IMG/VR virus record: IMGVR_UViG_3300037845_000029
Location: 1 to 53,725 of that record
Origin: a virus
Taxonomy: Duplodnaviria; Caudoviricetes
Strand: one strand, 5' to 3'
Length of the DNA stretch: 53,725 nucleotides
A model generated the notes under the pieces. The model saw only the letters and a list, made by a program, of their open reading frames with translations. It was not told the origin of the DNA and made no database searches. Positions 1 through 53,725 of this stretch are shown here, in pieces (position 1 is the first letter of the stretch; the number at the start of each line of letters is the position of its first letter). The position numbers were made by a program, and so were the translations under genes.

Positions 1-240
1 ACCAAGGTCGACGCGAGCCAACTGGCGGAAATCGTCAGGAACGGCAACGCCGCCACGAACGGCGGCACACCCTTGAACGGCTTCAGCGGCGCGATGGGGG
101 CCTACAACGTGCAGGGCTGCTTTCTCGAGGACGAGGCGGACTTGGACCCGCTCTTGTTCCCGGAAGTGGCCCCGCTGAAACGCTACGTGACGAGGCTGAG
201 ATTTTCGCTGTGGTTCGACCAAACTGCCACCAGCGGATGA
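1..240 (+). CDS. 3' end of a probable tail terminator/completion protein (partial)
   Basis: Frame 1 is open from the window start to TGA at 238-240 (...YVTRLRFSLWFDQTATSG*). It lies just upstream of the tail tube gene; function inferred from synteny. Confidence 0.5.
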   Translation, partial: TKVDASQLAEIVRNGNAATNGGTPLNGFSGAMGAYNVQGCFLEDEADLDPLLFPEVAPLKRYVTRLRFSLWFDQTATSG

Positions 241-374
241 CGACGACGAACCAAACGCCGGTCTAGGGTCGCCCCCGAAGCCCCTGAACCGCCAGGCTGG
301 CCGGCTTTGGTAAACGAGCGGATGGCGCCTTGCGGAAGGCGCGATGAGTTGAAAACGAACAAAGGACTAGCGCC

Positions 375-785
375 ATGTCGCTTTTAGGTTTCGGGACATC
401 AATCACCTTCGCCTCGGGCTTCATGGCCGAGATCACCGACGTAGACTGGGACGGCATCGACCGCGGCGACGTGGATACGACCAGCATGGCGACCACCAAC
501 AACGCCATGACCTACATCCCCGAGGCGCTGTACGATCCGGGTGGCCTGGCGGTAGGCTTGCTCTTCAACCCCGACACCCAACCGCCCTTGCTGAGCCCGA
601 CCACGAACGCGCCGGAGACCATTACCGTCACGTTCAGAAAGCCGCTTGGCAAGACGAACGCGGCGAACTGGCAGGCGCTGGGGTACATGAGCAAGTACAA
701 GTGGATGGGCAAGGTCAAAGGTCTTTATACGGCCAACGCGAACCTGAAATTCAGCGGGCCGATCACGTTCACACCATCGAGCTAG
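375..785 (+). CDS. Major tail (tube) protein
   Basis: 136 aa with a DVDTTSM...TYIP..LYDPG.L.V.L.FNP pattern typical of siphovirus tail tubes. AAGGA RBS; upstream of the chaperone and tape measure genes. Confidence 0.75.
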   Translation: MSLLGFGTSITFASGFMAEITDVDWDGIDRGDVDTTSMATTNNAMTYIPEALYDPGGLAVGLLFNPDTQPPLLSPTTNAPETITVTFRKPLGKTNAANWQALGYMSKYKWMGKVKGLYTANANLKFSGPITFTPSS

Positions 786-794
786 GAAGAACAC

Positions 795-1055
795 ATGGCC
801 GAGCAGGAAAAGAAGTACCATCCCGCGCCACTGAGCCATGATGGGCTGCAAAAAATGCACGCCTATCTGAAAACGCTCCCTCCCGAGAAAACTTCGATTG
901 CCGTCACGTACCTGGTCGACGTGACCGCTCCCGATTTCAAGGTAGGCGAGAAAGGCCAAACCAAGGAAGTCGAGCGGCACTGGGCCGAGCAATTGATGGC
1001 AGACGGTTACTGCGTGCCAGCCGGCAGCGCAGCACCGGCCGGTAGTCTGACATGA
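795..1055 (+). CDS. Hypothetical protein in the tail module
   Basis: 86-aa ORF with an AGGAAG RBS, co-directional with the tail genes. Confidence 0.6.
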   Translation: MAEQEKKYHPAPLSHDGLQKMHAYLKTLPPEKTSIAVTYLVDVTAPDFKVGEKGQTKEVERHWAEQLMADGYCVPAGSAAPAGSLT

Positions 1056-1068
1056 TCCGCCGCACAGC

Positions 1069-1611
1069 ATGATTCGTAGGACAGTCCGAGACCGCACCGG
1101 CATCTACGCGCACGTCTCGACATCGAGCGACGATCCGCAAGACTGGGAAGCCATTTTCGCCGCCAAGTCCGGAGAACTCGATCAGGTCGAGCGCTTGGCC
1201 GCTTTGGAACGCTTCGCCAGGAGATCGCTGGGAACCGCACCGGAAGGCTCCCCACAAGAGCAAGACGCGAGCGATCTTCTGGCGAGCTTGCGGTTCATCC
1301 GGTACTGGATCGACGCGGGAGACGCCATCTCAGCGGCAATGGAAGGCATTCGGGCTGGCTCCATCGCCGAACGGATGCAGGTACGCTCGTTCGAGCCGCT
1401 GGTCGAGCGCGGCCGGCGGGCCGCCAGCGCCGCCCAGCGTGCCGGCCGCGCTCGCAGCGAGAATCTCGCACCAAAACGGCGGAAAATACGCGAGCGCTTC
1501 GCCATCGTGCATCCAGCGGAGGTCAAAAGCCGCACGGCGGCGGTCCATCGCGTGGCCCGCGAACTGGGAATCAAGCCGCGGACGGTCTGGCGGGCCCTGG
1601 AAGCCTGCTAA
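1069..1611 (+). CDS. Hypothetical protein with C-terminal HTH
   Basis: The C-terminus AVHRVARELGIKPRTVWRAL is HTH-like. Confidence 0.55.
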   Translation: MIRRTVRDRTGIYAHVSTSSDDPQDWEAIFAAKSGELDQVERLAALERFARRSLGTAPEGSPQEQDASDLLASLRFIRYWIDAGDAISAAMEGIRAGSIAERMQVRSFEPLVERGRRAASAAQRAGRARSENLAPKRRKIRERFAIVHPAEVKSRTAAVHRVARELGIKPRTVWRALEAC

Positions 1612-1703
1612 ACCGCTGTCAACCCGCCAATCTGGCACAAAACAGCCGGTAAACTGCCTGCTGCGGACTATTTTGCGGAACCAAGCACAGCGGAGCGACC
1701 GAA

Positions 1704-2123
1704 ATGAGCGAATCCGACACCAACGGCGCGCCTTCCGAGCCGTTGACGGCCGAGCAGATGGGCCAAAAGGCCCTGGCTTTTGAAGACCGAGACCACGAAT
1801 TCACCACGGCCTTCGGCATGAAGGTCTGGGTCTGGCAGATGCCACTGGAAAACCGCGACAAATTCGACCTGTGGAACGCGGAATCACGGCAAAAAGAGGA
1901 CATCACGGCCTTCCGCACGCGGCTGGTCGTCGAAACCTGCTGCGATGAGCAGGGCAACCCGATTTTCAAGCTCGACGACATGCCGGCGCTGGCCAAAAAG
2001 GGCCACACGATCCACCGCCTGAGCAAAATGGCATTGCGGATCAACAAGATGCGGACGCAGGACCTGGAGGACGAGGAAAAAAACTCCGAAAGCGCTACCG
2101 CAGGCTCTTCGCCCTCCGGCTAG
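1704..2123 (+). CDS. Tail assembly chaperone (gpG-like)
   Basis: GGAG RBS. It ends in EEKNS, encoded by the slippery sequence GAAAAAAAC (2076-2084), and lies between the tail tube and tape measure genes. Confidence 0.8.
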   Translation: MSESDTNGAPSEPLTAEQMGQKALAFEDRDHEFTTAFGMKVWVWQMPLENRDKFDLWNAESRQKEDITAFRTRLVVETCCDEQGNPIFKLDDMPALAKKGHTIHRLSKMALRINKMRTQDLEDEEKNSESATAGSSPSG

Positions 2124-2503
2124 CGCTGGCCCTTGGCCGTTACAACGTCGATGAGATGCTCGCCGAGGCGCCGCCCAGGCAGCTCGACGAGTGGTTGGCC
2201 TATAACCGCATCGAACCCTTCGGCGCGCTGCGGGGCGACATGCAGGCCGGCATGATTTGCAACCACATCATCGGCGCGGCCGGCGGAGACTTCCGGCCGG
2301 TTCACGAGTACATTCTGAAATTCGGCCGCGACCCTGAAGACCAGATGGACCCCGACGAGATCGAACACCAACTGATGCTCTTCGCCCAGGCACACAACGC
2401 CCGGCTGGCGGAACAGGCCGGCGGCGCGATGAACGTCGATGTTCAGGGGATTCAGCGCGAGATTGCGGCGGCAAGGACCGTCGCGAGGGACGCCGCGCCA
2501 TGA
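2078..2503 (+). CDS. Tail assembly chaperone gpGT C-terminal part, reached by -1 frameshift
   Basis: The -1 frame after A AAA AAC is open to 2503 and reads KLRKRYRRLFALRLALALGRYNVDEMLAE...EWLAY, a gpT-like sequence. Confidence 0.8.
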   Translation, partial: KKLRKRYRRLFALRLALALGRYNVDEMLAEAPPRQLDEWLAYNRIEPFGALRGDMQAGMICNHIIGAAGGDFRPVHEYILKFGRDPEDQMDPDEIEHQLMLFAQAHNARLAEQAGGAMNVDVQGIQREIAAARTVARDAAP

Positions 2504-5283
2504 GCACGATTGCAAATATCACCGTCGCGCTCTCTGCCGACATCTCGAACTTCATTTCCGGCACGAAGAAGTCGGCCACGGCCATCAACGACCTGATGCG
2601 TGCGGCGAACAAGGCGACGACCGAGGGATTGTCGCCGCTTCAGCGCTACGAAGCGGCGATGGACCTGCTCGGGACGAAACTCTGGGAAGGCCAAGCCGCC
2701 GTGTTGGCTTACGACAAGGTCACGAAGTTTCTGGCCGAGACACTTGCCAAGGAAACTGCGGCTGTGAATGCCGCCGCAGAGGCTACTGCCAGGCTTCGCG
2801 CCAAACAGGAAGCTACGTTGCAAGTCGCTGTCGCAATGATGGCACAAATGGGCCAGGGTCGCTGGAACTCCTGGGAAGCCGGACTAGCGAACATTTCCAA
2901 TGCAACGCTTGCCGCAGAAGCAAGAACGAAGGCGCTATCTGCTGCTGCGACGGCAATGATGGCGCAAATGTCCAAGGGTTCATGGAACTCATGGGAAGCT
3001 GGGCTAGCTAATATCGCAAATGCCACTGCCGCAGCCGAAGCAAGAACGAAGGCACTGTCCGCGGCTGTGACGACAATGATGGCGCAAATGGGCCAAGGGC
3101 GTTGGAGCTCGTGGGCCGCAGGTCTGGCAAATATCACGAATGCCACGAACGCCGCCGCCGCCGCAAACCAGCGACTTGCGACAGTTGTTGTGCCAATGAT
3201 GGCGCAGATGGGCCAAGGTCGCTGGAACTCGTGGGCCGCAGGCTTGGCAAACATCACGAATGCTACCGCCGCTGCCAAAGCACGAATGGACGATGTCTCT
3301 AATGCGGGCCGCGGCGGTTTCCGAATGATCGCGTCGGCGATCAGCCCAACCATCGGCCAAATGGCGTCCTTCGGCGTCGGCGTCGGCGCGGCGATCTTGG
3401 CCATCAACGAGTTTAAGAACGCCATGTCGGCCATCGTCTCGACCGGCGTGAACCTGATGGTAACGTTCGAGAACGTCGAGGTATCGCTCTCGACGATGTA
3501 CAAATCCGCCGGCAAGGGAAAGGCGGTCTTGGAAGAGCTGAAGGACTTGGCCGCCAAGACGCCGATGGAGTTCCCTGAAATCGCGCGCTCGGCGAAGTCT
3601 CTGGCAGCCGTTGGCATCGAAGCGAGGGACCTGCAAGGTCATTTGAAGCTGATGACCGAACTGGCGGCTGGTTCGGGAACGAGCATCGAAGAATTGACGC
3701 GCATCTATACCCGCAACCTGATTCAAGGGCGGCAGTACACTCGCGACATCAACGAGTTCAGCAACGCCGGCATCCCGATTTGGACGCAACTCTCCAAGGT
3801 GATGAAGGTCTCCAATGACGAAGTGCATCAGATGGTGACGGACGGCAGGATCGGAGCGCACGAATTCCAAATGGCGCTGATCGAACTGGTAGACGCTGGC
3901 GGACGATGGCACGGCGCTTCCGAGGCCGCGCAGAAGAGCACGCAAGGGCTGATGGCGACCTTGAAGGATTACACAGGGTTCATTTTGGAGGGCATGACGA
4001 AGGCCACTGCGGAAGCCCTGCACTTCAAGGATGTCATTGGCGGAATCAACCAGTCGATGGCGCGAGAACGCGACGTATGGCAGACGACGACGGCCGACGC
4101 ATTTGGTTTCTTCGATGTTTTCGGTGCCGGATTAGGCTCGTTTTTGAGGTTCAATGAAACCCAAAAGAAAATCGCCGCCCTGCAAAAGATGGACGCGCAG
4201 GAGCGTTTGGATTACGACGCCGCAAAGAAGGCCAATGACCACGACGAAATGGATCGGGCGGCAAAGAAGATTCGCCAAATCCAGTTGATGATTGCCTTAC
4301 ATCAGGGTGAGATGCTGAGTGCGCAGGACGTAAAACTGCTGGCCGAGCGCGGCAAGGAAGAATTACCGACTCCCTTCAAGGGCGGCGACGCCGCCGCACG
4401 TGCCGAATTGGAGAAGAACAAGGAGTCGTTTGACAAGCTGCACGATGCGATGATTAAGGCGTGGGACGCAGCACGGTTCGGCAAGGAAGCGATGGACCGA
4501 CTCGCCTACGCCAACGCGGCGATCGCAGCCGGCAATCGGACAAGCATCGGCGAAATCATGGGTCATTACGACATGGTCGTAGCCGAGACGAAGGCGGCTG
4601 AAGAACGGACGAAGGCAGAAAAGGACGCCGACGCCGAACGAAAGAGACACACGGAGACCTATGACAAGTTGATCTTGAGCCTCAAGCTGAAGATCGCGCT
4701 GCTCGATAAGGATGCCGAAGCTGAGAGGGCTGCGCAATTGGCGGCCGAAGGAAACAACGAGACTGAAGTTCGTCGCATCCTGCTCCTAGAAAAGCAATTT
4801 CGAGTCAGGAAGGAGATGCTTGATGCCCAGAAGGAAGCCGCCGACAAGAACAAAAAGGATTTCGACGACATGAAGAGGCGGGCCGATGAACTCAAAAAGT
4901 CCCTCGAAACACCCGAGGCGGCACAGCAACGCAAGGAAAAGGAACTAGACAAGCTCTTCGACAAGGGACTGCTGACGCCCGATGAACGAGACGCCTTGCA
5001 AAACAAGATCGACCTGGAAATGCAGGAGGCACTGGAGCGCGATAAGAAAAAGACCTTCGGCCCGGCCGCCAAAGCGTTCACCCCCGCCGCCGAATTCGGT
5101 TCCAAGGAAGCCTACAGCATCATGGTCCGGGCGATGGGCGGCTTCGGCGGCAAGAACGAGGCCGAGAAGCAACGCAAGCGGATCATCGAAGAGTTGCGGC
5201 AGGCGAACATCGAAAACCGTCGGCGACACAACGAGAACAGGCAACCCAAGGTCATCAACATTGCCGGCGGGGGTGTGTTCTGA
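2500..5283 (+). CDS. Tail tape measure protein
   Basis: 927 aa, Ala-rich and helical. N-terminus IANITVALSADISNF; tape-measure domain FENVEVSLSTMYKSAGKGKAVLEELKDLAAKTPMEF; follows G/GT. Confidence 0.92.
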   Translation: MSTIANITVALSADISNFISGTKKSATAINDLMRAANKATTEGLSPLQRYEAAMDLLGTKLWEGQAAVLAYDKVTKFLAETLAKETAAVNAAAEATARLRAKQEATLQVAVAMMAQMGQGRWNSWEAGLANISNATLAAEARTKALSAAATAMMAQMSKGSWNSWEAGLANIANATAAAEARTKALSAAVTTMMAQMGQGRWSSWAAGLANITNATNAAAAANQRLATVVVPMMAQMGQGRWNSWAAGLANITNATAAAKARMDDVSNAGRGGFRMIASAISPTIGQMASFGVGVGAAILAINEFKNAMSAIVSTGVNLMVTFENVEVSLSTMYKSAGKGKAVLEELKDLAAKTPMEFPEIARSAKSLAAVGIEARDLQGHLKLMTELAAGSGTSIEELTRIYTRNLIQGRQYTRDINEFSNAGIPIWTQLSKVMKVSNDEVHQMVTDGRIGAHEFQMALIELVDAGGRWHGASEAAQKSTQGLMATLKDYTGFILEGMTKATAEALHFKDVIGGINQSMARERDVWQTTTADAFGFFDVFGAGLGSFLRFNETQKKIAALQKMDAQERLDYDAAKKANDHDEMDRAAKKIRQIQLMIALHQGEMLSAQDVKLLAERGKEELPTPFKGGDAAARAELEKNKESFDKLHDAMIKAWDAARFGKEAMDRLAYANAAIAAGNRTSIGEIMGHYDMVVAETKAAEERTKAEKDADAERKRHTETYDKLILSLKLKIALLDKDAEAERAAQLAAEGNNETEVRRILLLEKQFRVRKEMLDAQKEAADKNKKDFDDMKRRADELKKSLETPEAAQQRKEKELDKLFDKGLLTPDERDALQNKIDLEMQEALERDKKKTFGPAAKAFTPAAEFGSKEAYSIMVRAMGGFGGKNEAEKQRKRIIEELRQANIENRRRHNENRQPKVINIAGGGVF
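2836..3290 (+). repeat. About 4 x 120-bp (40-aa) tandem repeat within the tape measure gene
   Basis: ATGATGGC(A/G)CA(A/G)ATG starts at 2836, 2956, 3076 and 3196. Protein unit: MMAQMGQGRWNSWxAGLANIxNAT. Confidence 0.95.
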
Positions 5284-5624
5284 TGATCGACCTGCGCAGC
5301 ATGGAAAAAGGAACCGCCAAGGTCGAGCGCCCCAGCCGCACGACGGACCTGGCCAAGCTCTTCAAGGCCGCGCCGTCCCGCGAGCGCGAAGCTGCGCTCA
5401 TCGCATTCGTCAAGCGAACCAGCGTGACCTGCATCGGCATTGCCAAGGAAGAGCCGGGCAAGATCACGTTCCAGTGCGGCGTGCCCGACCCCGACGCGCC
5501 GCCAGATCAGCCGCGATTCATGCCAGCGCATTACGAATGGACCTACGACCTCGACACCGGCATCCTGAAAGCGGCGAAGCTTATCCCGCTCTGGCAGCCT
5601 AGCACGCAGGGAGGCCAGCCATGA
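5283..5624 (+). CDS. Hypothetical protein
   Basis: Start and stop overlap both neighbours (TGATG, ATGA). Confidence 0.6.
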   Translation: MIDLRSMEKGTAKVERPSRTTDLAKLFKAAPSREREAALIAFVKRTSVTCIGIAKEEPGKITFQCGVPDPDAPPDQPRFMPAHYEWTYDLDTGILKAAKLIPLWQPSTQGGQP

Positions 5625-6535
5625 GCGTTGTTTGGGCACATGAGCGAGCCGGCGGGCGCGGAGGGCGAGAAAGCCTCACCCCAGCGCGGACCTGGGCCAC
5701 ACGGAACTATACCCGTCACTTTCAGGTCTACACCAGCGACCAGAACGATGGGCCGCAGACCATCAGCGCCTCGGGGGCGCTCCCGTCGCTTCTGGACCTC
5801 TATATCGCCGGCAACGACGTCGACCTGGGGGCCGTCTGCTCGAACATCAGCTACAACCAACCCAACAACAACCAGCCGAAAATTTGGGAAGTTGTCTGCG
5901 AGTACGAGGGTGCCGACAACCCTCTGACCAGGCCGCACTTGATCCGCACGGGGTTCGCCACCCGCGAGCGGATCGTCTGGCAGGACGTGTACCAAGGCCC
6001 GCGCGGCAACGCCGTGCCGATCGTCAACTCGGCCGGGGTCTATTTCGACCCCCCGGTGACGATCAACGAGAACCAGCCGCTCGTCTCCATCGAGCGCAAC
6101 GAAGTCATCACCATCGACCCGGTGGCCTTGGACCTGGCCTACGGCAACACGACCAACGCCGACTTCTTCTTCGGTGCGGCACCCAATACAGTGCTTTGCC
6201 TGGGGATCACCGGCGGCGACGCCTTCGAGGGCGGTATCTGGTACTGGAATATGCACTACGAATTCTGCTACCGTTCGGATGGCTGGGTGAGATACCTGCT
6301 CGACCAGGGCTTGATGTGGTGGGATGCAACGATCCCAGCCGGCGGCACGAAACCCAACGGCTACACGGATGCTACTGACTCCAAAGGAAACGTCACCACG
6401 GAGCCGCAAGCCCTCGACGGAAAGGGTAAGCTATTGGCGACGACGCTTGGGCGATTGCCTGGCCCGAACGACTTCATTTTCCTTCCCTACAATGTTTTCG
6501 TCAGCGTGCCCTTCGCGCCGCTGGCACTGCCATAA
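5621..6535 (+). CDS. Probable tail-tip/distal tail structural protein
   Basis: 304 aa, beta-rich, GGAGG RBS, shortly downstream of the tape measure gene. Function from synteny only. Confidence 0.55.
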   Translation: MSVVWAHERAGGRGGRESLTPARTWATRNYTRHFQVYTSDQNDGPQTISASGALPSLLDLYIAGNDVDLGAVCSNISYNQPNNNQPKIWEVVCEYEGADNPLTRPHLIRTGFATRERIVWQDVYQGPRGNAVPIVNSAGVYFDPPVTINENQPLVSIERNEVITIDPVALDLAYGNTTNADFFFGAAPNTVLCLGITGGDAFEGGIWYWNMHYEFCYRSDGWVRYLLDQGLMWWDATIPAGGTKPNGYTDATDSKGNVTTEPQALDGKGKLLATTLGRLPGPNDFIFLPYNVFVSVPFAPLALP

Positions 6536-6548
6536 AAGGAACCGATTC

Positions 6549-7070
6549 ATGGCCGCGTCAATCAGCTATCAAGGAACGAATCTCGTTGGCATCGGCACGC
6601 TACAATGTAACGCTCTATCAACTGTCGTTGGCTTGGGTGACGCCAACATTAGCGCCGCCGCCGCGATCCAAGCCAGCAAGATCATTCAATACTGGGGCAT
6701 CGGTCACGAACTGGCAAACTCGACGACCGCAGTTACCGCGCTGACCAGGCTGATTCACAGCACGCACGGCTCGACCTGCGCATTGGTGGCATTTCAGGCG
6801 TTCATCATAACGCCCGCGACTGGGGCTGACCGGACAGTCTCGGTTGATCTTCGAAGATCGACGTTGCAAGGCGCGTTCACAACCGTTTTGACATCGCCTA
6901 TTTCGTTCACGAACACGTCGGCCGGTTTGACGGTGGTCAGCGGCGTCATGTCAAGCTTGACGCTGGTCGTCAACGACCTCTTGGAAATCGTCGTCAGCGT
7001 TGCTGGGGTGGCCGGCAATCAGGCTCTTGGACTTCACGCCGCTTGCTTCCTGAGTGAGAGCATCAATTAA
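6549..7070 (+). CDS. Probable structural protein
   Basis: ATG 6549 follows an AAGGA RBS; Ser/Thr/Ala/Val-rich beta-type sequence. Confidence 0.55.
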   Translation: MAASISYQGTNLVGIGTLQCNALSTVVGLGDANISAAAAIQASKIIQYWGIGHELANSTTAVTALTRLIHSTHGSTCALVAFQAFIITPATGADRTVSVDLRRSTLQGAFTTVLTSPISFTNTSAGLTVVSGVMSSLTLVVNDLLEIVVSVAGVAGNQALGLHAACFLSESIN

Positions 7071-7075
7071 CAGCC

Positions 7076-7840
7076 ATGCCCGTCGAATCCTACGGCATCA
7101 CGCTGGACACCGGCCGCAAGATGGCCGAGATGTGGGAGTGGTACAAGCGCTTCCCCAAGAACCAGTTCACCTACCGGCGTCGGCCTGTTTCCGTCGGCGG
7201 CAATCCCCTTCAAATCGGCAAGCCCACCGCAAATATCGCCTCGCGATCAAGCGGGATAGTCGAGATTTGGAGCGGCACGGCAGGATCGGAGACCGACAGC
7301 AATACTAGCGGAACATTCTTCAATCAACTACCCCAGACCGTGACCAAGGGCTGCTGGGTGGAGATGATGGGCCAGTACATCATCCAGGTCATCAACCCCG
7401 CCAGGATCATCAAGGTTACGCTGACGATGGACCTCATCACCGGCGGTCAATCCGGTGGACCACCAACGGTCGCGGCTTCATTTGACGGAGTTCCAGCAGC
7501 CGGCATGACTGCACTGCTCATTTCCGGCGGAAGTGGCTATATCTCGGCGCCGACAGTGATGATTACTGGCGGCGGAGGCGCGGGAGCTACAGCAACGGCG
7601 ACGATCAACGCAAGTGGTGCCGTCAACGCCGTCATCATGGGAGCGTTCGGAACAGGCTACACGTCAAATCCCTCAGTGTCGTTCAGCGGCGGCGGAGGCA
7701 TGGGGGCGAGCGCTAGTATCCAGGTCCTCATCATTTATCCGTCCTGGGTCCAACAGACGACGATCAAAACAGGTGCCAAAGTCACGGCGATTTGGAACGA
7801 CGTGCTGCAACGATATGAAGCCCTCGACTGGACCTGCTGA
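7076..7840 (+). CDS. Tail fibre/structural protein with Gly-rich GSGY repeats
   Basis: SGGSGYISAPTVMITGGGGAGATATA and GTGYTSNPSVSFSGGGG repeats, as seen in phage virion proteins. Confidence 0.6.
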   Translation: MPVESYGITLDTGRKMAEMWEWYKRFPKNQFTYRRRPVSVGGNPLQIGKPTANIASRSSGIVEIWSGTAGSETDSNTSGTFFNQLPQTVTKGCWVEMMGQYIIQVINPARIIKVTLTMDLITGGQSGGPPTVAASFDGVPAAGMTALLISGGSGYISAPTVMITGGGGAGATATATINASGAVNAVIMGAFGTGYTSNPSVSFSGGGGMGASASIQVLIIYPSWVQQTTIKTGAKVTAIWNDVLQRYEALDWTC

Positions 7841-8850
7841 TGGTTCATCACCGTAAATGCGATGGTTGCGAATGCCCGAAGTGCGGCGGCTGCGGGCCTC
7901 TCATGCCGGCGCAGATCACGGCCACGATTTCCGGCGTGCCGCCGTCTTCCGGCGCGAACTACTGCGCGCACTGCGATCTTTTTAATGGAACCTACACGCT
8001 AAATCTTGTCGATCAATGCACCTACGAGGCCATCATCGGCAACACCGGGCAGCCGAAGCCATGCGGGCCATTCATGCTCACGGTCAAGCCAGCTTGGACG
8101 GCTACGATTAGCCCCCTCAACCCGTTCTTCGTCTCTGATGCTCCTCTGAGCGGCCTCCGCGACATGGCGGATCTGGTGTGGAACTTGACGCCGCCGGATT
8201 GCCTTACACCGGTCAGTGCGACTGGCGCGACTGGCGGCGGCGTGCGCATGGACTGCGATTTCAGTGCAGCGACTATTTCGTTGGTTCCATCGGCAACAAC
8301 TGTGGAAAATCCGCCCTGCCGTCCCTGCGCAGGTTGCATGTGTCTCGACAATGACAACAATCGAATCTACATTTGGCCTGACGAGTTCGACGTTGATTTC
8401 GGTGCCGTGTCGCTCTCGCAAAATCCTGCCGTTCCATGTCCGTGTAGCACGATAACCGGAGTCTTCACGCTCAAGAAGTGTGAGCCTTTGAGCTGTCGCA
8501 AGTACGGTGCAGGCGCCTCGCCTATCTGTGCATGGCAATACTACAACTCTTCCTGGTGCCTCGGAAATGTGAATTGCCAGAATTTTCCGAGCCCAAGCAA
8601 CGTTGCAGCCGCCTCTGAACTGGTGATTTTTCTGACATTCGATGGAACGATAGCAACGTTGACGATTCAAAGCGTGTGCGGAGCCTTGATCGCTAGCTAT
8701 CAACAAATCTTGCAGAGCAACCCGACTACCTGCGTTAAACTGTTTGATGGGCCGACCATCCTTTCACCCGTTGGAAGCGTGTTAGGCGTCCTTTGCTCAG
8801 GATCGTTTCCAAGCGCCACGATCACACCGCTCCCAGCCACCACGCCATGA
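7840..8850 (+). CDS. Cys-rich putative tail-associated protein
   Basis: 336 aa with about 25 Cys and an internally duplicated module; translationally coupled to neighbours. Confidence 0.6.
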   Translation: MVHHRKCDGCECPKCGGCGPLMPAQITATISGVPPSSGANYCAHCDLFNGTYTLNLVDQCTYEAIIGNTGQPKPCGPFMLTVKPAWTATISPLNPFFVSDAPLSGLRDMADLVWNLTPPDCLTPVSATGATGGGVRMDCDFSAATISLVPSATTVENPPCRPCAGCMCLDNDNNRIYIWPDEFDVDFGAVSLSQNPAVPCPCSTITGVFTLKKCEPLSCRKYGAGASPICAWQYYNSSWCLGNVNCQNFPSPSNVAAASELVIFLTFDGTIATLTIQSVCGALIASYQQILQSNPTTCVKLFDGPTILSPVGSVLGVLCSGSFPSATITPLPATTP

Positions 8851-9182
8851 TCGAAGCCGATTGTCAATTCGATCGAACCGAAGTCGGAATCCGCTGTCGG
8901 CAATGCGGATATGAGCGCAATTGGAATCGGCCAGATTTGCCAAAGCGGAACTGCGGCAAGTTTGTCAGGTCGACCGATACGACATCTTCCACCCGCGCCA
9001 AGTGCCGCCACCTCGGCGACGAGCTACGCCGCCAGGAATGCCCGACCTGCCAGGGGACCGTCAAGCTCAAGGTCTTCGCCTGCGCGATTCACGGAGAATG
9101 CACGCCCGAGACGCCGCTGGAAGGCGTGGCCTGCTGCGCGTCGTGCCCGGACTGGGCGAATCCCGCCACATCCGATTCGTAG
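8847..9182 (+). CDS. Small Cys-rich protein
   Basis: ATGA overlap with the upstream gene; about 12 Cys in 111 aa, with several CxxC pairs. Confidence 0.6.
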   Translation: MIEADCQFDRTEVGIRCRQCGYERNWNRPDLPKRNCGKFVRSTDTTSSTRAKCRHLGDELRRQECPTCQGTVKLKVFACAIHGECTPETPLEGVACCASCPDWANPATSDS

Positions 9183-9711
9183 GCGGGTCGTCGTCCACAA
9201 ACGAGCCGTCCTCGTTGCGGATTTGGTCGATGCGCCGGCCCAGCCGGACGGATAGGACGCACGCGCCGGAGTGCGGCTCGAGCGGAAGCTCGCCGAATCG
9301 CGCCTCGTCGCGCCGGCGCTGTTCAAGCAACTCCTCGCGGGCGTCGTGTTGCTGTTGCAAATAGGGATCGTTGGTCATCATAGGTTCGCCTTCTCCAACT
9401 ATGGCATCAAGGACATAATCAAGTTCTCCAAGGGCCATCGCGTGCGAACCGAGCGTCTGGTACAGTCGGTCGCCAGAGGCCCAAACGATCTTCCCGTCGA
9501 CGACGACGGCAACAAGTGGCGAGCACGACCGTAGCGGTTCCGGCACGCTCGCGCCGAAACCACAGGACCACATGCGCGGCACGTATCCTGACTTGCAACC
9601 CTCGGCGTTGAACCAACGGAGGCAGTAGGCACGGTCCTCTTGGCAGAGCGACCAGAACGCCACGCGATCGCCGTACTTCTGATGGGCTTGAACCAAGCCG
9701 CGGGTTGCCAT
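9067..9711 (-). CDS. Hypothetical protein
   Basis: 214-aa ORF, last of a three-gene minus-strand block converging on the tail module. Confidence 0.4.
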   Translation of the reverse strand: MATRGLVQAHQKYGDRVAFWSLCQEDRAYCLRWFNAEGCKSGYVPRMWSCGFGASVPEPLRSCSPLVAVVVDGKIVWASGDRLYQTLGSHAMALGELDYVLDAIVGEGEPMMTNDPYLQQQHDAREELLEQRRRDEARFGELPLEPHSGACVLSVRLGRRIDQIRNEDGSFVDDDPPTNRMWRDSPSPGTTRSRPRLPAASRACILRESRRRRP

Positions 9712-9723
9712 CCCGTAGCCCGG

Positions 9724-10080
9724 TCACGTGTAGGTCCAGAGGTCTAGCACCACGACGCGCGACCAAGTTGGCTTGCCTTTGATCCAGCCGGCCACTGGAA
9801 AGTCCTCCGGGCACACCAGCGTCCCCACGAGCGGATCGCGACTGCCGATGATGTCGATGGGCCGCAACGCCTTCAGTTCCGCATTGGCCTCATCAAGCTC
9901 TTTTTGGAGAGTTTCGATACGGCGGATCGCCTCCGCGTGGAGAATCCGTTCGTTACGGGGTTCGTTTCGCCATCGCCATATCTGTTTCGTTCCAAGGCAC
10001 GCGGTAACTACAATGGTGAGCACGACCGCAATTGCCTTGGCAACCAGGATAGATCGCGAGAATTGAAAGCGGGGGTTCAT
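9724..10080 (-). CDS. Membrane-anchored hypothetical protein
   Basis: ATG at 10080 overlaps the upstream stop; hydrophobic ILVAKAIAVVLTIVVTACLG followed by a coiled coil. Confidence 0.55.
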   Translation of the reverse strand: MNPRFQFSRSILVAKAIAVVLTIVVTACLGTKQIWRWRNEPRNERILHAEAIRRIETLQKELDEANAELKALRPIDIIGSRDPLVGTLVCPEDFPVAGWIKGKPTWSRVVVLDLWTYT

Positions 10081-10319
10081 TGTTTGGCCTCGGCCACAGG
10101 TCGCGGCCAGGGCCCGAAACGCCTTGGGCGCCCTCGCTTTGGCGCCGTCTTGAGCAACTCCCGGCATCGTTCCATGTCGGCATCGTCCAACAGTGTCGAA
10201 GGCGGGATCATGTTCGGCTTCCGCTTGCCGATGCCGTGCGCGAGGCAGAGGCGTTCGAGTCGCTTGTGGTGAACGCCTATGAGTGCGGCCGAGGCTCGGA
10301 TGCTGAGTCGTTTTTCCAT
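10077..10319 (-). CDS. Small excisionase/MerR-like HTH protein
   Basis: LSIRASAALIGVHHKRLERLC HTH-like segment and a C-terminal KRGRPR. Confidence 0.55.
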   Translation of the reverse strand: MEKRLSIRASAALIGVHHKRLERLCLAHGIGKRKPNMIPPSTLLDDADMERCRELLKTAPKRGRPRRFGPWPRPVAEAKQ

Positions 10320-10436
10320 AGTGGTTTGGAACATTGCAACCCATGTGCCGAAATAGGCAAAAAAACGTGCGCGTTGGGTACACGGTCGTCGGCCGGCCAT
10401 CCACCAAAATGATGACCCGCCTATGGGTGGTTTAGT

Positions 10437-10892
10437 CGCAACACGTTGTCACTAGCCTAGTTACGACATTTAGCCTTTCGTCTAATCGTCGTAAGCCTAT
10501 GCGCCGTAGAATCTTCCGACGATTCTAAACTCATAACGACAATCGGAACTAACATTGTACCGATTCCAGCATCGAAAACCGGCCGAAAACAGCCCGAAAG
10601 GTTGCGGCAGCCCCAGGCTGGCGGCGGGCTGATTGGTCCTGCTGGGCGAGCTGGTGCCGGTTGCGGTCGAGAATCGACACCAGGCCGCGGCAGCAGGCAC
10701 GGTAGGCGACCAGGGGGGATTCTGTCGGACGGTCGCGACCGACAGTATATAGCAGCCGATCGGCGATCTATGCTGCCGTTCCAAAATGAGACTGTCGCCG
10801 TAAGCGTATGACGTACATATCGTTACGTGCAGTCAGCCTGGCGTCAGTGCTGCCGTGTCTCGCCGTAAGCCTAATGCCAGCATAGCGTTACA
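10437..10892. repeat. Four 29-bp imperfect palindromes CG(T/C)AA-N19-TT(A/C)C(G/A) in the divergent intergenic region
   Basis: Copies at 10437-10465, 10490-10518, 10799-10827 and 10864-10892, all with identical spacing. Confidence 0.7.
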
Positions 10893-11027
10893 TATCTTTC
10901 CCATTTTGAGAAAAAGTGTCGCATAATTGAGTACACGATTAGGTAAGATAGGTAATGGTCTGGACGATTGCGGACGTTGGCAAGCGTGGATAGCGGCAGT
11001 CTACCTATACTTCCGAAAATTGTCCCA

Positions 11028-11044
11028 TTGGCACGATACCTGCT
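11028..11044 (+). promoter_or_regulatory. Putative sigma54 (-24/-12) promoter
   Basis: TGGCAC-GATAC-CTGCT, a near-consensus match to TGGCAC-N5-TTGC, about 35 nt upstream of the ATPase start. Confidence 0.5.
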
Positions 11045-11079
11045 ATATGTTGCTGGCATCAACCCAACCGGAGAATCCC

Positions 11080-11742
11080 GTGCAACTAAACGAAAAGTAT
11101 CGTCCGACGACATTCTCTCAAGTCGTCGGGCAAGAGAAGGTAGTCAAGTCAATCGAGCTCTTGCGTTCCCGCGGAGGTTTGGGCGGCCGCGCGTTCCTCT
11201 TGATCGGCCAGTCTGGAACGGGAAAGACGACGATCGGCCGGCTTATCGCTCAAGAGGTTGCGGACGTTGGCGCGACCGAAGAGGTTGACGCCGAATCCCT
11301 GACTCCAGCCCGCATTCTTGAGCTCGAGCGCCGCGCTTCTGGCAAAGTGCTTTGGGGCCGCGGCGGTTGGGCAGTAATCTGCAACGAGTGTCACGGGCTC
11401 TCCGCGGCCGCTATCCGCCAGCTACTCGTTACGCTTGAACGCATTCCGTCGCACGTTGTTTGGATTTTCACCACAACCAACGACGGCGCCGAAAACCTCT
11501 TCGACAAGCGGATTGACGCCAGCCCGCTAACCTCTCGTTGCGTCGAATTCAAGCTTTCGCGCCAGGGTCTTACCGCCGCTTTCGCGCGGCGGGCGCAAGA
11601 AATTGCGGTTGCCGAAGGCTTGGACGGCCAGCCGATCAAAGCATACGAGCGATTGCTCAAGGATTCCCGCAATAACCTCCGTACCGCGCTTTCCGCAATC
11701 GAGCGCGGCGCCATGCTCGTTTCCGATTCGACCGACGAATAA
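11080..11742 (+). CDS. Clamp-loader-type AAA+ ATPase (DnaX/RFC-like, short)
   Basis: LNEKYRPTTFSQVVGQ, Walker A GQSGTGKTT, Walker B-like ICNECHGL and SRC motif. GTG start after a GGAG RBS. Confidence 0.8.
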   Translation: MQLNEKYRPTTFSQVVGQEKVVKSIELLRSRGGLGGRAFLLIGQSGTGKTTIGRLIAQEVADVGATEEVDAESLTPARILELERRASGKVLWGRGGWAVICNECHGLSAAAIRQLLVTLERIPSHVVWIFTTTNDGAENLFDKRIDASPLTSRCVEFKLSRQGLTAAFARRAQEIAVAEGLDGQPIKAYERLLKDSRNNLRTALSAIERGAMLVSDSTDE

Positions 11743-11771
11743 CCACCATTTCCCTAGCCTTTGGAGTCACC

Positions 11772-12071
11772 GTGAAAACCTGCCATTGCAAACCGTGCAC
11801 CCTCCCGATTCCGCGCCCGTCGCCGATCTTGCGCGACGTGCGCGAAGCAAACCGTATCGCCGATTCGCTCGCGATTCTTCGCGTCGTCAGGACCCGCACC
11901 GATCTTGTCGCCGCGCACCAAAACGGCTTTCGCGTCAACGTGTGCGGGATGCTGGGCACGGTCGAGTCTCTCGAATTCCGGCCGGACGGCAATGCTGGCG
12001 TCAGGCTGCTTTGCCCGTCGGGTGCCTACCGTTTCTTCGTCGTCCGTTTCGGTGGCCGGCGCGCGGCCTGA
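11772..12071 (+). CDS. Hypothetical early protein
   Basis: GTG start preceded by CCCTAGCC and GGAG. Confidence 0.6.
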   Translation: MKTCHCKPCTLPIPRPSPILRDVREANRIADSLAILRVVRTRTDLVAAHQNGFRVNVCGMLGTVESLEFRPDGNAGVRLLCPSGAYRFFVVRFGGRRAA

Positions 12072-12153
12072 CGTTTCCGACTACCGCGCGGCTTAACCTC
12101 CGCGCGGAAGCCCGCAACGTCGCGGTAATACCCCCTAGCCTGGAGATACGACC

Positions 12154-12567
12154 ATGAAAACCGTCATCCTTTCCGACAACCGGCCAGGCCGCCGGCGCAC
12201 TCGCATCGTGGACCTCGACAACGTTGCCCAGCGCGCCGCAAATCGCGCGCTGGAATCCAAAGGCGCCGGTTTCGCCTGCTCGCACGGTGGCGCGGTGGCA
12301 AACGCCTACCGCTATCCTGCTGGCACCGATGCCGTTTTCGCCGTTGCCGTTCCCGCGCGCGACGGCGAGGTTATCGTTGCCGTATTCGCCGAACGGATTC
12401 CAGCGAACAAGGCGACTTTGGCCGGCGCCGCAACCGCCGCTTTTGGCGGGATGGCGCGCCCGATTTTCGACGATCGGTATGGCGATGAGGCGAGGCGCGC
12501 GGCACGCATCGCAGTGCGCGCCGCGGTCGAAGAACAATTGGCGCGCGAGCTCGCCGTTGCGGCCTAG
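12154..12567 (+). CDS. Hypothetical early protein
   Basis: ATG preceded by CCCTAGCC and GGAG. Confidence 0.7.
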   Translation: MKTVILSDNRPGRRRTRIVDLDNVAQRAANRALESKGAGFACSHGGAVANAYRYPAGTDAVFAVAVPARDGEVIVAVFAERIPANKATLAGAATAAFGGMARPIFDDRYGDEARRAARIAVRAAVEEQLARELAVAA

Positions 12568-12658
12568 CTTGCGGCCGACACTCCGCGCGGGTTGCGCCGC
12601 GCGGGTATGTCGGTCGGAGTCACCGGCCGGAATCCACCCTAGCCCCAGGAGTCAACCC

Positions 12659-12766
12659 ATGTCCCTTTCCGATCTTTTCCTTGTCGCTTCCCGCTACGCT
12701 TTGGCCCGCGGAGATTGGTTCGCCGCGCGCGAGCTGGCCCGCGCAGCCGATCGTATCGGCGAGTAG
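12659..12766 (+). CDS. Small hypothetical protein (35 aa)
   Basis: MSLSDLFLVASRYALARGDW..., preceded by CCCTAGCC and AGGAG. Confidence 0.55.
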   Translation: MSLSDLFLVASRYALARGDWFAARELARAADRIGE

Positions 12767-13234
12767 CACGCGCTTTCATCCCGCACACGACACACGATGG
12801 AGGTTTCCCGATGACAACCCGCACGATTCACCGTTGCTCTTGCGGGAAGCGCCGCAACCGCTACTCCACGCAATGCAATGCTTGCTCCGCCGCGCGGCAC
12901 CTGGCTTGCGTCACCGCGGCGCAAGCCATCGTCGCAACCGGCCAATGTCCCGATTGTGGGCGCGCACTCCGCCGCAACTCCGCTCTTACCGGCTGGTGGT
13001 ATCGCCCAGCGCAGCCCCGATTGCCCGACGGCTTTCGCTCGCCGTCGCACGACAGCGCTAATCGTGCATCCCGTCAGCCGTCCCGAGATGAAACACACTT
13101 ACGAGGTTTCGACCGCCGACATCCCCTTGCCGAAAACCATCACGGGCAGCCCCGCTTGACGACGTACCATCCGCGCGCCGGCCTCACCGCCGGCGCGCCA
13201 TTGTCCGCCGTCAACCCTAGCCGAAGGAGAAACA

Positions 13235-13495
13235 ATGCTTTACCGCAACCATTTCACCGAACCGCGCCGACAAACGCCCCGCAAACAGCGCCCGAAGGCG
13301 CCCGAGCCGCAAACGGTTCGCCGTATCGCGAAGGCGAACAACGGCACGCAGCAGACCTATTGGCTTTACACGGATGGACTCGTTTGGCTTTGCGAGATCC
13401 GCCGGTTGTCGAATTGCGGCACGCTGGCCGAATTCATGGACGCCGTTTCCAATGGGCACTTCCGAGTCGAGCTTGATCCGCAACCAACCGCTTGA
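13235..13495 (+). CDS. Hypothetical early protein
   Basis: Preceded by CCCTAGCC and AAGGAG. Confidence 0.7.
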   Translation: MLYRNHFTEPRRQTPRKQRPKAPEPQTVRRIAKANNGTQQTYWLYTDGLVWLCEIRRLSNCGTLAEFMDAVSNGHFRVELDPQPTA

Positions 13496-13612
13496 CAGCT
13501 TGGCGGACTGTAACGCGAGGTTTCGCGCCGCGCCGGTTGTCGAACCCGATCCCTACGACAACCGCCCGCAACTTCGCGGGAACAACCCCTAGCCCAGATG
13601 GAGAATCACAGC

Positions 13613-13915
13613 ATGACCAGCGCTCAAGAAATCGTGGAACGCGCGACGCGCGACAACCCCGGCCGACACTTCGCGATCAACCACGACGAAAGCCTCATCG
13701 GCGTATGGTCGCCGGACCGCGGACGGTACGTTGCGGTCGCATCCCTGGCAATTACTGGCGAATGGGTGGCCATGCCTTACGAGATCCTGGCGAACGGCCA
13801 GCCGATGCACCTTCCAGCCGATTGGCCGGCACCGCCAATCCCGCAGCCAAAGGGATGGCCGCTATCACTCCGGCCGGGCAGGGCGAAGCGCGGCATCGTC
13901 GACGGAACAGTCTAA
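13613..13915 (+). CDS. Hypothetical early protein
   Basis: Preceded by CCCTAGCC and GGAG. Confidence 0.65.
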   Translation: MTSAQEIVERATRDNPGRHFAINHDESLIGVWSPDRGRYVAVASLAITGEWVAMPYEILANGQPMHLPADWPAPPIPQPKGWPLSLRPGRAKRGIVDGTV

Positions 13916-13974
13916 CCGCCAGTCTAACCGCAACCCCCTTTTCACCTTTCCTAGCCCACGGAGAACCCCTGCCC

Positions 13975-14679
13975 ATGACCGACAAATCGAGAATGACCGA
14001 CTGGACCAGCACCGCCGGACCACGGCAAACAAAAGCCGCCACGGAGGCGCTATCGCAACTCCGCTTCCGCGGGAAATTTCATGTCGAGATTACCGACCAC
14101 GGACGGACGGAACTCATGCCGTTCACCGCCGAGCCGTGCCAAGCCTGCCTTGACGCCCTGGCAGCGATCCACGCCAAGCACGCCGGCACCATCACCGTCG
14201 AGAACTATCGGGCCATCGTCGCCGAAGCCGACGCCGCGCGCGTCGCCCTGGTCCTGCCGGAAGTCGACGCACGGCCGGACGACGCCGAGCGCGCCAGCCG
14301 CGCCGCCTACGCAGCCGAGCGCGCGGCCGAAGATGAGAAAGCCGAAGCCGAGCTTGCCGCCAGCAAGGCGCGCTTTGCCGGGCGCATCCCGCAATGGGCT
14401 GATGCCTTGATCGTCGCCCACCTCCACGAGAACACGTCGGACAGCATGACCGATTACCACGGGCACACCACCGCGCGCACCGTGCTTATCGGTTTCCGCA
14501 AGGGGAAGCGCGAGGACTTCCGCCAACTCCGCGCGGCCGCCGCAACGTTCCTCGAGACCGCCCATCTTGGCCCCGGTTGCGGGTCGTACACGATTCGCGC
14601 CTACTGGACGGCGCGCACTTCACGACGCTGGCCGAAGCTACCGCCGCAATCGAAAACAGCGCCGAGGACATGCGATTGA
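13975..14679 (+). CDS. N-terminal part of a large methyltransferase-fusion gene (apparently frameshifted)
   Basis: Motif, RBS and ATG at 13975. The plausible protein runs to ...LETAHLGPG (about 14575), then appears to continue in the -1 frame ORF 14577..16427. Confidence 0.55.
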   Translation: MTDKSRMTDWTSTAGPRQTKAATEALSQLRFRGKFHVEITDHGRTELMPFTAEPCQACLDALAAIHAKHAGTITVENYRAIVAEADAARVALVLPEVDARPDDAERASRAAYAAERAAEDEKAEAELAASKARFAGRIPQWADALIVAHLHENTSDSMTDYHGHTTARTVLIGFRKGKREDFRQLRAAAATFLETAHLGPGCGSYTIRAYWTARTSRRWPKLPPQSKTAPRTCD

Positions 14680-16427
14680 GTGACAGCGGAATCGAGGGGC
14701 GGATTGAGTACCGCATTCAAGAGGAGCAAATCGAACACCGCGAAGTCTACAGTATGGGCCACGGGAACTACCTGAAACACGGCCATAGCGATAGCTCCGG
14801 CTGGTCGGTCGAATCCGAACCGCTCGACTACCTGAACCGCCGCCCCCTGGAAGATGGCTTGCCCGTCGCACCGCCGACGACCTCGACCACGCCGAACAAA
14901 GCTTACGAGATCCAGAAGCACCACCACACGAAACGCGGTTTCGACTTTTGGCTGATCGTCCTGGCCGCCAAGGTGGACCGCGCCGAATTCGAGCGCCTGC
15001 GCGCATCGTGCGAGACCGCCGGCGGGTGGTATTCCCGGCAATGGGGCCGGACGCCGGGCGGGTTCGCCTTCAAATCGCAGCACACCGCCGAGGAGTGGGC
15101 CAGCTCCGCGCTGGACGGACAACCGGCCGAGCCCAAAGCCGCCCCTCCACGCGAATCGTGGGGCGTTTGCGAGCGTTGCAAGGCAGCCCAAGGCTACGCC
15201 GTTGGGTACGCGGCGCGGATGCTCTGCCTTTGCGACGACTGCCGCGGGCCAGCGCTGACGTGCCTTTCCGCCTCATTCGGCGGGTCGATGTTCCCGATGC
15301 CGACGAGGGAGTCGAAGCCGACGACGGCACCGACCTACGACGCCCAGCAGAAGGCGCGCCGCTTCCGCGACTTGGCCGACGCCATGCAAAAGGACGTCGA
15401 CCACGCACTGCGCCACATGACCCAGAACCCCACGCCGAAGCGCCTGCGCGAGTATGCTAGCCGCAAACTGGACGGCGCGAACCTTGAACGTGGCCAGAAG
15501 GCACTCCGCGCACTGGCCGACGCGTGGGACGCCGGCACCGTGCCCGCAATCCTTCAAAGCCTGCGCACCAAGACGGAGATCCTGCCTTTGGTCCGCCATG
15601 CGAGCGAATCGAGCGGATACTACGATTGCCACGACTCAGGCAAGTATGCCGACACGTCACCCGTCGCCGTCGCCTTGCAAGAGTTGACGGACGGAGCCGC
15701 GACCGCCGAGCAGCGCGCCGACCAAGCCGAACGCGAGCGGCGCGACACCATCGAACGGATGGAGCACGCCCTGCACGGTTGCGACATCCCCGGATTTTTC
15801 CCCACGCCGCCCGCGCTCATCCAGCGCATGCTTGCCGCCGCCGACATCCGCGAGGGGCAACTCATCCTTGAGCCCAGCGCCGGCAAAGGCGACATCGCCG
15901 ACGCAATCCGTGCCCGCCACGGCGCGACCGTTGCCGTTACTTGCGTCGAACGGTCGTACAAGCTTCGCGAGATCCTGGCAGCCAAGGGGCACGACCTGGC
16001 GAAGCACGACGACATCATGGAATGCGACGCGCACGACTTTTACGACGCGGCGATTATGAATCCGCCTTTCGAGCGTGGCAGCGATGCCGACCACGTGCGC
16101 AAAGTGTACGACATGCTGAAACCGGGCGGCCGATTGGTGGCGATCGTTTCCGGTGGCACGCTCCAGCGCTCAGACCGGAAGGCGACGGACTTTCAGAATT
16201 GGCTTTCCGACCTGGACGCCTACACCGAGACCATCGACGCAGGAAGCTTCACCGGTCCCGAAGCTTTCCGCCAAACGGGAGTAGCCAGCGCCCTTGTCGT
16301 GATCGACAAGCCACCGACGCCGGCGCAACTCGCCGAGGCGCCCCGCGCCAAGCTTAACCCCGAGGTTTCGACCACGGCCGAACGCGCGACCGGAATCTTG
16401 CGGATGGCCAACATGCTGTTGTTCTGA
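14577..16427 (+). CDS. Multi-domain protein with C-terminal N6-adenine DNA methyltransferase
   Basis: GFFPTP, motif I LEPSAGKG, motif IV MNPPF and LKPGGRLVAI. Confidence 0.85.
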   Translation: MRVVHDSRLLDGAHFTTLAEATAAIENSAEDMRLSDSGIEGRIEYRIQEEQIEHREVYSMGHGNYLKHGHSDSSGWSVESEPLDYLNRRPLEDGLPVAPPTTSTTPNKAYEIQKHHHTKRGFDFWLIVLAAKVDRAEFERLRASCETAGGWYSRQWGRTPGGFAFKSQHTAEEWASSALDGQPAEPKAAPPRESWGVCERCKAAQGYAVGYAARMLCLCDDCRGPALTCLSASFGGSMFPMPTRESKPTTAPTYDAQQKARRFRDLADAMQKDVDHALRHMTQNPTPKRLREYASRKLDGANLERGQKALRALADAWDAGTVPAILQSLRTKTEILPLVRHASESSGYYDCHDSGKYADTSPVAVALQELTDGAATAEQRADQAERERRDTIERMEHALHGCDIPGFFPTPPALIQRMLAAADIREGQLILEPSAGKGDIADAIRARHGATVAVTCVERSYKLREILAAKGHDLAKHDDIMECDAHDFYDAAIMNPPFERGSDADHVRKVYDMLKPGGRLVAIVSGGTLQRSDRKATDFQNWLSDLDAYTETIDAGSFTGPEAFRQTGVASALVVIDKPPTPAQLAEAPRAKLNPEVSTTAERATGILRMANMLLF

Positions 16428-16515
16428 CCGACCCGACGACTCCCGGCACCGCCACGGTAGCGCGTGGCGGACCTGGCAGCCGTTTGAAACCCCTAGCCCA
16501 CGGAGAACCCACGAC

Positions 16516-17055
16516 ATGACCGCGACCTCACACACCTTGACTTGCCAAATGGAAGACGGATGCACCGCGCCCGTTACCCACATCGACAACAAGGGATACA
16601 TCTATTGCGAGCGGCATGGCATCGAGCGGCGCGACGTGCGCCCATGCCGGAAGCTGCTGGCCCGCGAATTGCGCTTGCTCCGCGCCGACCAGGCGATCCA
16701 CTGGGATAGCAAGCTGAACGTCGAGACGACAACCACCACGCCGCACACCACCGGCAAATGGGAATTCAAAGGCGAATGCGAACCATTGCCAAACGACGGC
16801 AGCTCGCAATTCCAGATTTGGCAAGGCAACCGCGTCATCGCCGTTGTCGTTTCCACGGAAGAAGAGTCGATCGGCGTGAGCGAGGGTATCGCCAACGCGA
16901 GGCTCTTGGCGGCCGCGCCGGATTTGCTCGAAGCCTGCGAGCTTGCCCTTAGCCGGCTGAAACCCGCCGGCAGCGTTAAGAAAGACTTTTCAGGCCACGT
17001 AGCACACGCGGCATTGTCAAAGGCCATCGCCCGCGCGAAAGGGGGTGACGCATGA
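16516..17055 (+). CDS. Phage hypothetical protein
   Basis: Common phage motif ANARLLAAAPDLLEAC; CCCTAGCC and GGAG leader. Confidence 0.7.
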   Translation: MTATSHTLTCQMEDGCTAPVTHIDNKGYIYCERHGIERRDVRPCRKLLARELRLLRADQAIHWDSKLNVETTTTTPHTTGKWEFKGECEPLPNDGSSQFQIWQGNRVIAVVVSTEEESIGVSEGIANARLLAAAPDLLEACELALSRLKPAGSVKKDFSGHVAHAALSKAIARAKGGDA

Positions 17056-17429
17056 CGACGGCCTGGACCTACCGCCCGCATCCCGAACCGGATGAACGCC
17101 CGATCGGCTTTTGGGTCGATCGAACGAACCTAGACGGCGGATGCTCGCCCGTCGCCGACGTGTACGACGGAGAGGAAGGCGAGCAGTGGGCACGCCTCAT
17201 CGCTACGGCACCCGAAGCAGTGGATTTCCTCATCCAGTACCTTTGGAGCGAACACGGAATCTGCGCAGCCGACGACGAGGCCGCGCCGTACTCGCCAGAA
17301 CAACTCCGCGACATGGCCCAAGCGATCGTCGCCAAGGCCCGCGGGCAATCCGCAGCCGAACGCGACCTGGATTGCATCGCCGGACACGACGCGCGGGAAG
17401 CGCGGCGCGCAGAAAGGCGGGACGGATGA
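17052..17429 (+). CDS. Phage hypothetical protein
   Basis: ATGA coupling; ARLIATAPE motif related to the upstream gene. Confidence 0.65.
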   Translation: MTTAWTYRPHPEPDERPIGFWVDRTNLDGGCSPVADVYDGEEGEQWARLIATAPEAVDFLIQYLWSEHGICAADDEAAPYSPEQLRDMAQAIVAKARGQSAAERDLDCIAGHDAREARRAERRDG

Positions 17430-18305
17430 ACTCAACGCAAATCAACCACGTCAAGGGACTCGCGGCGCGGATGCTCGAAACACTCGACCATACGCCACGC
17501 GGGCCGCAAAAGGTGCTCGACGAATTGTTGCCGTGCGCCGAGTTTTTCAACGGCATCACCGCGCCGAACGACCGACCGCCGGTTGCCGTCTACCTCACGC
17601 TTGGGGGGCGGCAATATCGACGTGTCCGAGGCAAGAACCGCTGGCTCACCACGAGGAACCCATGACACCCCGCGATGGACTGGCCGAGATGATCCGCCAC
17701 CACTACCGCACCGCCGGAGAATCGGCTACGACGGAGGCAGCCGAAAAGGGACTGGCCGCTTTCGACGCGATGCTGGCCACGCTTGAACGAATCGTCAAGC
17801 TGGGCAACAGCGAGGACACGAGCCTAGCCGATTTTTACTTCGCCGCCGAGGATGCCGAAAAAGCTCTCGATGAGACGACATAATCACCGACTCCCCGGCT
17901 AGGGAGCACCGCCGCGCCCGGCAGCTCGTTGCGGCCGGGCCGGCGGGTTTCAAAACGCGAAAGGACCACGACCACCATGAACAGTCCACGACCAAAGCAG
18001 CCCAACGGTGCCCATCAAAAGGCATGTTCGGTGCCGATTGCCCGTGATGCGTCGCACCATCCCCAGGGAACCCCATGACCCCCGCCGAAGTCCACGCCCT
18101 GATGATCGGCTGCGCCGCGGAGCGCGAACGCGAGGGCAGCCCGTTTCGACCGCCGCCGAGCGCGATGGCTCGATTGATCGTTGCCGCCGTCGTCGTCACC
18201 GTGATCCTGGCAACGACACTTCGATTCGCCGTGGCATTGACGAATTGGACTAGGCCGAGACCGACTGAACCGGCCACGGCACGGAGATTGCACGAATGAT
18301 GAGAT

Positions 18306-18530
18306 ATGAGCACCAAATCCATGACACTCAGCCAAGCCGCCGAGGCGCTCGGAATCAGCGTCAGCACGGTTGCGAGACGGGCCGCCACGCTGAAACTTGG
18401 CACGCGACTGGCCGACAATTTCGTGCTACTCACCCCCGCCGAAGTCGAGCGAATCCGCAAATTCAAGGGCGAGCGCGGGCCGAAGTCCGCCGACGTTGTA
18501 TCGAAAAGTGATACACGCGCCGCGGTTTAG
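18306..18530 (+). CDS. Small excisionase-like HTH protein
   Basis: MTLSQAAEALGISVSTVARRA HTH. Confidence 0.7.
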   Translation: MSTKSMTLSQAAEALGISVSTVARRAATLKLGTRLADNFVLLTPAEVERIRKFKGERGPKSADVVSKSDTRAAV

Positions 18531-18597
18531 ACACACCGTTTCGGGTGGCATCGTCCAGCGATTATAGTTTTCAGCCGGTTTTACGAATCGAAGAAAC

Positions 18598-18613
18598 TGG
18601 CACACGTATTGCA
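18598..18613 (+). promoter_or_regulatory. Sigma54 (-24/-12) promoter
   Basis: Perfect consensus TGGCAC-ACGTA-TTGCA in an intergenic region. Confidence 0.65.
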
Positions 18614-18655
18614 ATATGTCGGTCGTAACCGGGGCCAAGAAAGGGAAACGACGAG

Positions 18656-18783
18656 GGGATCTCTGGGCATGGCCGGTGCGCGATGGCGGCCGGTTGGGTT
18701 GGCCGAGTTTGGAGAAATCCTAAACGAGACTCGGCACGGCACATCCGTGACAGGTTCGAGTCCTGTCCATCCCCAGCGATCCC
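18656..18783 (+). ncRNA. tRNA-like structured RNA (non-canonical cloverleaf)
   Basis: Canonical T-arm ACAGG-TTCGAGT-CCTGT (18750-18766), variable-arm-like hairpin CACGG/CCGTG, stem GCCGAGT/ACTCGGC and a long closing stem. No normal anticodon loop. Confidence 0.55.
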
Positions 18784-18810
18784 TATAACCGGGGCCAAAC
18801 GAGGAAAGAC

Positions 18811-19116
18811 ATGAAGACGACACGACGCGTAGTAGCGGGTCCGGCCACGATCGGTGGCCAAGAGATCCGGGGGGGGCAGTACGCCCTGGTCTGTCGATCC
18901 TACGGGATCGACAGCGTTAACTGGGTTTCCGACTCGGCCGGTGCGGTCGAGTCGGAAATCGAAAAAATGGCCGCGAAAGACGCGGCCGACGAGCAGGAGC
19001 GGCGGGCCGCGATGGCCCGCCCGCACACCCTGGCGGCCGAGTGCGCCGCCTCGGCGGCGCCCCGCGACCGGGACGACATCGCCCTGACCGGGCGAATCGG
19101 GATGTATTACGACTGA
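18811..19116 (+). CDS. Hypothetical protein
   Basis: GAGGA RBS; 101 aa. Confidence 0.6.
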   Translation: MKTTRRVVAGPATIGGQEIRGGQYALVCRSYGIDSVNWVSDSAGAVESEIEKMAAKDAADEQERRAAMARPHTLAAECAASAAPRDRDDIALTGRIGMYYD

Positions 19117-19189
19117 GCCACGTCGGGCCGAGGGGCTCCGCGAGGGAGTAATGACACGGGGCGACGCGACCACCACGAAAGGAAAAGAC

Positions 19190-19339
19190 ATGACGACCAA
19201 CGAGACTGCGACCAACGACCGGACCTCCGAATACTTCCCGTGCTGGCACTGCGAGGGCACCGGCACCATCGAAGATGCCGAGCACGGAGATTGCGAGTGC
19301 TCGGCGTGCGATGGCACCGGCGAAGCAAGGGAAGAGTGA
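19190..19339 (+). CDS. Small CxxCxGxG zinc-finger protein
   Basis: CWHCEGTG...CSACDGTG; AAGGA RBS. Confidence 0.6.
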   Translation: MTTNETATNDRTSEYFPCWHCEGTGTIEDAEHGDCECSACDGTGEAREE

Positions 19340-19829
19340 GACAATAGCTGCTTTACAAGAAGTCCGCCCCGCGCGCGGTCCGCGATTCGTTGACCACGCT
19401 GGGAAAGATTATGGAATCTGGCACGTCGTCGGATTGGCCGGATTTGCGCGAGGCGGTTACGCGTGCTGGCTTGTCCGTTGCCGTGGTTGCGGCAAAGAAA
19501 TCGTCACGCGAGCGCATACGCTACGGACGCTCTCCGGTAAGTGCCGCCATATCCGCAAGGTTCCCCAAAAGCGACAGAAGCCGGTCAAATGCAAACTCTG
19601 CAATAGAGCTCCGGTCGCCAAGGGGCTTTGCCGATCGCACTACCAAGTCGAGTGGGCGAGACTCAATCAAAAGAAGAAGCCGGGTTCCGAAGTCGTTGTC
19701 CGTGGCAGTCTCGCACGATTCATTCGCGAGGCGGCAAAAGCCGATGGAGCGGGAATATCAGAATGGTTGCGCAAAAAGTTGCTGCAAAAACGGGATACGG
19801 GGCGACCAAAAACGAAAGGGAAAACATGA
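19275..19829 (+). CDS. Basic zinc-finger/RHH-like DNA-binding protein (start uncertain)
   Basis: WLVRCRGCG, CKLC...GLCRSHY and a C-terminal IREAAKADGAGISEWLR. Confidence 0.5.
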   Translation: MPSTEIASARRAMAPAKQGKSETIAALQEVRPARGPRFVDHAGKDYGIWHVVGLAGFARGGYACWLVRCRGCGKEIVTRAHTLRTLSGKCRHIRKVPQKRQKPVKCKLCNRAPVAKGLCRSHYQVEWARLNQKKKPGSEVVVRGSLARFIREAAKADGAGISEWLRKKLLQKRDTGRPKTKGKT

Positions 19830-20089
19830 AGACGACACTTGAGGCTCAACTGAAACGCCTGAACGTCAACACGACTCACCGGCGTCCCGAGGGAATCGCC
19901 GTCTACGCCGACGACAATCTTCCGCGAGGGTGGGTCCGGCTTTCGGACGGCACAGGCACCGTCTACGGTGACGCGGCCGAAATTGCCGCGGTCCTTGAGG
20001 ACGTTGATGCCGAAGAAGTCACGACCGAATCTTGGGATGCTGTGTGGGACGCCCTTGGCGAATTCGAGGACAATGCTCCCACGACTTGA
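19826..20089 (+). CDS. Acidic hypothetical protein
   Basis: ATGA coupling at 19826. Confidence 0.6.
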   Translation: MKTTLEAQLKRLNVNTTHRRPEGIAVYADDNLPRGWVRLSDGTGTVYGDAAEIAAVLEDVDAEEVTTESWDAVWDALGEFEDNAPTT

Positions 20090-20100
20090 GCGAGTGAGCG

Positions 20101-20508
20101 GTGGCGGGCATCGGAAGGCATTTTGGCACGAAGGGGCGGCCGAGTCTCAAACGCAAGAGATTCTGCCGCCTCGTCGTGCTGGGCATGGCGGCCCGCGAGG
20201 GGCTGCGAAATGCTCGCGTGACCGGGTGGCTGTGTCGCTGCGACTGCGGGAACGAGAGGATCGTTGCCGCCAACGACTTGAAGGGCAATCGCGCGCTGGA
20301 CTGCGGGCGTGGCTGCCCGCTGAAAATCCGGTGCATCGTTTGCGGGCGATGGTTCGCCTTTCGGAGCAAGGGGAAACGCGAGACCTGCTCGGACAAGTGC
20401 AAGGCAACGAACGATCGGCGCATTCACGCAAGAGGAAAAGCGAAATGGCGAAAATTAAAACGCTCGGGTTCCTCGGCGTCCGCGCCGCGGCCGCCCGGCT
20501 CAACCTGA
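20101..20508 (+). CDS. Zinc-ribbon protein resembling the N-terminus of phage HNH endonucleases
   Basis: RFCRLVVLG...WLCRCDCGNERIV and CIVCG...CSDKC; no catalytic HNH visible. Confidence 0.5.
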   Translation: MAGIGRHFGTKGRPSLKRKRFCRLVVLGMAAREGLRNARVTGWLCRCDCGNERIVAANDLKGNRALDCGRGCPLKIRCIVCGRWFAFRSKGKRETCSDKCKATNDRRIHARGKAKWRKLKRSGSSASAPRPPGST

Positions 20509-21019
20509 CTCGCCAGCGTGTGCTGGTGCTCATCGCGGCCGACGCCAACCTGGCGCGCATGGCTGCGGAAGGACCGAGGAAAGCGTGAAAATCCGCATTA
20601 CCTTCACGCTCACGGAGAAGCAGCGCCGGGCCATCGGCTGCGCCATGGAACTCGGCCGCGTGCCGACCTACGAGGAATGCCGCTTCTTCCTTGAATCGCA
20701 AGGGATGATGGGCGTTGAACAAGCGATGGGCGACTACGACGAGCCGGAACTGGAAGCGCGTATGCCACCGGAAGGAAAACGATGACCGACGAAGAATTAC
20801 GCGACGTGGTTTTGCGGGCGCTCGAGGCTGGCCTGACCGCTGACCAAATCGTGCGCATCGGCAAGAACACGACGGCCGAGTCGTGACCCATGCTCTACGA
20901 GGCTGCCGGGTCCGGCGGCATGGCACGGTACTTCGCGGCGCTGGAAGTCTGCCGGGCCGTGAAGCTCGTCAGGGGTGCCCACGACATCCCGAAGGGAAGT
21001 TGACGGGGTAAATCGACCG

Positions 21020-21048
21020 TTGACCGCACAACGGCAAGCCGCTAGAAT
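21020..21048 (+). promoter_or_regulatory. Sigma70-type promoter, leaderless transcript
   Basis: TTGACC-17-TAGAAT with ATG 7 nt downstream (21055). Confidence 0.65.
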
Positions 21049-21054
21049 CGCTCC

Positions 21055-21255
21055 ATGCCAAGAAAGAACGCGTCAGCACAGGCCCTTGCGAAACTCCGCT
21101 GGAAGGACAAGACCCAGGCAGAACGGGCCGCAACCGGGCAACGACTCAAGAAGGCCCGCGCCGCGTCGAAGAAGCTAACGCCGAAGCGCCGGAAGGAAAT
21201 CGCCGAGATCGCTGCCAAGGCACGGTGGGCCAAGCACAGGAATGGAGCAGCTTGA
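21055..21255 (+). CDS. Small basic protein
   Basis: LTPKRRKEIAEIAAKARW pattern, common in small basic DNA-binding phage proteins. Confidence 0.65.
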   Translation: MPRKNASAQALAKLRWKDKTQAERAATGQRLKKARAASKKLTPKRRKEIAEIAAKARWAKHRNGAA

Positions 21256-21276
21256 AAGTTTTTTTCGGATTTGCTA

Positions 21277-21306
21277 TTGACCGCATTACGGCACATCGTC
21301 TAGAAT
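21277..21306 (+). promoter_or_regulatory. Sigma70-type promoter, near-copy of 21020-21048
   Basis: TTGACC-18-TAGAAT upstream of the ParB-like gene. Confidence 0.6.
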
Positions 21307-21338
21307 CCGGCCGGGCAATGGATGAAGGAGCGACACGC

Positions 21339-22193
21339 ATGGCAAAGAAAGTCGAGTTTCACCCTCTGGCCAACGCCTTCCCCTTGATGGACAAGAAGGA
21401 ATTCGATGCGCTCGTTATGGACATCGAGGACAACGGCTTGGCCGAAGACATCATCAACCACGACGGGCGAATCTTGGATGGGCGCAACCGCTACAACGCC
21501 TGTCTTGAGGCCAAGGTTGAGCCCAGGTTTCGCGATTGGGATGGGGAGGGCAAGACGCCGCTTGGGTTCGTCGTTATGAAGAACTTGCACCGCCGGCATC
21601 TGTCCGAGACGCAACGCGCATCGGTCGGAGCGGCGCTAGCTTTGTTCAAAAACGGAGAAATCCCCGAAGAAGGCGACGATTCGGCAAATTTGCCGCCTTC
21701 CGATGAGGAGGGATCGACGCTCACGCAAGAGGACGCCGCCGACCTCTTGAACGTCAGCGAACGAAGCATCCGCAGCGCCGCCAAGGTGCTACAGGATGGA
21801 TCAAAGGAACTCCAAGAGGCGATGAAGGCCGATGAGATTCCGGTCTCTAAAGCTGCTGAACTCGCGAAGTTGTCGAAGTCCGAGCAGAACGCCGAGCTTC
21901 GCCGAATCCGCGAGGAGCGCGAAGAGAAGGAACGCGAGAAGGCGGAACGCGAAGCCGAGCGACAAGCCGCCAAGGAAGCTGGCGAGGCGCCCAAACAGCC
22001 TACCGCCGCACAACGCAAGGAGACGATTCGCGCCGAATGCGACCGCGTAATTGCCGCCATCGAGTCGTTGCACAAGCGCGCCGAGAAGCTTTCGGAGATG
22101 TGCGGCGCCGACGACAAGTTTGTGAAGGGTATCTTCAAGGGGCTCGACACCGCTTCGCAAAACGCCTTCGACCTCAAACGGAGCAAGAGGTAG
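21339..22193 (+). CDS. ParB/Srx-like domain protein with HTH and coiled coil
   Basis: FHPLANAFPLM, ILDGRNRYNAC, NLHRRHL and AADLLNVSERSI; AAGGAG RBS. Confidence 0.8.
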   Translation: MAKKVEFHPLANAFPLMDKKEFDALVMDIEDNGLAEDIINHDGRILDGRNRYNACLEAKVEPRFRDWDGEGKTPLGFVVMKNLHRRHLSETQRASVGAALALFKNGEIPEEGDDSANLPPSDEEGSTLTQEDAADLLNVSERSIRSAAKVLQDGSKELQEAMKADEIPVSKAAELAKLSKSEQNAELRRIREEREEKEREKAEREAERQAAKEAGEAPKQPTAAQRKETIRAECDRVIAAIESLHKRAEKLSEMCGADDKFVKGIFKGLDTASQNAFDLKRSKR

Positions 22194-22196
22194 CCA

Positions 22197-23021
22197 ATGG
22201 AAGTCCCAGCCATCGACCTTGCCGCCATTGCGATTCGCCGAGCCTATCGGCAGTACCGCAACTTGCTGGCCGCCGGGCACTACGCGGACTTCTACGAGAC
22301 CGCGAAGATGATCGGCGCTCACCTGGACACGGCGCGAACCGTGTTGAAGAAGGAAAGCGGCGGAGAATTGACTGGGCAATTTTCGGCGTTCGTTGGCAAA
22401 CTGGAATTCGATCTTGTGTCATCGTATGCCCTGCTGAACGTCCACCTGCTCCGAGAATTCATCAACTTCCACGGCGTCTACTTCATCCAAGCCGGCAAGG
22501 ATGGACCAATCAAAATCGGCTGGACCAATGACCTCGCAAATCGGCTGTCTACCTTTCAGGTTGCGAACTATCGGACCCTTCATGTCCGCGCCGTGATGCT
22601 TGGAAAGGCCGCGATCGAACGACCGACGCAACGACTTTTCCGCAACGACCGCATTCGCGGAGAGTGGTTCAAGCCGAGCGACGGGTTGCTTGAGTACGTG
22701 TCTGACCTGAACCGCAACCGGGTTGACATGGAATTTGTGCCAGACGGCCTGCAACCCGCCGACCCTCAAATCCCAGAAGCTATGATGGAGGCGTTCAACT
22801 GTCTGTCCGTTTTCATATTCCGCCACAAGGCGACCGGAGGCTCAGAGGCCGTTCTAAAGCGGATTCTGTACGAGATTGACTACACACGATACATCGTCGA
22901 TGGGATGGGCGAGCGAGAATCGCAATTGATGGGGATGGTCTATGGCCAGTCCCGCAAGCAGTTGACCTACACGCCGAGCGCATGCTGGCCTGCATCGACC
23001 AGCTACGTGACCGAGTGTTGA
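22197..23021 (+). CDS. GIY-YIG (T5orf172/Mug113-like) domain protein
   Basis: VYFIQ...IKIGWT...RL..FQ...RGEWF. Confidence 0.75.
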   Translation: MEVPAIDLAAIAIRRAYRQYRNLLAAGHYADFYETAKMIGAHLDTARTVLKKESGGELTGQFSAFVGKLEFDLVSSYALLNVHLLREFINFHGVYFIQAGKDGPIKIGWTNDLANRLSTFQVANYRTLHVRAVMLGKAAIERPTQRLFRNDRIRGEWFKPSDGLLEYVSDLNRNRVDMEFVPDGLQPADPQIPEAMMEAFNCLSVFIFRHKATGGSEAVLKRILYEIDYTRYIVDGMGERESQLMGMVYGQSRKQLTYTPSACWPASTSYVTEC

Positions 23022-23037
23022 AGAAGCCGAGGGACGC

Positions 23038-25140
23038 ATGAGCCAATACTGGATTCTGGACGAGCAGCGCAAGCCGAAGCCGGTAACTGATGTTATCGAA
23101 TGGGCGACGTGGTTCGAGCACGGCGAGCGCAAGATCAAGCAAAGCGACATCGGCGGCGTGCATGTCTCGACCGTGTTCATTGGCATCGACCACCAATTCG
23201 GCAACGGACCGCCGCTCCTCTACGAGACGATGATTTTCGGAGGACCACGCGACGAGTCGCAAGCACGCGCCAGCACCGAAGCCGAAGCGTTGGATCAGCA
23301 CGAAGAAGCTTGCCGCCTTGCACGAGAGAAAGCCGAGATCAAGCGGCCGTGAAACCCATCTTGATTCTGCCCGGCCGAGACGATTACGAACACGATTTTT
23401 CTTGAGCTTGAAGTGTATGACCGATTGACGAAGTACGTGGCGCGGGCTCTGCAAACCGAAAAGGCAAATCGAGGCGACTGATGACCAATGACCAAAAGAA
23501 AACGCTCTGCGCCGGCTGCCGAGACAACTTCTACAACATCCCCGGCAACAGCACGACCGGCGAATGCTGGTTGCTGGCGAACGCCAAGCCCGTCGAACGC
23601 ACGAGCGTCGGCACCTGGCAGAACCCGCCGTATCACTGGCAGCCACAGCAGACCTTGAGTTGCCATCATCCCGAAGGGCGCCACTGGATCAAGGACGACG
23701 ATCCGAGGCTCGACACCGATCCGTACTGGGTCGCAAAACGCAAGGAGATTGACGGGGCGCTAGGCGCCGACTCCGTTCCCGACGCCAAGCGAGGATACAC
23801 CCCATGACGACCGACAAGAGCGAGACCCCACTGAACGGCCACCTGCGCCGCTTGGCAGGGCTGATCGACTACGACTGGGGCTGCTACCTGATTGAAGCAG
23901 CCGAGGAAATCGAGGCGTTGGTTGAAGCCGTGAAGCTCGTTCAAGGATTCGACTGGCGCCTCGACGAGAGCGCCTACGGCATTGAAATCAAGAGGCGAGC
24001 CGAAGCCGCCGTCACTAGGGCAACTACGGCCTATCGCTCACCTGCCGCCATGCTCGCCGAGAAGAGACGAAGGGATGCCGCAGAATGATCCGAACCTACT
24101 GCGACGGATGCGAAAAGGAAATCACCGAGGCCAATGCCTGCGCCGGAGGGCCGATCCATTGCGATTGGCGGCTTGGCACGACCGTCAAAAAGCGAGGCAA
24201 GAAGCTTCTAGTCGAAGTAATCATAACGACGGACGATGTTGCCAATACTGGCCACTGGTGCAAGTATTGTGTGCTCGACGCCTTATACGCGCTCGACGAC
24301 CGAGTAAAGCAGGCGAGGAACAAACGATGACCGACTTCTCCACCATCCTGGCCCGCGACATCACAGCGCGGCGGATTAGCGTCGAGCTAGTCCGTGAGGC
24401 GTACAGCGTAAGCGGGCTGAAACCGCAAGCGTTTTGTACCGTCTCGCACGACTTTCAATGTGGTTGCCCAGTAGGCGCCATCCACCTGTGCTCTAAACCG
24501 ACTCAGGATGACGCGACCGAAATATCGAACGAGGCGACGATCTGGGCGGCAGAAACGTTCGGCAAGTCATACACCAGAGGGTTTATGACCGGTTTTGATA
24601 CGCATAGTGCCGGATGGAACCCATACGACGGCGGCAGAGAGGGCTTTATCGATGGCCGTGCCGCCCGTGAAGCCGTGCTGGGGAAGGGAGAGGCGGGAAC
24701 CCAAGGGGCGACCAAGTGAGCATCCGCGACGGCCGAGTAACGCTCTGGTGCGATACCGAGGATTGCGACGAGAACATCGACGCTTCGCTCGTCGCGCTGG
24801 CACGACCAGGAAACCACAAGCAGCTTTGGGAGGAGCCTGATTACGATTACGCAATTCGTATTCGCGGCTGGTCAATCGTCGGACCACGGCAGGAGACCTA
24901 CTGCCCGTCCTGCACGAAGAAGCGAGCCAGGGCAGCCAAGAGAGCGGCGAACAAGACCGCGAGGGAGGCCGGATGAACGATCGCGAAATCGCAACGACGC
25001 GCGGCGACCGAGAGATTGCCGACCGCGTGCGGTTCCACTACGCGATGCACTTGGCAGCATGGGTCACGCACCTAGCATCTATCGCTATGCCGGTGGAAAT
25101 CATCGACGCTCAAATGGCTTTCGAGGCGAACGCGACATGA
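23038..25140 (+). other. Run of small, mostly coupled hypothetical ORFs (23038-23352, 23481-23807, 23804-24088, 24085-24330, 24327-24719, 24716-24976, 24973-25140)
   Basis: Consecutive ATGA/GTGA start-stop overlaps from 23481 on; several have CxxC motifs. Confidence 0.6.
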
Positions 25141-25322
25141 CACGCAACGGCAAGCCACAGGACTACCGCCGCAAGCTGAAGCGCCTGCTGGCCCGGATGA
25201 CCCGCCGCGAGTTGGCCGACGAAATCGGCGTGACCGTTGGCGCGGTTGACCACTGGACCCGCGGACTTCGCAAGCCGAGCGGGCCGTCGAAAAAAGCGAT
25301 TGACCGGCTTTTGCAGGCTTGA
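25137..25322 (+). CDS. XRE/Cro-type HTH regulator
   Basis: MTRRELADEIGVTVGAVDHWTRGLRKPS. Confidence 0.8.
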   Translation: MTRNGKPQDYRRKLKRLLARMTRRELADEIGVTVGAVDHWTRGLRKPSGPSKKAIDRLLQA

Positions 25323-25353
25323 CAGGGCGAACTACTCCGTATAGGTTGACCAC

Positions 25354-26358
25354 ATGAGCGTCATCCTCACGAAGCCTGAGCACGCTTTCGAGAAGTGCCA
25401 ATCGTGCGGCAAGCCCCCCGACCAACTCACCGCCGCTTGCCCACAGGCCGAGACGATCGACGAGCGCGCCGCCTGGCTAGCGCTTCGCCAGCAGTCGATC
25501 GGCGCTTCGGAGACGGCCGCCGCGCTGGGGGTCGATCCCTATCGCTCGCCAACCGATCTTTGGATGACCAAGACTGGGCTTGCCGAGCCCGAGGACATCG
25601 GCGGCAAGCTGCCTGTCAAAATCGGCAACCGTCTGGAACAACTCATCATCGAGGAGTTCGCCGAGCAGAGCGGCCGACTTGTGACGCCCTGGCCGGCGTT
25701 CCACCTCGTGCGCCATCCGTCGCGGCCTTACGTTTCATGCACGCCAGACGCCGAGGAGTGGAATCCGGATTGCCTGGAAGAACGCATCGGACTTGTGCAG
25801 GTCAAGGCGGTTTCGGCCTACATGGACCGGCACTGGAAGCCGGGCGAGGCGCCGTTGCACTACCAGGTGCAATGTCAGGCCGAGCTTGCCGTGGTCGGTT
25901 GCGACCATTCGACGCTCGTGGCGCTAGTCGGCAATAGCCATCTAAGATGGCTGGACCTGCCGCGCGACGACCACTTCATCGGCGTCATGCTCGACCGCCT
26001 GGAAGAATTCTGGCACCACGTCGAGACGCGAACGCCGCCGGCAATCGACTGGTCGGAAAGCTGCACGCGAGCGCTCGAGCGACTCCATCCGAAAGATCAA
26101 GGGCATTCCGTGGAACTGCCGCCGGAAGCCGCCGAGTGGGACGCCGAGCTTGCCGAGATCAAGGGGCGAATCAAGGAGCTTGAGCAGGCCCGCGACCTGC
26201 GCGAGAACCAACTACGGGCCGCTATCGGCCCGGCGTCGTTCGGCGTGCTCCCGGACGGCGGCAAGTGGTCGTGGAAGTGGCAGGAGCGGAAGGGGTACGT
26301 CGTTCAGCCGACAGAATTCAGGAAGTTGAGCCGTGTCAAAGGCAAGTCGAAGGAATGA
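25354..26358 (+). CDS. YqaJ-family viral recombination exonuclease
   Basis: WLALRQQSIGASE, GVDPYRSP, GNRLE, CTPD and PLHYQVQCQ. Confidence 0.9.
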   Translation: MSVILTKPEHAFEKCQSCGKPPDQLTAACPQAETIDERAAWLALRQQSIGASETAAALGVDPYRSPTDLWMTKTGLAEPEDIGGKLPVKIGNRLEQLIIEEFAEQSGRLVTPWPAFHLVRHPSRPYVSCTPDAEEWNPDCLEERIGLVQVKAVSAYMDRHWKPGEAPLHYQVQCQAELAVVGCDHSTLVALVGNSHLRWLDLPRDDHFIGVMLDRLEEFWHHVETRTPPAIDWSESCTRALERLHPKDQGHSVELPPEAAEWDAELAEIKGRIKELEQARDLRENQLRAAIGPASFGVLPDGGKWSWKWQERKGYVVQPTEFRKLSRVKGKSKE

Positions 26359-26986
26359 GCTTCATCGCATCCCGAGGCCAGAGCCATCCGCCCATTCCAC
26401 GGCGGCCACGCCGTTTCGGCTGCTGTTTTCCGCCAGGCCAGTCGGGACGATGCTGGCCAAAGTCCTTTGCGTCGTCCAGCGGGATGTACAACCAGATATC
26501 AGCCGTAACGAGTTGCGATTCGCGTTGCAAATCCATCGGGGTCATCGTTTCGTTGAGAACGATGAAAACCTGTGCGGCGCTTCGCTCTTGCACTTCTTCG
26601 TAGCCTATCAGCAGCGAGTAATCGCAACCGTGTTCCCATCTTGGCCCTGGCGCAAGCCGTCGCCATGTCGGAGCAGCCTTGGCCTTCACTTCGTTCCATT
26701 GAACGCCCTTCGAGCCGCCCATCAATAGCAAGTCCGGCGCGACCAGAAGTCCGTCGTTCGCAATCAACATCGGCGCTTTTGTTTCTGGTACGTTGTCCTC
26801 GAATCCGTAGACCGGTAACACGATCCTGCCGCGACGTGCCTGCGCCTCTGCCCATCGCTTTTGCGCGCCGTCACCCATTTTCCATTCGCGCGTTTCGCAG
26901 AACGGGTCGACTCTGGGAAGCTCAGGCGATTCTTCACGCCGCTCTAACGGCGAGTCCCACGGCAATTCAAGCTGACTCGTCGCCAT
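26336..26986 (-). CDS. Putative PD-(D/E)xK nuclease
   Basis: APDLLL...WNEVKAK matches PD...ExK. Confidence 0.55.
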   Translation of the reverse strand: MATSQLELPWDSPLERREESPELPRVDPFCETREWKMGDGAQKRWAEAQARRGRIVLPVYGFEDNVPETKAPMLIANDGLLVAPDLLLMGGSKGVQWNEVKAKAAPTWRRLAPGPRWEHGCDYSLLIGYEEVQERSAAQVFIVLNETMTPMDLQRESQLVTADIWLYIPLDDAKDFGQHRPDWPGGKQQPKRRGRRGMGGWLWPRDAMKLIPSTCL

Positions 26987-27560
26987 GCCCTTTGATCTTC
27001 CGCTTCAACCAATTTGCTACAGTCGACAGTTCTTTCCAGGTCGCATCACGCTTGATGCAATTGCACCTCCAGCAGAGCAACGCCACGTTGCCGACGACGT
27101 ATCCAAGACTTCCGATGATCCTGTCGATACTAGGCGAGTCATCATGACCTTTCCCGTCCGTCTTGAATCCAATGTCGAGCTTTCTCCCGCAACATTCGCA
27201 ATTTGGTGATCGCAAAAGCCAATCGCTGATGAAGCCGGAAGTAAAGACAGCCGCATCAAACGGCAACCTGCTGGCACTGCTGCGGTCGCGCATTCCTTGC
27301 CGTAGCACATTTACTCGCGCTCTCAATGGCCGCGATTCTCGGAATCTCTCTTTTCTAATCCGATCTTTCTCGCCGTTGTGAATTTTGTAAAGCTCTCTCC
27401 GTCGCAACGCTAGTCTTTTCCTGTGTTTTTTGCGCCATTTGTGTTTGTATCTTGCCGAGCAACGAAGGCAAGTGCGAGCATGACCGCCGGCGCAGACCTT
27501 GTTCTTTATGAATTGATCAAGATCGAGCCACCTGCGACACTTTGAGCATTGCCGTTTCAT
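26967..27560 (-). CDS. HNH-like (His-Me finger) endonuclease
   Basis: N-terminal CSKC/CLRC; C-terminal CECCG...SIDRI...GYVVGNV..LCWRCNCIK. Lower GC than its flanks. Confidence 0.7.
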   Translation of the reverse strand: MKRQCSKCRRWLDLDQFIKNKVCAGGHARTCLRCSARYKHKWRKKHRKRLALRRRELYKIHNGEKDRIRKERFRESRPLRARVNVLRQGMRDRSSASRLPFDAAVFTSGFISDWLLRSPNCECCGRKLDIGFKTDGKGHDDSPSIDRIIGSLGYVVGNVALLCWRCNCIKRDATWKELSTVANWLKRKIKGHGDESA

Positions 27561-27564
27561 GCCA

Positions 27565-28722
27565 TCATTCTATCTCGTCTCCCCAATAATTCCAAGATGC
27601 TCCCGTTCGTTTTTTTCGTGCGAACATTTCGAGTTTCGAGCCAGGGCAGAGCTTTTCGATCATCGCGTAGAATTCTTCCGGCTTGGCCGAATGCTTGCCG
27701 GAATCGGCGATCAGCAACGTCGTTTGATTCGTGAGCCGGATGGTCGGCTTACCGCGAACACACATCAGGCAATGTTCGGTCTTGCCGCGCAGCCAGTCGC
27801 CCGTACCCATCTTCTGTTTGCCCCAGGTGAGCATCGTCTTGTAAGTGAAGCCCCACGCTTCGACTACCTCGAATGCTTCTCGCAAGTGCGCGTTGGTCGT
27901 CCAAAGCCAAAGCACGGAATCGTCATGGGCTCGCGCGCCAACATCGAGAGCTTTGATTTTTGCGATGGACATGGACGGGTACGGATTCGCGGCGCGATGG
28001 CTTGGGTCTTCTTCTCTCGCATCGTATTGCCACGGCGGGTCGGCGACGATGACGCGATACTGGCCTTCCGGCAAAGGCGGCGGCTCGCTCTCGATCGCTG
28101 CCGACTTTTGGGCCACGACGAGCTTTTTGTGGGCGCCGTTCACCTTGCCGGTTCGGTTCATTTCGTCGATGAGATCGCGGTCGCCTGAATTGACGACCGC
28201 CTTTGCCTTCTCGTAAGTGCGACGGTCCATGCCGACGGCGGCGGCGGCCTGCCCCTTTGTCGTGCGCGCTTCTTCGGCTTTTGTGTCGCGGCAATCCTTA
28301 CGGGAAATTCCCGTAAGGTTTTTCTTTTTGCCACGACCGCCGGCCTGCCCATCAGCGCTCTTGCCGGCTTGCTGTGCCTCTCTAGCCAACTTGGCCGCGA
28401 CGGTTTCGATCCGACCGCCTAGGTGGACGGCTTCTTCCGGCGTGTACGGTTCGCGGCAGGTGTTTTCATCCCGCTCCGCTTCTAGCAGCAGGTTCAATTC
28501 GGTCAGATTTCTGGCGATGTTGGCCGGGATTTCATCGCGGCCTAGCTTCTTGAACGCTTCGATTCGCCTGCGCCCGACAACCAGCTTCTTGTCCGAGGTT
28601 AGTACGATGGGATGCAGCAGCGTTACCCGTTCGATGCTGTCGGCTAAGCTGGCAATGTCGCCCATCGCCTTGCGAGAGCGGCCTTTCACGTCGATCTCGG
28701 AAATCGGAACCATCGTGGCCAT
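27565..28722 (-). CDS. ParB-domain/MT-A70-family adenine methyltransferase fusion
   Basis: ParB part LLHPIVL...GRRRIEA...EN. MT-A70 part YRVIVADPPW, LWLWTTN, WGF.YKT..TWGK, HSAKP and KLEMFAR. Confidence 0.88.
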   Translation of the reverse strand: MATMVPISEIDVKGRSRKAMGDIASLADSIERVTLLHPIVLTSDKKLVVGRRRIEAFKKLGRDEIPANIARNLTELNLLLEAERDENTCREPYTPEEAVHLGGRIETVAAKLAREAQQAGKSADGQAGGRGKKKNLTGISRKDCRDTKAEEARTTKGQAAAAVGMDRRTYEKAKAVVNSGDRDLIDEMNRTGKVNGAHKKLVVAQKSAAIESEPPPLPEGQYRVIVADPPWQYDAREEDPSHRAANPYPSMSIAKIKALDVGARAHDDSVLWLWTTNAHLREAFEVVEAWGFTYKTMLTWGKQKMGTGDWLRGKTEHCLMCVRGKPTIRLTNQTTLLIADSGKHSAKPEEFYAMIEKLCPGSKLEMFARKKRTGASWNYWGDEIE

Positions 28723-28737
28723 GCCGTTGCTCCTTGC

Positions 28738-28766
28738 TTGACGTTCGCCAAAACGGCAACTATACT
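28738..28766 (+). promoter_or_regulatory. Sigma70-type promoter for the XRE gene
   Basis: TTGACG-17-TATACT with ATG at 28775. Confidence 0.7.
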
Positions 28767-28774
28767 ACCCGGCT

Positions 28775-29008
28775 ATGCCAACGTCAACACGCAAAAACCG
28801 CCGTTTGCGGCTGCAAATCGCCGCCAGAATCCAGGAGCGACGCTTGGCGGCTGGGCTCACCGTGACCGAGCTTGCCAGCCGCGTAGGAATTTCCCAGCCG
28901 TCCATGCACTACATCGACACGGGCGCGCGCGGAGCCAAGTTGAGCACGCTTGCGGCCATCGCGGCGGCCTTGAAAGTCCCGCTCAAAGATTTACTTCCCG
29001 ACGCTTGA
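28775..29008 (+). CDS. XRE-family HTH regulator
   Basis: RRLAAGLTVTELASRVGISQPSM...LAAIAAALKV. Confidence 0.85.
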   Translation: MPTSTRKNRRLRLQIAARIQERRLAAGLTVTELASRVGISQPSMHYIDTGARGAKLSTLAAIAAALKVPLKDLLPDA

Positions 29009-29033
29009 CGGCTCAATAGCCGCCTGCTATACT
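29005..29033 (+). promoter_or_regulatory. Sigma70-type promoter for the RecT-like gene
   Basis: TTGACG-17-TATACT; the -35 box contains the upstream stop codon. Confidence 0.7.
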
Positions 29034-29072
29034 TAGACGCGGGCACAACGAATACGCCAGGAGTTAATCTAA

Positions 29073-30047
29073 ATGAGCACCGCAACCCAACCGCAGACGG
29101 AAACGAACGGAACACAACAGCCGGCGCGAGCACCAATTGCCGCCGGGCGCCGCGGCCTGTCCTTGACGACGCTCGACGAGATGTGGCGTTTCGCCCAGTA
29201 CGTCGCATCGTCCGGCTTGGCACCCAAAGGCGTCGAGTCGCCCCAGGCAATCCTGGTGGCCCTGCAAATGGGCGCCGAGGTCGGTCTGACGCCGATGGCC
29301 AGCTTACAGAACATCGCGGTCATCAATGGCCGTCCATCGCTTTGGGGTGACGCCATGCTCGCAGTGTGCCAGGGGAGCGGCATGTTCGACTTCGAATCGT
29401 TCAAGGAGGACTGGTCAGGCGAGAAAGAGGACTTCGGTTGCACTTGCACCGTCCGCCGATTGCCGAACGGTGCGCCGACCACGCGAACGTTCACCGTGGC
29501 GGACGCGCGGAAGGCTGGCCTTTGGGACAAAACCGGTCCCTGGAAAACTTCACCGCGGCGGATGCTCCAAATGCGGGCCAGGTCGTTCGCGCTCCGCGAC
29601 ACGTTCTCCGACATCCTGCGCGGGTTCCACTGCGCCGAGGAAGTCATGGACATCGAGCAGCGCACCGAACGTCCTTCATCGCTTTCAGCGCTCACGGCAC
29701 GCCTTGAGAAGCCGACCGCGCCGGTGTCCACCCGCAGCGAAGAACTGAACCAGTGGGCCGACACGGCGATGGAGCCAGCAGGCGAACAACGCATGGCCCC
29801 CGGCGAGATCCCGCTGGATACGCCAGACCCGCCGGCCGACCCACTCGACGACGTGCGCGCGGCCCTGGCAGGGGCCACGACGCCGGCCGAGGTCTCGAAA
29901 ATCGGCGAGCATTTCGTCGGTCAGGACTCGCCGCTTGCGAGCGAGGAACTGATCGAGCGGGCTCAGGCGCTTGTGATGGCACGCATGCGCGAGGTCGAGC
30001 CGCCTAAGGCGAAGGGCAAGCAAAGCCAAAAGGAGTCGACTCCATGA
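29073..30047 (+). CDS. recT: RecT/Red-beta-like single-strand annealing protein
   Basis: GAEVGLTPMASLQNIAVINGRPSLWGDAM, DARKAGLW.K.GPW...P.RMLQMRAR.FALRD.F.D.L.G. Confidence 0.8.
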   Translation: MSTATQPQTETNGTQQPARAPIAAGRRGLSLTTLDEMWRFAQYVASSGLAPKGVESPQAILVALQMGAEVGLTPMASLQNIAVINGRPSLWGDAMLAVCQGSGMFDFESFKEDWSGEKEDFGCTCTVRRLPNGAPTTRTFTVADARKAGLWDKTGPWKTSPRRMLQMRARSFALRDTFSDILRGFHCAEEVMDIEQRTERPSSLSALTARLEKPTAPVSTRSEELNQWADTAMEPAGEQRMAPGEIPLDTPDPPADPLDDVRAALAGATTPAEVSKIGEHFVGQDSPLASEELIERAQALVMARMREVEPPKAKGKQSQKESTP

Positions 30048-30465
30048 GCTTCTTGGATGATATAAGGCTGCGTAGACTCGAACAACGACAAGCCATGATT
30101 GAAAGACACCTCACCGAGCCGCAAACCCATTCCAATGGTAGATTGCTGATCGCTCAATGCGACTTTTGCGGCGGCCCAATCGTCCATTACGGACAGTGCT
30201 ACAACAATTGTCAACTAAGGCTTGGCGTCGCGGTTCGGAAGTTTGTCAAGACATGAAACGGTCGCAAGTCGTCCGAGTTGCCTGCGGAACTGATTGAGGC
30301 CGCGCAAGGTCTCGTGATGGAGCGGTTGCGTCAACCTCGAAACGGCAGACAAGCCGAAGACCAAGGGGCGTTGCTAGGCCAAAGGTTTAGGGAGCCGGCA
30401 ATGGCTACGCATGACACGACGCCGAAAGGCCAACCTATGCCGCCGGCTCCCGCGCGCACAACCTG

Positions 30466-31041
30466 ATGACACCGTACCCGACGATCCATTCCGCAAGAAC
30501 CGCGCTTGATGCCGTCGAAAAATGGGCCGAGTCGTGCTATCTACTACGGGAGACGGAATCATTACGATGCGGAAGGCTGGACGGAATTTTGGTGCCAACC
30601 GCTTGGGACGCGAACATAAAACCGGGGTTGACGGGCATCGAGGTAAAGATCAGCCGGGCCGACTTCCTTCGCGGTCTGAAGTCTGGACAATTTGAGCGCT
30701 ACGAGGAAAAGGTCAACGCCATGTTCATCGTGACCACGCAAGGCATTTGCAAGACAGCCGAAGTTCCGGTGTGCTGCGGTCATTTGATCGTCGGCAACCG
30801 ACCGACCTACGGCCCAACTTGCGTTTGTCGGCGGAAGGCGCGACGAAAGCAGACCGACATCCCGCAAGATGTTCTTTGGCGAGTGCTTTACGATTTGTTC
30901 GACCAGCAGGAGCGGTTGCACCGCAAGGAGATCGAACGCCTGATGAAAAGCGTGCTCCGCGTGTCCGAGTCGATCGGAGACCGCGTTCATGCCGCCGTGT
31001 CAAAGATCATCAACGAAAACGAACCGAGGCCAGTGTTGTGA
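30466..31041 (+). CDS. MmcB-like PD-(D/E)xK nuclease
   Basis: GRLDGI...GIEVKISRADFL. Confidence 0.65.
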   Translation: MTPYPTIHSARTALDAVEKWAESCYLLRETESLRCGRLDGILVPTAWDANIKPGLTGIEVKISRADFLRGLKSGQFERYEEKVNAMFIVTTQGICKTAEVPVCCGHLIVGNRPTYGPTCVCRRKARRKQTDIPQDVLWRVLYDLFDQQERLHRKEIERLMKSVLRVSESIGDRVHAAVSKIINENEPRPVL

Positions 31042-31307
31042 AACGCTCGCCCATGAGACTTGGCCCGATCCAGATTTGTCCGTGGTCGTGGTGGCGATTC
31101 GTGCTGAAAGGCCCAAGGCGTTCCGCAATCGTCGCGGCATTGTTCCTGGTCGCTGGGGATTCTACGTGCTCGGCTTTGAGTTTGGCTCGCGGAATTCCGG
31201 GAACTGGTTTGGCGTGTTCCTGAAACGAATCGGTTTGTGGCCGTGGTAAATTCACAAATGAACCCCAAAGGAGGAAACCGGCGACCAATGAAAACATAAG
31301 GAACCTG

Positions 31308-31350
31308 CCGGCGGCGGCAACGCTATTAGGTAGGAGCCGCCGCCGGTTTT
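31308..31350 (+). terminator. Putative intrinsic terminator
   Basis: CCGGCGGCGGC...GCCGCCGCCGG stem followed by TTTT. Confidence 0.5.
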
Positions 31351-31371
31351 ACAACCCAAGGAGATGAACCG

Positions 31372-32058
31372 ATGCGACCGTTTTACGAGACACACGACAA
31401 GGGCGACCACGTTTTCGCGGAAACGATGGCCGGCTCGAGCATCGACGAATGCGCGAGAGAGGCCATCGAAATGTGCGGCAACAAGCCGGTGCGATTCGAG
31501 TTCAACGAGATCATGCTTGAGGCTAAGGCCGGCGTCACGTCAGGTGACATCGTGGCGGAATACTGGCGCGAGTCGAACCGCCGCCACGAAGAATACATCA
31601 AGTCGCCCGAGTACAAGGCGCAGCAAGAGCGGTACGAAGCCAAGGAATCGTCGCGGCGGTCAGCGCTGGCTGACGCACTCGCCTGCGCGCCGGCGCAAAT
31701 GACCGTCAACCCCGGCAAACTCAACGATTGGAACACCTGGTGCGCGACGAATTCCAAAGATGGCTATAGCGCGGCCGTAGTCGCCTACGCCGAGCGCTGG
31801 GCCAGGATCATGGAGAGCCGAATTGGCGGTGGCGCGACCGTCGATGAATGTGCCGATGCCACTTCGACGCTCGCCGATGAGGAAGGCGTCACCGGCTTCA
31901 TGTACGGGTGCGCCGTTGGCGGACTGGCCAAGTTTTGGATTCACGGCGAGGCGCTTCGACGCTGGCACAACCTGAAAACGCAGGTCGGCAATGAGGGCGA
32001 GAAGGCCAATGAGAACGGCGGTGTGCTCAATCCGGCAATGCTCGTGGTGGGAAAATGA
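31372..32058 (+). CDS. Phage hypothetical protein
   Basis: 228 aa; AAGGAG RBS. Confidence 0.7.
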   Translation: MRPFYETHDKGDHVFAETMAGSSIDECAREAIEMCGNKPVRFEFNEIMLEAKAGVTSGDIVAEYWRESNRRHEEYIKSPEYKAQQERYEAKESSRRSALADALACAPAQMTVNPGKLNDWNTWCATNSKDGYSAAVVAYAERWARIMESRIGGGATVDECADATSTLADEEGVTGFMYGCAVGGLAKFWIHGEALRRWHNLKTQVGNEGEKANENGGVLNPAMLVVGK

Positions 32059-32498
32059 AACGCTCACCCCTCAAGCGCACGACGCCCCTTACCAGCAAGT
32101 CGCCGATGGTCCGCAAAAGGCGAAAGGGCGACCGGCCGGAATTGCGCACACGATGGCTCAAGACCCAGCACCGTTGCATGGCCTGCTGGATGCCGAAGTT
32201 CCTCAACCTGCCGCTGTTCGTCCATCATATTTTGCAGGCGGCGAAACGGATCGACAACGAAGCCAATTTCTTCGCGCTCTGCCGCAACTGTCATGGGCGT
32301 TACCACGGCGAGAGAATTTTCGTTGGCGACAGCTTGACAAGACTTTGGCCGGCGCTGACGCTCGCGCAAATCCTGGGCCTCAAGGCCGAGCAAGACCCGA
32401 CCGCGTTGGCGTGGCTGGCCCAGCACGCGACCAGGCAATTGCCGGAGCCCGAGCCGATCGGCGCGGAGTTCCTGGCGTTGAGGAGGAGGTGGGCGTGA
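32055..32498 (+). CDS. HNH-like zinc-finger protein
   Basis: MKRSPLKR N-terminus; CMAC...HHI...N..ALCRNCH..YH. Confidence 0.6.
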   Translation: MKRSPLKRTTPLTSKSPMVRKRRKGDRPELRTRWLKTQHRCMACWMPKFLNLPLFVHHILQAAKRIDNEANFFALCRNCHGRYHGERIFVGDSLTRLWPALTLAQILGLKAEQDPTALAWLAQHATRQLPEPEPIGAEFLALRRRWA

Positions 32499-33167
32499 GC
32501 ACCGAATACGAACTGATCGAGCCGTTTGACATCGACGACGGGCAACTTGACGGCGTGCGACCGCAAGTCGTTTTTTCGTTAGGCGTTGAGTGGGAGATGC
32601 TTCGGCAGGAGCTTGACGCCGGCCGTGAAATGAAGAGAACCATCCACGCCGAGAACCTGGCGCGTTTCGTGAAGATGTGCGAGCGCCGCGGCCGTGCGTG
32701 CGTCGTCGGCGAAATGGATTCCGAGTACGCAAACGAGTGGGCATCAATTTCCGTGGAGGCCATGTAATGCCAATCGTTGGAACGTGCAGCCGTTGCGGGG
32801 GACAAGTCAGCCGCGACATGGACGGCAATCTTGGTTGTCGAAGTTGCGGCTCCCACAAGGCAATGGGGCCGGTGATCGACATGCCCGCGCCGCCATCGGA
32901 CCACAAGACCGATGCCGACAAAAAGGAGGCCGTTCGCAAGTGGCGGGAAAGGCACTCGGCATGACAGAAGAACAAGAGTTGCGAGTTAAAATCAAGCGTG
33001 TTGTCGATGACTTGCTCGACTGCATCGAGTCAGACGTTCCGTACCCTCCAGATGCGTTGGGGACTGATGCAGGATTGTGGACGAATGGCGAACTGGCTGA
33101 TTATCTACGGCGAGTGAGCGAAGCTGTGGGCATGAGACTTGTTACTTGAAATCGAAGGCGAACCGAC

Positions 33168-33449
33168 ATGACCCACACCGAGTACGCCTACATCGCCGCG
33201 TTCCTGGGCCGGCTCAGCGAGCGCATGAGCAACGACGGCTGCAACGATATGTTCCTGGCCGACACGCCGGAGAACCGCGAACTGGTGAAGGCGGCCGAGC
33301 ACGAGACTGTTGGTCCTGGCGAGACGTGGCAACCGATGCTCCACGGCGGTAAGCTCTGCACGTCGAACTACATGGTAGTCGAGCACGTCAAGGACAAGCT
33401 GATGCAGGAGCAGGGCATCAAAGAGGATGAGTTACCGGAGGACTTCTGA
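33168..33449 (+). CDS. Hypothetical protein
   Basis: 93 aa with high GC3, coupled to the downstream frame. Confidence 0.6.
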   Translation: MTHTEYAYIAAFLGRLSERMSNDGCNDMFLADTPENRELVKAAEHETVGPGETWQPMLHGGKLCTSNYMVVEHVKDKLMQEQGIKEDELPEDF

Positions 33450-33661
33450 TGCCCAGCGAAATCACGCCGGAGTTATTCGAGGCGGCTTTTGACCGAAGGT
33501 GGAAGGAGTTTTCTGATTCGCTGCCGCCGTAGTCGCTTCCCAGTCTTGTCGAAGCGATGAAGAAGGTGTGGCGACATGGGTTCGCGACTGGTTTCCTTGA
33601 TCGGCATCAGTGGGATGACGTCGACCAGCCGAAGCTGGTGCGAGTGGGGATTTACGACTAA
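33449..33661 (+). pseudogene. 70-codon frame interrupted by an in-frame TAG
   Basis: ATG 33449 overlaps the upstream stop and TAA 33659-33661 overlaps the next ATG; one internal TAG at 33530-33532. Confidence 0.55.
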
Positions 33662-35556
33662 TGATCGGCCGTGACCTATCCAAGTGGTTCGACGAGGCCA
33701 AGCAGGACGGCAACCCGTACCTAACGGAGTGGTTCGCCGCCGCCTTCATCACCGAGCGCGACCACGAACTTTTTATGACCGACCGCGCCGCGTGGATGAA
33801 ATCGCTCCCTCAGCCAACCGAACATGGCCTGCGCAGACAACTCGCCGGGAAATACTCCTGGGCGATCCCCTGTGACGCTGCCTTGCGTTCGATTGCCGAT
33901 CTCGGGCCAATCGTCGAGATGGGCGCGGGTTGCATGGTTGGCGACACTCTCGTTGCCACATCAGAGGGCATAGTTCGCTTGGACGAGATTGCGGCGTCAT
34001 CGACAATTTCGGGACGCAACGGACCATCTCTTGTGGTTCGCAAATGGAACAAGGGACCACAACTGACCATTCGCCTCACGCTCGACGGCGGCCATCAGGT
34101 CACTGTTTCTGAGCGCCATCGCGTGTTGTGCCATGACGACGCCGGCCATCAGCTATGGAAGCGCGTCGTCGACTTGAAAAAAACGGATCGAGTGCTAATC
34201 CCAATCGGTGCAGATTTATGGGGACCACCGCAAAAGGTTCCACAGCCAAAGCGACTTGGCGGTCGTGCCACACAATTCAAGGTGAGCCAGATTTTCAATG
34301 AAGACATGGCTGAGATGATCGGAATTATGATTGCTGACGGTGACTCCGACAAGAACAGAATTCGGATAAGCAACAGAGAACATGCTGATCGCATCGCCGC
34401 GCTAGGCGCAAATGTCTTTGGGTGCCGGCTTCCGTTTATCGACAAAAAACGGCCATCCAGCGCAACGTATTTCATCGGTCGCGCACTATCGCAGTGGGCA
34501 ACCGAAATCGGAATGGTATGGGGCGCGGAACATAAGGTAGTACCCGGCGTCGCGTTAAGATCGCCGCGCGGGTGTCAATTGAGGTTATTGGCCGGTCTCT
34601 CTCTCGACTCGACATACGAACCAAAACGACACCGATGGTGTTTTCGGTCGAGAAGTTACAAGGTCGCGGATGTAGTCGCAGCGATTCTCCTGAATCTTGG
34701 TATCTTTTGTTGCAGAATAATCGGAAAAGAACGCAGGCCCGCAGGAACCCGTCGCGCCGCTCATGGTGACACGTTTGGAGTAACCGTCACCGGAGAATGG
34801 CTTGACAAGTTATCTCTTATTGTTCCTTTACAGCATTCGATCGAGCGGCAATGCCGAGCACAATCGCCCTATGTCGAGCGCATCATAGCGCCATCGCTTT
34901 TTGACGAACTAAGAATAGAAAACGGCTGGGCGGAACGATTGACAGCGGATCAGGTAAAACGAGGCATGGGGGCGTCTCGCAGAAAAGTTGAATCGCTCCT
35001 TGAAAAGTCGCGCCCCTGTGCCGCGAAAGACCGCCTGAACGCTCTTCATATCGCTGGAATCTGGTCCGGGGTGCGTTCGGTTGTGCCGTCTATATTGCGT
35101 CCAGTGTTTGATTTAACTGTGCCAGATGGACAAGCGTACGCAGCGACGACCATGAACCACAATACCGGTTATTGGGCTTGGCTGTTGCGCAAGCGGGGTG
35201 CCGACGTGTTGGCCTACGACGAGCTTCCGCCAGGGCCGAATTCCGGCAACCACTACCATGAGGAAAACCCCTGCTGGATTCAGGTCCAGCGCGGCAAACC
35301 GAACGCGCTCAAGGAACACGCCGACCGGGCGCTGATGCTCTGCTGGCCGCCGTACAACGAACCGATGGCGTGGCAGAGCCTTTGCAAATATCGTGGTCGG
35401 CATGTGGTTTTCATCGGCGAGGGACAAGGCGGCTGCACCGGAGACGAGAGGTTTTTCAAGAAGCTCGACCGGGAGTTCCGCGAAGTGGCCGAGGTCGAGA
35501 TTCCGCAGTACGAGGGGCTGCACGACTACCTGACGATTTACGAGAGGAAGAAGTGA
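33661..35556 (+). CDS. Class I SAM-methyltransferase-like protein interrupted by an intein
   Basis: The spliced product restores motif I IVEMGAG|TGYWAWLL; also LMLCWPPY and FIGE. Confidence 0.8.
   Translation: MIGRDLSKWFDEAKQDGNPYLTEWFAAAFITERDHELFMTDRAAWMKSLPQPTEHGLRRQLAGKYSWAIPCDAALRSIADLGPIVEMGAGCMVGDTLVATSEGIVRLDEIAASSTISGRNGPSLVVRKWNKGPQLTIRLTLDGGHQVTVSERHRVLCHDDAGHQLWKRVVDLKKTDRVLIPIGADLWGPPQKVPQPKRLGGRATQFKVSQIFNEDMAEMIGIMIADGDSDKNRIRISNREHADRIAALGANVFGCRLPFIDKKRPSSATYFIGRALSQWATEIGMVWGAEHKVVPGVALRSPRGCQLRLLAGLSLDSTYEPKRHRWCFRSRSYKVADVVAAILLNLGIFCCRIIGKERRPAGTRRAAHGDTFGVTVTGEWLDKLSLIVPLQHSIERQCRAQSPYVERIIAPSLFDELRIENGWAERLTADQVKRGMGASRRKVESLLEKSRPCAAKDRLNALHIAGIWSGVRSVVPSILRPVFDLTVPDGQAYAATTMNHNTGYWAWLLRKRGADVLAYDELPPGPNSGNHYHEENPCWIQVQRGKPNALKEHADRALMLCWPPYNEPMAWQSLCKYRGRHVVFIGEGQGGCTGDERFFKKLDREFREVAEVEIPQYEGLHDYLTIYERKK
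33931..35163 (+). mobile_element. Intein with LAGLIDADG homing endonuclease (411 aa)
   Basis: Starts CMVGDTLV; block B VSERHRV; LAGLIDADG-like MIGIMIADG and LLAGLSLDS; block F VFDLTVP; ends HN followed by Thr+1. Confidence 0.9.
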
Positions 35557-35747
35557 CCCGCCTTTTTACCGTTACCGAAGCCGCCGCCGAGCTCGACATT
35601 TCGACCGGGCGCGTCCGGGCGCTGTGTCTGGCGATGGGCCTGGGGACCAGGTATGGCGAACGCCTGCGATTGCTGACGGCGGCCGACATTCGGCGGTTGA
35701 ACGCCCGCAAGAAAGTGCCGGGGCCGAAGGCGAAAAAAACCGCTTGA
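35553..35747 (+). CDS. Small excisionase-like HTH protein
   Basis: FTVTEAAAELDISTGRVRALC; GTGA overlap with the upstream gene. Confidence 0.7.
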   Translation: MTRLFTVTEAAAELDISTGRVRALCLAMGLGTRYGERLRLLTAADIRRLNARKKVPGPKAKKTA

Positions 35748-35772
35748 CGACGATAACGGTATCGTCTATGAT
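35744..35772 (+). promoter_or_regulatory. Sigma70-type promoter with a palindromic operator
   Basis: TTGACG-17-TATGAT; the spacer contains GACGATA-ACGG-TATCGTC (35749-35766). Confidence 0.7.
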
Positions 35773-36594
35773 TGGCACGAACAAGGATGACGACGCCGCG
35801 ACCAAGCCCCGCTCGACGACGCTCTGCGCCGGCTGCCGGCACTTGGAAGAACGGCCGAGGACCGACTTCTGGCCCGCTGGAGCGGAGTACGTCTGCGGGC
35901 GGAACGGCCGCTGGATCGGGTTCATCGGCGTGACGCCGGAGTGGTGCGAGGGGCGGGAGGAAAACGCATGAAATTCACGACCTGCTCAGGCAAGCGGCTT
36001 TCCGACCACCAGCTTCGCGTCCTGGCGGCGCTGCTGGCGCTCGAAAGCAAACACGGCTGGCGATGGTGGCCGCGTACCGCAATCGGATTCGTCGTCGGCG
36101 CGGGCGGCTACCACGGCGTTATTCAGCGGTCAACCATGTCGATCTTGAAGGAAGCCTGGCTCGTCAAGACGGAACGTGCATCGTTCGGCGAAGAGTTGTG
36201 CGACATCGTTCGTTGCACCTGCGCGTGTTCCCAGTGGGGCCTGCGCCGCGCCGGACGTTCAATCGCGGAGTCAGCGGCGATTCGCTGGCCACCGGATGCC
36301 GTTGAACGTGTCGCATCGCTTGCCTACCATCGACAAGGACCCTTCCGTGACGAAGATGAAGGCTGGGGCGACGATGGAGACGACGACGATCCTGGGCCGC
36401 TATCGCCCGTCGGGAGCGGCGACCTGATTCATGCCTAAGCGCGGCACGCCGAATACGCTCGCCTGTGGATTGGTGCCGAGTCGCGGCTAGGAATTCGCTT
36501 TCGTCCGAAGTGGCGAGAGGCCGAGTTCGTGGACATTGGGGCCGGGATTTGACGGTTCGACAGGATTGAAACCGCCGCAAGGCAAGGAGGTCAC

Positions 36595-36777
36595 ATGCTG
36601 TGCCTTACACGCCGGGAAGGCGAACAGTTGGTCATCAACGGCAACATCAGGATCATCGTCAACCGGATTTACAAAGGCCGCGTGAGCCTCGGCGTCATCG
36701 CCCCGGACGACGTTCGCGTGCTCCGCGGCGAGCTTTGCGAGGATGAACCGCAGGAAGATGAGAAGATTTCCGCTTGA
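36595..36777 (+). CDS. csrA: Carbon storage regulator CsrA-like protein
   Basis: MLCLTRREGEQLVI...V.LGVIAP.DV.VLRGEL; AAGGAGG RBS. Confidence 0.88.
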   Translation: MLCLTRREGEQLVINGNIRIIVNRIYKGRVSLGVIAPDDVRVLRGELCEDEPQEDEKISA

Positions 36778-36913
36778 CGGCTGGGGCCGGAGCTGCTAAG
36801 GTGGCGAGCGTTCAAAGTCGGGCTTGTTCTTTTTCCAGCCATTCGTCGAAACCGCCGGCCTAAAATTCTTGCCCACCTCGGGCGGACGGCTTTGAACACC
36901 GGGCCGGCGGTTT
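36774..36913 (+). promoter_or_regulatory. Promoter plus structured leader of the replication operon
   Basis: TTGACG-17-TAAGGT, then interleaved inverted repeats 36810-36820/36887-36897 and 36849-36860/36902-36913. Confidence 0.6.
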
Positions 36914-36919
36914 TGTCGG

Positions 36920-37861
36920 GTGGCTATGCCCAAGGATGGCCAGCGAAGATGCTGGGTGGACGTGGCAGAGGGATGGATCAAGATCAGAGGGAACCTGATG
37001 TCTTCCCTGAAGCTCATCAGGCTCGCAAGGCGGCTCGGCGAGCAGTCTGAATTCCGCCTATGGCTGTCTCCAATCGGCGATCCGCGCAACAACGGCGCAA
37101 CATCCGCGCAACAAATAAGTGAGCCGGCGTTGCGCTGTGTTGCGCTTTCTTTACTAACCGTGACGTGGAGCGAGGCAAGATCACAAGGCAAATTTGACGG
37201 CGACGACTTGATCCTTGAAGGATTGTATCTTTCCGATCTTGACCAGCTTGCCGGGGCGCCAGGACTTGGTAAGGCGATGGAAACGGTTGGTTGGGCGGTT
37301 CAAATGAAAAACCCGACGTGCGTTAAGTTGCCTAATTTCAAGGAGTTCAACGCTCCGATGACGCCTGCTGAACGCATGAAAAAGATGCGTTCTGGTCGTG
37401 AAGATGACCGCGACGACCGCGCAACAAACGCGCAACATGGCGCGCAACCTGAGAAGGAGAAGGAGAAGGAGACTAAGAGAAAGAGATCTCAGGAGACTCC
37501 TGAGTCTCATTCGTCTCCCGTTTTTGATTTTTCTTCGGCATGCGCACCCATCGCCGAGAGGCTCTACGAAGTCACAGGATGCACCAAGCCGAACGACCCG
37601 TTCCTTTGGCAAATAGCCGTCCTCGTGAACGAAGGCGCAATCACGGAACTAGCCATCAAGGAATCAATCGAGAGTGTCGGCTTGTGCGCAACCGGCGAGC
37701 GCGTGCCATACCTTCGCGTCTGCCTTGAGCGGCACGTCGGCGGAAAACCGAAGCTCAAGGAAATGCTCGCAAGGGTCCGGCTGACACGCGCCTTTCCGCG
37801 GTCGCCGCCGCAACCGAGTGAACCCTGGATTACTCCCGCGACCAAGAGGCCAAACCCATGA
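36920..37861 (+). CDS. Putative replication initiator (lambda O-like; start uncertain)
   Basis: WIKIR near the N-terminus and an AERMKKMR...EKEKEKE linker; directly upstream of DnaB; internal GCGCAAC repeats. Confidence 0.65.
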   Translation: MAMPKDGQRRCWVDVAEGWIKIRGNLMSSLKLIRLARRLGEQSEFRLWLSPIGDPRNNGATSAQQISEPALRCVALSLLTVTWSEARSQGKFDGDDLILEGLYLSDLDQLAGAPGLGKAMETVGWAVQMKNPTCVKLPNFKEFNAPMTPAERMKKMRSGREDDRDDRATNAQHGAQPEKEKEKETKRKRSQETPESHSSPVFDFSSACAPIAERLYEVTGCTKPNDPFLWQIAVLVNEGAITELAIKESIESVGLCATGERVPYLRVCLERHVGGKPKLKEMLARVRLTRAFPRSPPQPSEPWITPATKRPNP

Positions 37862-39312
37862 CGGACGAATCCGAAACTCGCCTTCCAGCCCAGAACCTCG
37901 ACGCCGAGCGTGGCGTGCTGGGGGCGTGCCTCCTCGACCACGAGCGCATCGACGACGTAGCAACCGTGCTACGCGTCGAGGATTTTTACCTGCCGCCGCA
38001 CGGGTTCATCTTCCAGGCGATGCTCGAAATGTCGCGTGACAACAAGCGGCCGGACCCAACGCTGTTGGCAAACTACCTCAAGAAAAAGGGGCAGCTTTCG
38101 GAACTGGCTGACGTTCACGAAGTCGCCGACGCCGGTGAAAAGAACATCGCCGGCCGGCTGTTCCTCGACGAGCTTTCGCAGTGCGTGCCGACGGCGCACA
38201 ACGCGGTATGGTACGCGAAGCTCGTGGCCGAGGCGTCCCAGATGCGGCGGCTTGAGATGGCCGGGTACGAGATCGTGCGGGTGTCGCGGTTCGACGACAT
38301 GGAACCGGCCGAGCGGTTGGCCAAGGCCGAGTCTGAAATCTTTCGGGTGGGCGAGCTTCACGCTGGCAAGGAAGCGAAGCATGTCGGCGACGTGTTGTCG
38401 GCGGCGGTGGCGTCGATCGAAGCGCGTCAGGACCGCGAGGGCCTATCCGGTCTTTCGACTGGATACGCCGACGTCGACAAACTGACGGGCGGCTTGAAGA
38501 ACGGCGAACTGGTGATCTTGGCCGGCAAGCCCGGCATGGGAAAATCGGCCTACGCGACGAACGTTGCTCATCGCACGACGATGATCGGCGACATCAAGGC
38601 GTCGGTCCTTTTTGTATCACTCGAAATGAGCGAAGGGGAGCTTGGCGAGCGGCTGCTCTGCACGCACGGCCGCATTGACGGGCACAAGTGCCGCAACGGA
38701 TTCCTGGGCGAGATGGAGCGTGTAAAGATCCGCGAGGCCAACAACGCGCTTGCTGGGGCGAAGCTCTACATCGACGCCACGCCTGGTCGGTCGATGCCGG
38801 AAATCTCGTCGCTCTGCCGGCGGCACAAGCGGCGGCATGGGCTCGACCTGGTGATCGTCGATTACCTGCAAATCATCGCGGCCGAGGACCGCCGAGCGCC
38901 GCGCGAACAGCAGGTTGCAGCGATCGCGCAACGGCTTAAGAACATGGCGCGAGAACTCGACCGACCCGTGCTCTGCCTCGCGCAGTTGAACCGGCAGACC
39001 GACGCGGCCCGCGGCAACCGGCCGACGTTGACGCACCTCAGAGAATCTGGTGCGATCGAGCAGGAGGCTGATCAAGTCTGGTTCGTCCATCGCGACGACT
39101 ATTTTTTGCCGGCGGGCGAAGAAAGAGAAAGGGTCAAGGGCACTGCCGAGCTGATCGTGGCCAAGAACCGCAACGGCCCGACAGGTGAGGCGAATCTCGT
39201 TTGGCTTGACTACTGCACGCGGTTCGAGTCGATGTGCAAGAACGAGCGCACGTATGACGAAAGCGATTGGCCGAAGCATGAAGAACCAGGAGGCAACTGG
39301 TGGGAACGCTGA
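37858..39312 (+). CDS. dnaB: Replicative DNA helicase DnaB
   Basis: PAQNLDAERGVLG, Walker A AGKPGMGKS, SLEM, IVDYLQ, LAQLNR, LRESGAIEQEAD and KNRNG. Confidence 0.95.
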   Translation: MTDESETRLPAQNLDAERGVLGACLLDHERIDDVATVLRVEDFYLPPHGFIFQAMLEMSRDNKRPDPTLLANYLKKKGQLSELADVHEVADAGEKNIAGRLFLDELSQCVPTAHNAVWYAKLVAEASQMRRLEMAGYEIVRVSRFDDMEPAERLAKAESEIFRVGELHAGKEAKHVGDVLSAAVASIEARQDREGLSGLSTGYADVDKLTGGLKNGELVILAGKPGMGKSAYATNVAHRTTMIGDIKASVLFVSLEMSEGELGERLLCTHGRIDGHKCRNGFLGEMERVKIREANNALAGAKLYIDATPGRSMPEISSLCRRHKRRHGLDLVIVDYLQIIAAEDRRAPREQQVAAIAQRLKNMARELDRPVLCLAQLNRQTDAARGNRPTLTHLRESGAIEQEADQVWFVHRDDYFLPAGEERERVKGTAELIVAKNRNGPTGEANLVWLDYCTRFESMCKNERTYDESDWPKHEEPGGNWWER

Positions 39313-39490
39313 CCGACGACGACCGCGACAACATCGAAGCCTGGAAGCAGGCCGTGAAGCTCCGCGACTACTGGGCGCGGGTCGAAGCCGGCGAGGAAAA
39401 CGCGAAGGACGAGCAACGCCTGATGGCTGCGACGATCATGGCGGCGATCGAGTTGTTTCACGACCGGGGGCTGGACAAGGAACTGCTGGC

Positions 39491-40084
39491 ATGAACACTG
39501 CTGAGAAGCATCCACTCGAAACGAGCGTGCGCCGTGTGAACACGTCGGGCTACGAAGAACCGTCGCGCCTGCTGCGGTCGTGGTGGGCCGTCAAGCGGTT
39601 TCTGCGCGAGGATGTACCGGGCGGCCGGCCGGTTCACGACGCATGGATTCGGTTTCGAGATTTCACATGGTGCCGATGGACGACGATCAAGCCACGAACG
39701 GTCGGCCATGAGTTTCACAACTACGGCGACTTGATCGCGCCGTTGGCGTTCGAGTGCCTTTGCCGCTACATGGAGGACGACGGCGGAAATGAGACCGAGT
39801 TAGGATCGTTCGACTACGCCGATCCAGACGACGACCCGGTGGCCGAGCTTCGCGACCATTACCATTGGTGGACCACGGTTTACCAGAAAGCCGAGAACGA
39901 CCTGTGGAAAATCGAAGTGGCCACGCCGAAGAGCGCAACGGCAATTTTTGACGAGGACGACCCACTGACGGCACCGTATCGCGCAGCGCTCGAAAAGTGT
40001 CGCAAAGATGAAGAGGCGCTGCACGCCGAGTTGATTCGCCGGACGCATCGACTCATCGAACTTTCGGGTTTCATGTGGAGTTGA
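39491..40084 (+). CDS. Hypothetical protein
   Basis: ATGA coupling at 39491. Confidence 0.6.
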   Translation: MNTAEKHPLETSVRRVNTSGYEEPSRLLRSWWAVKRFLREDVPGGRPVHDAWIRFRDFTWCRWTTIKPRTVGHEFHNYGDLIAPLAFECLCRYMEDDGGNETELGSFDYADPDDDPVAELRDHYHWWTTVYQKAENDLWKIEVATPKSATAIFDEDDPLTAPYRAALEKCRKDEEALHAELIRRTHRLIELSGFMWS

Positions 40085-40507
40085 ATGAAATGATGGGAAA
40101 CCACGGACTTCGCGGCTACAAGCTCTGCAAGGAATGCGGCCAGCCGCTCTTGAAGAAGGGCCAGAAGCGGAAGCACAAGGACGACTACCGGCATGCGAGG
40201 GGATGCCCGGCGGCGTCGAAGCGCGAGCACGACGCGACCGAAAGGTTCTGGGCGGAATACGACGCCGCCAAGTGAGGGAGACGACGATGGCTGCAACGAC
40301 CGAATGCGTTACGCCCTGGCACGCTCGCGCGGTTGAGCTTGAGCCGAGCGGGGGGCCATATTGCGAGTTCGCCGCCTGGCATGAATGGATGGAGGAACAC
40401 GTCGGGGAGTTCCGCGAGTGCTGGGAGTCAATCGACTTGATTGACCGGGTGTTTTTGTTTTCGCTGTTTGAAAAAGCGGCCGAGCCTTCGACCGTGGGAG
40501 CGACGAA

Positions 40508-41107
40508 ATGAAAATCACCAATCCCAAAGCCGTGGCCGCGCTACAGAAGATCGCTGACGAAGCGAAATCAACCGGCAGCCAGCGCTACGCCCTTTCAGGC
40601 GTGCGTCTGCGGCGCACAGACGAGGCCAGCGCAGCGGCGACCGATGGCCGAATTCTGGCGATCATGCAATGGCCGCACGACGAGCAGCCAGGAGATTCGT
40701 TCGAGCGCATCGTGGACCTGAGCAAAATCGGACCCGACCCGCGACCCGTCGAACTCAGCGAGACGCCGGACGCGGCTGGATTCCTGCGCGTCTCGCCGGT
40801 AGACAAACGTCCCGACGCGCCATTCAAGGGCGAGTACAGCGTCGGACCTGTCGTTGAAGGCCGTTTCCCGCAAGTCGAAGTCTGCGTACCGGACTACGGC
40901 GCGCGCAACGCGGTCAGCATTTCGGTCGACCCGGCATTGCTCGCTAGACTCTTGACCGTGGCTGCCGAGACGACAATCGATGCGCGGCGCGGCGTGCGGT
41001 TGACGATCCCGCGCGACCCGACGAAGCCGATTCGGATTGACAACGAGCACGACGGGCTGACGTTTGTGGGAATCATCATGCCGATGAGCGACGGAGACGC
41101 GACATGA
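40508..41107 (+). CDS. DNA polymerase III beta-clamp-like protein (short)
   Basis: RYALSGV, ATDGRILA, EGRFP and C-terminal GIIMPM, matching DnaN middle and C-terminal motifs. Confidence 0.7.
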   Translation: MKITNPKAVAALQKIADEAKSTGSQRYALSGVRLRRTDEASAAATDGRILAIMQWPHDEQPGDSFERIVDLSKIGPDPRPVELSETPDAAGFLRVSPVDKRPDAPFKGEYSVGPVVEGRFPQVEVCVPDYGARNAVSISVDPALLARLLTVAAETTIDARRGVRLTIPRDPTKPIRIDNEHDGLTFVGIIMPMSDGDAT

Positions 41108-41787
41108 CCGACGAACGACTCGCGGAGATCGAGATAGGCGTCATACGGAAGCGGCACGGTTCAATCGTGATGACCAAAGAGGACTTCGACGAGTTGACGT
41201 GTGCGATCCTTCGCCAGCGCCGCGAGATCGAGTTGCTGCGGGCGGTGGTCAAGACGACGGCCGAGCGCGAGGCGATGGAGGAACGCTGGTCAAATCATCC
41301 AGAGCCACTTTGTACCGAGGAGCAAATGACGAACGCTGGCTACGCTTGGGAAGCAGCCGTCGCGGCCCTGGAAGCGTTCGACGCGGAGAACTGATGCTCA
41401 ACTTGAAGCTTTGGAATCCGAAGGACATGCGAGGACGGCCGAACGGCAACAAGCGCCGTAAGGACATCCCGCGTTGCCGATGCGGCTGCGGTCGGATCGC
41501 TCGCTGGCCACTCGAAAGCAACGAACCGGTTTTTTACACGCGGCTGTGCGGCTACAAGATGGCCTTGAAAATCGTCCGTGATCTAGAGTTGGAGCAGGCA
41601 TGAGCACACTGTGTAACTTCGCCGTCGCGCCGGACCGGAAGCTGCGCCGCGTCTGCCCCGGCTGCAAGCGCCGGCAGACTGCCAGGTTCCGCGAGTGCTA
41701 CGATGGGTATTATCTGTTTTTTCCGTGTGGAACGTTCATTGACCAGGAACGGGAATTCACGCGCGGCAAGGAGTGCAAGAGGCGAAG

Positions 41788-42321
41788 ATGAGTACCCAGC
41801 AGACACTTTCCATCGACGAAGTGCGGAAATTGGCCAAGAAGCCACGCAAGGCGAAGGACCTCAGTCACGGCAAGGCCAAGCGGCACGAATTGAAGATTCC
41901 AGCCGAAGCGCACATCACGCGCGAAGAAGGCGTCGTCTGGGCTGTGCTGCCGTGGCCGCCCAGCGACAACGGGCTTTTGCAGTACACGGCCAAGATGATT
42001 CGTGGCAAGCTTCGCGTGTTTGACTACGCTTCACCGGACAAAAAACAGTACACGAAGGTAATCGCGAAGCTGGCGAAAGGCTCGGACTGCACGCCGCTCA
42101 AAGGCGAGTTATGGTTTGACGCCACCCTTTATCGACCACGGAAGATCGGCGACGTGTACCGATTGAAACTTTTGCTCGACACTTTGCAGGGCGTGGCGTA
42201 TGACGACGATAAGCAAATCCGCAAGCTGACAATCGAACGACGCGACGACAAGGCGAACCCAAGAGTCGAAATCGTCGTGCGGACGGTCGAACCGGAGGGG
42301 CTGCTGGGAAGCGAGACATGA
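41788..42321 (+). CDS. rusA: RusA-family Holliday junction resolvase
   Basis: LPWPPSDN...D...K...DTLQG.AYDDDKQI...PRVEI. Confidence 0.8.
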   Translation: MSTQQTLSIDEVRKLAKKPRKAKDLSHGKAKRHELKIPAEAHITREEGVVWAVLPWPPSDNGLLQYTAKMIRGKLRVFDYASPDKKQYTKVIAKLAKGSDCTPLKGELWFDATLYRPRKIGDVYRLKLLLDTLQGVAYDDDKQIRKLTIERRDDKANPRVEIVVRTVEPEGLLGSET

Positions 42322-45004
42322 ATTACCTCGAACGACGCGAAGAAGATCGGAGACGACGCGAATCGCAATCGCCAAACGACGAAGGAATCTGCGAGCCGTG
42401 CGGCCACGCTGCTGATGCCCTTGAATACGCCGTGCTGGTCAAGCATCCCGGATTCGTTGATCGGTTCATCAAGGACGATGTTCCCCCGCAGAACATCGAC
42501 ATGAACATCTCGTGGTATGCCATGTTGTACGATGAGCCGAACATTTTGCGTTTCAGGCGCAGGGAGTCGGCGGAGCATTGCAAGAGGCGATACGAACTGC
42601 ATTTTGCGGCCCGGCAAGAGCCGCAGTATTCGTTCGCGCTGATGAAGCTCATCACGATCACCAAATGGGTCCCCGACCAAGAGGTGATTCCATGACACGC
42701 GGCTATCGGTGTGACAACTGCCATCGGTTCACGGAAGCGCTGCACTGGATTTTCGATTGCATTTGGTGCGGCAAGGAAATTTGCGAATCGTGCATGCACG
42801 GGGACGCAGCGTGCAAAGAATGCGCAAAAGGCAAAAGCAATTCCGAACTTGCGACGAAGTTCGAGGAGTCGTGCAAATGAAACTCGGCACCGTCAAACGT
42901 CTGGGATACGACGACAAGGGCTACGAGCGCAGGGAGCGACTCGACGCGATCGCCGAGTGCCCGAAGTGCGGCGCGGAAATCGAATGCTGGGCCGACACCG
43001 AGGAATGGACCAGGGACTACGACATATCCGACCCGACCGTGCCAGCAAAGGGCTACTGGATTCACTCACAGTATGGCGGCGCTCAGGGCGTGTGCGAGGC
43101 GTGCAGGATTCTGATTGCGGACTGTTTGAGCGACGGGTTTCGATGCTTCAACTTGCGGGAGGACGCGACATGACGCGGGCCCAGCGCAGACTGACCGACC
43201 TGATGCGTGCCGGCAATGAACTTTGGTGGTTCGGTGACCACGGCCCGCAACTCGACGGGCTCGACGACGGCGTGTACTGGCCGCAAAGGCGGACGGTCCG
43301 CGCATTGCTGCGTGCTGGCGTCCTCCGCTGGTGCGACTACCTGAATCAGACGCAGAGAGAGTGCGGGATCTGCCGGATCGAAATGACGGAGGCGACGACA
43401 TGAAGATTGGCTTTAACGAGGCAACGCTGATCGCTGGGTCGTGGTATGACATGGGCCGAGCCAAGGCCGCAGCGGAGAAGCCGAAGGAACGAGCCTACTA
43501 CGTGCATTTAGACCACGGTCGCCCGACTTGGGTTCGAGTTGACATGCCGTGGGATGATCCGGCACCAGGCTGTGAATGGATTACGGTCGTCGAACTCCGC
43601 GACGACGAGAAGATCGTGGGGCCGAAAGAGTGGCACAGGATGGCACGCGCGGCAACCGAGGCAGAGGGACAGGTCGATCCCGATATTCGCGACGCAGCGC
43701 TGCAATGTGCCCGCTGCATCGGCGGCGAAGAAAGCGTTGCCCAACGGCTATTGAATTCGGCGACGTTCTATCGCGAGAATCGCTACATGTTCCAGTTGCA
43801 AGTTTCCGCGACCGAGATTGGCCTGATGGACGGCTGGCATTCGGGCGGTACGTTGGGCGTCGAGCTTGACGCCGCGCGCCGGCAAATCGCAGAGTTGAAA
43901 GCGGAACTTTCCGAATTCGAGCGAGAGGATCGTTGCGGCATCGAACTGGCTGCGGAACATCGCGACAAACGGGAAACCGCCGAGAACCGCGTCAAGGAAC
44001 TGGAAGCGACGTGCGCGGCAATGCGAGAGGCATTTGACCACTGTGAGAAGAGCGTTGACCGCAACAATGTCTTTGTGCAACATTCGAGCAAAACCCACTT
44101 CGCTGTTGTCGGATGTAGATGGGAAAAGTTGAAAGAGGCAATGAAAACCGACGCTGAACTCATCGAGGAAATGGAGGAGAAAGGCGTGCTCGGCCGCCCC
44201 GTGCCCAGAGTGGAAGATACCCACTCCACTCGGCCTCCGGCTAGCTCGGCAGGCGCGGATGGGCCGCAACCACCGGATGAACTCGTCGACACCGGCACGG
44301 CGTTCCAGTCGAAGCGCCGCTGGATTTGCCCGGAGTGCAAGGCCCGCAACGAAGGCCCAGCAGACGAGCCAGGTTCGTGGTCCTGTTTCAAGTGCGGTTA
44401 TCGCCAGCCGGGGCCAGCGTCGAAAGCGGGACTACCGCCAGTCTCATCGACATCGACACGAAGCGATGGAGGGATGGACGATGGGATTTAACTCAACGCT
44501 TTTCGTGCTCAACGACCGGCTGCACGACATCGCCGAGTACAAGAACCTCGGCGAGCAGTTGCGGTATATCCTCGGCGGTTGCCCGCGGCCAGGTCAAAAG
44601 ATTTGCGACGGCATGACCGTCGTCGAGTGCCACCACGCGGATTACACGGCCATCATCGCTGCTGGCGGAAACTGCGCGAGTCTACTGGGCACGCTCTGCG
44701 ATGCGCACCACCACACGCCGGAAGCCCGCGTTAATGTGCTACGCGACCTTGCCGACGCAATGGGGTTCGACCTTGTGGCCAAGCCGAAGCGACGGAGGCG
44801 AGCATGACACTCACTCCCGAAGAAGCCCTCGACCGCGAGCGCGCGGCGAACCGCAAGCTGCTCATGGCGATCAACTCGTACCAGGTGCTTTTCGACCAGC
44901 GCGGCGCTCGTGAGTTGTCGGCGGCCAGAATGTGGCTCGTGCGCCGCTCGGAAGTGCTCGACCGCGAGGCCCAGCGCCAACACGAAGCGGAGGCAAAACC
45001 ATGA
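42318..45004 (+). other. Run of coupled hypothetical ORFs (42318-42695, 42692-42880, 42877-43173, 43170-43403, 43400-44491, 44481-44807, 44804-45004)
   Basis: Mostly ATGA overlaps; several zinc-ribbon motifs. Confidence 0.6.
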
Positions 45005-45273
45005 ACCTCGACCGCCAGAAATACGCCAGGTTCGCCGAGTTGGTGGAACCGCCGCCGGCAGTCGGCACCTTCAAGCCCGTGGGCGTCGTGCCGGAGCCAG
45101 CGCCGACGGACCCAGGCAAATCGCATGGAGTGCTCACCCAGCGAGATGTTGCGGCCATGCTCGGAATAACCCAAGCCGCCGTAAACAACGCAGAGCAGCG
45201 GGCCCTGCGCAAGCTGCGGGCCGATCCTGTCTTGAGGCAGTTGGCCGTGGACTTGGGGGTTATTGCCGCATGA
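45001..45273 (+). CDS. Sigma70 region 4-like HTH protein
   Basis: LTQRDVAAMLGITQAAVNNAEQRALRKLR. Confidence 0.7.
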   Translation: MNLDRQKYARFAELVEPPPAVGTFKPVGVVPEPAPTDPGKSHGVLTQRDVAAMLGITQAAVNNAEQRALRKLRADPVLRQLAVDLGVIAA

Positions 45274-46088
45274 CGCCAACCTGGGAAAGCGACGGCGTGA
45301 AGCTGTACCACGGCGATGCGCGCGAAGTCTTGCCGAAGTTCGCCGGCTCGTCCATCGACCTGCTGCTGACCGATCCGCCCTACGGCCACAACAACAACAA
45401 TGGCGACCTGATTCACCGCTGGGAAGCCGCCCTCGGTCGGCTTCCCTGCGGTTCGGATTCACCGCTGGTTTCTCGACCAATCGCCAACGACGGCAAAGAA
45501 GCGAACCCGCTGATTCGTTGGATGTTCGGCGAGGCGGCGCGCGTTCTTGCGCCTGGCGCTTGCTGCTGCTGCTGCTGCTGCGGCGGCGGCGGCCCAGACC
45601 CACAGTTTGCGCGCTGGTCACTTTGGCTCGACGAAGCGCTCGATTTCAAGCAAATGGTCGTTTGGGACAAAGGACCAATGGGCATGGGTTGGCACTATCG
45701 ACGCAGCTACGAAACGGTGCTTGTCGCGCAAAAGCCTGGCGCGGCGTGTCGTTGGTTTGACGAAACAGATTCGGTCGAGAACATCATCCGGCACATCCCG
45801 AAGATCATCCCGCAAGCCGACGATCACCCGACGGTCAAGCCCGTGCGGCTCATGGCGCACTTCATCGGCTTGCACACGCGGCCCTGTGACTTGGTGCTCG
45901 ACCCGTTCATGGGCTCGGCCACAACGGCGGTCGCGGCCTTGCGCGGAGGCCGGAGATTCCTTGGCGTCGAGTGCGACCAAGGGCATTTTGACCACGCCGT
46001 GCGCCGCATCGAAGCCGAACTTTCACGGCAACCGCTCTGGGAACCGCGTCCGGTCATCCAGCGCAGCTTCACGGAGACCGAAGCATGA
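45270..46088 (+). CDS. Beta-class N4/N6 DNA methyltransferase
   Basis: LYHGDA, TDPPY, HPTVKP and VLDPFMGSATT. Confidence 0.92.
   Translation: MTPTWESDGVKLYHGDAREVLPKFAGSSIDLLLTDPPYGHNNNNGDLIHRWEAALGRLPCGSDSPLVSRPIANDGKEANPLIRWMFGEAARVLAPGACCCCCCCGGGGPDPQFARWSLWLDEALDFKQMVVWDKGPMGMGWHYRRSYETVLVAQKPGAACRWFDETDSVENIIRHIPKIIPQADDHPTVKPVRLMAHFIGLHTRPCDLVLDPFMGSATTAVAALRGGRRFLGVECDQGHFDHAVRRIEAELSRQPLWEPRPVIQRSFTETEA
45561..45593 (+). repeat. (TGC)7(GGC)4 in-frame microsatellite
   Basis: Encodes CCCCCCCGGGG within the methyltransferase. Confidence 0.9.
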
Positions 46089-46356
46089 CCGCCCTCATCG
46101 CCCTTCACCCCTGCTGCGGCGGAATAGCCGGCGTGTGCCTGCCCCAGCCGGGCACCGACGAGCCAGTGAAGAACTGGCGTGCGTACCACGAAGAGCGCGG
46201 CGAGAAAATCGAGGAGGCCGAGTACGAAAGTTTGGTCGCGACGAAAAGATTTGGGTGCCATTGCAATCAAAAGGCAGCGCGGTAAAATAAACGAGCCGCA
46301 TCGGTCGATCAGAACCGAGGCGGCTCTTGGCACGAAAACCTTGTTGGAGGTTTTGC

Positions 46357-47334
46357 ATGACCGCGATCAACTCTAGCACATCCCTGCGCCTTGCTCTACG
46401 GCGCAAAAAGACCGTGAAGATCGGGGAGCCGTTTGACAGACTCACGGTTATTGGGCTTCCGTTTTACCTCAATGGAAAAATCTGCGTCGTCTGTAAATGC
46501 GCCTGCGGAAAAATACACCTTGCGAAGCAGGCGTACTTGAGGTTGAGGCAATGCCGGTCGTGCGGATGTCTCAGGATTAAGTCTAGTACGAAGCATGGGT
46601 TGGCAGGCACGGCACTTCATGGGATTTGGCAAGGGATCAAAAGGCGATGCTACGGAAAAGAAGATACGGCGTACCCAAGGTACGGCGGTCGCGGAATCAT
46701 CATGGACGCGGCTTGGCGTAGTGATTTCGTGACGTTTGCCGATTGGTGCATGTCTCATGGGTACGCCCCCGGTCTCGAAATCGACCGCATTGACACAAAT
46801 GGCCACTACTCGCCTGAAAATTGTCGGTTCGCAACGAGAGCGCAGAACGCGCAGAACATTCGCAAGAAAAAACACGCCGTTCATTCTAAGTACAAGGGCG
46901 TCGGAAAAACGGGTGGCCGACACAACGGCGTCCGCTGGCGTAAATCTTATTGGCGCGCAAGGATCATGGCGTTCGGTGTCGATCACACGCTCGGCTATTT
47001 TAAGACCGAACTTGAGGCAGCTATCGCGTTTGACAAAGCAGCCGTTAAGCTTCACCGCAACTTTGCCGTGCTGAATTTTCCAGAGAACCTACAAGCCTAT
47101 CTTGACTCGCCGGCATCTGTTCGCGTGAAACTTACGTTCGATGAACTCGCGGCGTTCGCAAACTCGCAGCGGGGTTTAACGCTTGAGCGCTGCGACCCGC
47201 AATCGCATAACAGGTTTTGTTTGACCGGGCAATTTCCTGGGCAGCGCCATTCATCTCGTAGGTTCCGAACCTTGAAAGATGTAGCTGTGATATTGCAGTT
47301 CGAGCAGCACCACTGCGCAAGGAAGGCCGAATGA
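46357..47334 (+). CDS. HNH-AP2 homing endonuclease
   Basis: CKCACG, IWQGIKRRC, YGGRGI, IDRID...Y.PENCRFAT and AP2 WRARI...LGYF...AA.AFD.AA...LNFP. Lower GC than its flanks. Confidence 0.85.
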   Translation: MTAINSSTSLRLALRRKKTVKIGEPFDRLTVIGLPFYLNGKICVVCKCACGKIHLAKQAYLRLRQCRSCGCLRIKSSTKHGLAGTALHGIWQGIKRRCYGKEDTAYPRYGGRGIIMDAAWRSDFVTFADWCMSHGYAPGLEIDRIDTNGHYSPENCRFATRAQNAQNIRKKKHAVHSKYKGVGKTGGRHNGVRWRKSYWRARIMAFGVDHTLGYFKTELEAAIAFDKAAVKLHRNFAVLNFPENLQAYLDSPASVRVKLTFDELAAFANSQRGLTLERCDPQSHNRFCLTGQFPGQRHSSRRFRTLKDVAVILQFEQHHCARKAE

Positions 47335-47759
47335 GCATCCACCTTCTTCCGCCCGGCATCGCGTGCATCATCAACGGCGAGGTCGTCACCGTCGAAGAAG
47401 CCCGGCGCAACCGCCGTGAGTCTCAAGCCGAGCACCTTCGCCGAAAGTTGGCCGTAGAACGCGAGACGCACGCCTGGAAGCTCTGGGTGGCCTACTTCGA
47501 CCAAAGGCTCATGGGCGGCTGGCAAGCGTTCCTTGAGCGACAGGGCGAACGGGTGTGGATCGACCGCGACAGGAAGTGGCTGATGGAGCCGCTGATGAAG
47601 TTGTTCCCGACAGGCGCGCTGTTCGATGACTGGCACGATTGGAAACGGGTGTTCGCCAAACGGTTCGAGCGACGACGGCAAGACCGGAGACCGCTGGGCG
47701 TTGCGTTCGTTTGGTGGGACGGCTGCAACGAAAATCCGACGCTCGAAAAATCTGCTTGA
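47331..47759 (+). CDS. Hypothetical protein
   Basis: ATGA coupling; 142 aa, Trp-rich. Confidence 0.6.
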   Translation: MSIHLLPPGIACIINGEVVTVEEARRNRRESQAEHLRRKLAVERETHAWKLWVAYFDQRLMGGWQAFLERQGERVWIDRDRKWLMEPLMKLFPTGALFDDWHDWKRVFAKRFERRRQDRRPLGVAFVWWDGCNENPTLEKSA

Positions 47760-47784
47760 CGCCGTTTGTCACACCTGTTACAAT
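47756..47784 (+). promoter_or_regulatory. Sigma70-type promoter, leaderless transcript
   Basis: TTGACG-17-TACAAT with ATG at 47791. Confidence 0.7.
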
Positions 47785-47790
47785 CCCGCG

Positions 47791-47979
47791 ATGTGCTTGA
47801 CCGACGTGCTGCAAAAGCTGGCCGACGATGGATTGCCGCTGACGAAACGGCAAATCCGCTACGCGATCAAGGCCGGGCACGTCTCGCGGCCCAGGCTCAA
47901 CGGCAGCCGCGCGTTCGACTTCACGGCGGCGGATGTCGGCGAGCTGCGAAGGCACTTCAAGCGGAAGGCGAAACGATGA
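47791..47979 (+). CDS. Small MerR/excisionase-like DNA-binding protein
   Basis: LTKRQIRYAIKAG...P...SRAFDFTAADVGELRRHF. Confidence 0.6.
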   Translation: MCLTDVLQKLADDGLPLTKRQIRYAIKAGHVSRPRLNGSRAFDFTAADVGELRRHFKRKAKR

Positions 47980-48938
47980 CCGATTTTGAAAAATACGTTG
48001 CGGCCTGCACTTATCCCGGCGTACTCGACGAGCGAGCGGTTGACCGGCATCTTCGCGAGTACCTTTCCGCGATAGGTGTCGAGCGAAAGGTCATTCGGCT
48101 GAATCGTGGATGGTCGGTCGACGATCATCCTGAGCTACGCGGCTACGTCAATGCTATTCTGGACGATTTTGCGACGCGCGCCGCCCTCGACGCCCGCGAC
48201 GCCCGCGACGCCCGCGCCGCCCTCGACGCCCTCGACGCCCGCGACGCCCGCGACGCCCGCGCCGCCCTCGACGCCCTCGACGCCCTCGACGCCCGCGCCC
48301 GATTCTGCTCATGGTGCATCCATCGAAGCAACTGGTACTATTCGTTCGACTTGTCATGGATCGCGACGACGCAATTCGGTGCCGCCCAGCTTGGTAGGCG
48401 GATACCCTGGGCGCGACCAATCTTCGACGCATTTTTAGCGGGAGTTTGGTTTCTGCACTGGACCGAAGGCGCATTGTTTTGGGTCTCAAAACCGACGATA
48501 CGACTTGAGACAATCGGCGGCACTCGACGCCCGCACTGCGAAAGCGGCCCAGCGTTGGAATCGGATATCGAGCCGCTATACTTTTGGCATGGTGTGCTCG
48601 TCGATTCATACGTGGTCACAGAACCATCGCGCATCACGACGGAGGAAATCCGAAGTGAGACGAGCGAAGAAGTCCGCCGCGTGTTGATCGAACGCTTTGG
48701 CTGGGAGCGTTGGCTCCAAGAGGAAAAGGCAAAAATCCAGCACATGAGATTCAACGAGCGGGACGGGCAGTGGGAGCGGCTGTATCGACTCGACGACGGG
48801 CAGCAGCGCGTCGTATTGACGGACCCTTCGACGGGACGCCGTTATGCACTTGGCTGCCCAGCGGAGATAGCGACGTGCGAAGAAGCACAAAACTTTTTTT
48901 CACACGGCCTTGACAAGTTGGCCATTCACCGCAGCTGA
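47976..48938 (+). CDS. DUF6745-like phage protein with low-complexity insert
   Basis: HCESGPAL...LYFWHGV.V...I..E...EVRRVLIERFGWERW...DPSTGRRY.L..P. Confidence 0.7.
   Translation: MTDFEKYVAACTYPGVLDERAVDRHLREYLSAIGVERKVIRLNRGWSVDDHPELRGYVNAILDDFATRAALDARDARDARAALDALDARDARDARAALDALDALDARARFCSWCIHRSNWYYSFDLSWIATTQFGAAQLGRRIPWARPIFDAFLAGVWFLHWTEGALFWVSKPTIRLETIGGTRRPHCESGPALESDIEPLYFWHGVLVDSYVVTEPSRITTEEIRSETSEEVRRVLIERFGWERWLQEEKAKIQHMRFNERDGQWERLYRLDDGQQRVVLTDPSTGRRYALGCPAEIATCEEAQNFFSHGLDKLAIHRS
48178..48300 (+). repeat. 9-bp-unit tandem repeat (GCC-CTC/CGC-GAC/GCC)
   Basis: Encodes AALDARDARDARAALDALDARDARDARAALDALDALDARAR. Confidence 0.9.
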
Positions 48939-48979
48939 GCATGAAAATTCCACTTTGTCAAAGACAGGAGTTACTGCAA

Positions 48980-49432
48980 ATGAACAAGACGCGAGGAGTC
49001 AAAAGAACCGTTCGCCACGAGCGCATTGTCAACAACGAGCCGAAGCTATTCGCCTTGTTCGACGTGGGATCTGTCTCGCATCAAGGCGACCTGATTATCG
49101 TGGCGATTCCGTCGCTGCCGAAGTCGTCGAAGCCGCGCAAGAACCGGCAACTGGCGGAAGGCGAGTCGCAGGGGTCGCGGCACATTCTGGAGCGTGGCGA
49201 AGTCTTCGACGCCGATCCAGAAGAGACGGCAGCGCTGATCGCCAAAGCGACCGGCTGCCTCGTCGAAGCGAAGTACATCGGCCCCGTGTTTCGCTCGCCG
49301 AGCAATCCGACCGCGCATGACTTGAGCCATCCGGAACACGGGGCGCAAGGTTTTCCGTCCGGGTCGCTCTGTGCCATCGTGTACCAGCGGAACTTGGACC
49401 AGGATTTGCGCGAGCAACGAGTTGTTGACTGA
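48980..49432 (+). CDS. Conserved phage protein (usual DUF6745 partner)
   Basis: HQGDL...LAEGE..G.RH...L.HPEH...QR...RVVD; AGGAG RBS. Confidence 0.65.
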   Translation: MNKTRGVKRTVRHERIVNNEPKLFALFDVGSVSHQGDLIIVAIPSLPKSSKPRKNRQLAEGESQGSRHILERGEVFDADPEETAALIAKATGCLVEAKYIGPVFRSPSNPTAHDLSHPEHGAQGFPSGSLCAIVYQRNLDQDLREQRVVD

Positions 49433-49445
49433 GCGAGGCGACAGC

Positions 49446-50042
49446 ATGACCCCGACGCAAATCACCGACCTTCCATATCGCTTGAGGGAGCTATCGAAGC
49501 TCCGCGCTTTGGTGGCCGACATCGCCCGCGACCGCAACCTGTCTCCCGACGAGAAAACCGGCGCGTGGATGTGCGACAGCGAGTTGTTCCACCGCATGAC
49601 GGCCTTGAGTTCATCGGCCGACTGCGGGGGCGTGCAGACCTGCCTGTCGTTGCGCGAGGCCGGGCAAATTGAATGCGGGTTGTTCGCCGTCGCGTTGGCC
49701 GAGTTGCGCCGAGCCGAGTGCTTGAACGACGGCAAGCGCAGCGGAATCCGCGAAGTGCTGATTGCAGTCGAGTCGCGGATGCTGATGATGGCTGAAGGTC
49801 CGAAGCTGCTTATCGCGGCGATGACCGACCAGGCCGACGCACGCGAGAACATGCAACGGCTGGCGGAACGCATGGCGAACCAGGAGACGGCCACCGAGGG
49901 CCGGCGGGCTGATGATGGAGCGATAGCCGCGCACGGCCAAGATGGACGATGCGCGGCATTGGTTCGCTGGACGGCTGTGGTTTTTCTGCTGACCGCGCTG
50001 AGCGGCGCGGCCGTGTTGGTCGAATGGTTTGCCGGGAGGTAG
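49446..50042 (+). CDS. Hypothetical protein with C-terminal TM helix
   Basis: WTAVVFLLTALSGAAVLVEWF. Confidence 0.55.
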   Translation: MTPTQITDLPYRLRELSKLRALVADIARDRNLSPDEKTGAWMCDSELFHRMTALSSSADCGGVQTCLSLREAGQIECGLFAVALAELRRAECLNDGKRSGIREVLIAVESRMLMMAEGPKLLIAAMTDQADARENMQRLAERMANQETATEGRRADDGAIAAHGQDGRCAALVRWTAVVFLLTALSGAAVLVEWFAGR

Positions 50043-50044
50043 CG

Positions 50045-50365
50045 ATGCCGACGAAGGTTTACGGATCGAGCGACGACCTGATCGAAGTCGAAGGCGGCAA
50101 GTGCGCAGGCGAAGTCGGATGCTACGGCACCGATGACCGCGAGCATGGCGTGCTTTTGCTGTTCAGCGACGGCACGCTGCTTGAGGTCAAGTACGGCAAG
50201 AACGACGATGCGATTTGGGAGGTCAAACTCGTCAAGAAGGGCAAGCAGTTCGACCGTATCGACCAATGCGACGACGCTGATGCCGACCCCTATAGCGACG
50301 TGGCGCACTTCAAAGCCGATTTGGATTGGTGCTACGCGGCCAAGGAATGGGAAAAAGTCGCATGA
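50045..50365 (+). CDS. Phage hypothetical protein
   Basis: KVYGSSDDLIEVEG...FSDGT motif; GGAGG RBS. Confidence 0.7.
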   Translation: MPTKVYGSSDDLIEVEGGKCAGEVGCYGTDDREHGVLLLFSDGTLLEVKYGKNDDAIWEVKLVKKGKQFDRIDQCDDADADPYSDVAHFKADLDWCYAAKEWEKVA

Positions 50366-50859
50366 CCCCCTCGACACCCGCGACCAACATGACTCCGCAC
50401 CTACGCTGGATGATCCGCAGAGATCTCGTCGAAGTTCTCGAAATTGAGCGGCAGGCGTTCGACCATCCGTGGAGCGAAGACGACTTCATGCGCGTGCTCC
50501 GTCAGAAGAACTGCATCGGCATGGTGGCGGAATTCGACGAGCAAGTGATCGGCTTCATGGTCTACGCGCTCGACAGGACCGACATCACGATCCTCGACTT
50601 CGCGGTTGAACCGGAGCACGTCCGCAAGGGAATCGGCCGCGCGATGGTCGACAAGCTGAAGGCCAAGCTCTATCCAGGCCGCAGACGACGGCTGAACTTG
50701 CTGATCCGCGAGACGAACATCGGCGCGCAACTGTTCTTTCGGGCAATGGGGTTCAAGGCCATCAAGGTCGTGCGCGACGCCTTCAAGGAACCTGCCGGCG
50801 AGGCGGCCTACCTGATGCAATACAGGCTGTCAGTCGAAGCGGGGAGACAGACAGCATGA
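50362..50859 (+). CDS. rimI: RimI-like GNAT acetyltransferase
   Basis: HLRWMIRRDL.EVLEIE...PWSEDDF...NCIGMVAE...AV.P...RKGIG...RETN..AQLFF...GF. Confidence 0.85.
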   Translation: MTPSTPATNMTPHLRWMIRRDLVEVLEIERQAFDHPWSEDDFMRVLRQKNCIGMVAEFDEQVIGFMVYALDRTDITILDFAVEPEHVRKGIGRAMVDKLKAKLYPGRRRRLNLLIRETNIGAQLFFRAMGFKAIKVVRDAFKEPAGEAAYLMQYRLSVEAGRQTA

Positions 50860-51320
50860 CCACAACTCGCCCACCTTTGACCGACCGCCAGCGCCAGGTG
50901 CTCGACCTGATCCGCGCCGGCAACGGCTATCCGCCGAGCGTCCGCGAAATCGCAAGGAAGATGGGCACGCGATCGGCGAATGGGATGATGGTTCATCTGC
51001 GCGCCCTGGAGCGCAAAGGCTACATCCTTCGCGAGCAGTTCGCGAGCCGCGCGATCATGCTGGTACGACCGGAGCGGTTTTTTCCCGACGTCGACGGCCA
51101 GCCGGCCGTCCCAATGCGGCAGTCGGAACTGGCGCCGATGATGGACCTCGACGGGGAGACGCATGGAGTTTACAAGATGATCGACGGGAAGTGCGGAATC
51201 CCGCACATTCGCGAGGGAGACATCCTACTCACAGAGCGCGGCTTCAATCATTTGCGCAGACCCATAAGTCTCGGCGCGATCAAGGCTCGTTCGCTGGCCG
51301 TCATCCGGGTGCTCCCATGA
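50856..51320 (+). CDS. LexA-like repressor (DNA-binding domain; degenerate C-terminus)
   Basis: LTDRQRQVLDLI...GYPPSVREIA...HLRALERKGYI...SRAI. Confidence 0.8.
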   Translation: MTTTRPPLTDRQRQVLDLIRAGNGYPPSVREIARKMGTRSANGMMVHLRALERKGYILREQFASRAIMLVRPERFFPDVDGQPAVPMRQSELAPMMDLDGETHGVYKMIDGKCGIPHIREGDILLTERGFNHLRRPISLGAIKARSLAVIRVLP

Positions 51321-51493
51321 GTTTCAGTTTCCTTTGGCGGCACGCCGGCTTGATCTCGCTTTGGACGGAACGCTGGTCACTGCACATCGGCGTCAAGTTT
51401 CAATTCTGGCAGTGGGAGCCGCATGACCGAGACCTGCTTTACACGACAACGGGTGTTGGACCGGCGCTGCTGCTGGCGTGGGAGAACGGATGA
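51317..51493 (+). CDS. Small hypothetical protein
   Basis: Coupled on both sides (ATGA at 51317; stop overlaps the effector ATG). Confidence 0.5.
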   Translation: MSFSFLWRHAGLISLWTERWSLHIGVKFQFWQWEPHDRDLLYTTTGVGPALLLAWENG

Positions 51494-53361
51494 TGGCAAA
51501 ATTTCACGACTCCGACCCGTCGATCAACTGGCTGGCCCACGCGAAAGCGCCGACGACCGGCAAAGAGCTGGTCGAGGCGCAGTTCTCGGCGGCTCATCGC
51601 TACTACAACACGCTTATCGAAATCGAGCGCTGCCGCCAGCAAAAGTACCTTGAGCTGCGACGCAAGCTATTCCCGGCGTTGGAAGCCGCCGAGGTCGAAT
51701 ACGCCAGGCTTGACGGCGAGTTGTCGGCGGTTCGAGACGAGATCAAACAGGCCAACGCCAAGACGCACAAACGCTCGACCGGCACGTCGGAGCAGCGCGC
51801 CGAGATCAAGAGGCTCAAGGGCGAGCGAACGGCGTGCGCGAAGGTCGCCAAGGAAGTCCGCGAGAGGGCCAAGGATTCGGCCGCGCTGGCGAACGGCGCC
51901 GAGGCCATCAACGACGAGGCCCGCGCCGCCGTGCGCGCGGCACGGGCTGCGACTGAAACATTCTGGTGCTCATATTTGCAGGTGGAAGCGGCCGTCCAAC
52001 AGGCGAGCAAGGATTCCAAGCCGCTCCCGCCGCGCTTCAAGCGCTGGACCGGCGACGGAACCGTGTCGGTGCAACTGCAAGGCGGCCTGTCATGGTCCGG
52101 GCTGCTTGCCGGCGACGACACGCGCGCCAGGCTCGTCGCGCGAGATTGGTCAAGCATCGAGGCGAACACGCGGGCGCCGAATGGGAAACACGACAAGCCG
52201 AGTCCCAGCGGCAGGCGCGCCAAGCGACGATTTGATCTTTGGCTTCGCGTCGGCAGCGACGGTCGCAAGCCGGTCTGGGCCGTTTTTCCGATCGTCCTCT
52301 ATCGTGAACCGATAGGCGCGGATGAGTTGCTGGTTAAGTGGATTCACGTCGACCGCATCAAGCGGGCCACCGCGTATGTCTGGCAGGCTCGTTTCGTATT
52401 GGCCAAGAAAAGCGGCTGGGCCAAGACCTGTTCGCCGTCCGGCACGGTCGGCGTCGACGTCGGCTGGCGATTGGTGCCCGATGGCCTGCGCGTCGCGTAC
52501 TGGGTAGGTAGCGATGGACGTGAAGGGCAACTTGTCTTACCGCAGGAGTTGCTCAACGCCAAGGACGACATGGAGGCCATCCAGACGATTCGCGACAAGA
52601 ATTTCAGCGCGATGAAGCTGCGCTTGGCGCGCTGGTTCAAGCGTGCGCAGGGCGAACTCGTAATGGAGGGCGAGCTGCGGCTGCCGACGGTGGCCGCCAA
52701 GTTGCCAGCGTGGATGACGGATTCGCCTGGACTGGACAGGGACGGAAAGCCAAAAGCGTCGATCGTCGCCGGTATGCCGCATTGGAAGAGCCCTGGCCGG
52801 GCGGAATCGCTCTATCGTCAATGGCGCGACAACCGTTTCACCGGAGACGACGATGGCTTTCGCATGTTGAGCGACTGGCGCAACGGCAGCGGACGGTCGC
52901 ACGAGCACGGGGACTTGCACCTTTGGCGCTTCCAAACGGGTAGGCGGATTCGGGCCTTGAAGCGGCGCAAGGACATCTACCGGAAGTTCGCGCGCGAGTT
53001 GGCCCAGAATTACGCCGTCTGCCGCGTGGAGAAACTGAATCTGGCGGAGATGCGGCGGCGACCGGAAGCCGAAGATGACAAGGCAAGTGGCGCAGTGGTC
53101 ATGTTCCGCAACCTGGCGGCCAATGGCGAGCTGCTGGAATGCCTGCGGCAAAGCGGGATGGCGGTCGAGGCATTGCCGGCGGAGAACACGACGCGCATGC
53201 ACTTGGCCTGCGGCCACATCAGCAGTTGGTCGGATGAAGAGCGCGCGGCGGTGATGGTGACGTGCCAATCGTGCGGTGAAAGCTACGACCAGGACGCTCA
53301 AAGCGCTGCTCTTTTGCTGGCCGGCGGTGTCGCGAGCGTCGAGGTGGTAGGCACTGTTTGA
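51490..53361 (+). CDS. cas12m: Compact type V CRISPR effector, Cas12m (V-M/V-U1)-like
   Basis: About 623 aa. N-terminal AHRYYNTLIEIER, long coiled coil, FWCSY and RFKRWTGDGTVSVQLQ as in Cas12m. RuvC-I GVDVGWR, RuvC-II VEKLNL, zinc finger HLAC...CQSC, RuvC-III YDQD. Array directly downstream. Confidence 0.85.
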   Translation: MMAKFHDSDPSINWLAHAKAPTTGKELVEAQFSAAHRYYNTLIEIERCRQQKYLELRRKLFPALEAAEVEYARLDGELSAVRDEIKQANAKTHKRSTGTSEQRAEIKRLKGERTACAKVAKEVRERAKDSAALANGAEAINDEARAAVRAARAATETFWCSYLQVEAAVQQASKDSKPLPPRFKRWTGDGTVSVQLQGGLSWSGLLAGDDTRARLVARDWSSIEANTRAPNGKHDKPSPSGRRAKRRFDLWLRVGSDGRKPVWAVFPIVLYREPIGADELLVKWIHVDRIKRATAYVWQARFVLAKKSGWAKTCSPSGTVGVDVGWRLVPDGLRVAYWVGSDGREGQLVLPQELLNAKDDMEAIQTIRDKNFSAMKLRLARWFKRAQGELVMEGELRLPTVAAKLPAWMTDSPGLDRDGKPKASIVAGMPHWKSPGRAESLYRQWRDNRFTGDDDGFRMLSDWRNGSGRSHEHGDLHLWRFQTGRRIRALKRRKDIYRKFARELAQNYAVCRVEKLNLAEMRRRPEAEDDKASGAVVMFRNLAANGELLECLRQSGMAVEALPAENTTRMHLACGHISSWSDEERAAVMVTCQSCGESYDQDAQSAALLLAGGVASVEVVGTV

Positions 53362-53452
53362 CCACGAGAAATAAGGAGTTACGTCACGAAAAAAAGCACC
53401 GCTCGCAAATTGCTACTTGGCGCTTTGGTACGAAAGGACTTATGGTAGGAGC
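53362..53452 (+). promoter_or_regulatory. CRISPR leader
   Basis: 91-bp AT-richer spacer between effector and first repeat, with two AAGGA(G/C)TTA(C/T)G IHF-like motifs. Confidence 0.6.
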
Positions 53453-53725
53453 GTTGCAGTGCCTGCGCGGAGGCTTTGTGTCTGCGACGTTGTGGGCATG
53501 GAGCATTTCGTCGATTGCGACGATTGTTGCAGTGCCTGCGCGGAGGCTTTGTGTCTGCGACGTTGTGGGCATGGAGCATTTCGTCGATTGCGACGATTGT
53601 TGCAGTGCCTGCGCGGAGGCTTTGTGTCTGCGACGTTGTGGGCATGGAGCATTTCGTCGATTGCGACGATTGTTGCAGTGCCTGCGCGGAGGCTTTGTGT
53701 CTGCGACGTTGTGGGCATGGAGCAT
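53453..53725 (+). CRISPR. CRISPR array: 4 x 36-nt repeat, identical 37-nt spacers (truncated by window end)
   Basis: Repeat GTTGCAGTGCCTGCGCGGAGGCTTTGTGTCTGCGAC at 53453, 53526, 53599 and 53672. Spacer GTTGTGGGCATGGAGCATTTCGTCGATTGCGACGATT occurs three times plus a partial fourth. Confidence 0.85.

Follow-up and report, generated by a model that had tools for sequence, protein, structure and literature searches.

The 53,725 nucleotides that we analysed (the window) end in a cas12m gene, a short leader, and a CRISPR array. We consider it quite probable that together these form a phage-encoded type V-M CRISPR-Cas12m module from the D-E-D clade, with the mechanism proposed below as one reading of how it works. 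An earlier note, made from the sequence alone, had suggested a phage-borne minimal module whose effector is either an RNA-guided repressor or a nuclease, and in our analysis the repressor is the best reading. The relevant features are:

23590..23619, - strand: protospacer in the phage, inside an ORF at 23481-23807 (+, 108 aa); exact 29-nt match
50326..51493, + strand: upstream run of genes whose stop and start codons overlap (ATGA), leading into cas12m
50326-50859, + strand: GNAT acetyltransferase (Pfam Acetyltransf_1, E = 1.4e-13)
50856-51320, + strand: LexA DNA-binding-domain protein (Pfam LexA_DNA_bind, E = 7.4e-21)
51317-51493, + strand: 58-aa ORF directly before cas12m (ATGA overlap)
51490..53361, + strand: cas12m, a D-E-D type Cas12m effector of 623 aa (from the ORF, phmmer, and the predicted fold)
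52456..52458, + strand: RuvC-I Asp323 (GVDVGW), codon gac; aligns with the H of ALHLGW in Cas12m2 and the D of AIDLGW in 23vw_A
53029..53031, + strand: RuvC-II Glu514 (RVEKL), codon gag; aligns with Asp485 of Cas12m2
53200..53274, + strand: zinc finger H571-x-x-C574 ... C592-x-x-C595 (53200-53211 and 53263-53274), read from the sequence
53293..53295, + strand: RuvC-III Asp602 (DQD), codon gac; neither D600 nor D602 varies among 60 aligned relatives
53362..53452, + strand: leader, 91 bp from the cas12m stop codon to the first repeat, read from the sequence
53453..53725, + strand: CRISPR array, cut off by the end of the record (from the tandem repeat, depth, and repeat covariation)
53453-53488, 53526-53561, 53599-53634, and 53672-53707, + strand: four exact copies of the 36-nt repeat
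53489-53525, 53562-53598, and 53635-53671, + strand: identical 37-nt spacers (exact match), with a partial fourth at 53708-53725

The open reading frame of cas12m could begin at the first GTG (51478-53361, 627 aa), but the ATG at 51490, which overlaps the stop codon of the 58-aa ORF, gives 623 aa. The four closest homologs begin with MKFH, which agrees with the ATG. By sequence and by predicted structure, the 623-aa protein is a true Cas12m (type V-M) and not an ordinary TnpB, as the earlier note had proposed from its motifs. When we used phmmer to compare the protein to PDB chains, the hits spanned residues 23-618 and included 23vw_A (E = 4.2e-51), 8hio_A (E = 1.7e-23), and 8pm4_A (E = 3.9e-16). 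The best Foldseek matches of its AF2 model (pLDDT 90.1) were Cas12m2 and GoCas12m, with TM scores of 0.75/0.79 for 8hhl and 0.76/0.78 for 8pm4; 8hio was also in the range of 0.75-0.79. At 623 aa, the protein is within the expected length of a Cas12m (about 550-650 aa), and it also has the expected architecture, with a C-terminal RuvC domain, an HCCC finger, and a long REC insertion made of helices. The helices at residues 25-175 of the model fit the long REC "Roof" of Cas12m, as described in the available text of Bigelyte 2024. We also considered Cas12f, Cas12j (CasPhi), and other compact type V proteins, and rejected them because both fold and sequence are closer to Cas12m: Cas12f chains (TM of 0.42/0.59 at most) and CasPhi (0.24-0.33) scored below every Cas12m chain.

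The genomic context is that of a phage. The window is a virus record from IMG/VR with a tape measure protein, a DnaB-like helicase, a RecE-like exonuclease, methyltransferases, and an HNH gene, and the overlapping stop and start codons tie cas12m to genes with PHROG matches. This appears to be a soil phage of roughly the 90-kb class, and about 41% of it lies outside the record. The earlier note had reported that cas1, cas2, cas4, and tnpA were absent from the window, and we agree: we found no Cas1, Cas2, or Cas4 in these 53.7 kb, and a search with the Y1 family found no Y1 transposase in the window (positive controls worked for both). Because the record stops within the array, the downstream genes and the remainder of the array are out of view. 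In the nearest locus that we compared (L005, 46% identity), cas12m is followed by a degenerate array and then by terS and terL. None of the 10 flanking proteins of the window or of L005 recur at other loci.

A variant of the protein with 98% identity exists (P0001), and two soil runs (X3 and X4) match parts of cas12m only, with no array; the copy of the gene in X4 is divergent. A scan of IMG/VR proteins for relatives confirmed 0 of 3 candidates and a scan of IMG/VR with the repeat gave 0 matches, where either scan may leave out the window's own record or very near ones.

The 91-bp leader and the array of 36-nt repeats are present, as the earlier note had stated. We found no copies of the repeat in 100 shuffled sequences. 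In related loci, the array usually begins within 500 nt of the stop codon (51 of 65 eligible loci; median 38 nt). A simple scan of positions 50000-53725, which include the leader, found no sigma-70-like promoters, so the array might be co-transcribed with cas12m.

The repeat is predicted to share the published pseudoknot of Cas12m crRNAs. The earlier note had pointed out a hairpin and a possible GCCT/AGGC pseudoknot, and covariation supports the hairpin and a GCC/GGC pseudoknot. Across 54 repeats from the family, 94.0% of cells in the two stems are paired, as compared to 66.6% after shuffling (0 of 500 shuffles reach the observed value), and the covariation score is 0.707 instead of 0.217; if we slide the stems, then at most 42.9% are paired. 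The stem positions (-28..-26 with -17..-15 and -23..-20 with -6..-3) equal those of the PmCas12m crRNA, as given in the available text of bioRxiv 2026.03.26.714355. We set aside the minimum-free-energy fold of the repeat-spacer unit because the program cannot draw pseudoknots. We did not find any anti-repeat of 10 nt or more in the window, so this sign of a tracrRNA is absent, and the sole Rfam match was a sub-threshold plant miRNA within the array, which we took to be due to chance.

Contigs from two soil runs (X1 and X2) contain an extra unit, in which a one-mismatch copy of the phage's repeat is followed by a spacer that matches the phage itself. The match is exact over 29 nt, with none expected by chance, and would extend to 30 nt if we count the G before the contig's loose end. 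The ORF that contains this protospacer has no Pfam or PHROG match. In the window, no repeat stands beside the protospacer, and nothing matches the extra unit's second flanking spacer. The 30-nt protospacer had 0 matches in IMG/VR, where again the window's own record or very near ones may be left out.

Whose array does this unit come from? The chances seem about even that it belongs to a Cas12m array of the host or of a rival phage, in which case it would record immunity or conflict between phages instead of self-targeting. Its repeat is one letter off from the phage's repeat, host arrays normally hold spacers against co-resident phages, and viral mini-arrays are mostly aimed at related viruses (PMC11656645, available text). 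P0001 and the divergent gene in X4 also speak for this reading. On the other hand, the depth of the extra unit follows that of the phage (11.9 vs. 8.6 in X1 and 3.3 vs. ~4.7 in X2). Also, the repeats in the array of L005 are not identical to each other, which implies that a one-letter variant can share an array, and the Cas12m array of phage Rctr197k includes a 24/25 match to its own genome.

What is visible of the array repeats perfectly every 73 nt (3.7 units with 100% matches), so every visible spacer is identical. This pattern is atypical: among the 368 spacers of 63 related loci, there are 0 duplicates. Along with the end of the record within the array, this raises the possibility that the assembler looped through the 36-nt repeat and that this spacer stands only once in the true array, with different ones after it. 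The length of the periodic stretch (273 nt, or 127 + 2x73) is also what a loop in a k=127 graph could leave. Nevertheless, we doubt this explanation. For a k=127 loop to arise at all, the reads would have to be genuinely periodic over about 200 nt. Furthermore, the independent k=31 contigs include a cyclic one of 103 nt (73+30) made up of repeat+spacer+repeat, and it is deeper than cas12m: 35.7 vs. 8.6 in X1 (~4.2x) and 8.1 vs. ~4.7 in X2 (~1.7x). A single copy would give a ratio of about 1.1x. X1 may be the source sample of the record, so its ~4x is not independent evidence for copy number, and X2 reaches a ratio of only about 1.7. Still, the depth of this contig in X1 and in X2 (1.7x) suggests that the duplication of the spacer is real.

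We searched for the target of the repeated spacer in several ways. Within the window, the whole spacer and its first 20 nt (each with up to 3 mismatches) matched only the copies in the array. A seed-anchored, longest-word search of the window found nothing better than 4 mismatches in 18, which shuffled seeds also reach, and no promoter that the spacer partly matches. Exact matches to the first 24 nt numbered 0 in viral contigs and 0 in genome contigs, and the codon-wobble pattern of the spacer's reverse complement had 0 matches in viral contigs. In blastn against phages and plasmids, every hit had E of 1 or above. The target is probably a gene of the host or of a rival element, or else lies within the unseen 41% of the phage.

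The RuvC triad is D323-E514-D602, with the three codons and the HxxC...CxxC finger just as the earlier note had listed them. Within the finger, C574, C592, and C595 are invariant in the 60 aligned sequences, while position 571 is a cysteine in at least 90% of them and a histidine in the protein's own subclade. The protein falls within a Cas12m clade that is dominated by D-E-D: among 162 aligned relatives, 121 have D-E-D, and the remainder have NED, NDD, HDD, or other combinations. The available text of Omura 2023 (PMC10442227) relays four clades of Cas12m with triads of HEK/HQK, HDD, DED/NED, and DED/DND/NED, so that DED occurs in two of them; it also describes Asp485 of Cas12m2 as a residue of the RuvC catalytic site. 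Our triad matches one of these states. An intact D-E-D triad in Cas12m is thus not new. The earlier note had contrasted the triad with the degenerate RuvC of characterised type V-M effectors. This holds for Cas12m2 and GoCas12m, which have H-D-D, but is incomplete, as four D-E-D variants have been assayed (Bigelyte 2024, PMC11013384, available text).

The earlier note had also raised the idea of an active RNA-guided dsDNA nuclease, which would stand between TnpB and the binding-only Cas12m as an intermediate that cuts. In its favor, all three catalytic residues are there, along with the invariant D600 and D602, and Omura 2023 states that the residues of clades 3 and 4 "may facilitate" two-metal hydrolysis. 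The retention of D-E-D in most of the relatives also hints at selection for a catalytic function that may have escaped detection in the published assays. But in the available results, the four D-E-D variants of Bigelyte 2024 showed PAM-dependent binding with no cleavage of dsDNA or RNA and no collateral cleavage, and converting Cas12m2 from HDD to DED did not restore cutting (Omura 2023). The intact triad is therefore not a sign that this protein is a catalytically active intermediate. In addition, the closest solved chain (23vw_A), whose deposition calls it a "DNA-binding protein," also shows D-E-D when aligned, and cutting would be self-destructive if the phage-matching spacer belongs to the phage's own array. 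Overall, we consider a nuclease to be unlikely. The best reading of our analysis is that the phage's Cas12m would be an RNA-guided repressor with PAM-dependent binding of dsDNA and no cleavage. Tables S1 and S2 of Bigelyte 2024 are described as having 134 variants, partly from IMG/VR, and may include this protein or a near relative.

Grouping with ordinary IS-associated TnpB, which the earlier note had named as the outcome that would speak against it, is not what we found, and despite weak matches to TnpB models (NF038280 and NF040570), sub-cut-off matches to Pfam OrfB_IS605 and Cas12f1-like_TNB, and the module's position at the extreme end of the record, it is very improbable that this is an IS200/IS605- or IS607-type TnpB or a module in host DNA beside a prophage, given bit scores far below the curated cut-offs (23.5 vs. 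350 for NF038280, 17.3 vs. 100 for NF040570, and 15.9 vs. 30.5 for OrfB_IS605), the lack of a Y1 transposase in the window, the CRISPR array in the place of the omega-RNA, a TM score to TnpB of just 0.36/0.59, the overlapping codons that join cas12m to genes with PHROG matches, and the same module immediately before terS and terL in L005.

For the type V-M module, we propose the following mechanism. cas12m would close a phage operon, followed by the leader and then the array. The array transcript would be cut into crRNAs, each with a pseudoknot handle of ~33 nt from the repeat and a guide of ~17-20 nt. The Cas12m-crRNA complex would find matching dsDNA that is flanked by a PAM and remain bound, and so might block transcription or replication without cutting. 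As there are no adaptation genes in view, the array would be a fixed or slowly changing set of guides. In its leader-proximal part, one guide seems to be amplified about two- to four-fold, which would give a higher dose of a single crRNA.

More speculatively, the extra unit could lie in the phage's own array, past the end of the record. The array would then hold two kinds of guide: one, amplified roughly four-fold, would be aimed at the host or a rival, and the other at the phage's own gene at 23481-23807. A non-cutting Cas12m would serve as a programmable repressor for both takeover or exclusion and self-regulation, with guide dose tuned by unequal recombination between repeats. We offer this scenario tentatively, and it may well be wrong.

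With this module, a compact 623-aa D-E-D Cas12m joins a family under development for CRISPRi, base editing, and epigenome editing. The module is also relevant to the question of why D-E-D persists in members of Cas12m for which published assays show no cutting. The amplification of a single guide, together with the phage-matching spacer, makes testable the idea that phages use binding-only CRISPR effectors as regulators, as well as a second idea, that guide copy number is under selection. Neither idea alters the classification as Cas12m.

Among known systems, Cas12m2 from Mycolicibacterium mucogenicum and GoCas12m (8hhl, 8hio, and 8pm4) are the best folds and share the domain order and the crRNA logic, but they have an H-D-D triad (in the available descriptions) instead of D-E-D and are only ~19% identical in the structural alignment. 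23vw_A, a solved D-E-D Cas12m, is homologous over the full length of the phage's protein. The D-E-D variants MsCas12m and TfCas12m (PMC11013384, available text) are alike in length (~600 aa), triad, zinc finger, and a 36-nt repeat whose handle is a pseudoknot. They likewise show no sign of a tracrRNA and have no adaptation genes, of which none are in view at the phage's locus. MsCas12m, as read from locus L096, also has DED and is ~27% identical to the phage's protein. Those systems are on a plasmid or chromosome and have a cysteine as the first zinc ligand, while ours is phage-borne, with a histidine ligand and visible guides that all come from one spacer.

Phage-borne V-M loci were previously known from a 2026 preprint on MvCas12m and a 2024 review, as far as their available text goes, and from the GenBank phage Rctr197k. 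MvCas12m from myxophage MV-1 (bioRxiv 10.64898/2026.09.14.751636, available text) is likewise phage-encoded (610 aa), with D-E-D and an adjacent array, and is described as having no cas1, cas2, or cas4 and no protospacers for its spacers; in the window, likewise, none of these genes are in view and the searches for the repeated spacer gave no target. The likeness is by description, not by sequence, and the MV-1 array has eight different spacers instead of one repeated spacer. The preprint's available text calls MvCas12m the first phage Cas12m, yet Rctr197k (KX853510.1, a 197-kb member of the Caudoviricetes) already has a homolog with DED (29.8% identity over 91% of the query). In Rctr197k, an annotated CRISPR region directly follows the gene and its repeat has the same family pattern. 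However, the gene is annotated as "similar to transposase," the phage is far larger, and its array has 16 copies of the repeat and 15 different inter-repeat stretches, as compared to identical spacers in ours.

[quoted passage not shown] 2023, 10.1101/2023.03.03.530964, available text). Those mini-arrays are reported to lack their own effector and to use the host's type I-F system, whereas this phage supplies its own Cas12m. The available text of that preprint says nothing of a V-M array with an amplified guide, and it is from a narrow literature search that we call the pattern unusual. The phage Cas12m module is a further example of a recently described kind and is unusual mainly for the single repeated spacer of its visible array.

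The 623-aa protein at the right-hand end of this phage record is a Cas12m. Among the sequences of solved structures, the closest chain is 23vw_A, deposited as "CRISPR-associated DNA-binding protein Cas12m" (E = 4.2e-51). Cas12m2 (8hio and 8hhl; E ~1e-23) and the GoCas12m chain 8pm4 (E = 3.9e-16) are also similar, and these matches span residues 23-618. We also predicted the structure with AlphaFold2, which the earlier note had suggested as a check (60 aligned sequences; mean pLDDT 90.1, pTM 0.85). The best Foldseek matches of the model are Cas12m2 (TM 0.75/0.79) and the Cas12m of 8pm4 (0.76/0.78), above Cas12f (at most 0.42/0.59) and TnpB (0.36/0.59), so the claim of a Cas12m-like protein is borne out. 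Long helices at residues 25-175 of the model fit the REC "Roof" of GoCas12m, as described in the sections of Bigelyte 2024 (PMC11013384) that were available to us. We rejected a TnpB or Cas12f identity: the Cas12f1-like_TNB, OrfB_IS605, and TnpB models from Pfam and NCBIfam match weakly and below threshold, and the TM scores are well below those for Cas12m chains.

The open reading frame spans 51478-53361. The cas12m gene most likely begins at the ATG at 51490, which overlaps the stop codon of a 58-aa ORF; the four closest homologs begin with MKFH, which agrees with this start.

The window is an entire IMG/VR virus record; it is linear (53,725 bases, 60% GC) and about 59% complete according to the CheckV estimate. 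The module lies at its right-hand end, and the record terminates within the array. Besides the features listed here, the window encodes several DNA methyltransferases and an HNH endonuclease.

2500-5283, tail tape-measure gene
25354-26358, RecE-like exonuclease
37858-39312, DnaB-like helicase
50326-50859, GNAT acetyltransferase
50856-51320, LexA DNA-binding-domain gene, without a recognizable peptidase domain
51317-51493, 58-aa ORF
51490-53361, plus strand, cas12m

No terminase, portal, or capsid genes were found within the 53,725 bases, and models for Cas1, Cas2, Cas4, and Y1 transposases had no match in the window (controls were positive). The GNAT, LexA-domain, 58-aa, and cas12m genes are chained by stop/start overlaps (ATGA) across 50326-51493, and cas12m looks like the final gene of a phage operon. 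Elsewhere in the window, a 9-nt tandem repeat (13.4 copies, 48177-48297) within ORF 47766-48938 (DUF6745) encodes a run of ARD/ALD tripeptides, and a 120-nt tandem repeat (3.8 copies, 75% matches, 2834-3286) lies within the tape-measure gene.

The leader and array are present as the earlier note described: the 36-nt repeat occurs in four exact copies, the first of which is 91 bp past the cas12m stop codon. Of 90 related loci, 65 include the whole end of the gene with 300 nt or more of sequence after it. In 51 of these 65, an array of spaced repeats begins no more than 500 nt past the stop codon (median 38 nt). Inspection by eye reveals a degenerate array in at least one of the misses, the nearest relative with a readable locus (L005).

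The repeats of the relatives share one pattern. We aligned 54 distinct repeats and examined covariation in the proposed pseudoknot, taken as a 3-bp stem plus a 5-bp stem. Pairing is found in 94.0% of cells, versus 66.6% in shuffles, and none of 500 shuffles reached the observed value. Both sides of a pair change in 117 cells, against 34.5 for the shuffles, and covariation scores 0.707 (versus 0.217). When the partner columns are slid, no more than 42.9% of cells pair. The proposal of a hairpin with a pseudoknot is thus supported by covariation. Also, the predicted stems are at the same positions as in the crRNA structure of PmCas12m, as far as the accessible part of that preprint describes it (bioRxiv 2026.03.26.714355); the same part reports 5'-YTN as the PAM and a mature crRNA made up of ~33 nt from the repeat and a ~17-nt guide. 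Elsewhere in the window, we found no stretch complementary to at least 10 nt of the repeat, and hence no sign of a tracrRNA.

In the array, 3.7 units of 73 nt repeat perfectly in tandem, so every visible spacer is the same 37-mer. Among 368 spacers from 63 related loci, we found no duplicates within a locus. To check for an assembly loop, we placed k=31 contigs from four soil-metagenome runs on 51490-53725. In run X1, which may be the sample of origin of the record, the gene contig (52078-53482) has a depth of 8.6 and breaks off after 30 nt of the first repeat, which is where a branch would stop it. Another contig, 103 nt long, consists of the repeat, the spacer, and a further 30 nt of repeat, so that its length (73+30) has the form of a cycle. 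Its depth in X1 is 35.7, or ~4.2 times that of the gene, where a single copy would give ~1.1 times (depths are per-contig means). In run X2, a similar contig has a mean depth of 8.1, versus ~4.7. It is quite likely that the duplication of the spacer is real, with two to four copies. We found no target for the repeated spacer in the window, IMG/VR contigs, species-representative genomes, or phage and plasmid collections.

Another spacer matches the phage itself. A 94-nt contig that is present in both X1 and X2 contains 28 nt of another spacer, the repeat with one letter changed, and 29 nt unlike the array. Those 29 nt match the minus strand of 23590-23618 exactly, and no such match is expected by chance. 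The match would be 30 nt if the preceding G in the contig is counted, as the window also has a G at 23619. The contig ends exactly where its 31-mers would become common to the phage genome, which would fit a match of at least 31 nt. No repeat adjoins 23590-23619 in the window, so this is a true protospacer. It lies within an ORF (23481-23807) that has no Pfam or PHROG family. Its 5' flank ends with TTCT before a G, or with TCTG before a C; which of these applies turns on the repeat length assumed (36 or 37 nt). Published Cas12m PAMs are similarly T/C-rich, but this likeness is not diagnostic.

The depth of the 94-nt contig (11.9 in X1 and 3.3 in X2) tracks that of the phage (8.6 and ~4.7). We see an even chance that this unit is from the distal part of the phage's own array. 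Two observations favor this: the array of L005 also has non-identical repeats, and in the Cas12m array of phage Rctr197k (KX853510.1), 1 of 15 inter-repeat stretches matches its own genome (24/25 nt at 175442-175466, E = 3.5e-6). It is equally probable that the unit belongs to the array of a rival phage or of the host.

We propose that cas12m would be transcribed with the phage operon, and that the array would be co-transcribed or expressed from the leader. The transcript would be processed to crRNAs with a pseudoknot handle. By analogy to the D-E-D orthologs that have been tested, the Cas12m-crRNA complex would bind matching DNA that is flanked by a PAM and would block transcription or replication while leaving the DNA uncut. 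Amplification of the guide would increase the amount of that one crRNA. Repeated guides have a published precedent in a prophage mini-array whose two spacers are largely identical, as described in the available part of 10.1101/2023.03.03.530964.

The RuvC residues D323, E514, and D602 are where the earlier note had placed them. In pairwise alignments, D323 faces the histidine of Cas12m2's H-D-D triad, and E514 faces Asp485, which is a catalytic-site residue of Cas12m2 according to the parts of Omura 2023 (PMC10442227) that we could access. The same three residues (D, E, and D) occupy the matching positions in 23vw_A. We aligned the window protein with full-length relatives, which were either protein-search hits or translations of loci (162 sequences in all, after removing fragments under 480 aa and identical copies). 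D-E-D is present in 121/162; the others have NED, NDD, NAD, HDD, or further states. In a FastTree phylogeny, the window protein, its four closest homologs, and L005 group together (support 1.0) inside a nearly all-DED clade. MsCas12m and the Rctr197k protein are likewise DED. The triad is ordinary for the clade and is not new to Cas12m.

The same parts of Omura 2023 relay a split of Cas12m into four clades, two with DED, and report that converting HDD to DED in Cas12m2 did not restore cleavage. In the available sections of Bigelyte 2024, eight Cas12m variants were assayed, four of them with the typical D-E-D triad. Cleavage of dsDNA was detected in none of the eight, PAM-dependent DNA binding was seen in six, and MsCas12m and GoCas12m had no RNA or collateral cleavage. 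The D274A mutant of MsCas12m kept pre-crRNA processing. The conservation of DED may be compatible with some catalytic role, and it offers no particular grounds to predict that this Cas12m cuts DNA. The earlier observation is confirmed and its interpretation is partly supported: the phage-borne Cas12m module stands, but an active intermediate between TnpB and Cas12m is unlikely, because D-E-D is ordinary in the clade and the tested D-E-D orthologs showed no dsDNA cleavage.

We retrieved 92 relatives in the protein search. Identity to the window protein is highest for four of them (98%, 61%, 51%, and 50%), and the name of the fourth places it in a Candidatus Dormibacteria MAG. A metagenome scan confirmed 153 relatives, of which 80 were kept, and species-representative genomes yielded 10, all at 34% identity or below, in MAGs from several phyla. 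In X4, another of the soil runs, two contigs carry a divergent copy of the gene over 52840-53396, with 13 and 10 differences. Some of these differences are in a C-terminal stretch in which the 98%-identical homolog departs from the window protein too; soils therefore harbor two or more variants of the effector.

Several related loci have spacers with matches of their own. A spacer in L081 (at 8975) matches 36/36 nt of L077 (7729-7764), ~380 nt downstream of the L077 array. The two arrays carry the same repeat, and the match may mean that related elements with Cas12m are in conflict with each other. On L088, a contig from a Peptococcaceae MAG, the Cas12m array has a spacer at 12161 that matches 24/25 nt of the same contig 9 kb downstream (21069-21093). 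In L016, the spacer at 3549 has two 25/28 matches (1-28 and 456-483) upstream of its own cas12m and near a separate short-period repeat (776-1002); these could be a regulatory site or chance.

In L005 (46% identity; 2070-6101), cas12m precedes four repeats that are not identical and whose spacers vary in length. terS and terL come directly after this degenerate array, so a phage carries the module in this case as well, right where its packaging genes begin. By analogy, this suggests that the window's array is also just before packaging genes, outside the record. In Rctr197k, where the stretches of note are 110803-112317 and 119281-119535 besides 175442-175466, the Cas12m homolog is annotated as "similar to transposase" and adjoins an annotated CRISPR region with 16 repeats. 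A second annotated CRISPR region in Rctr197k, with a different repeat, adjoins a "transposase-like protein".

The noteworthy features of this module are the amplification of a single guide and the phage-matching spacer. Phage-borne V-M loci are already known and are not new: type V-M is overrepresented on plasmids, and some prophages encode it as well, according to the accessible part of a 2024 review (PMC11656645), and MvCas12m, from a myxophage, has D-E-D, eight spacers, and no adaptation genes, as described in the portion of the preprint available to us (bioRxiv 10.64898/2026.09.14.751636).
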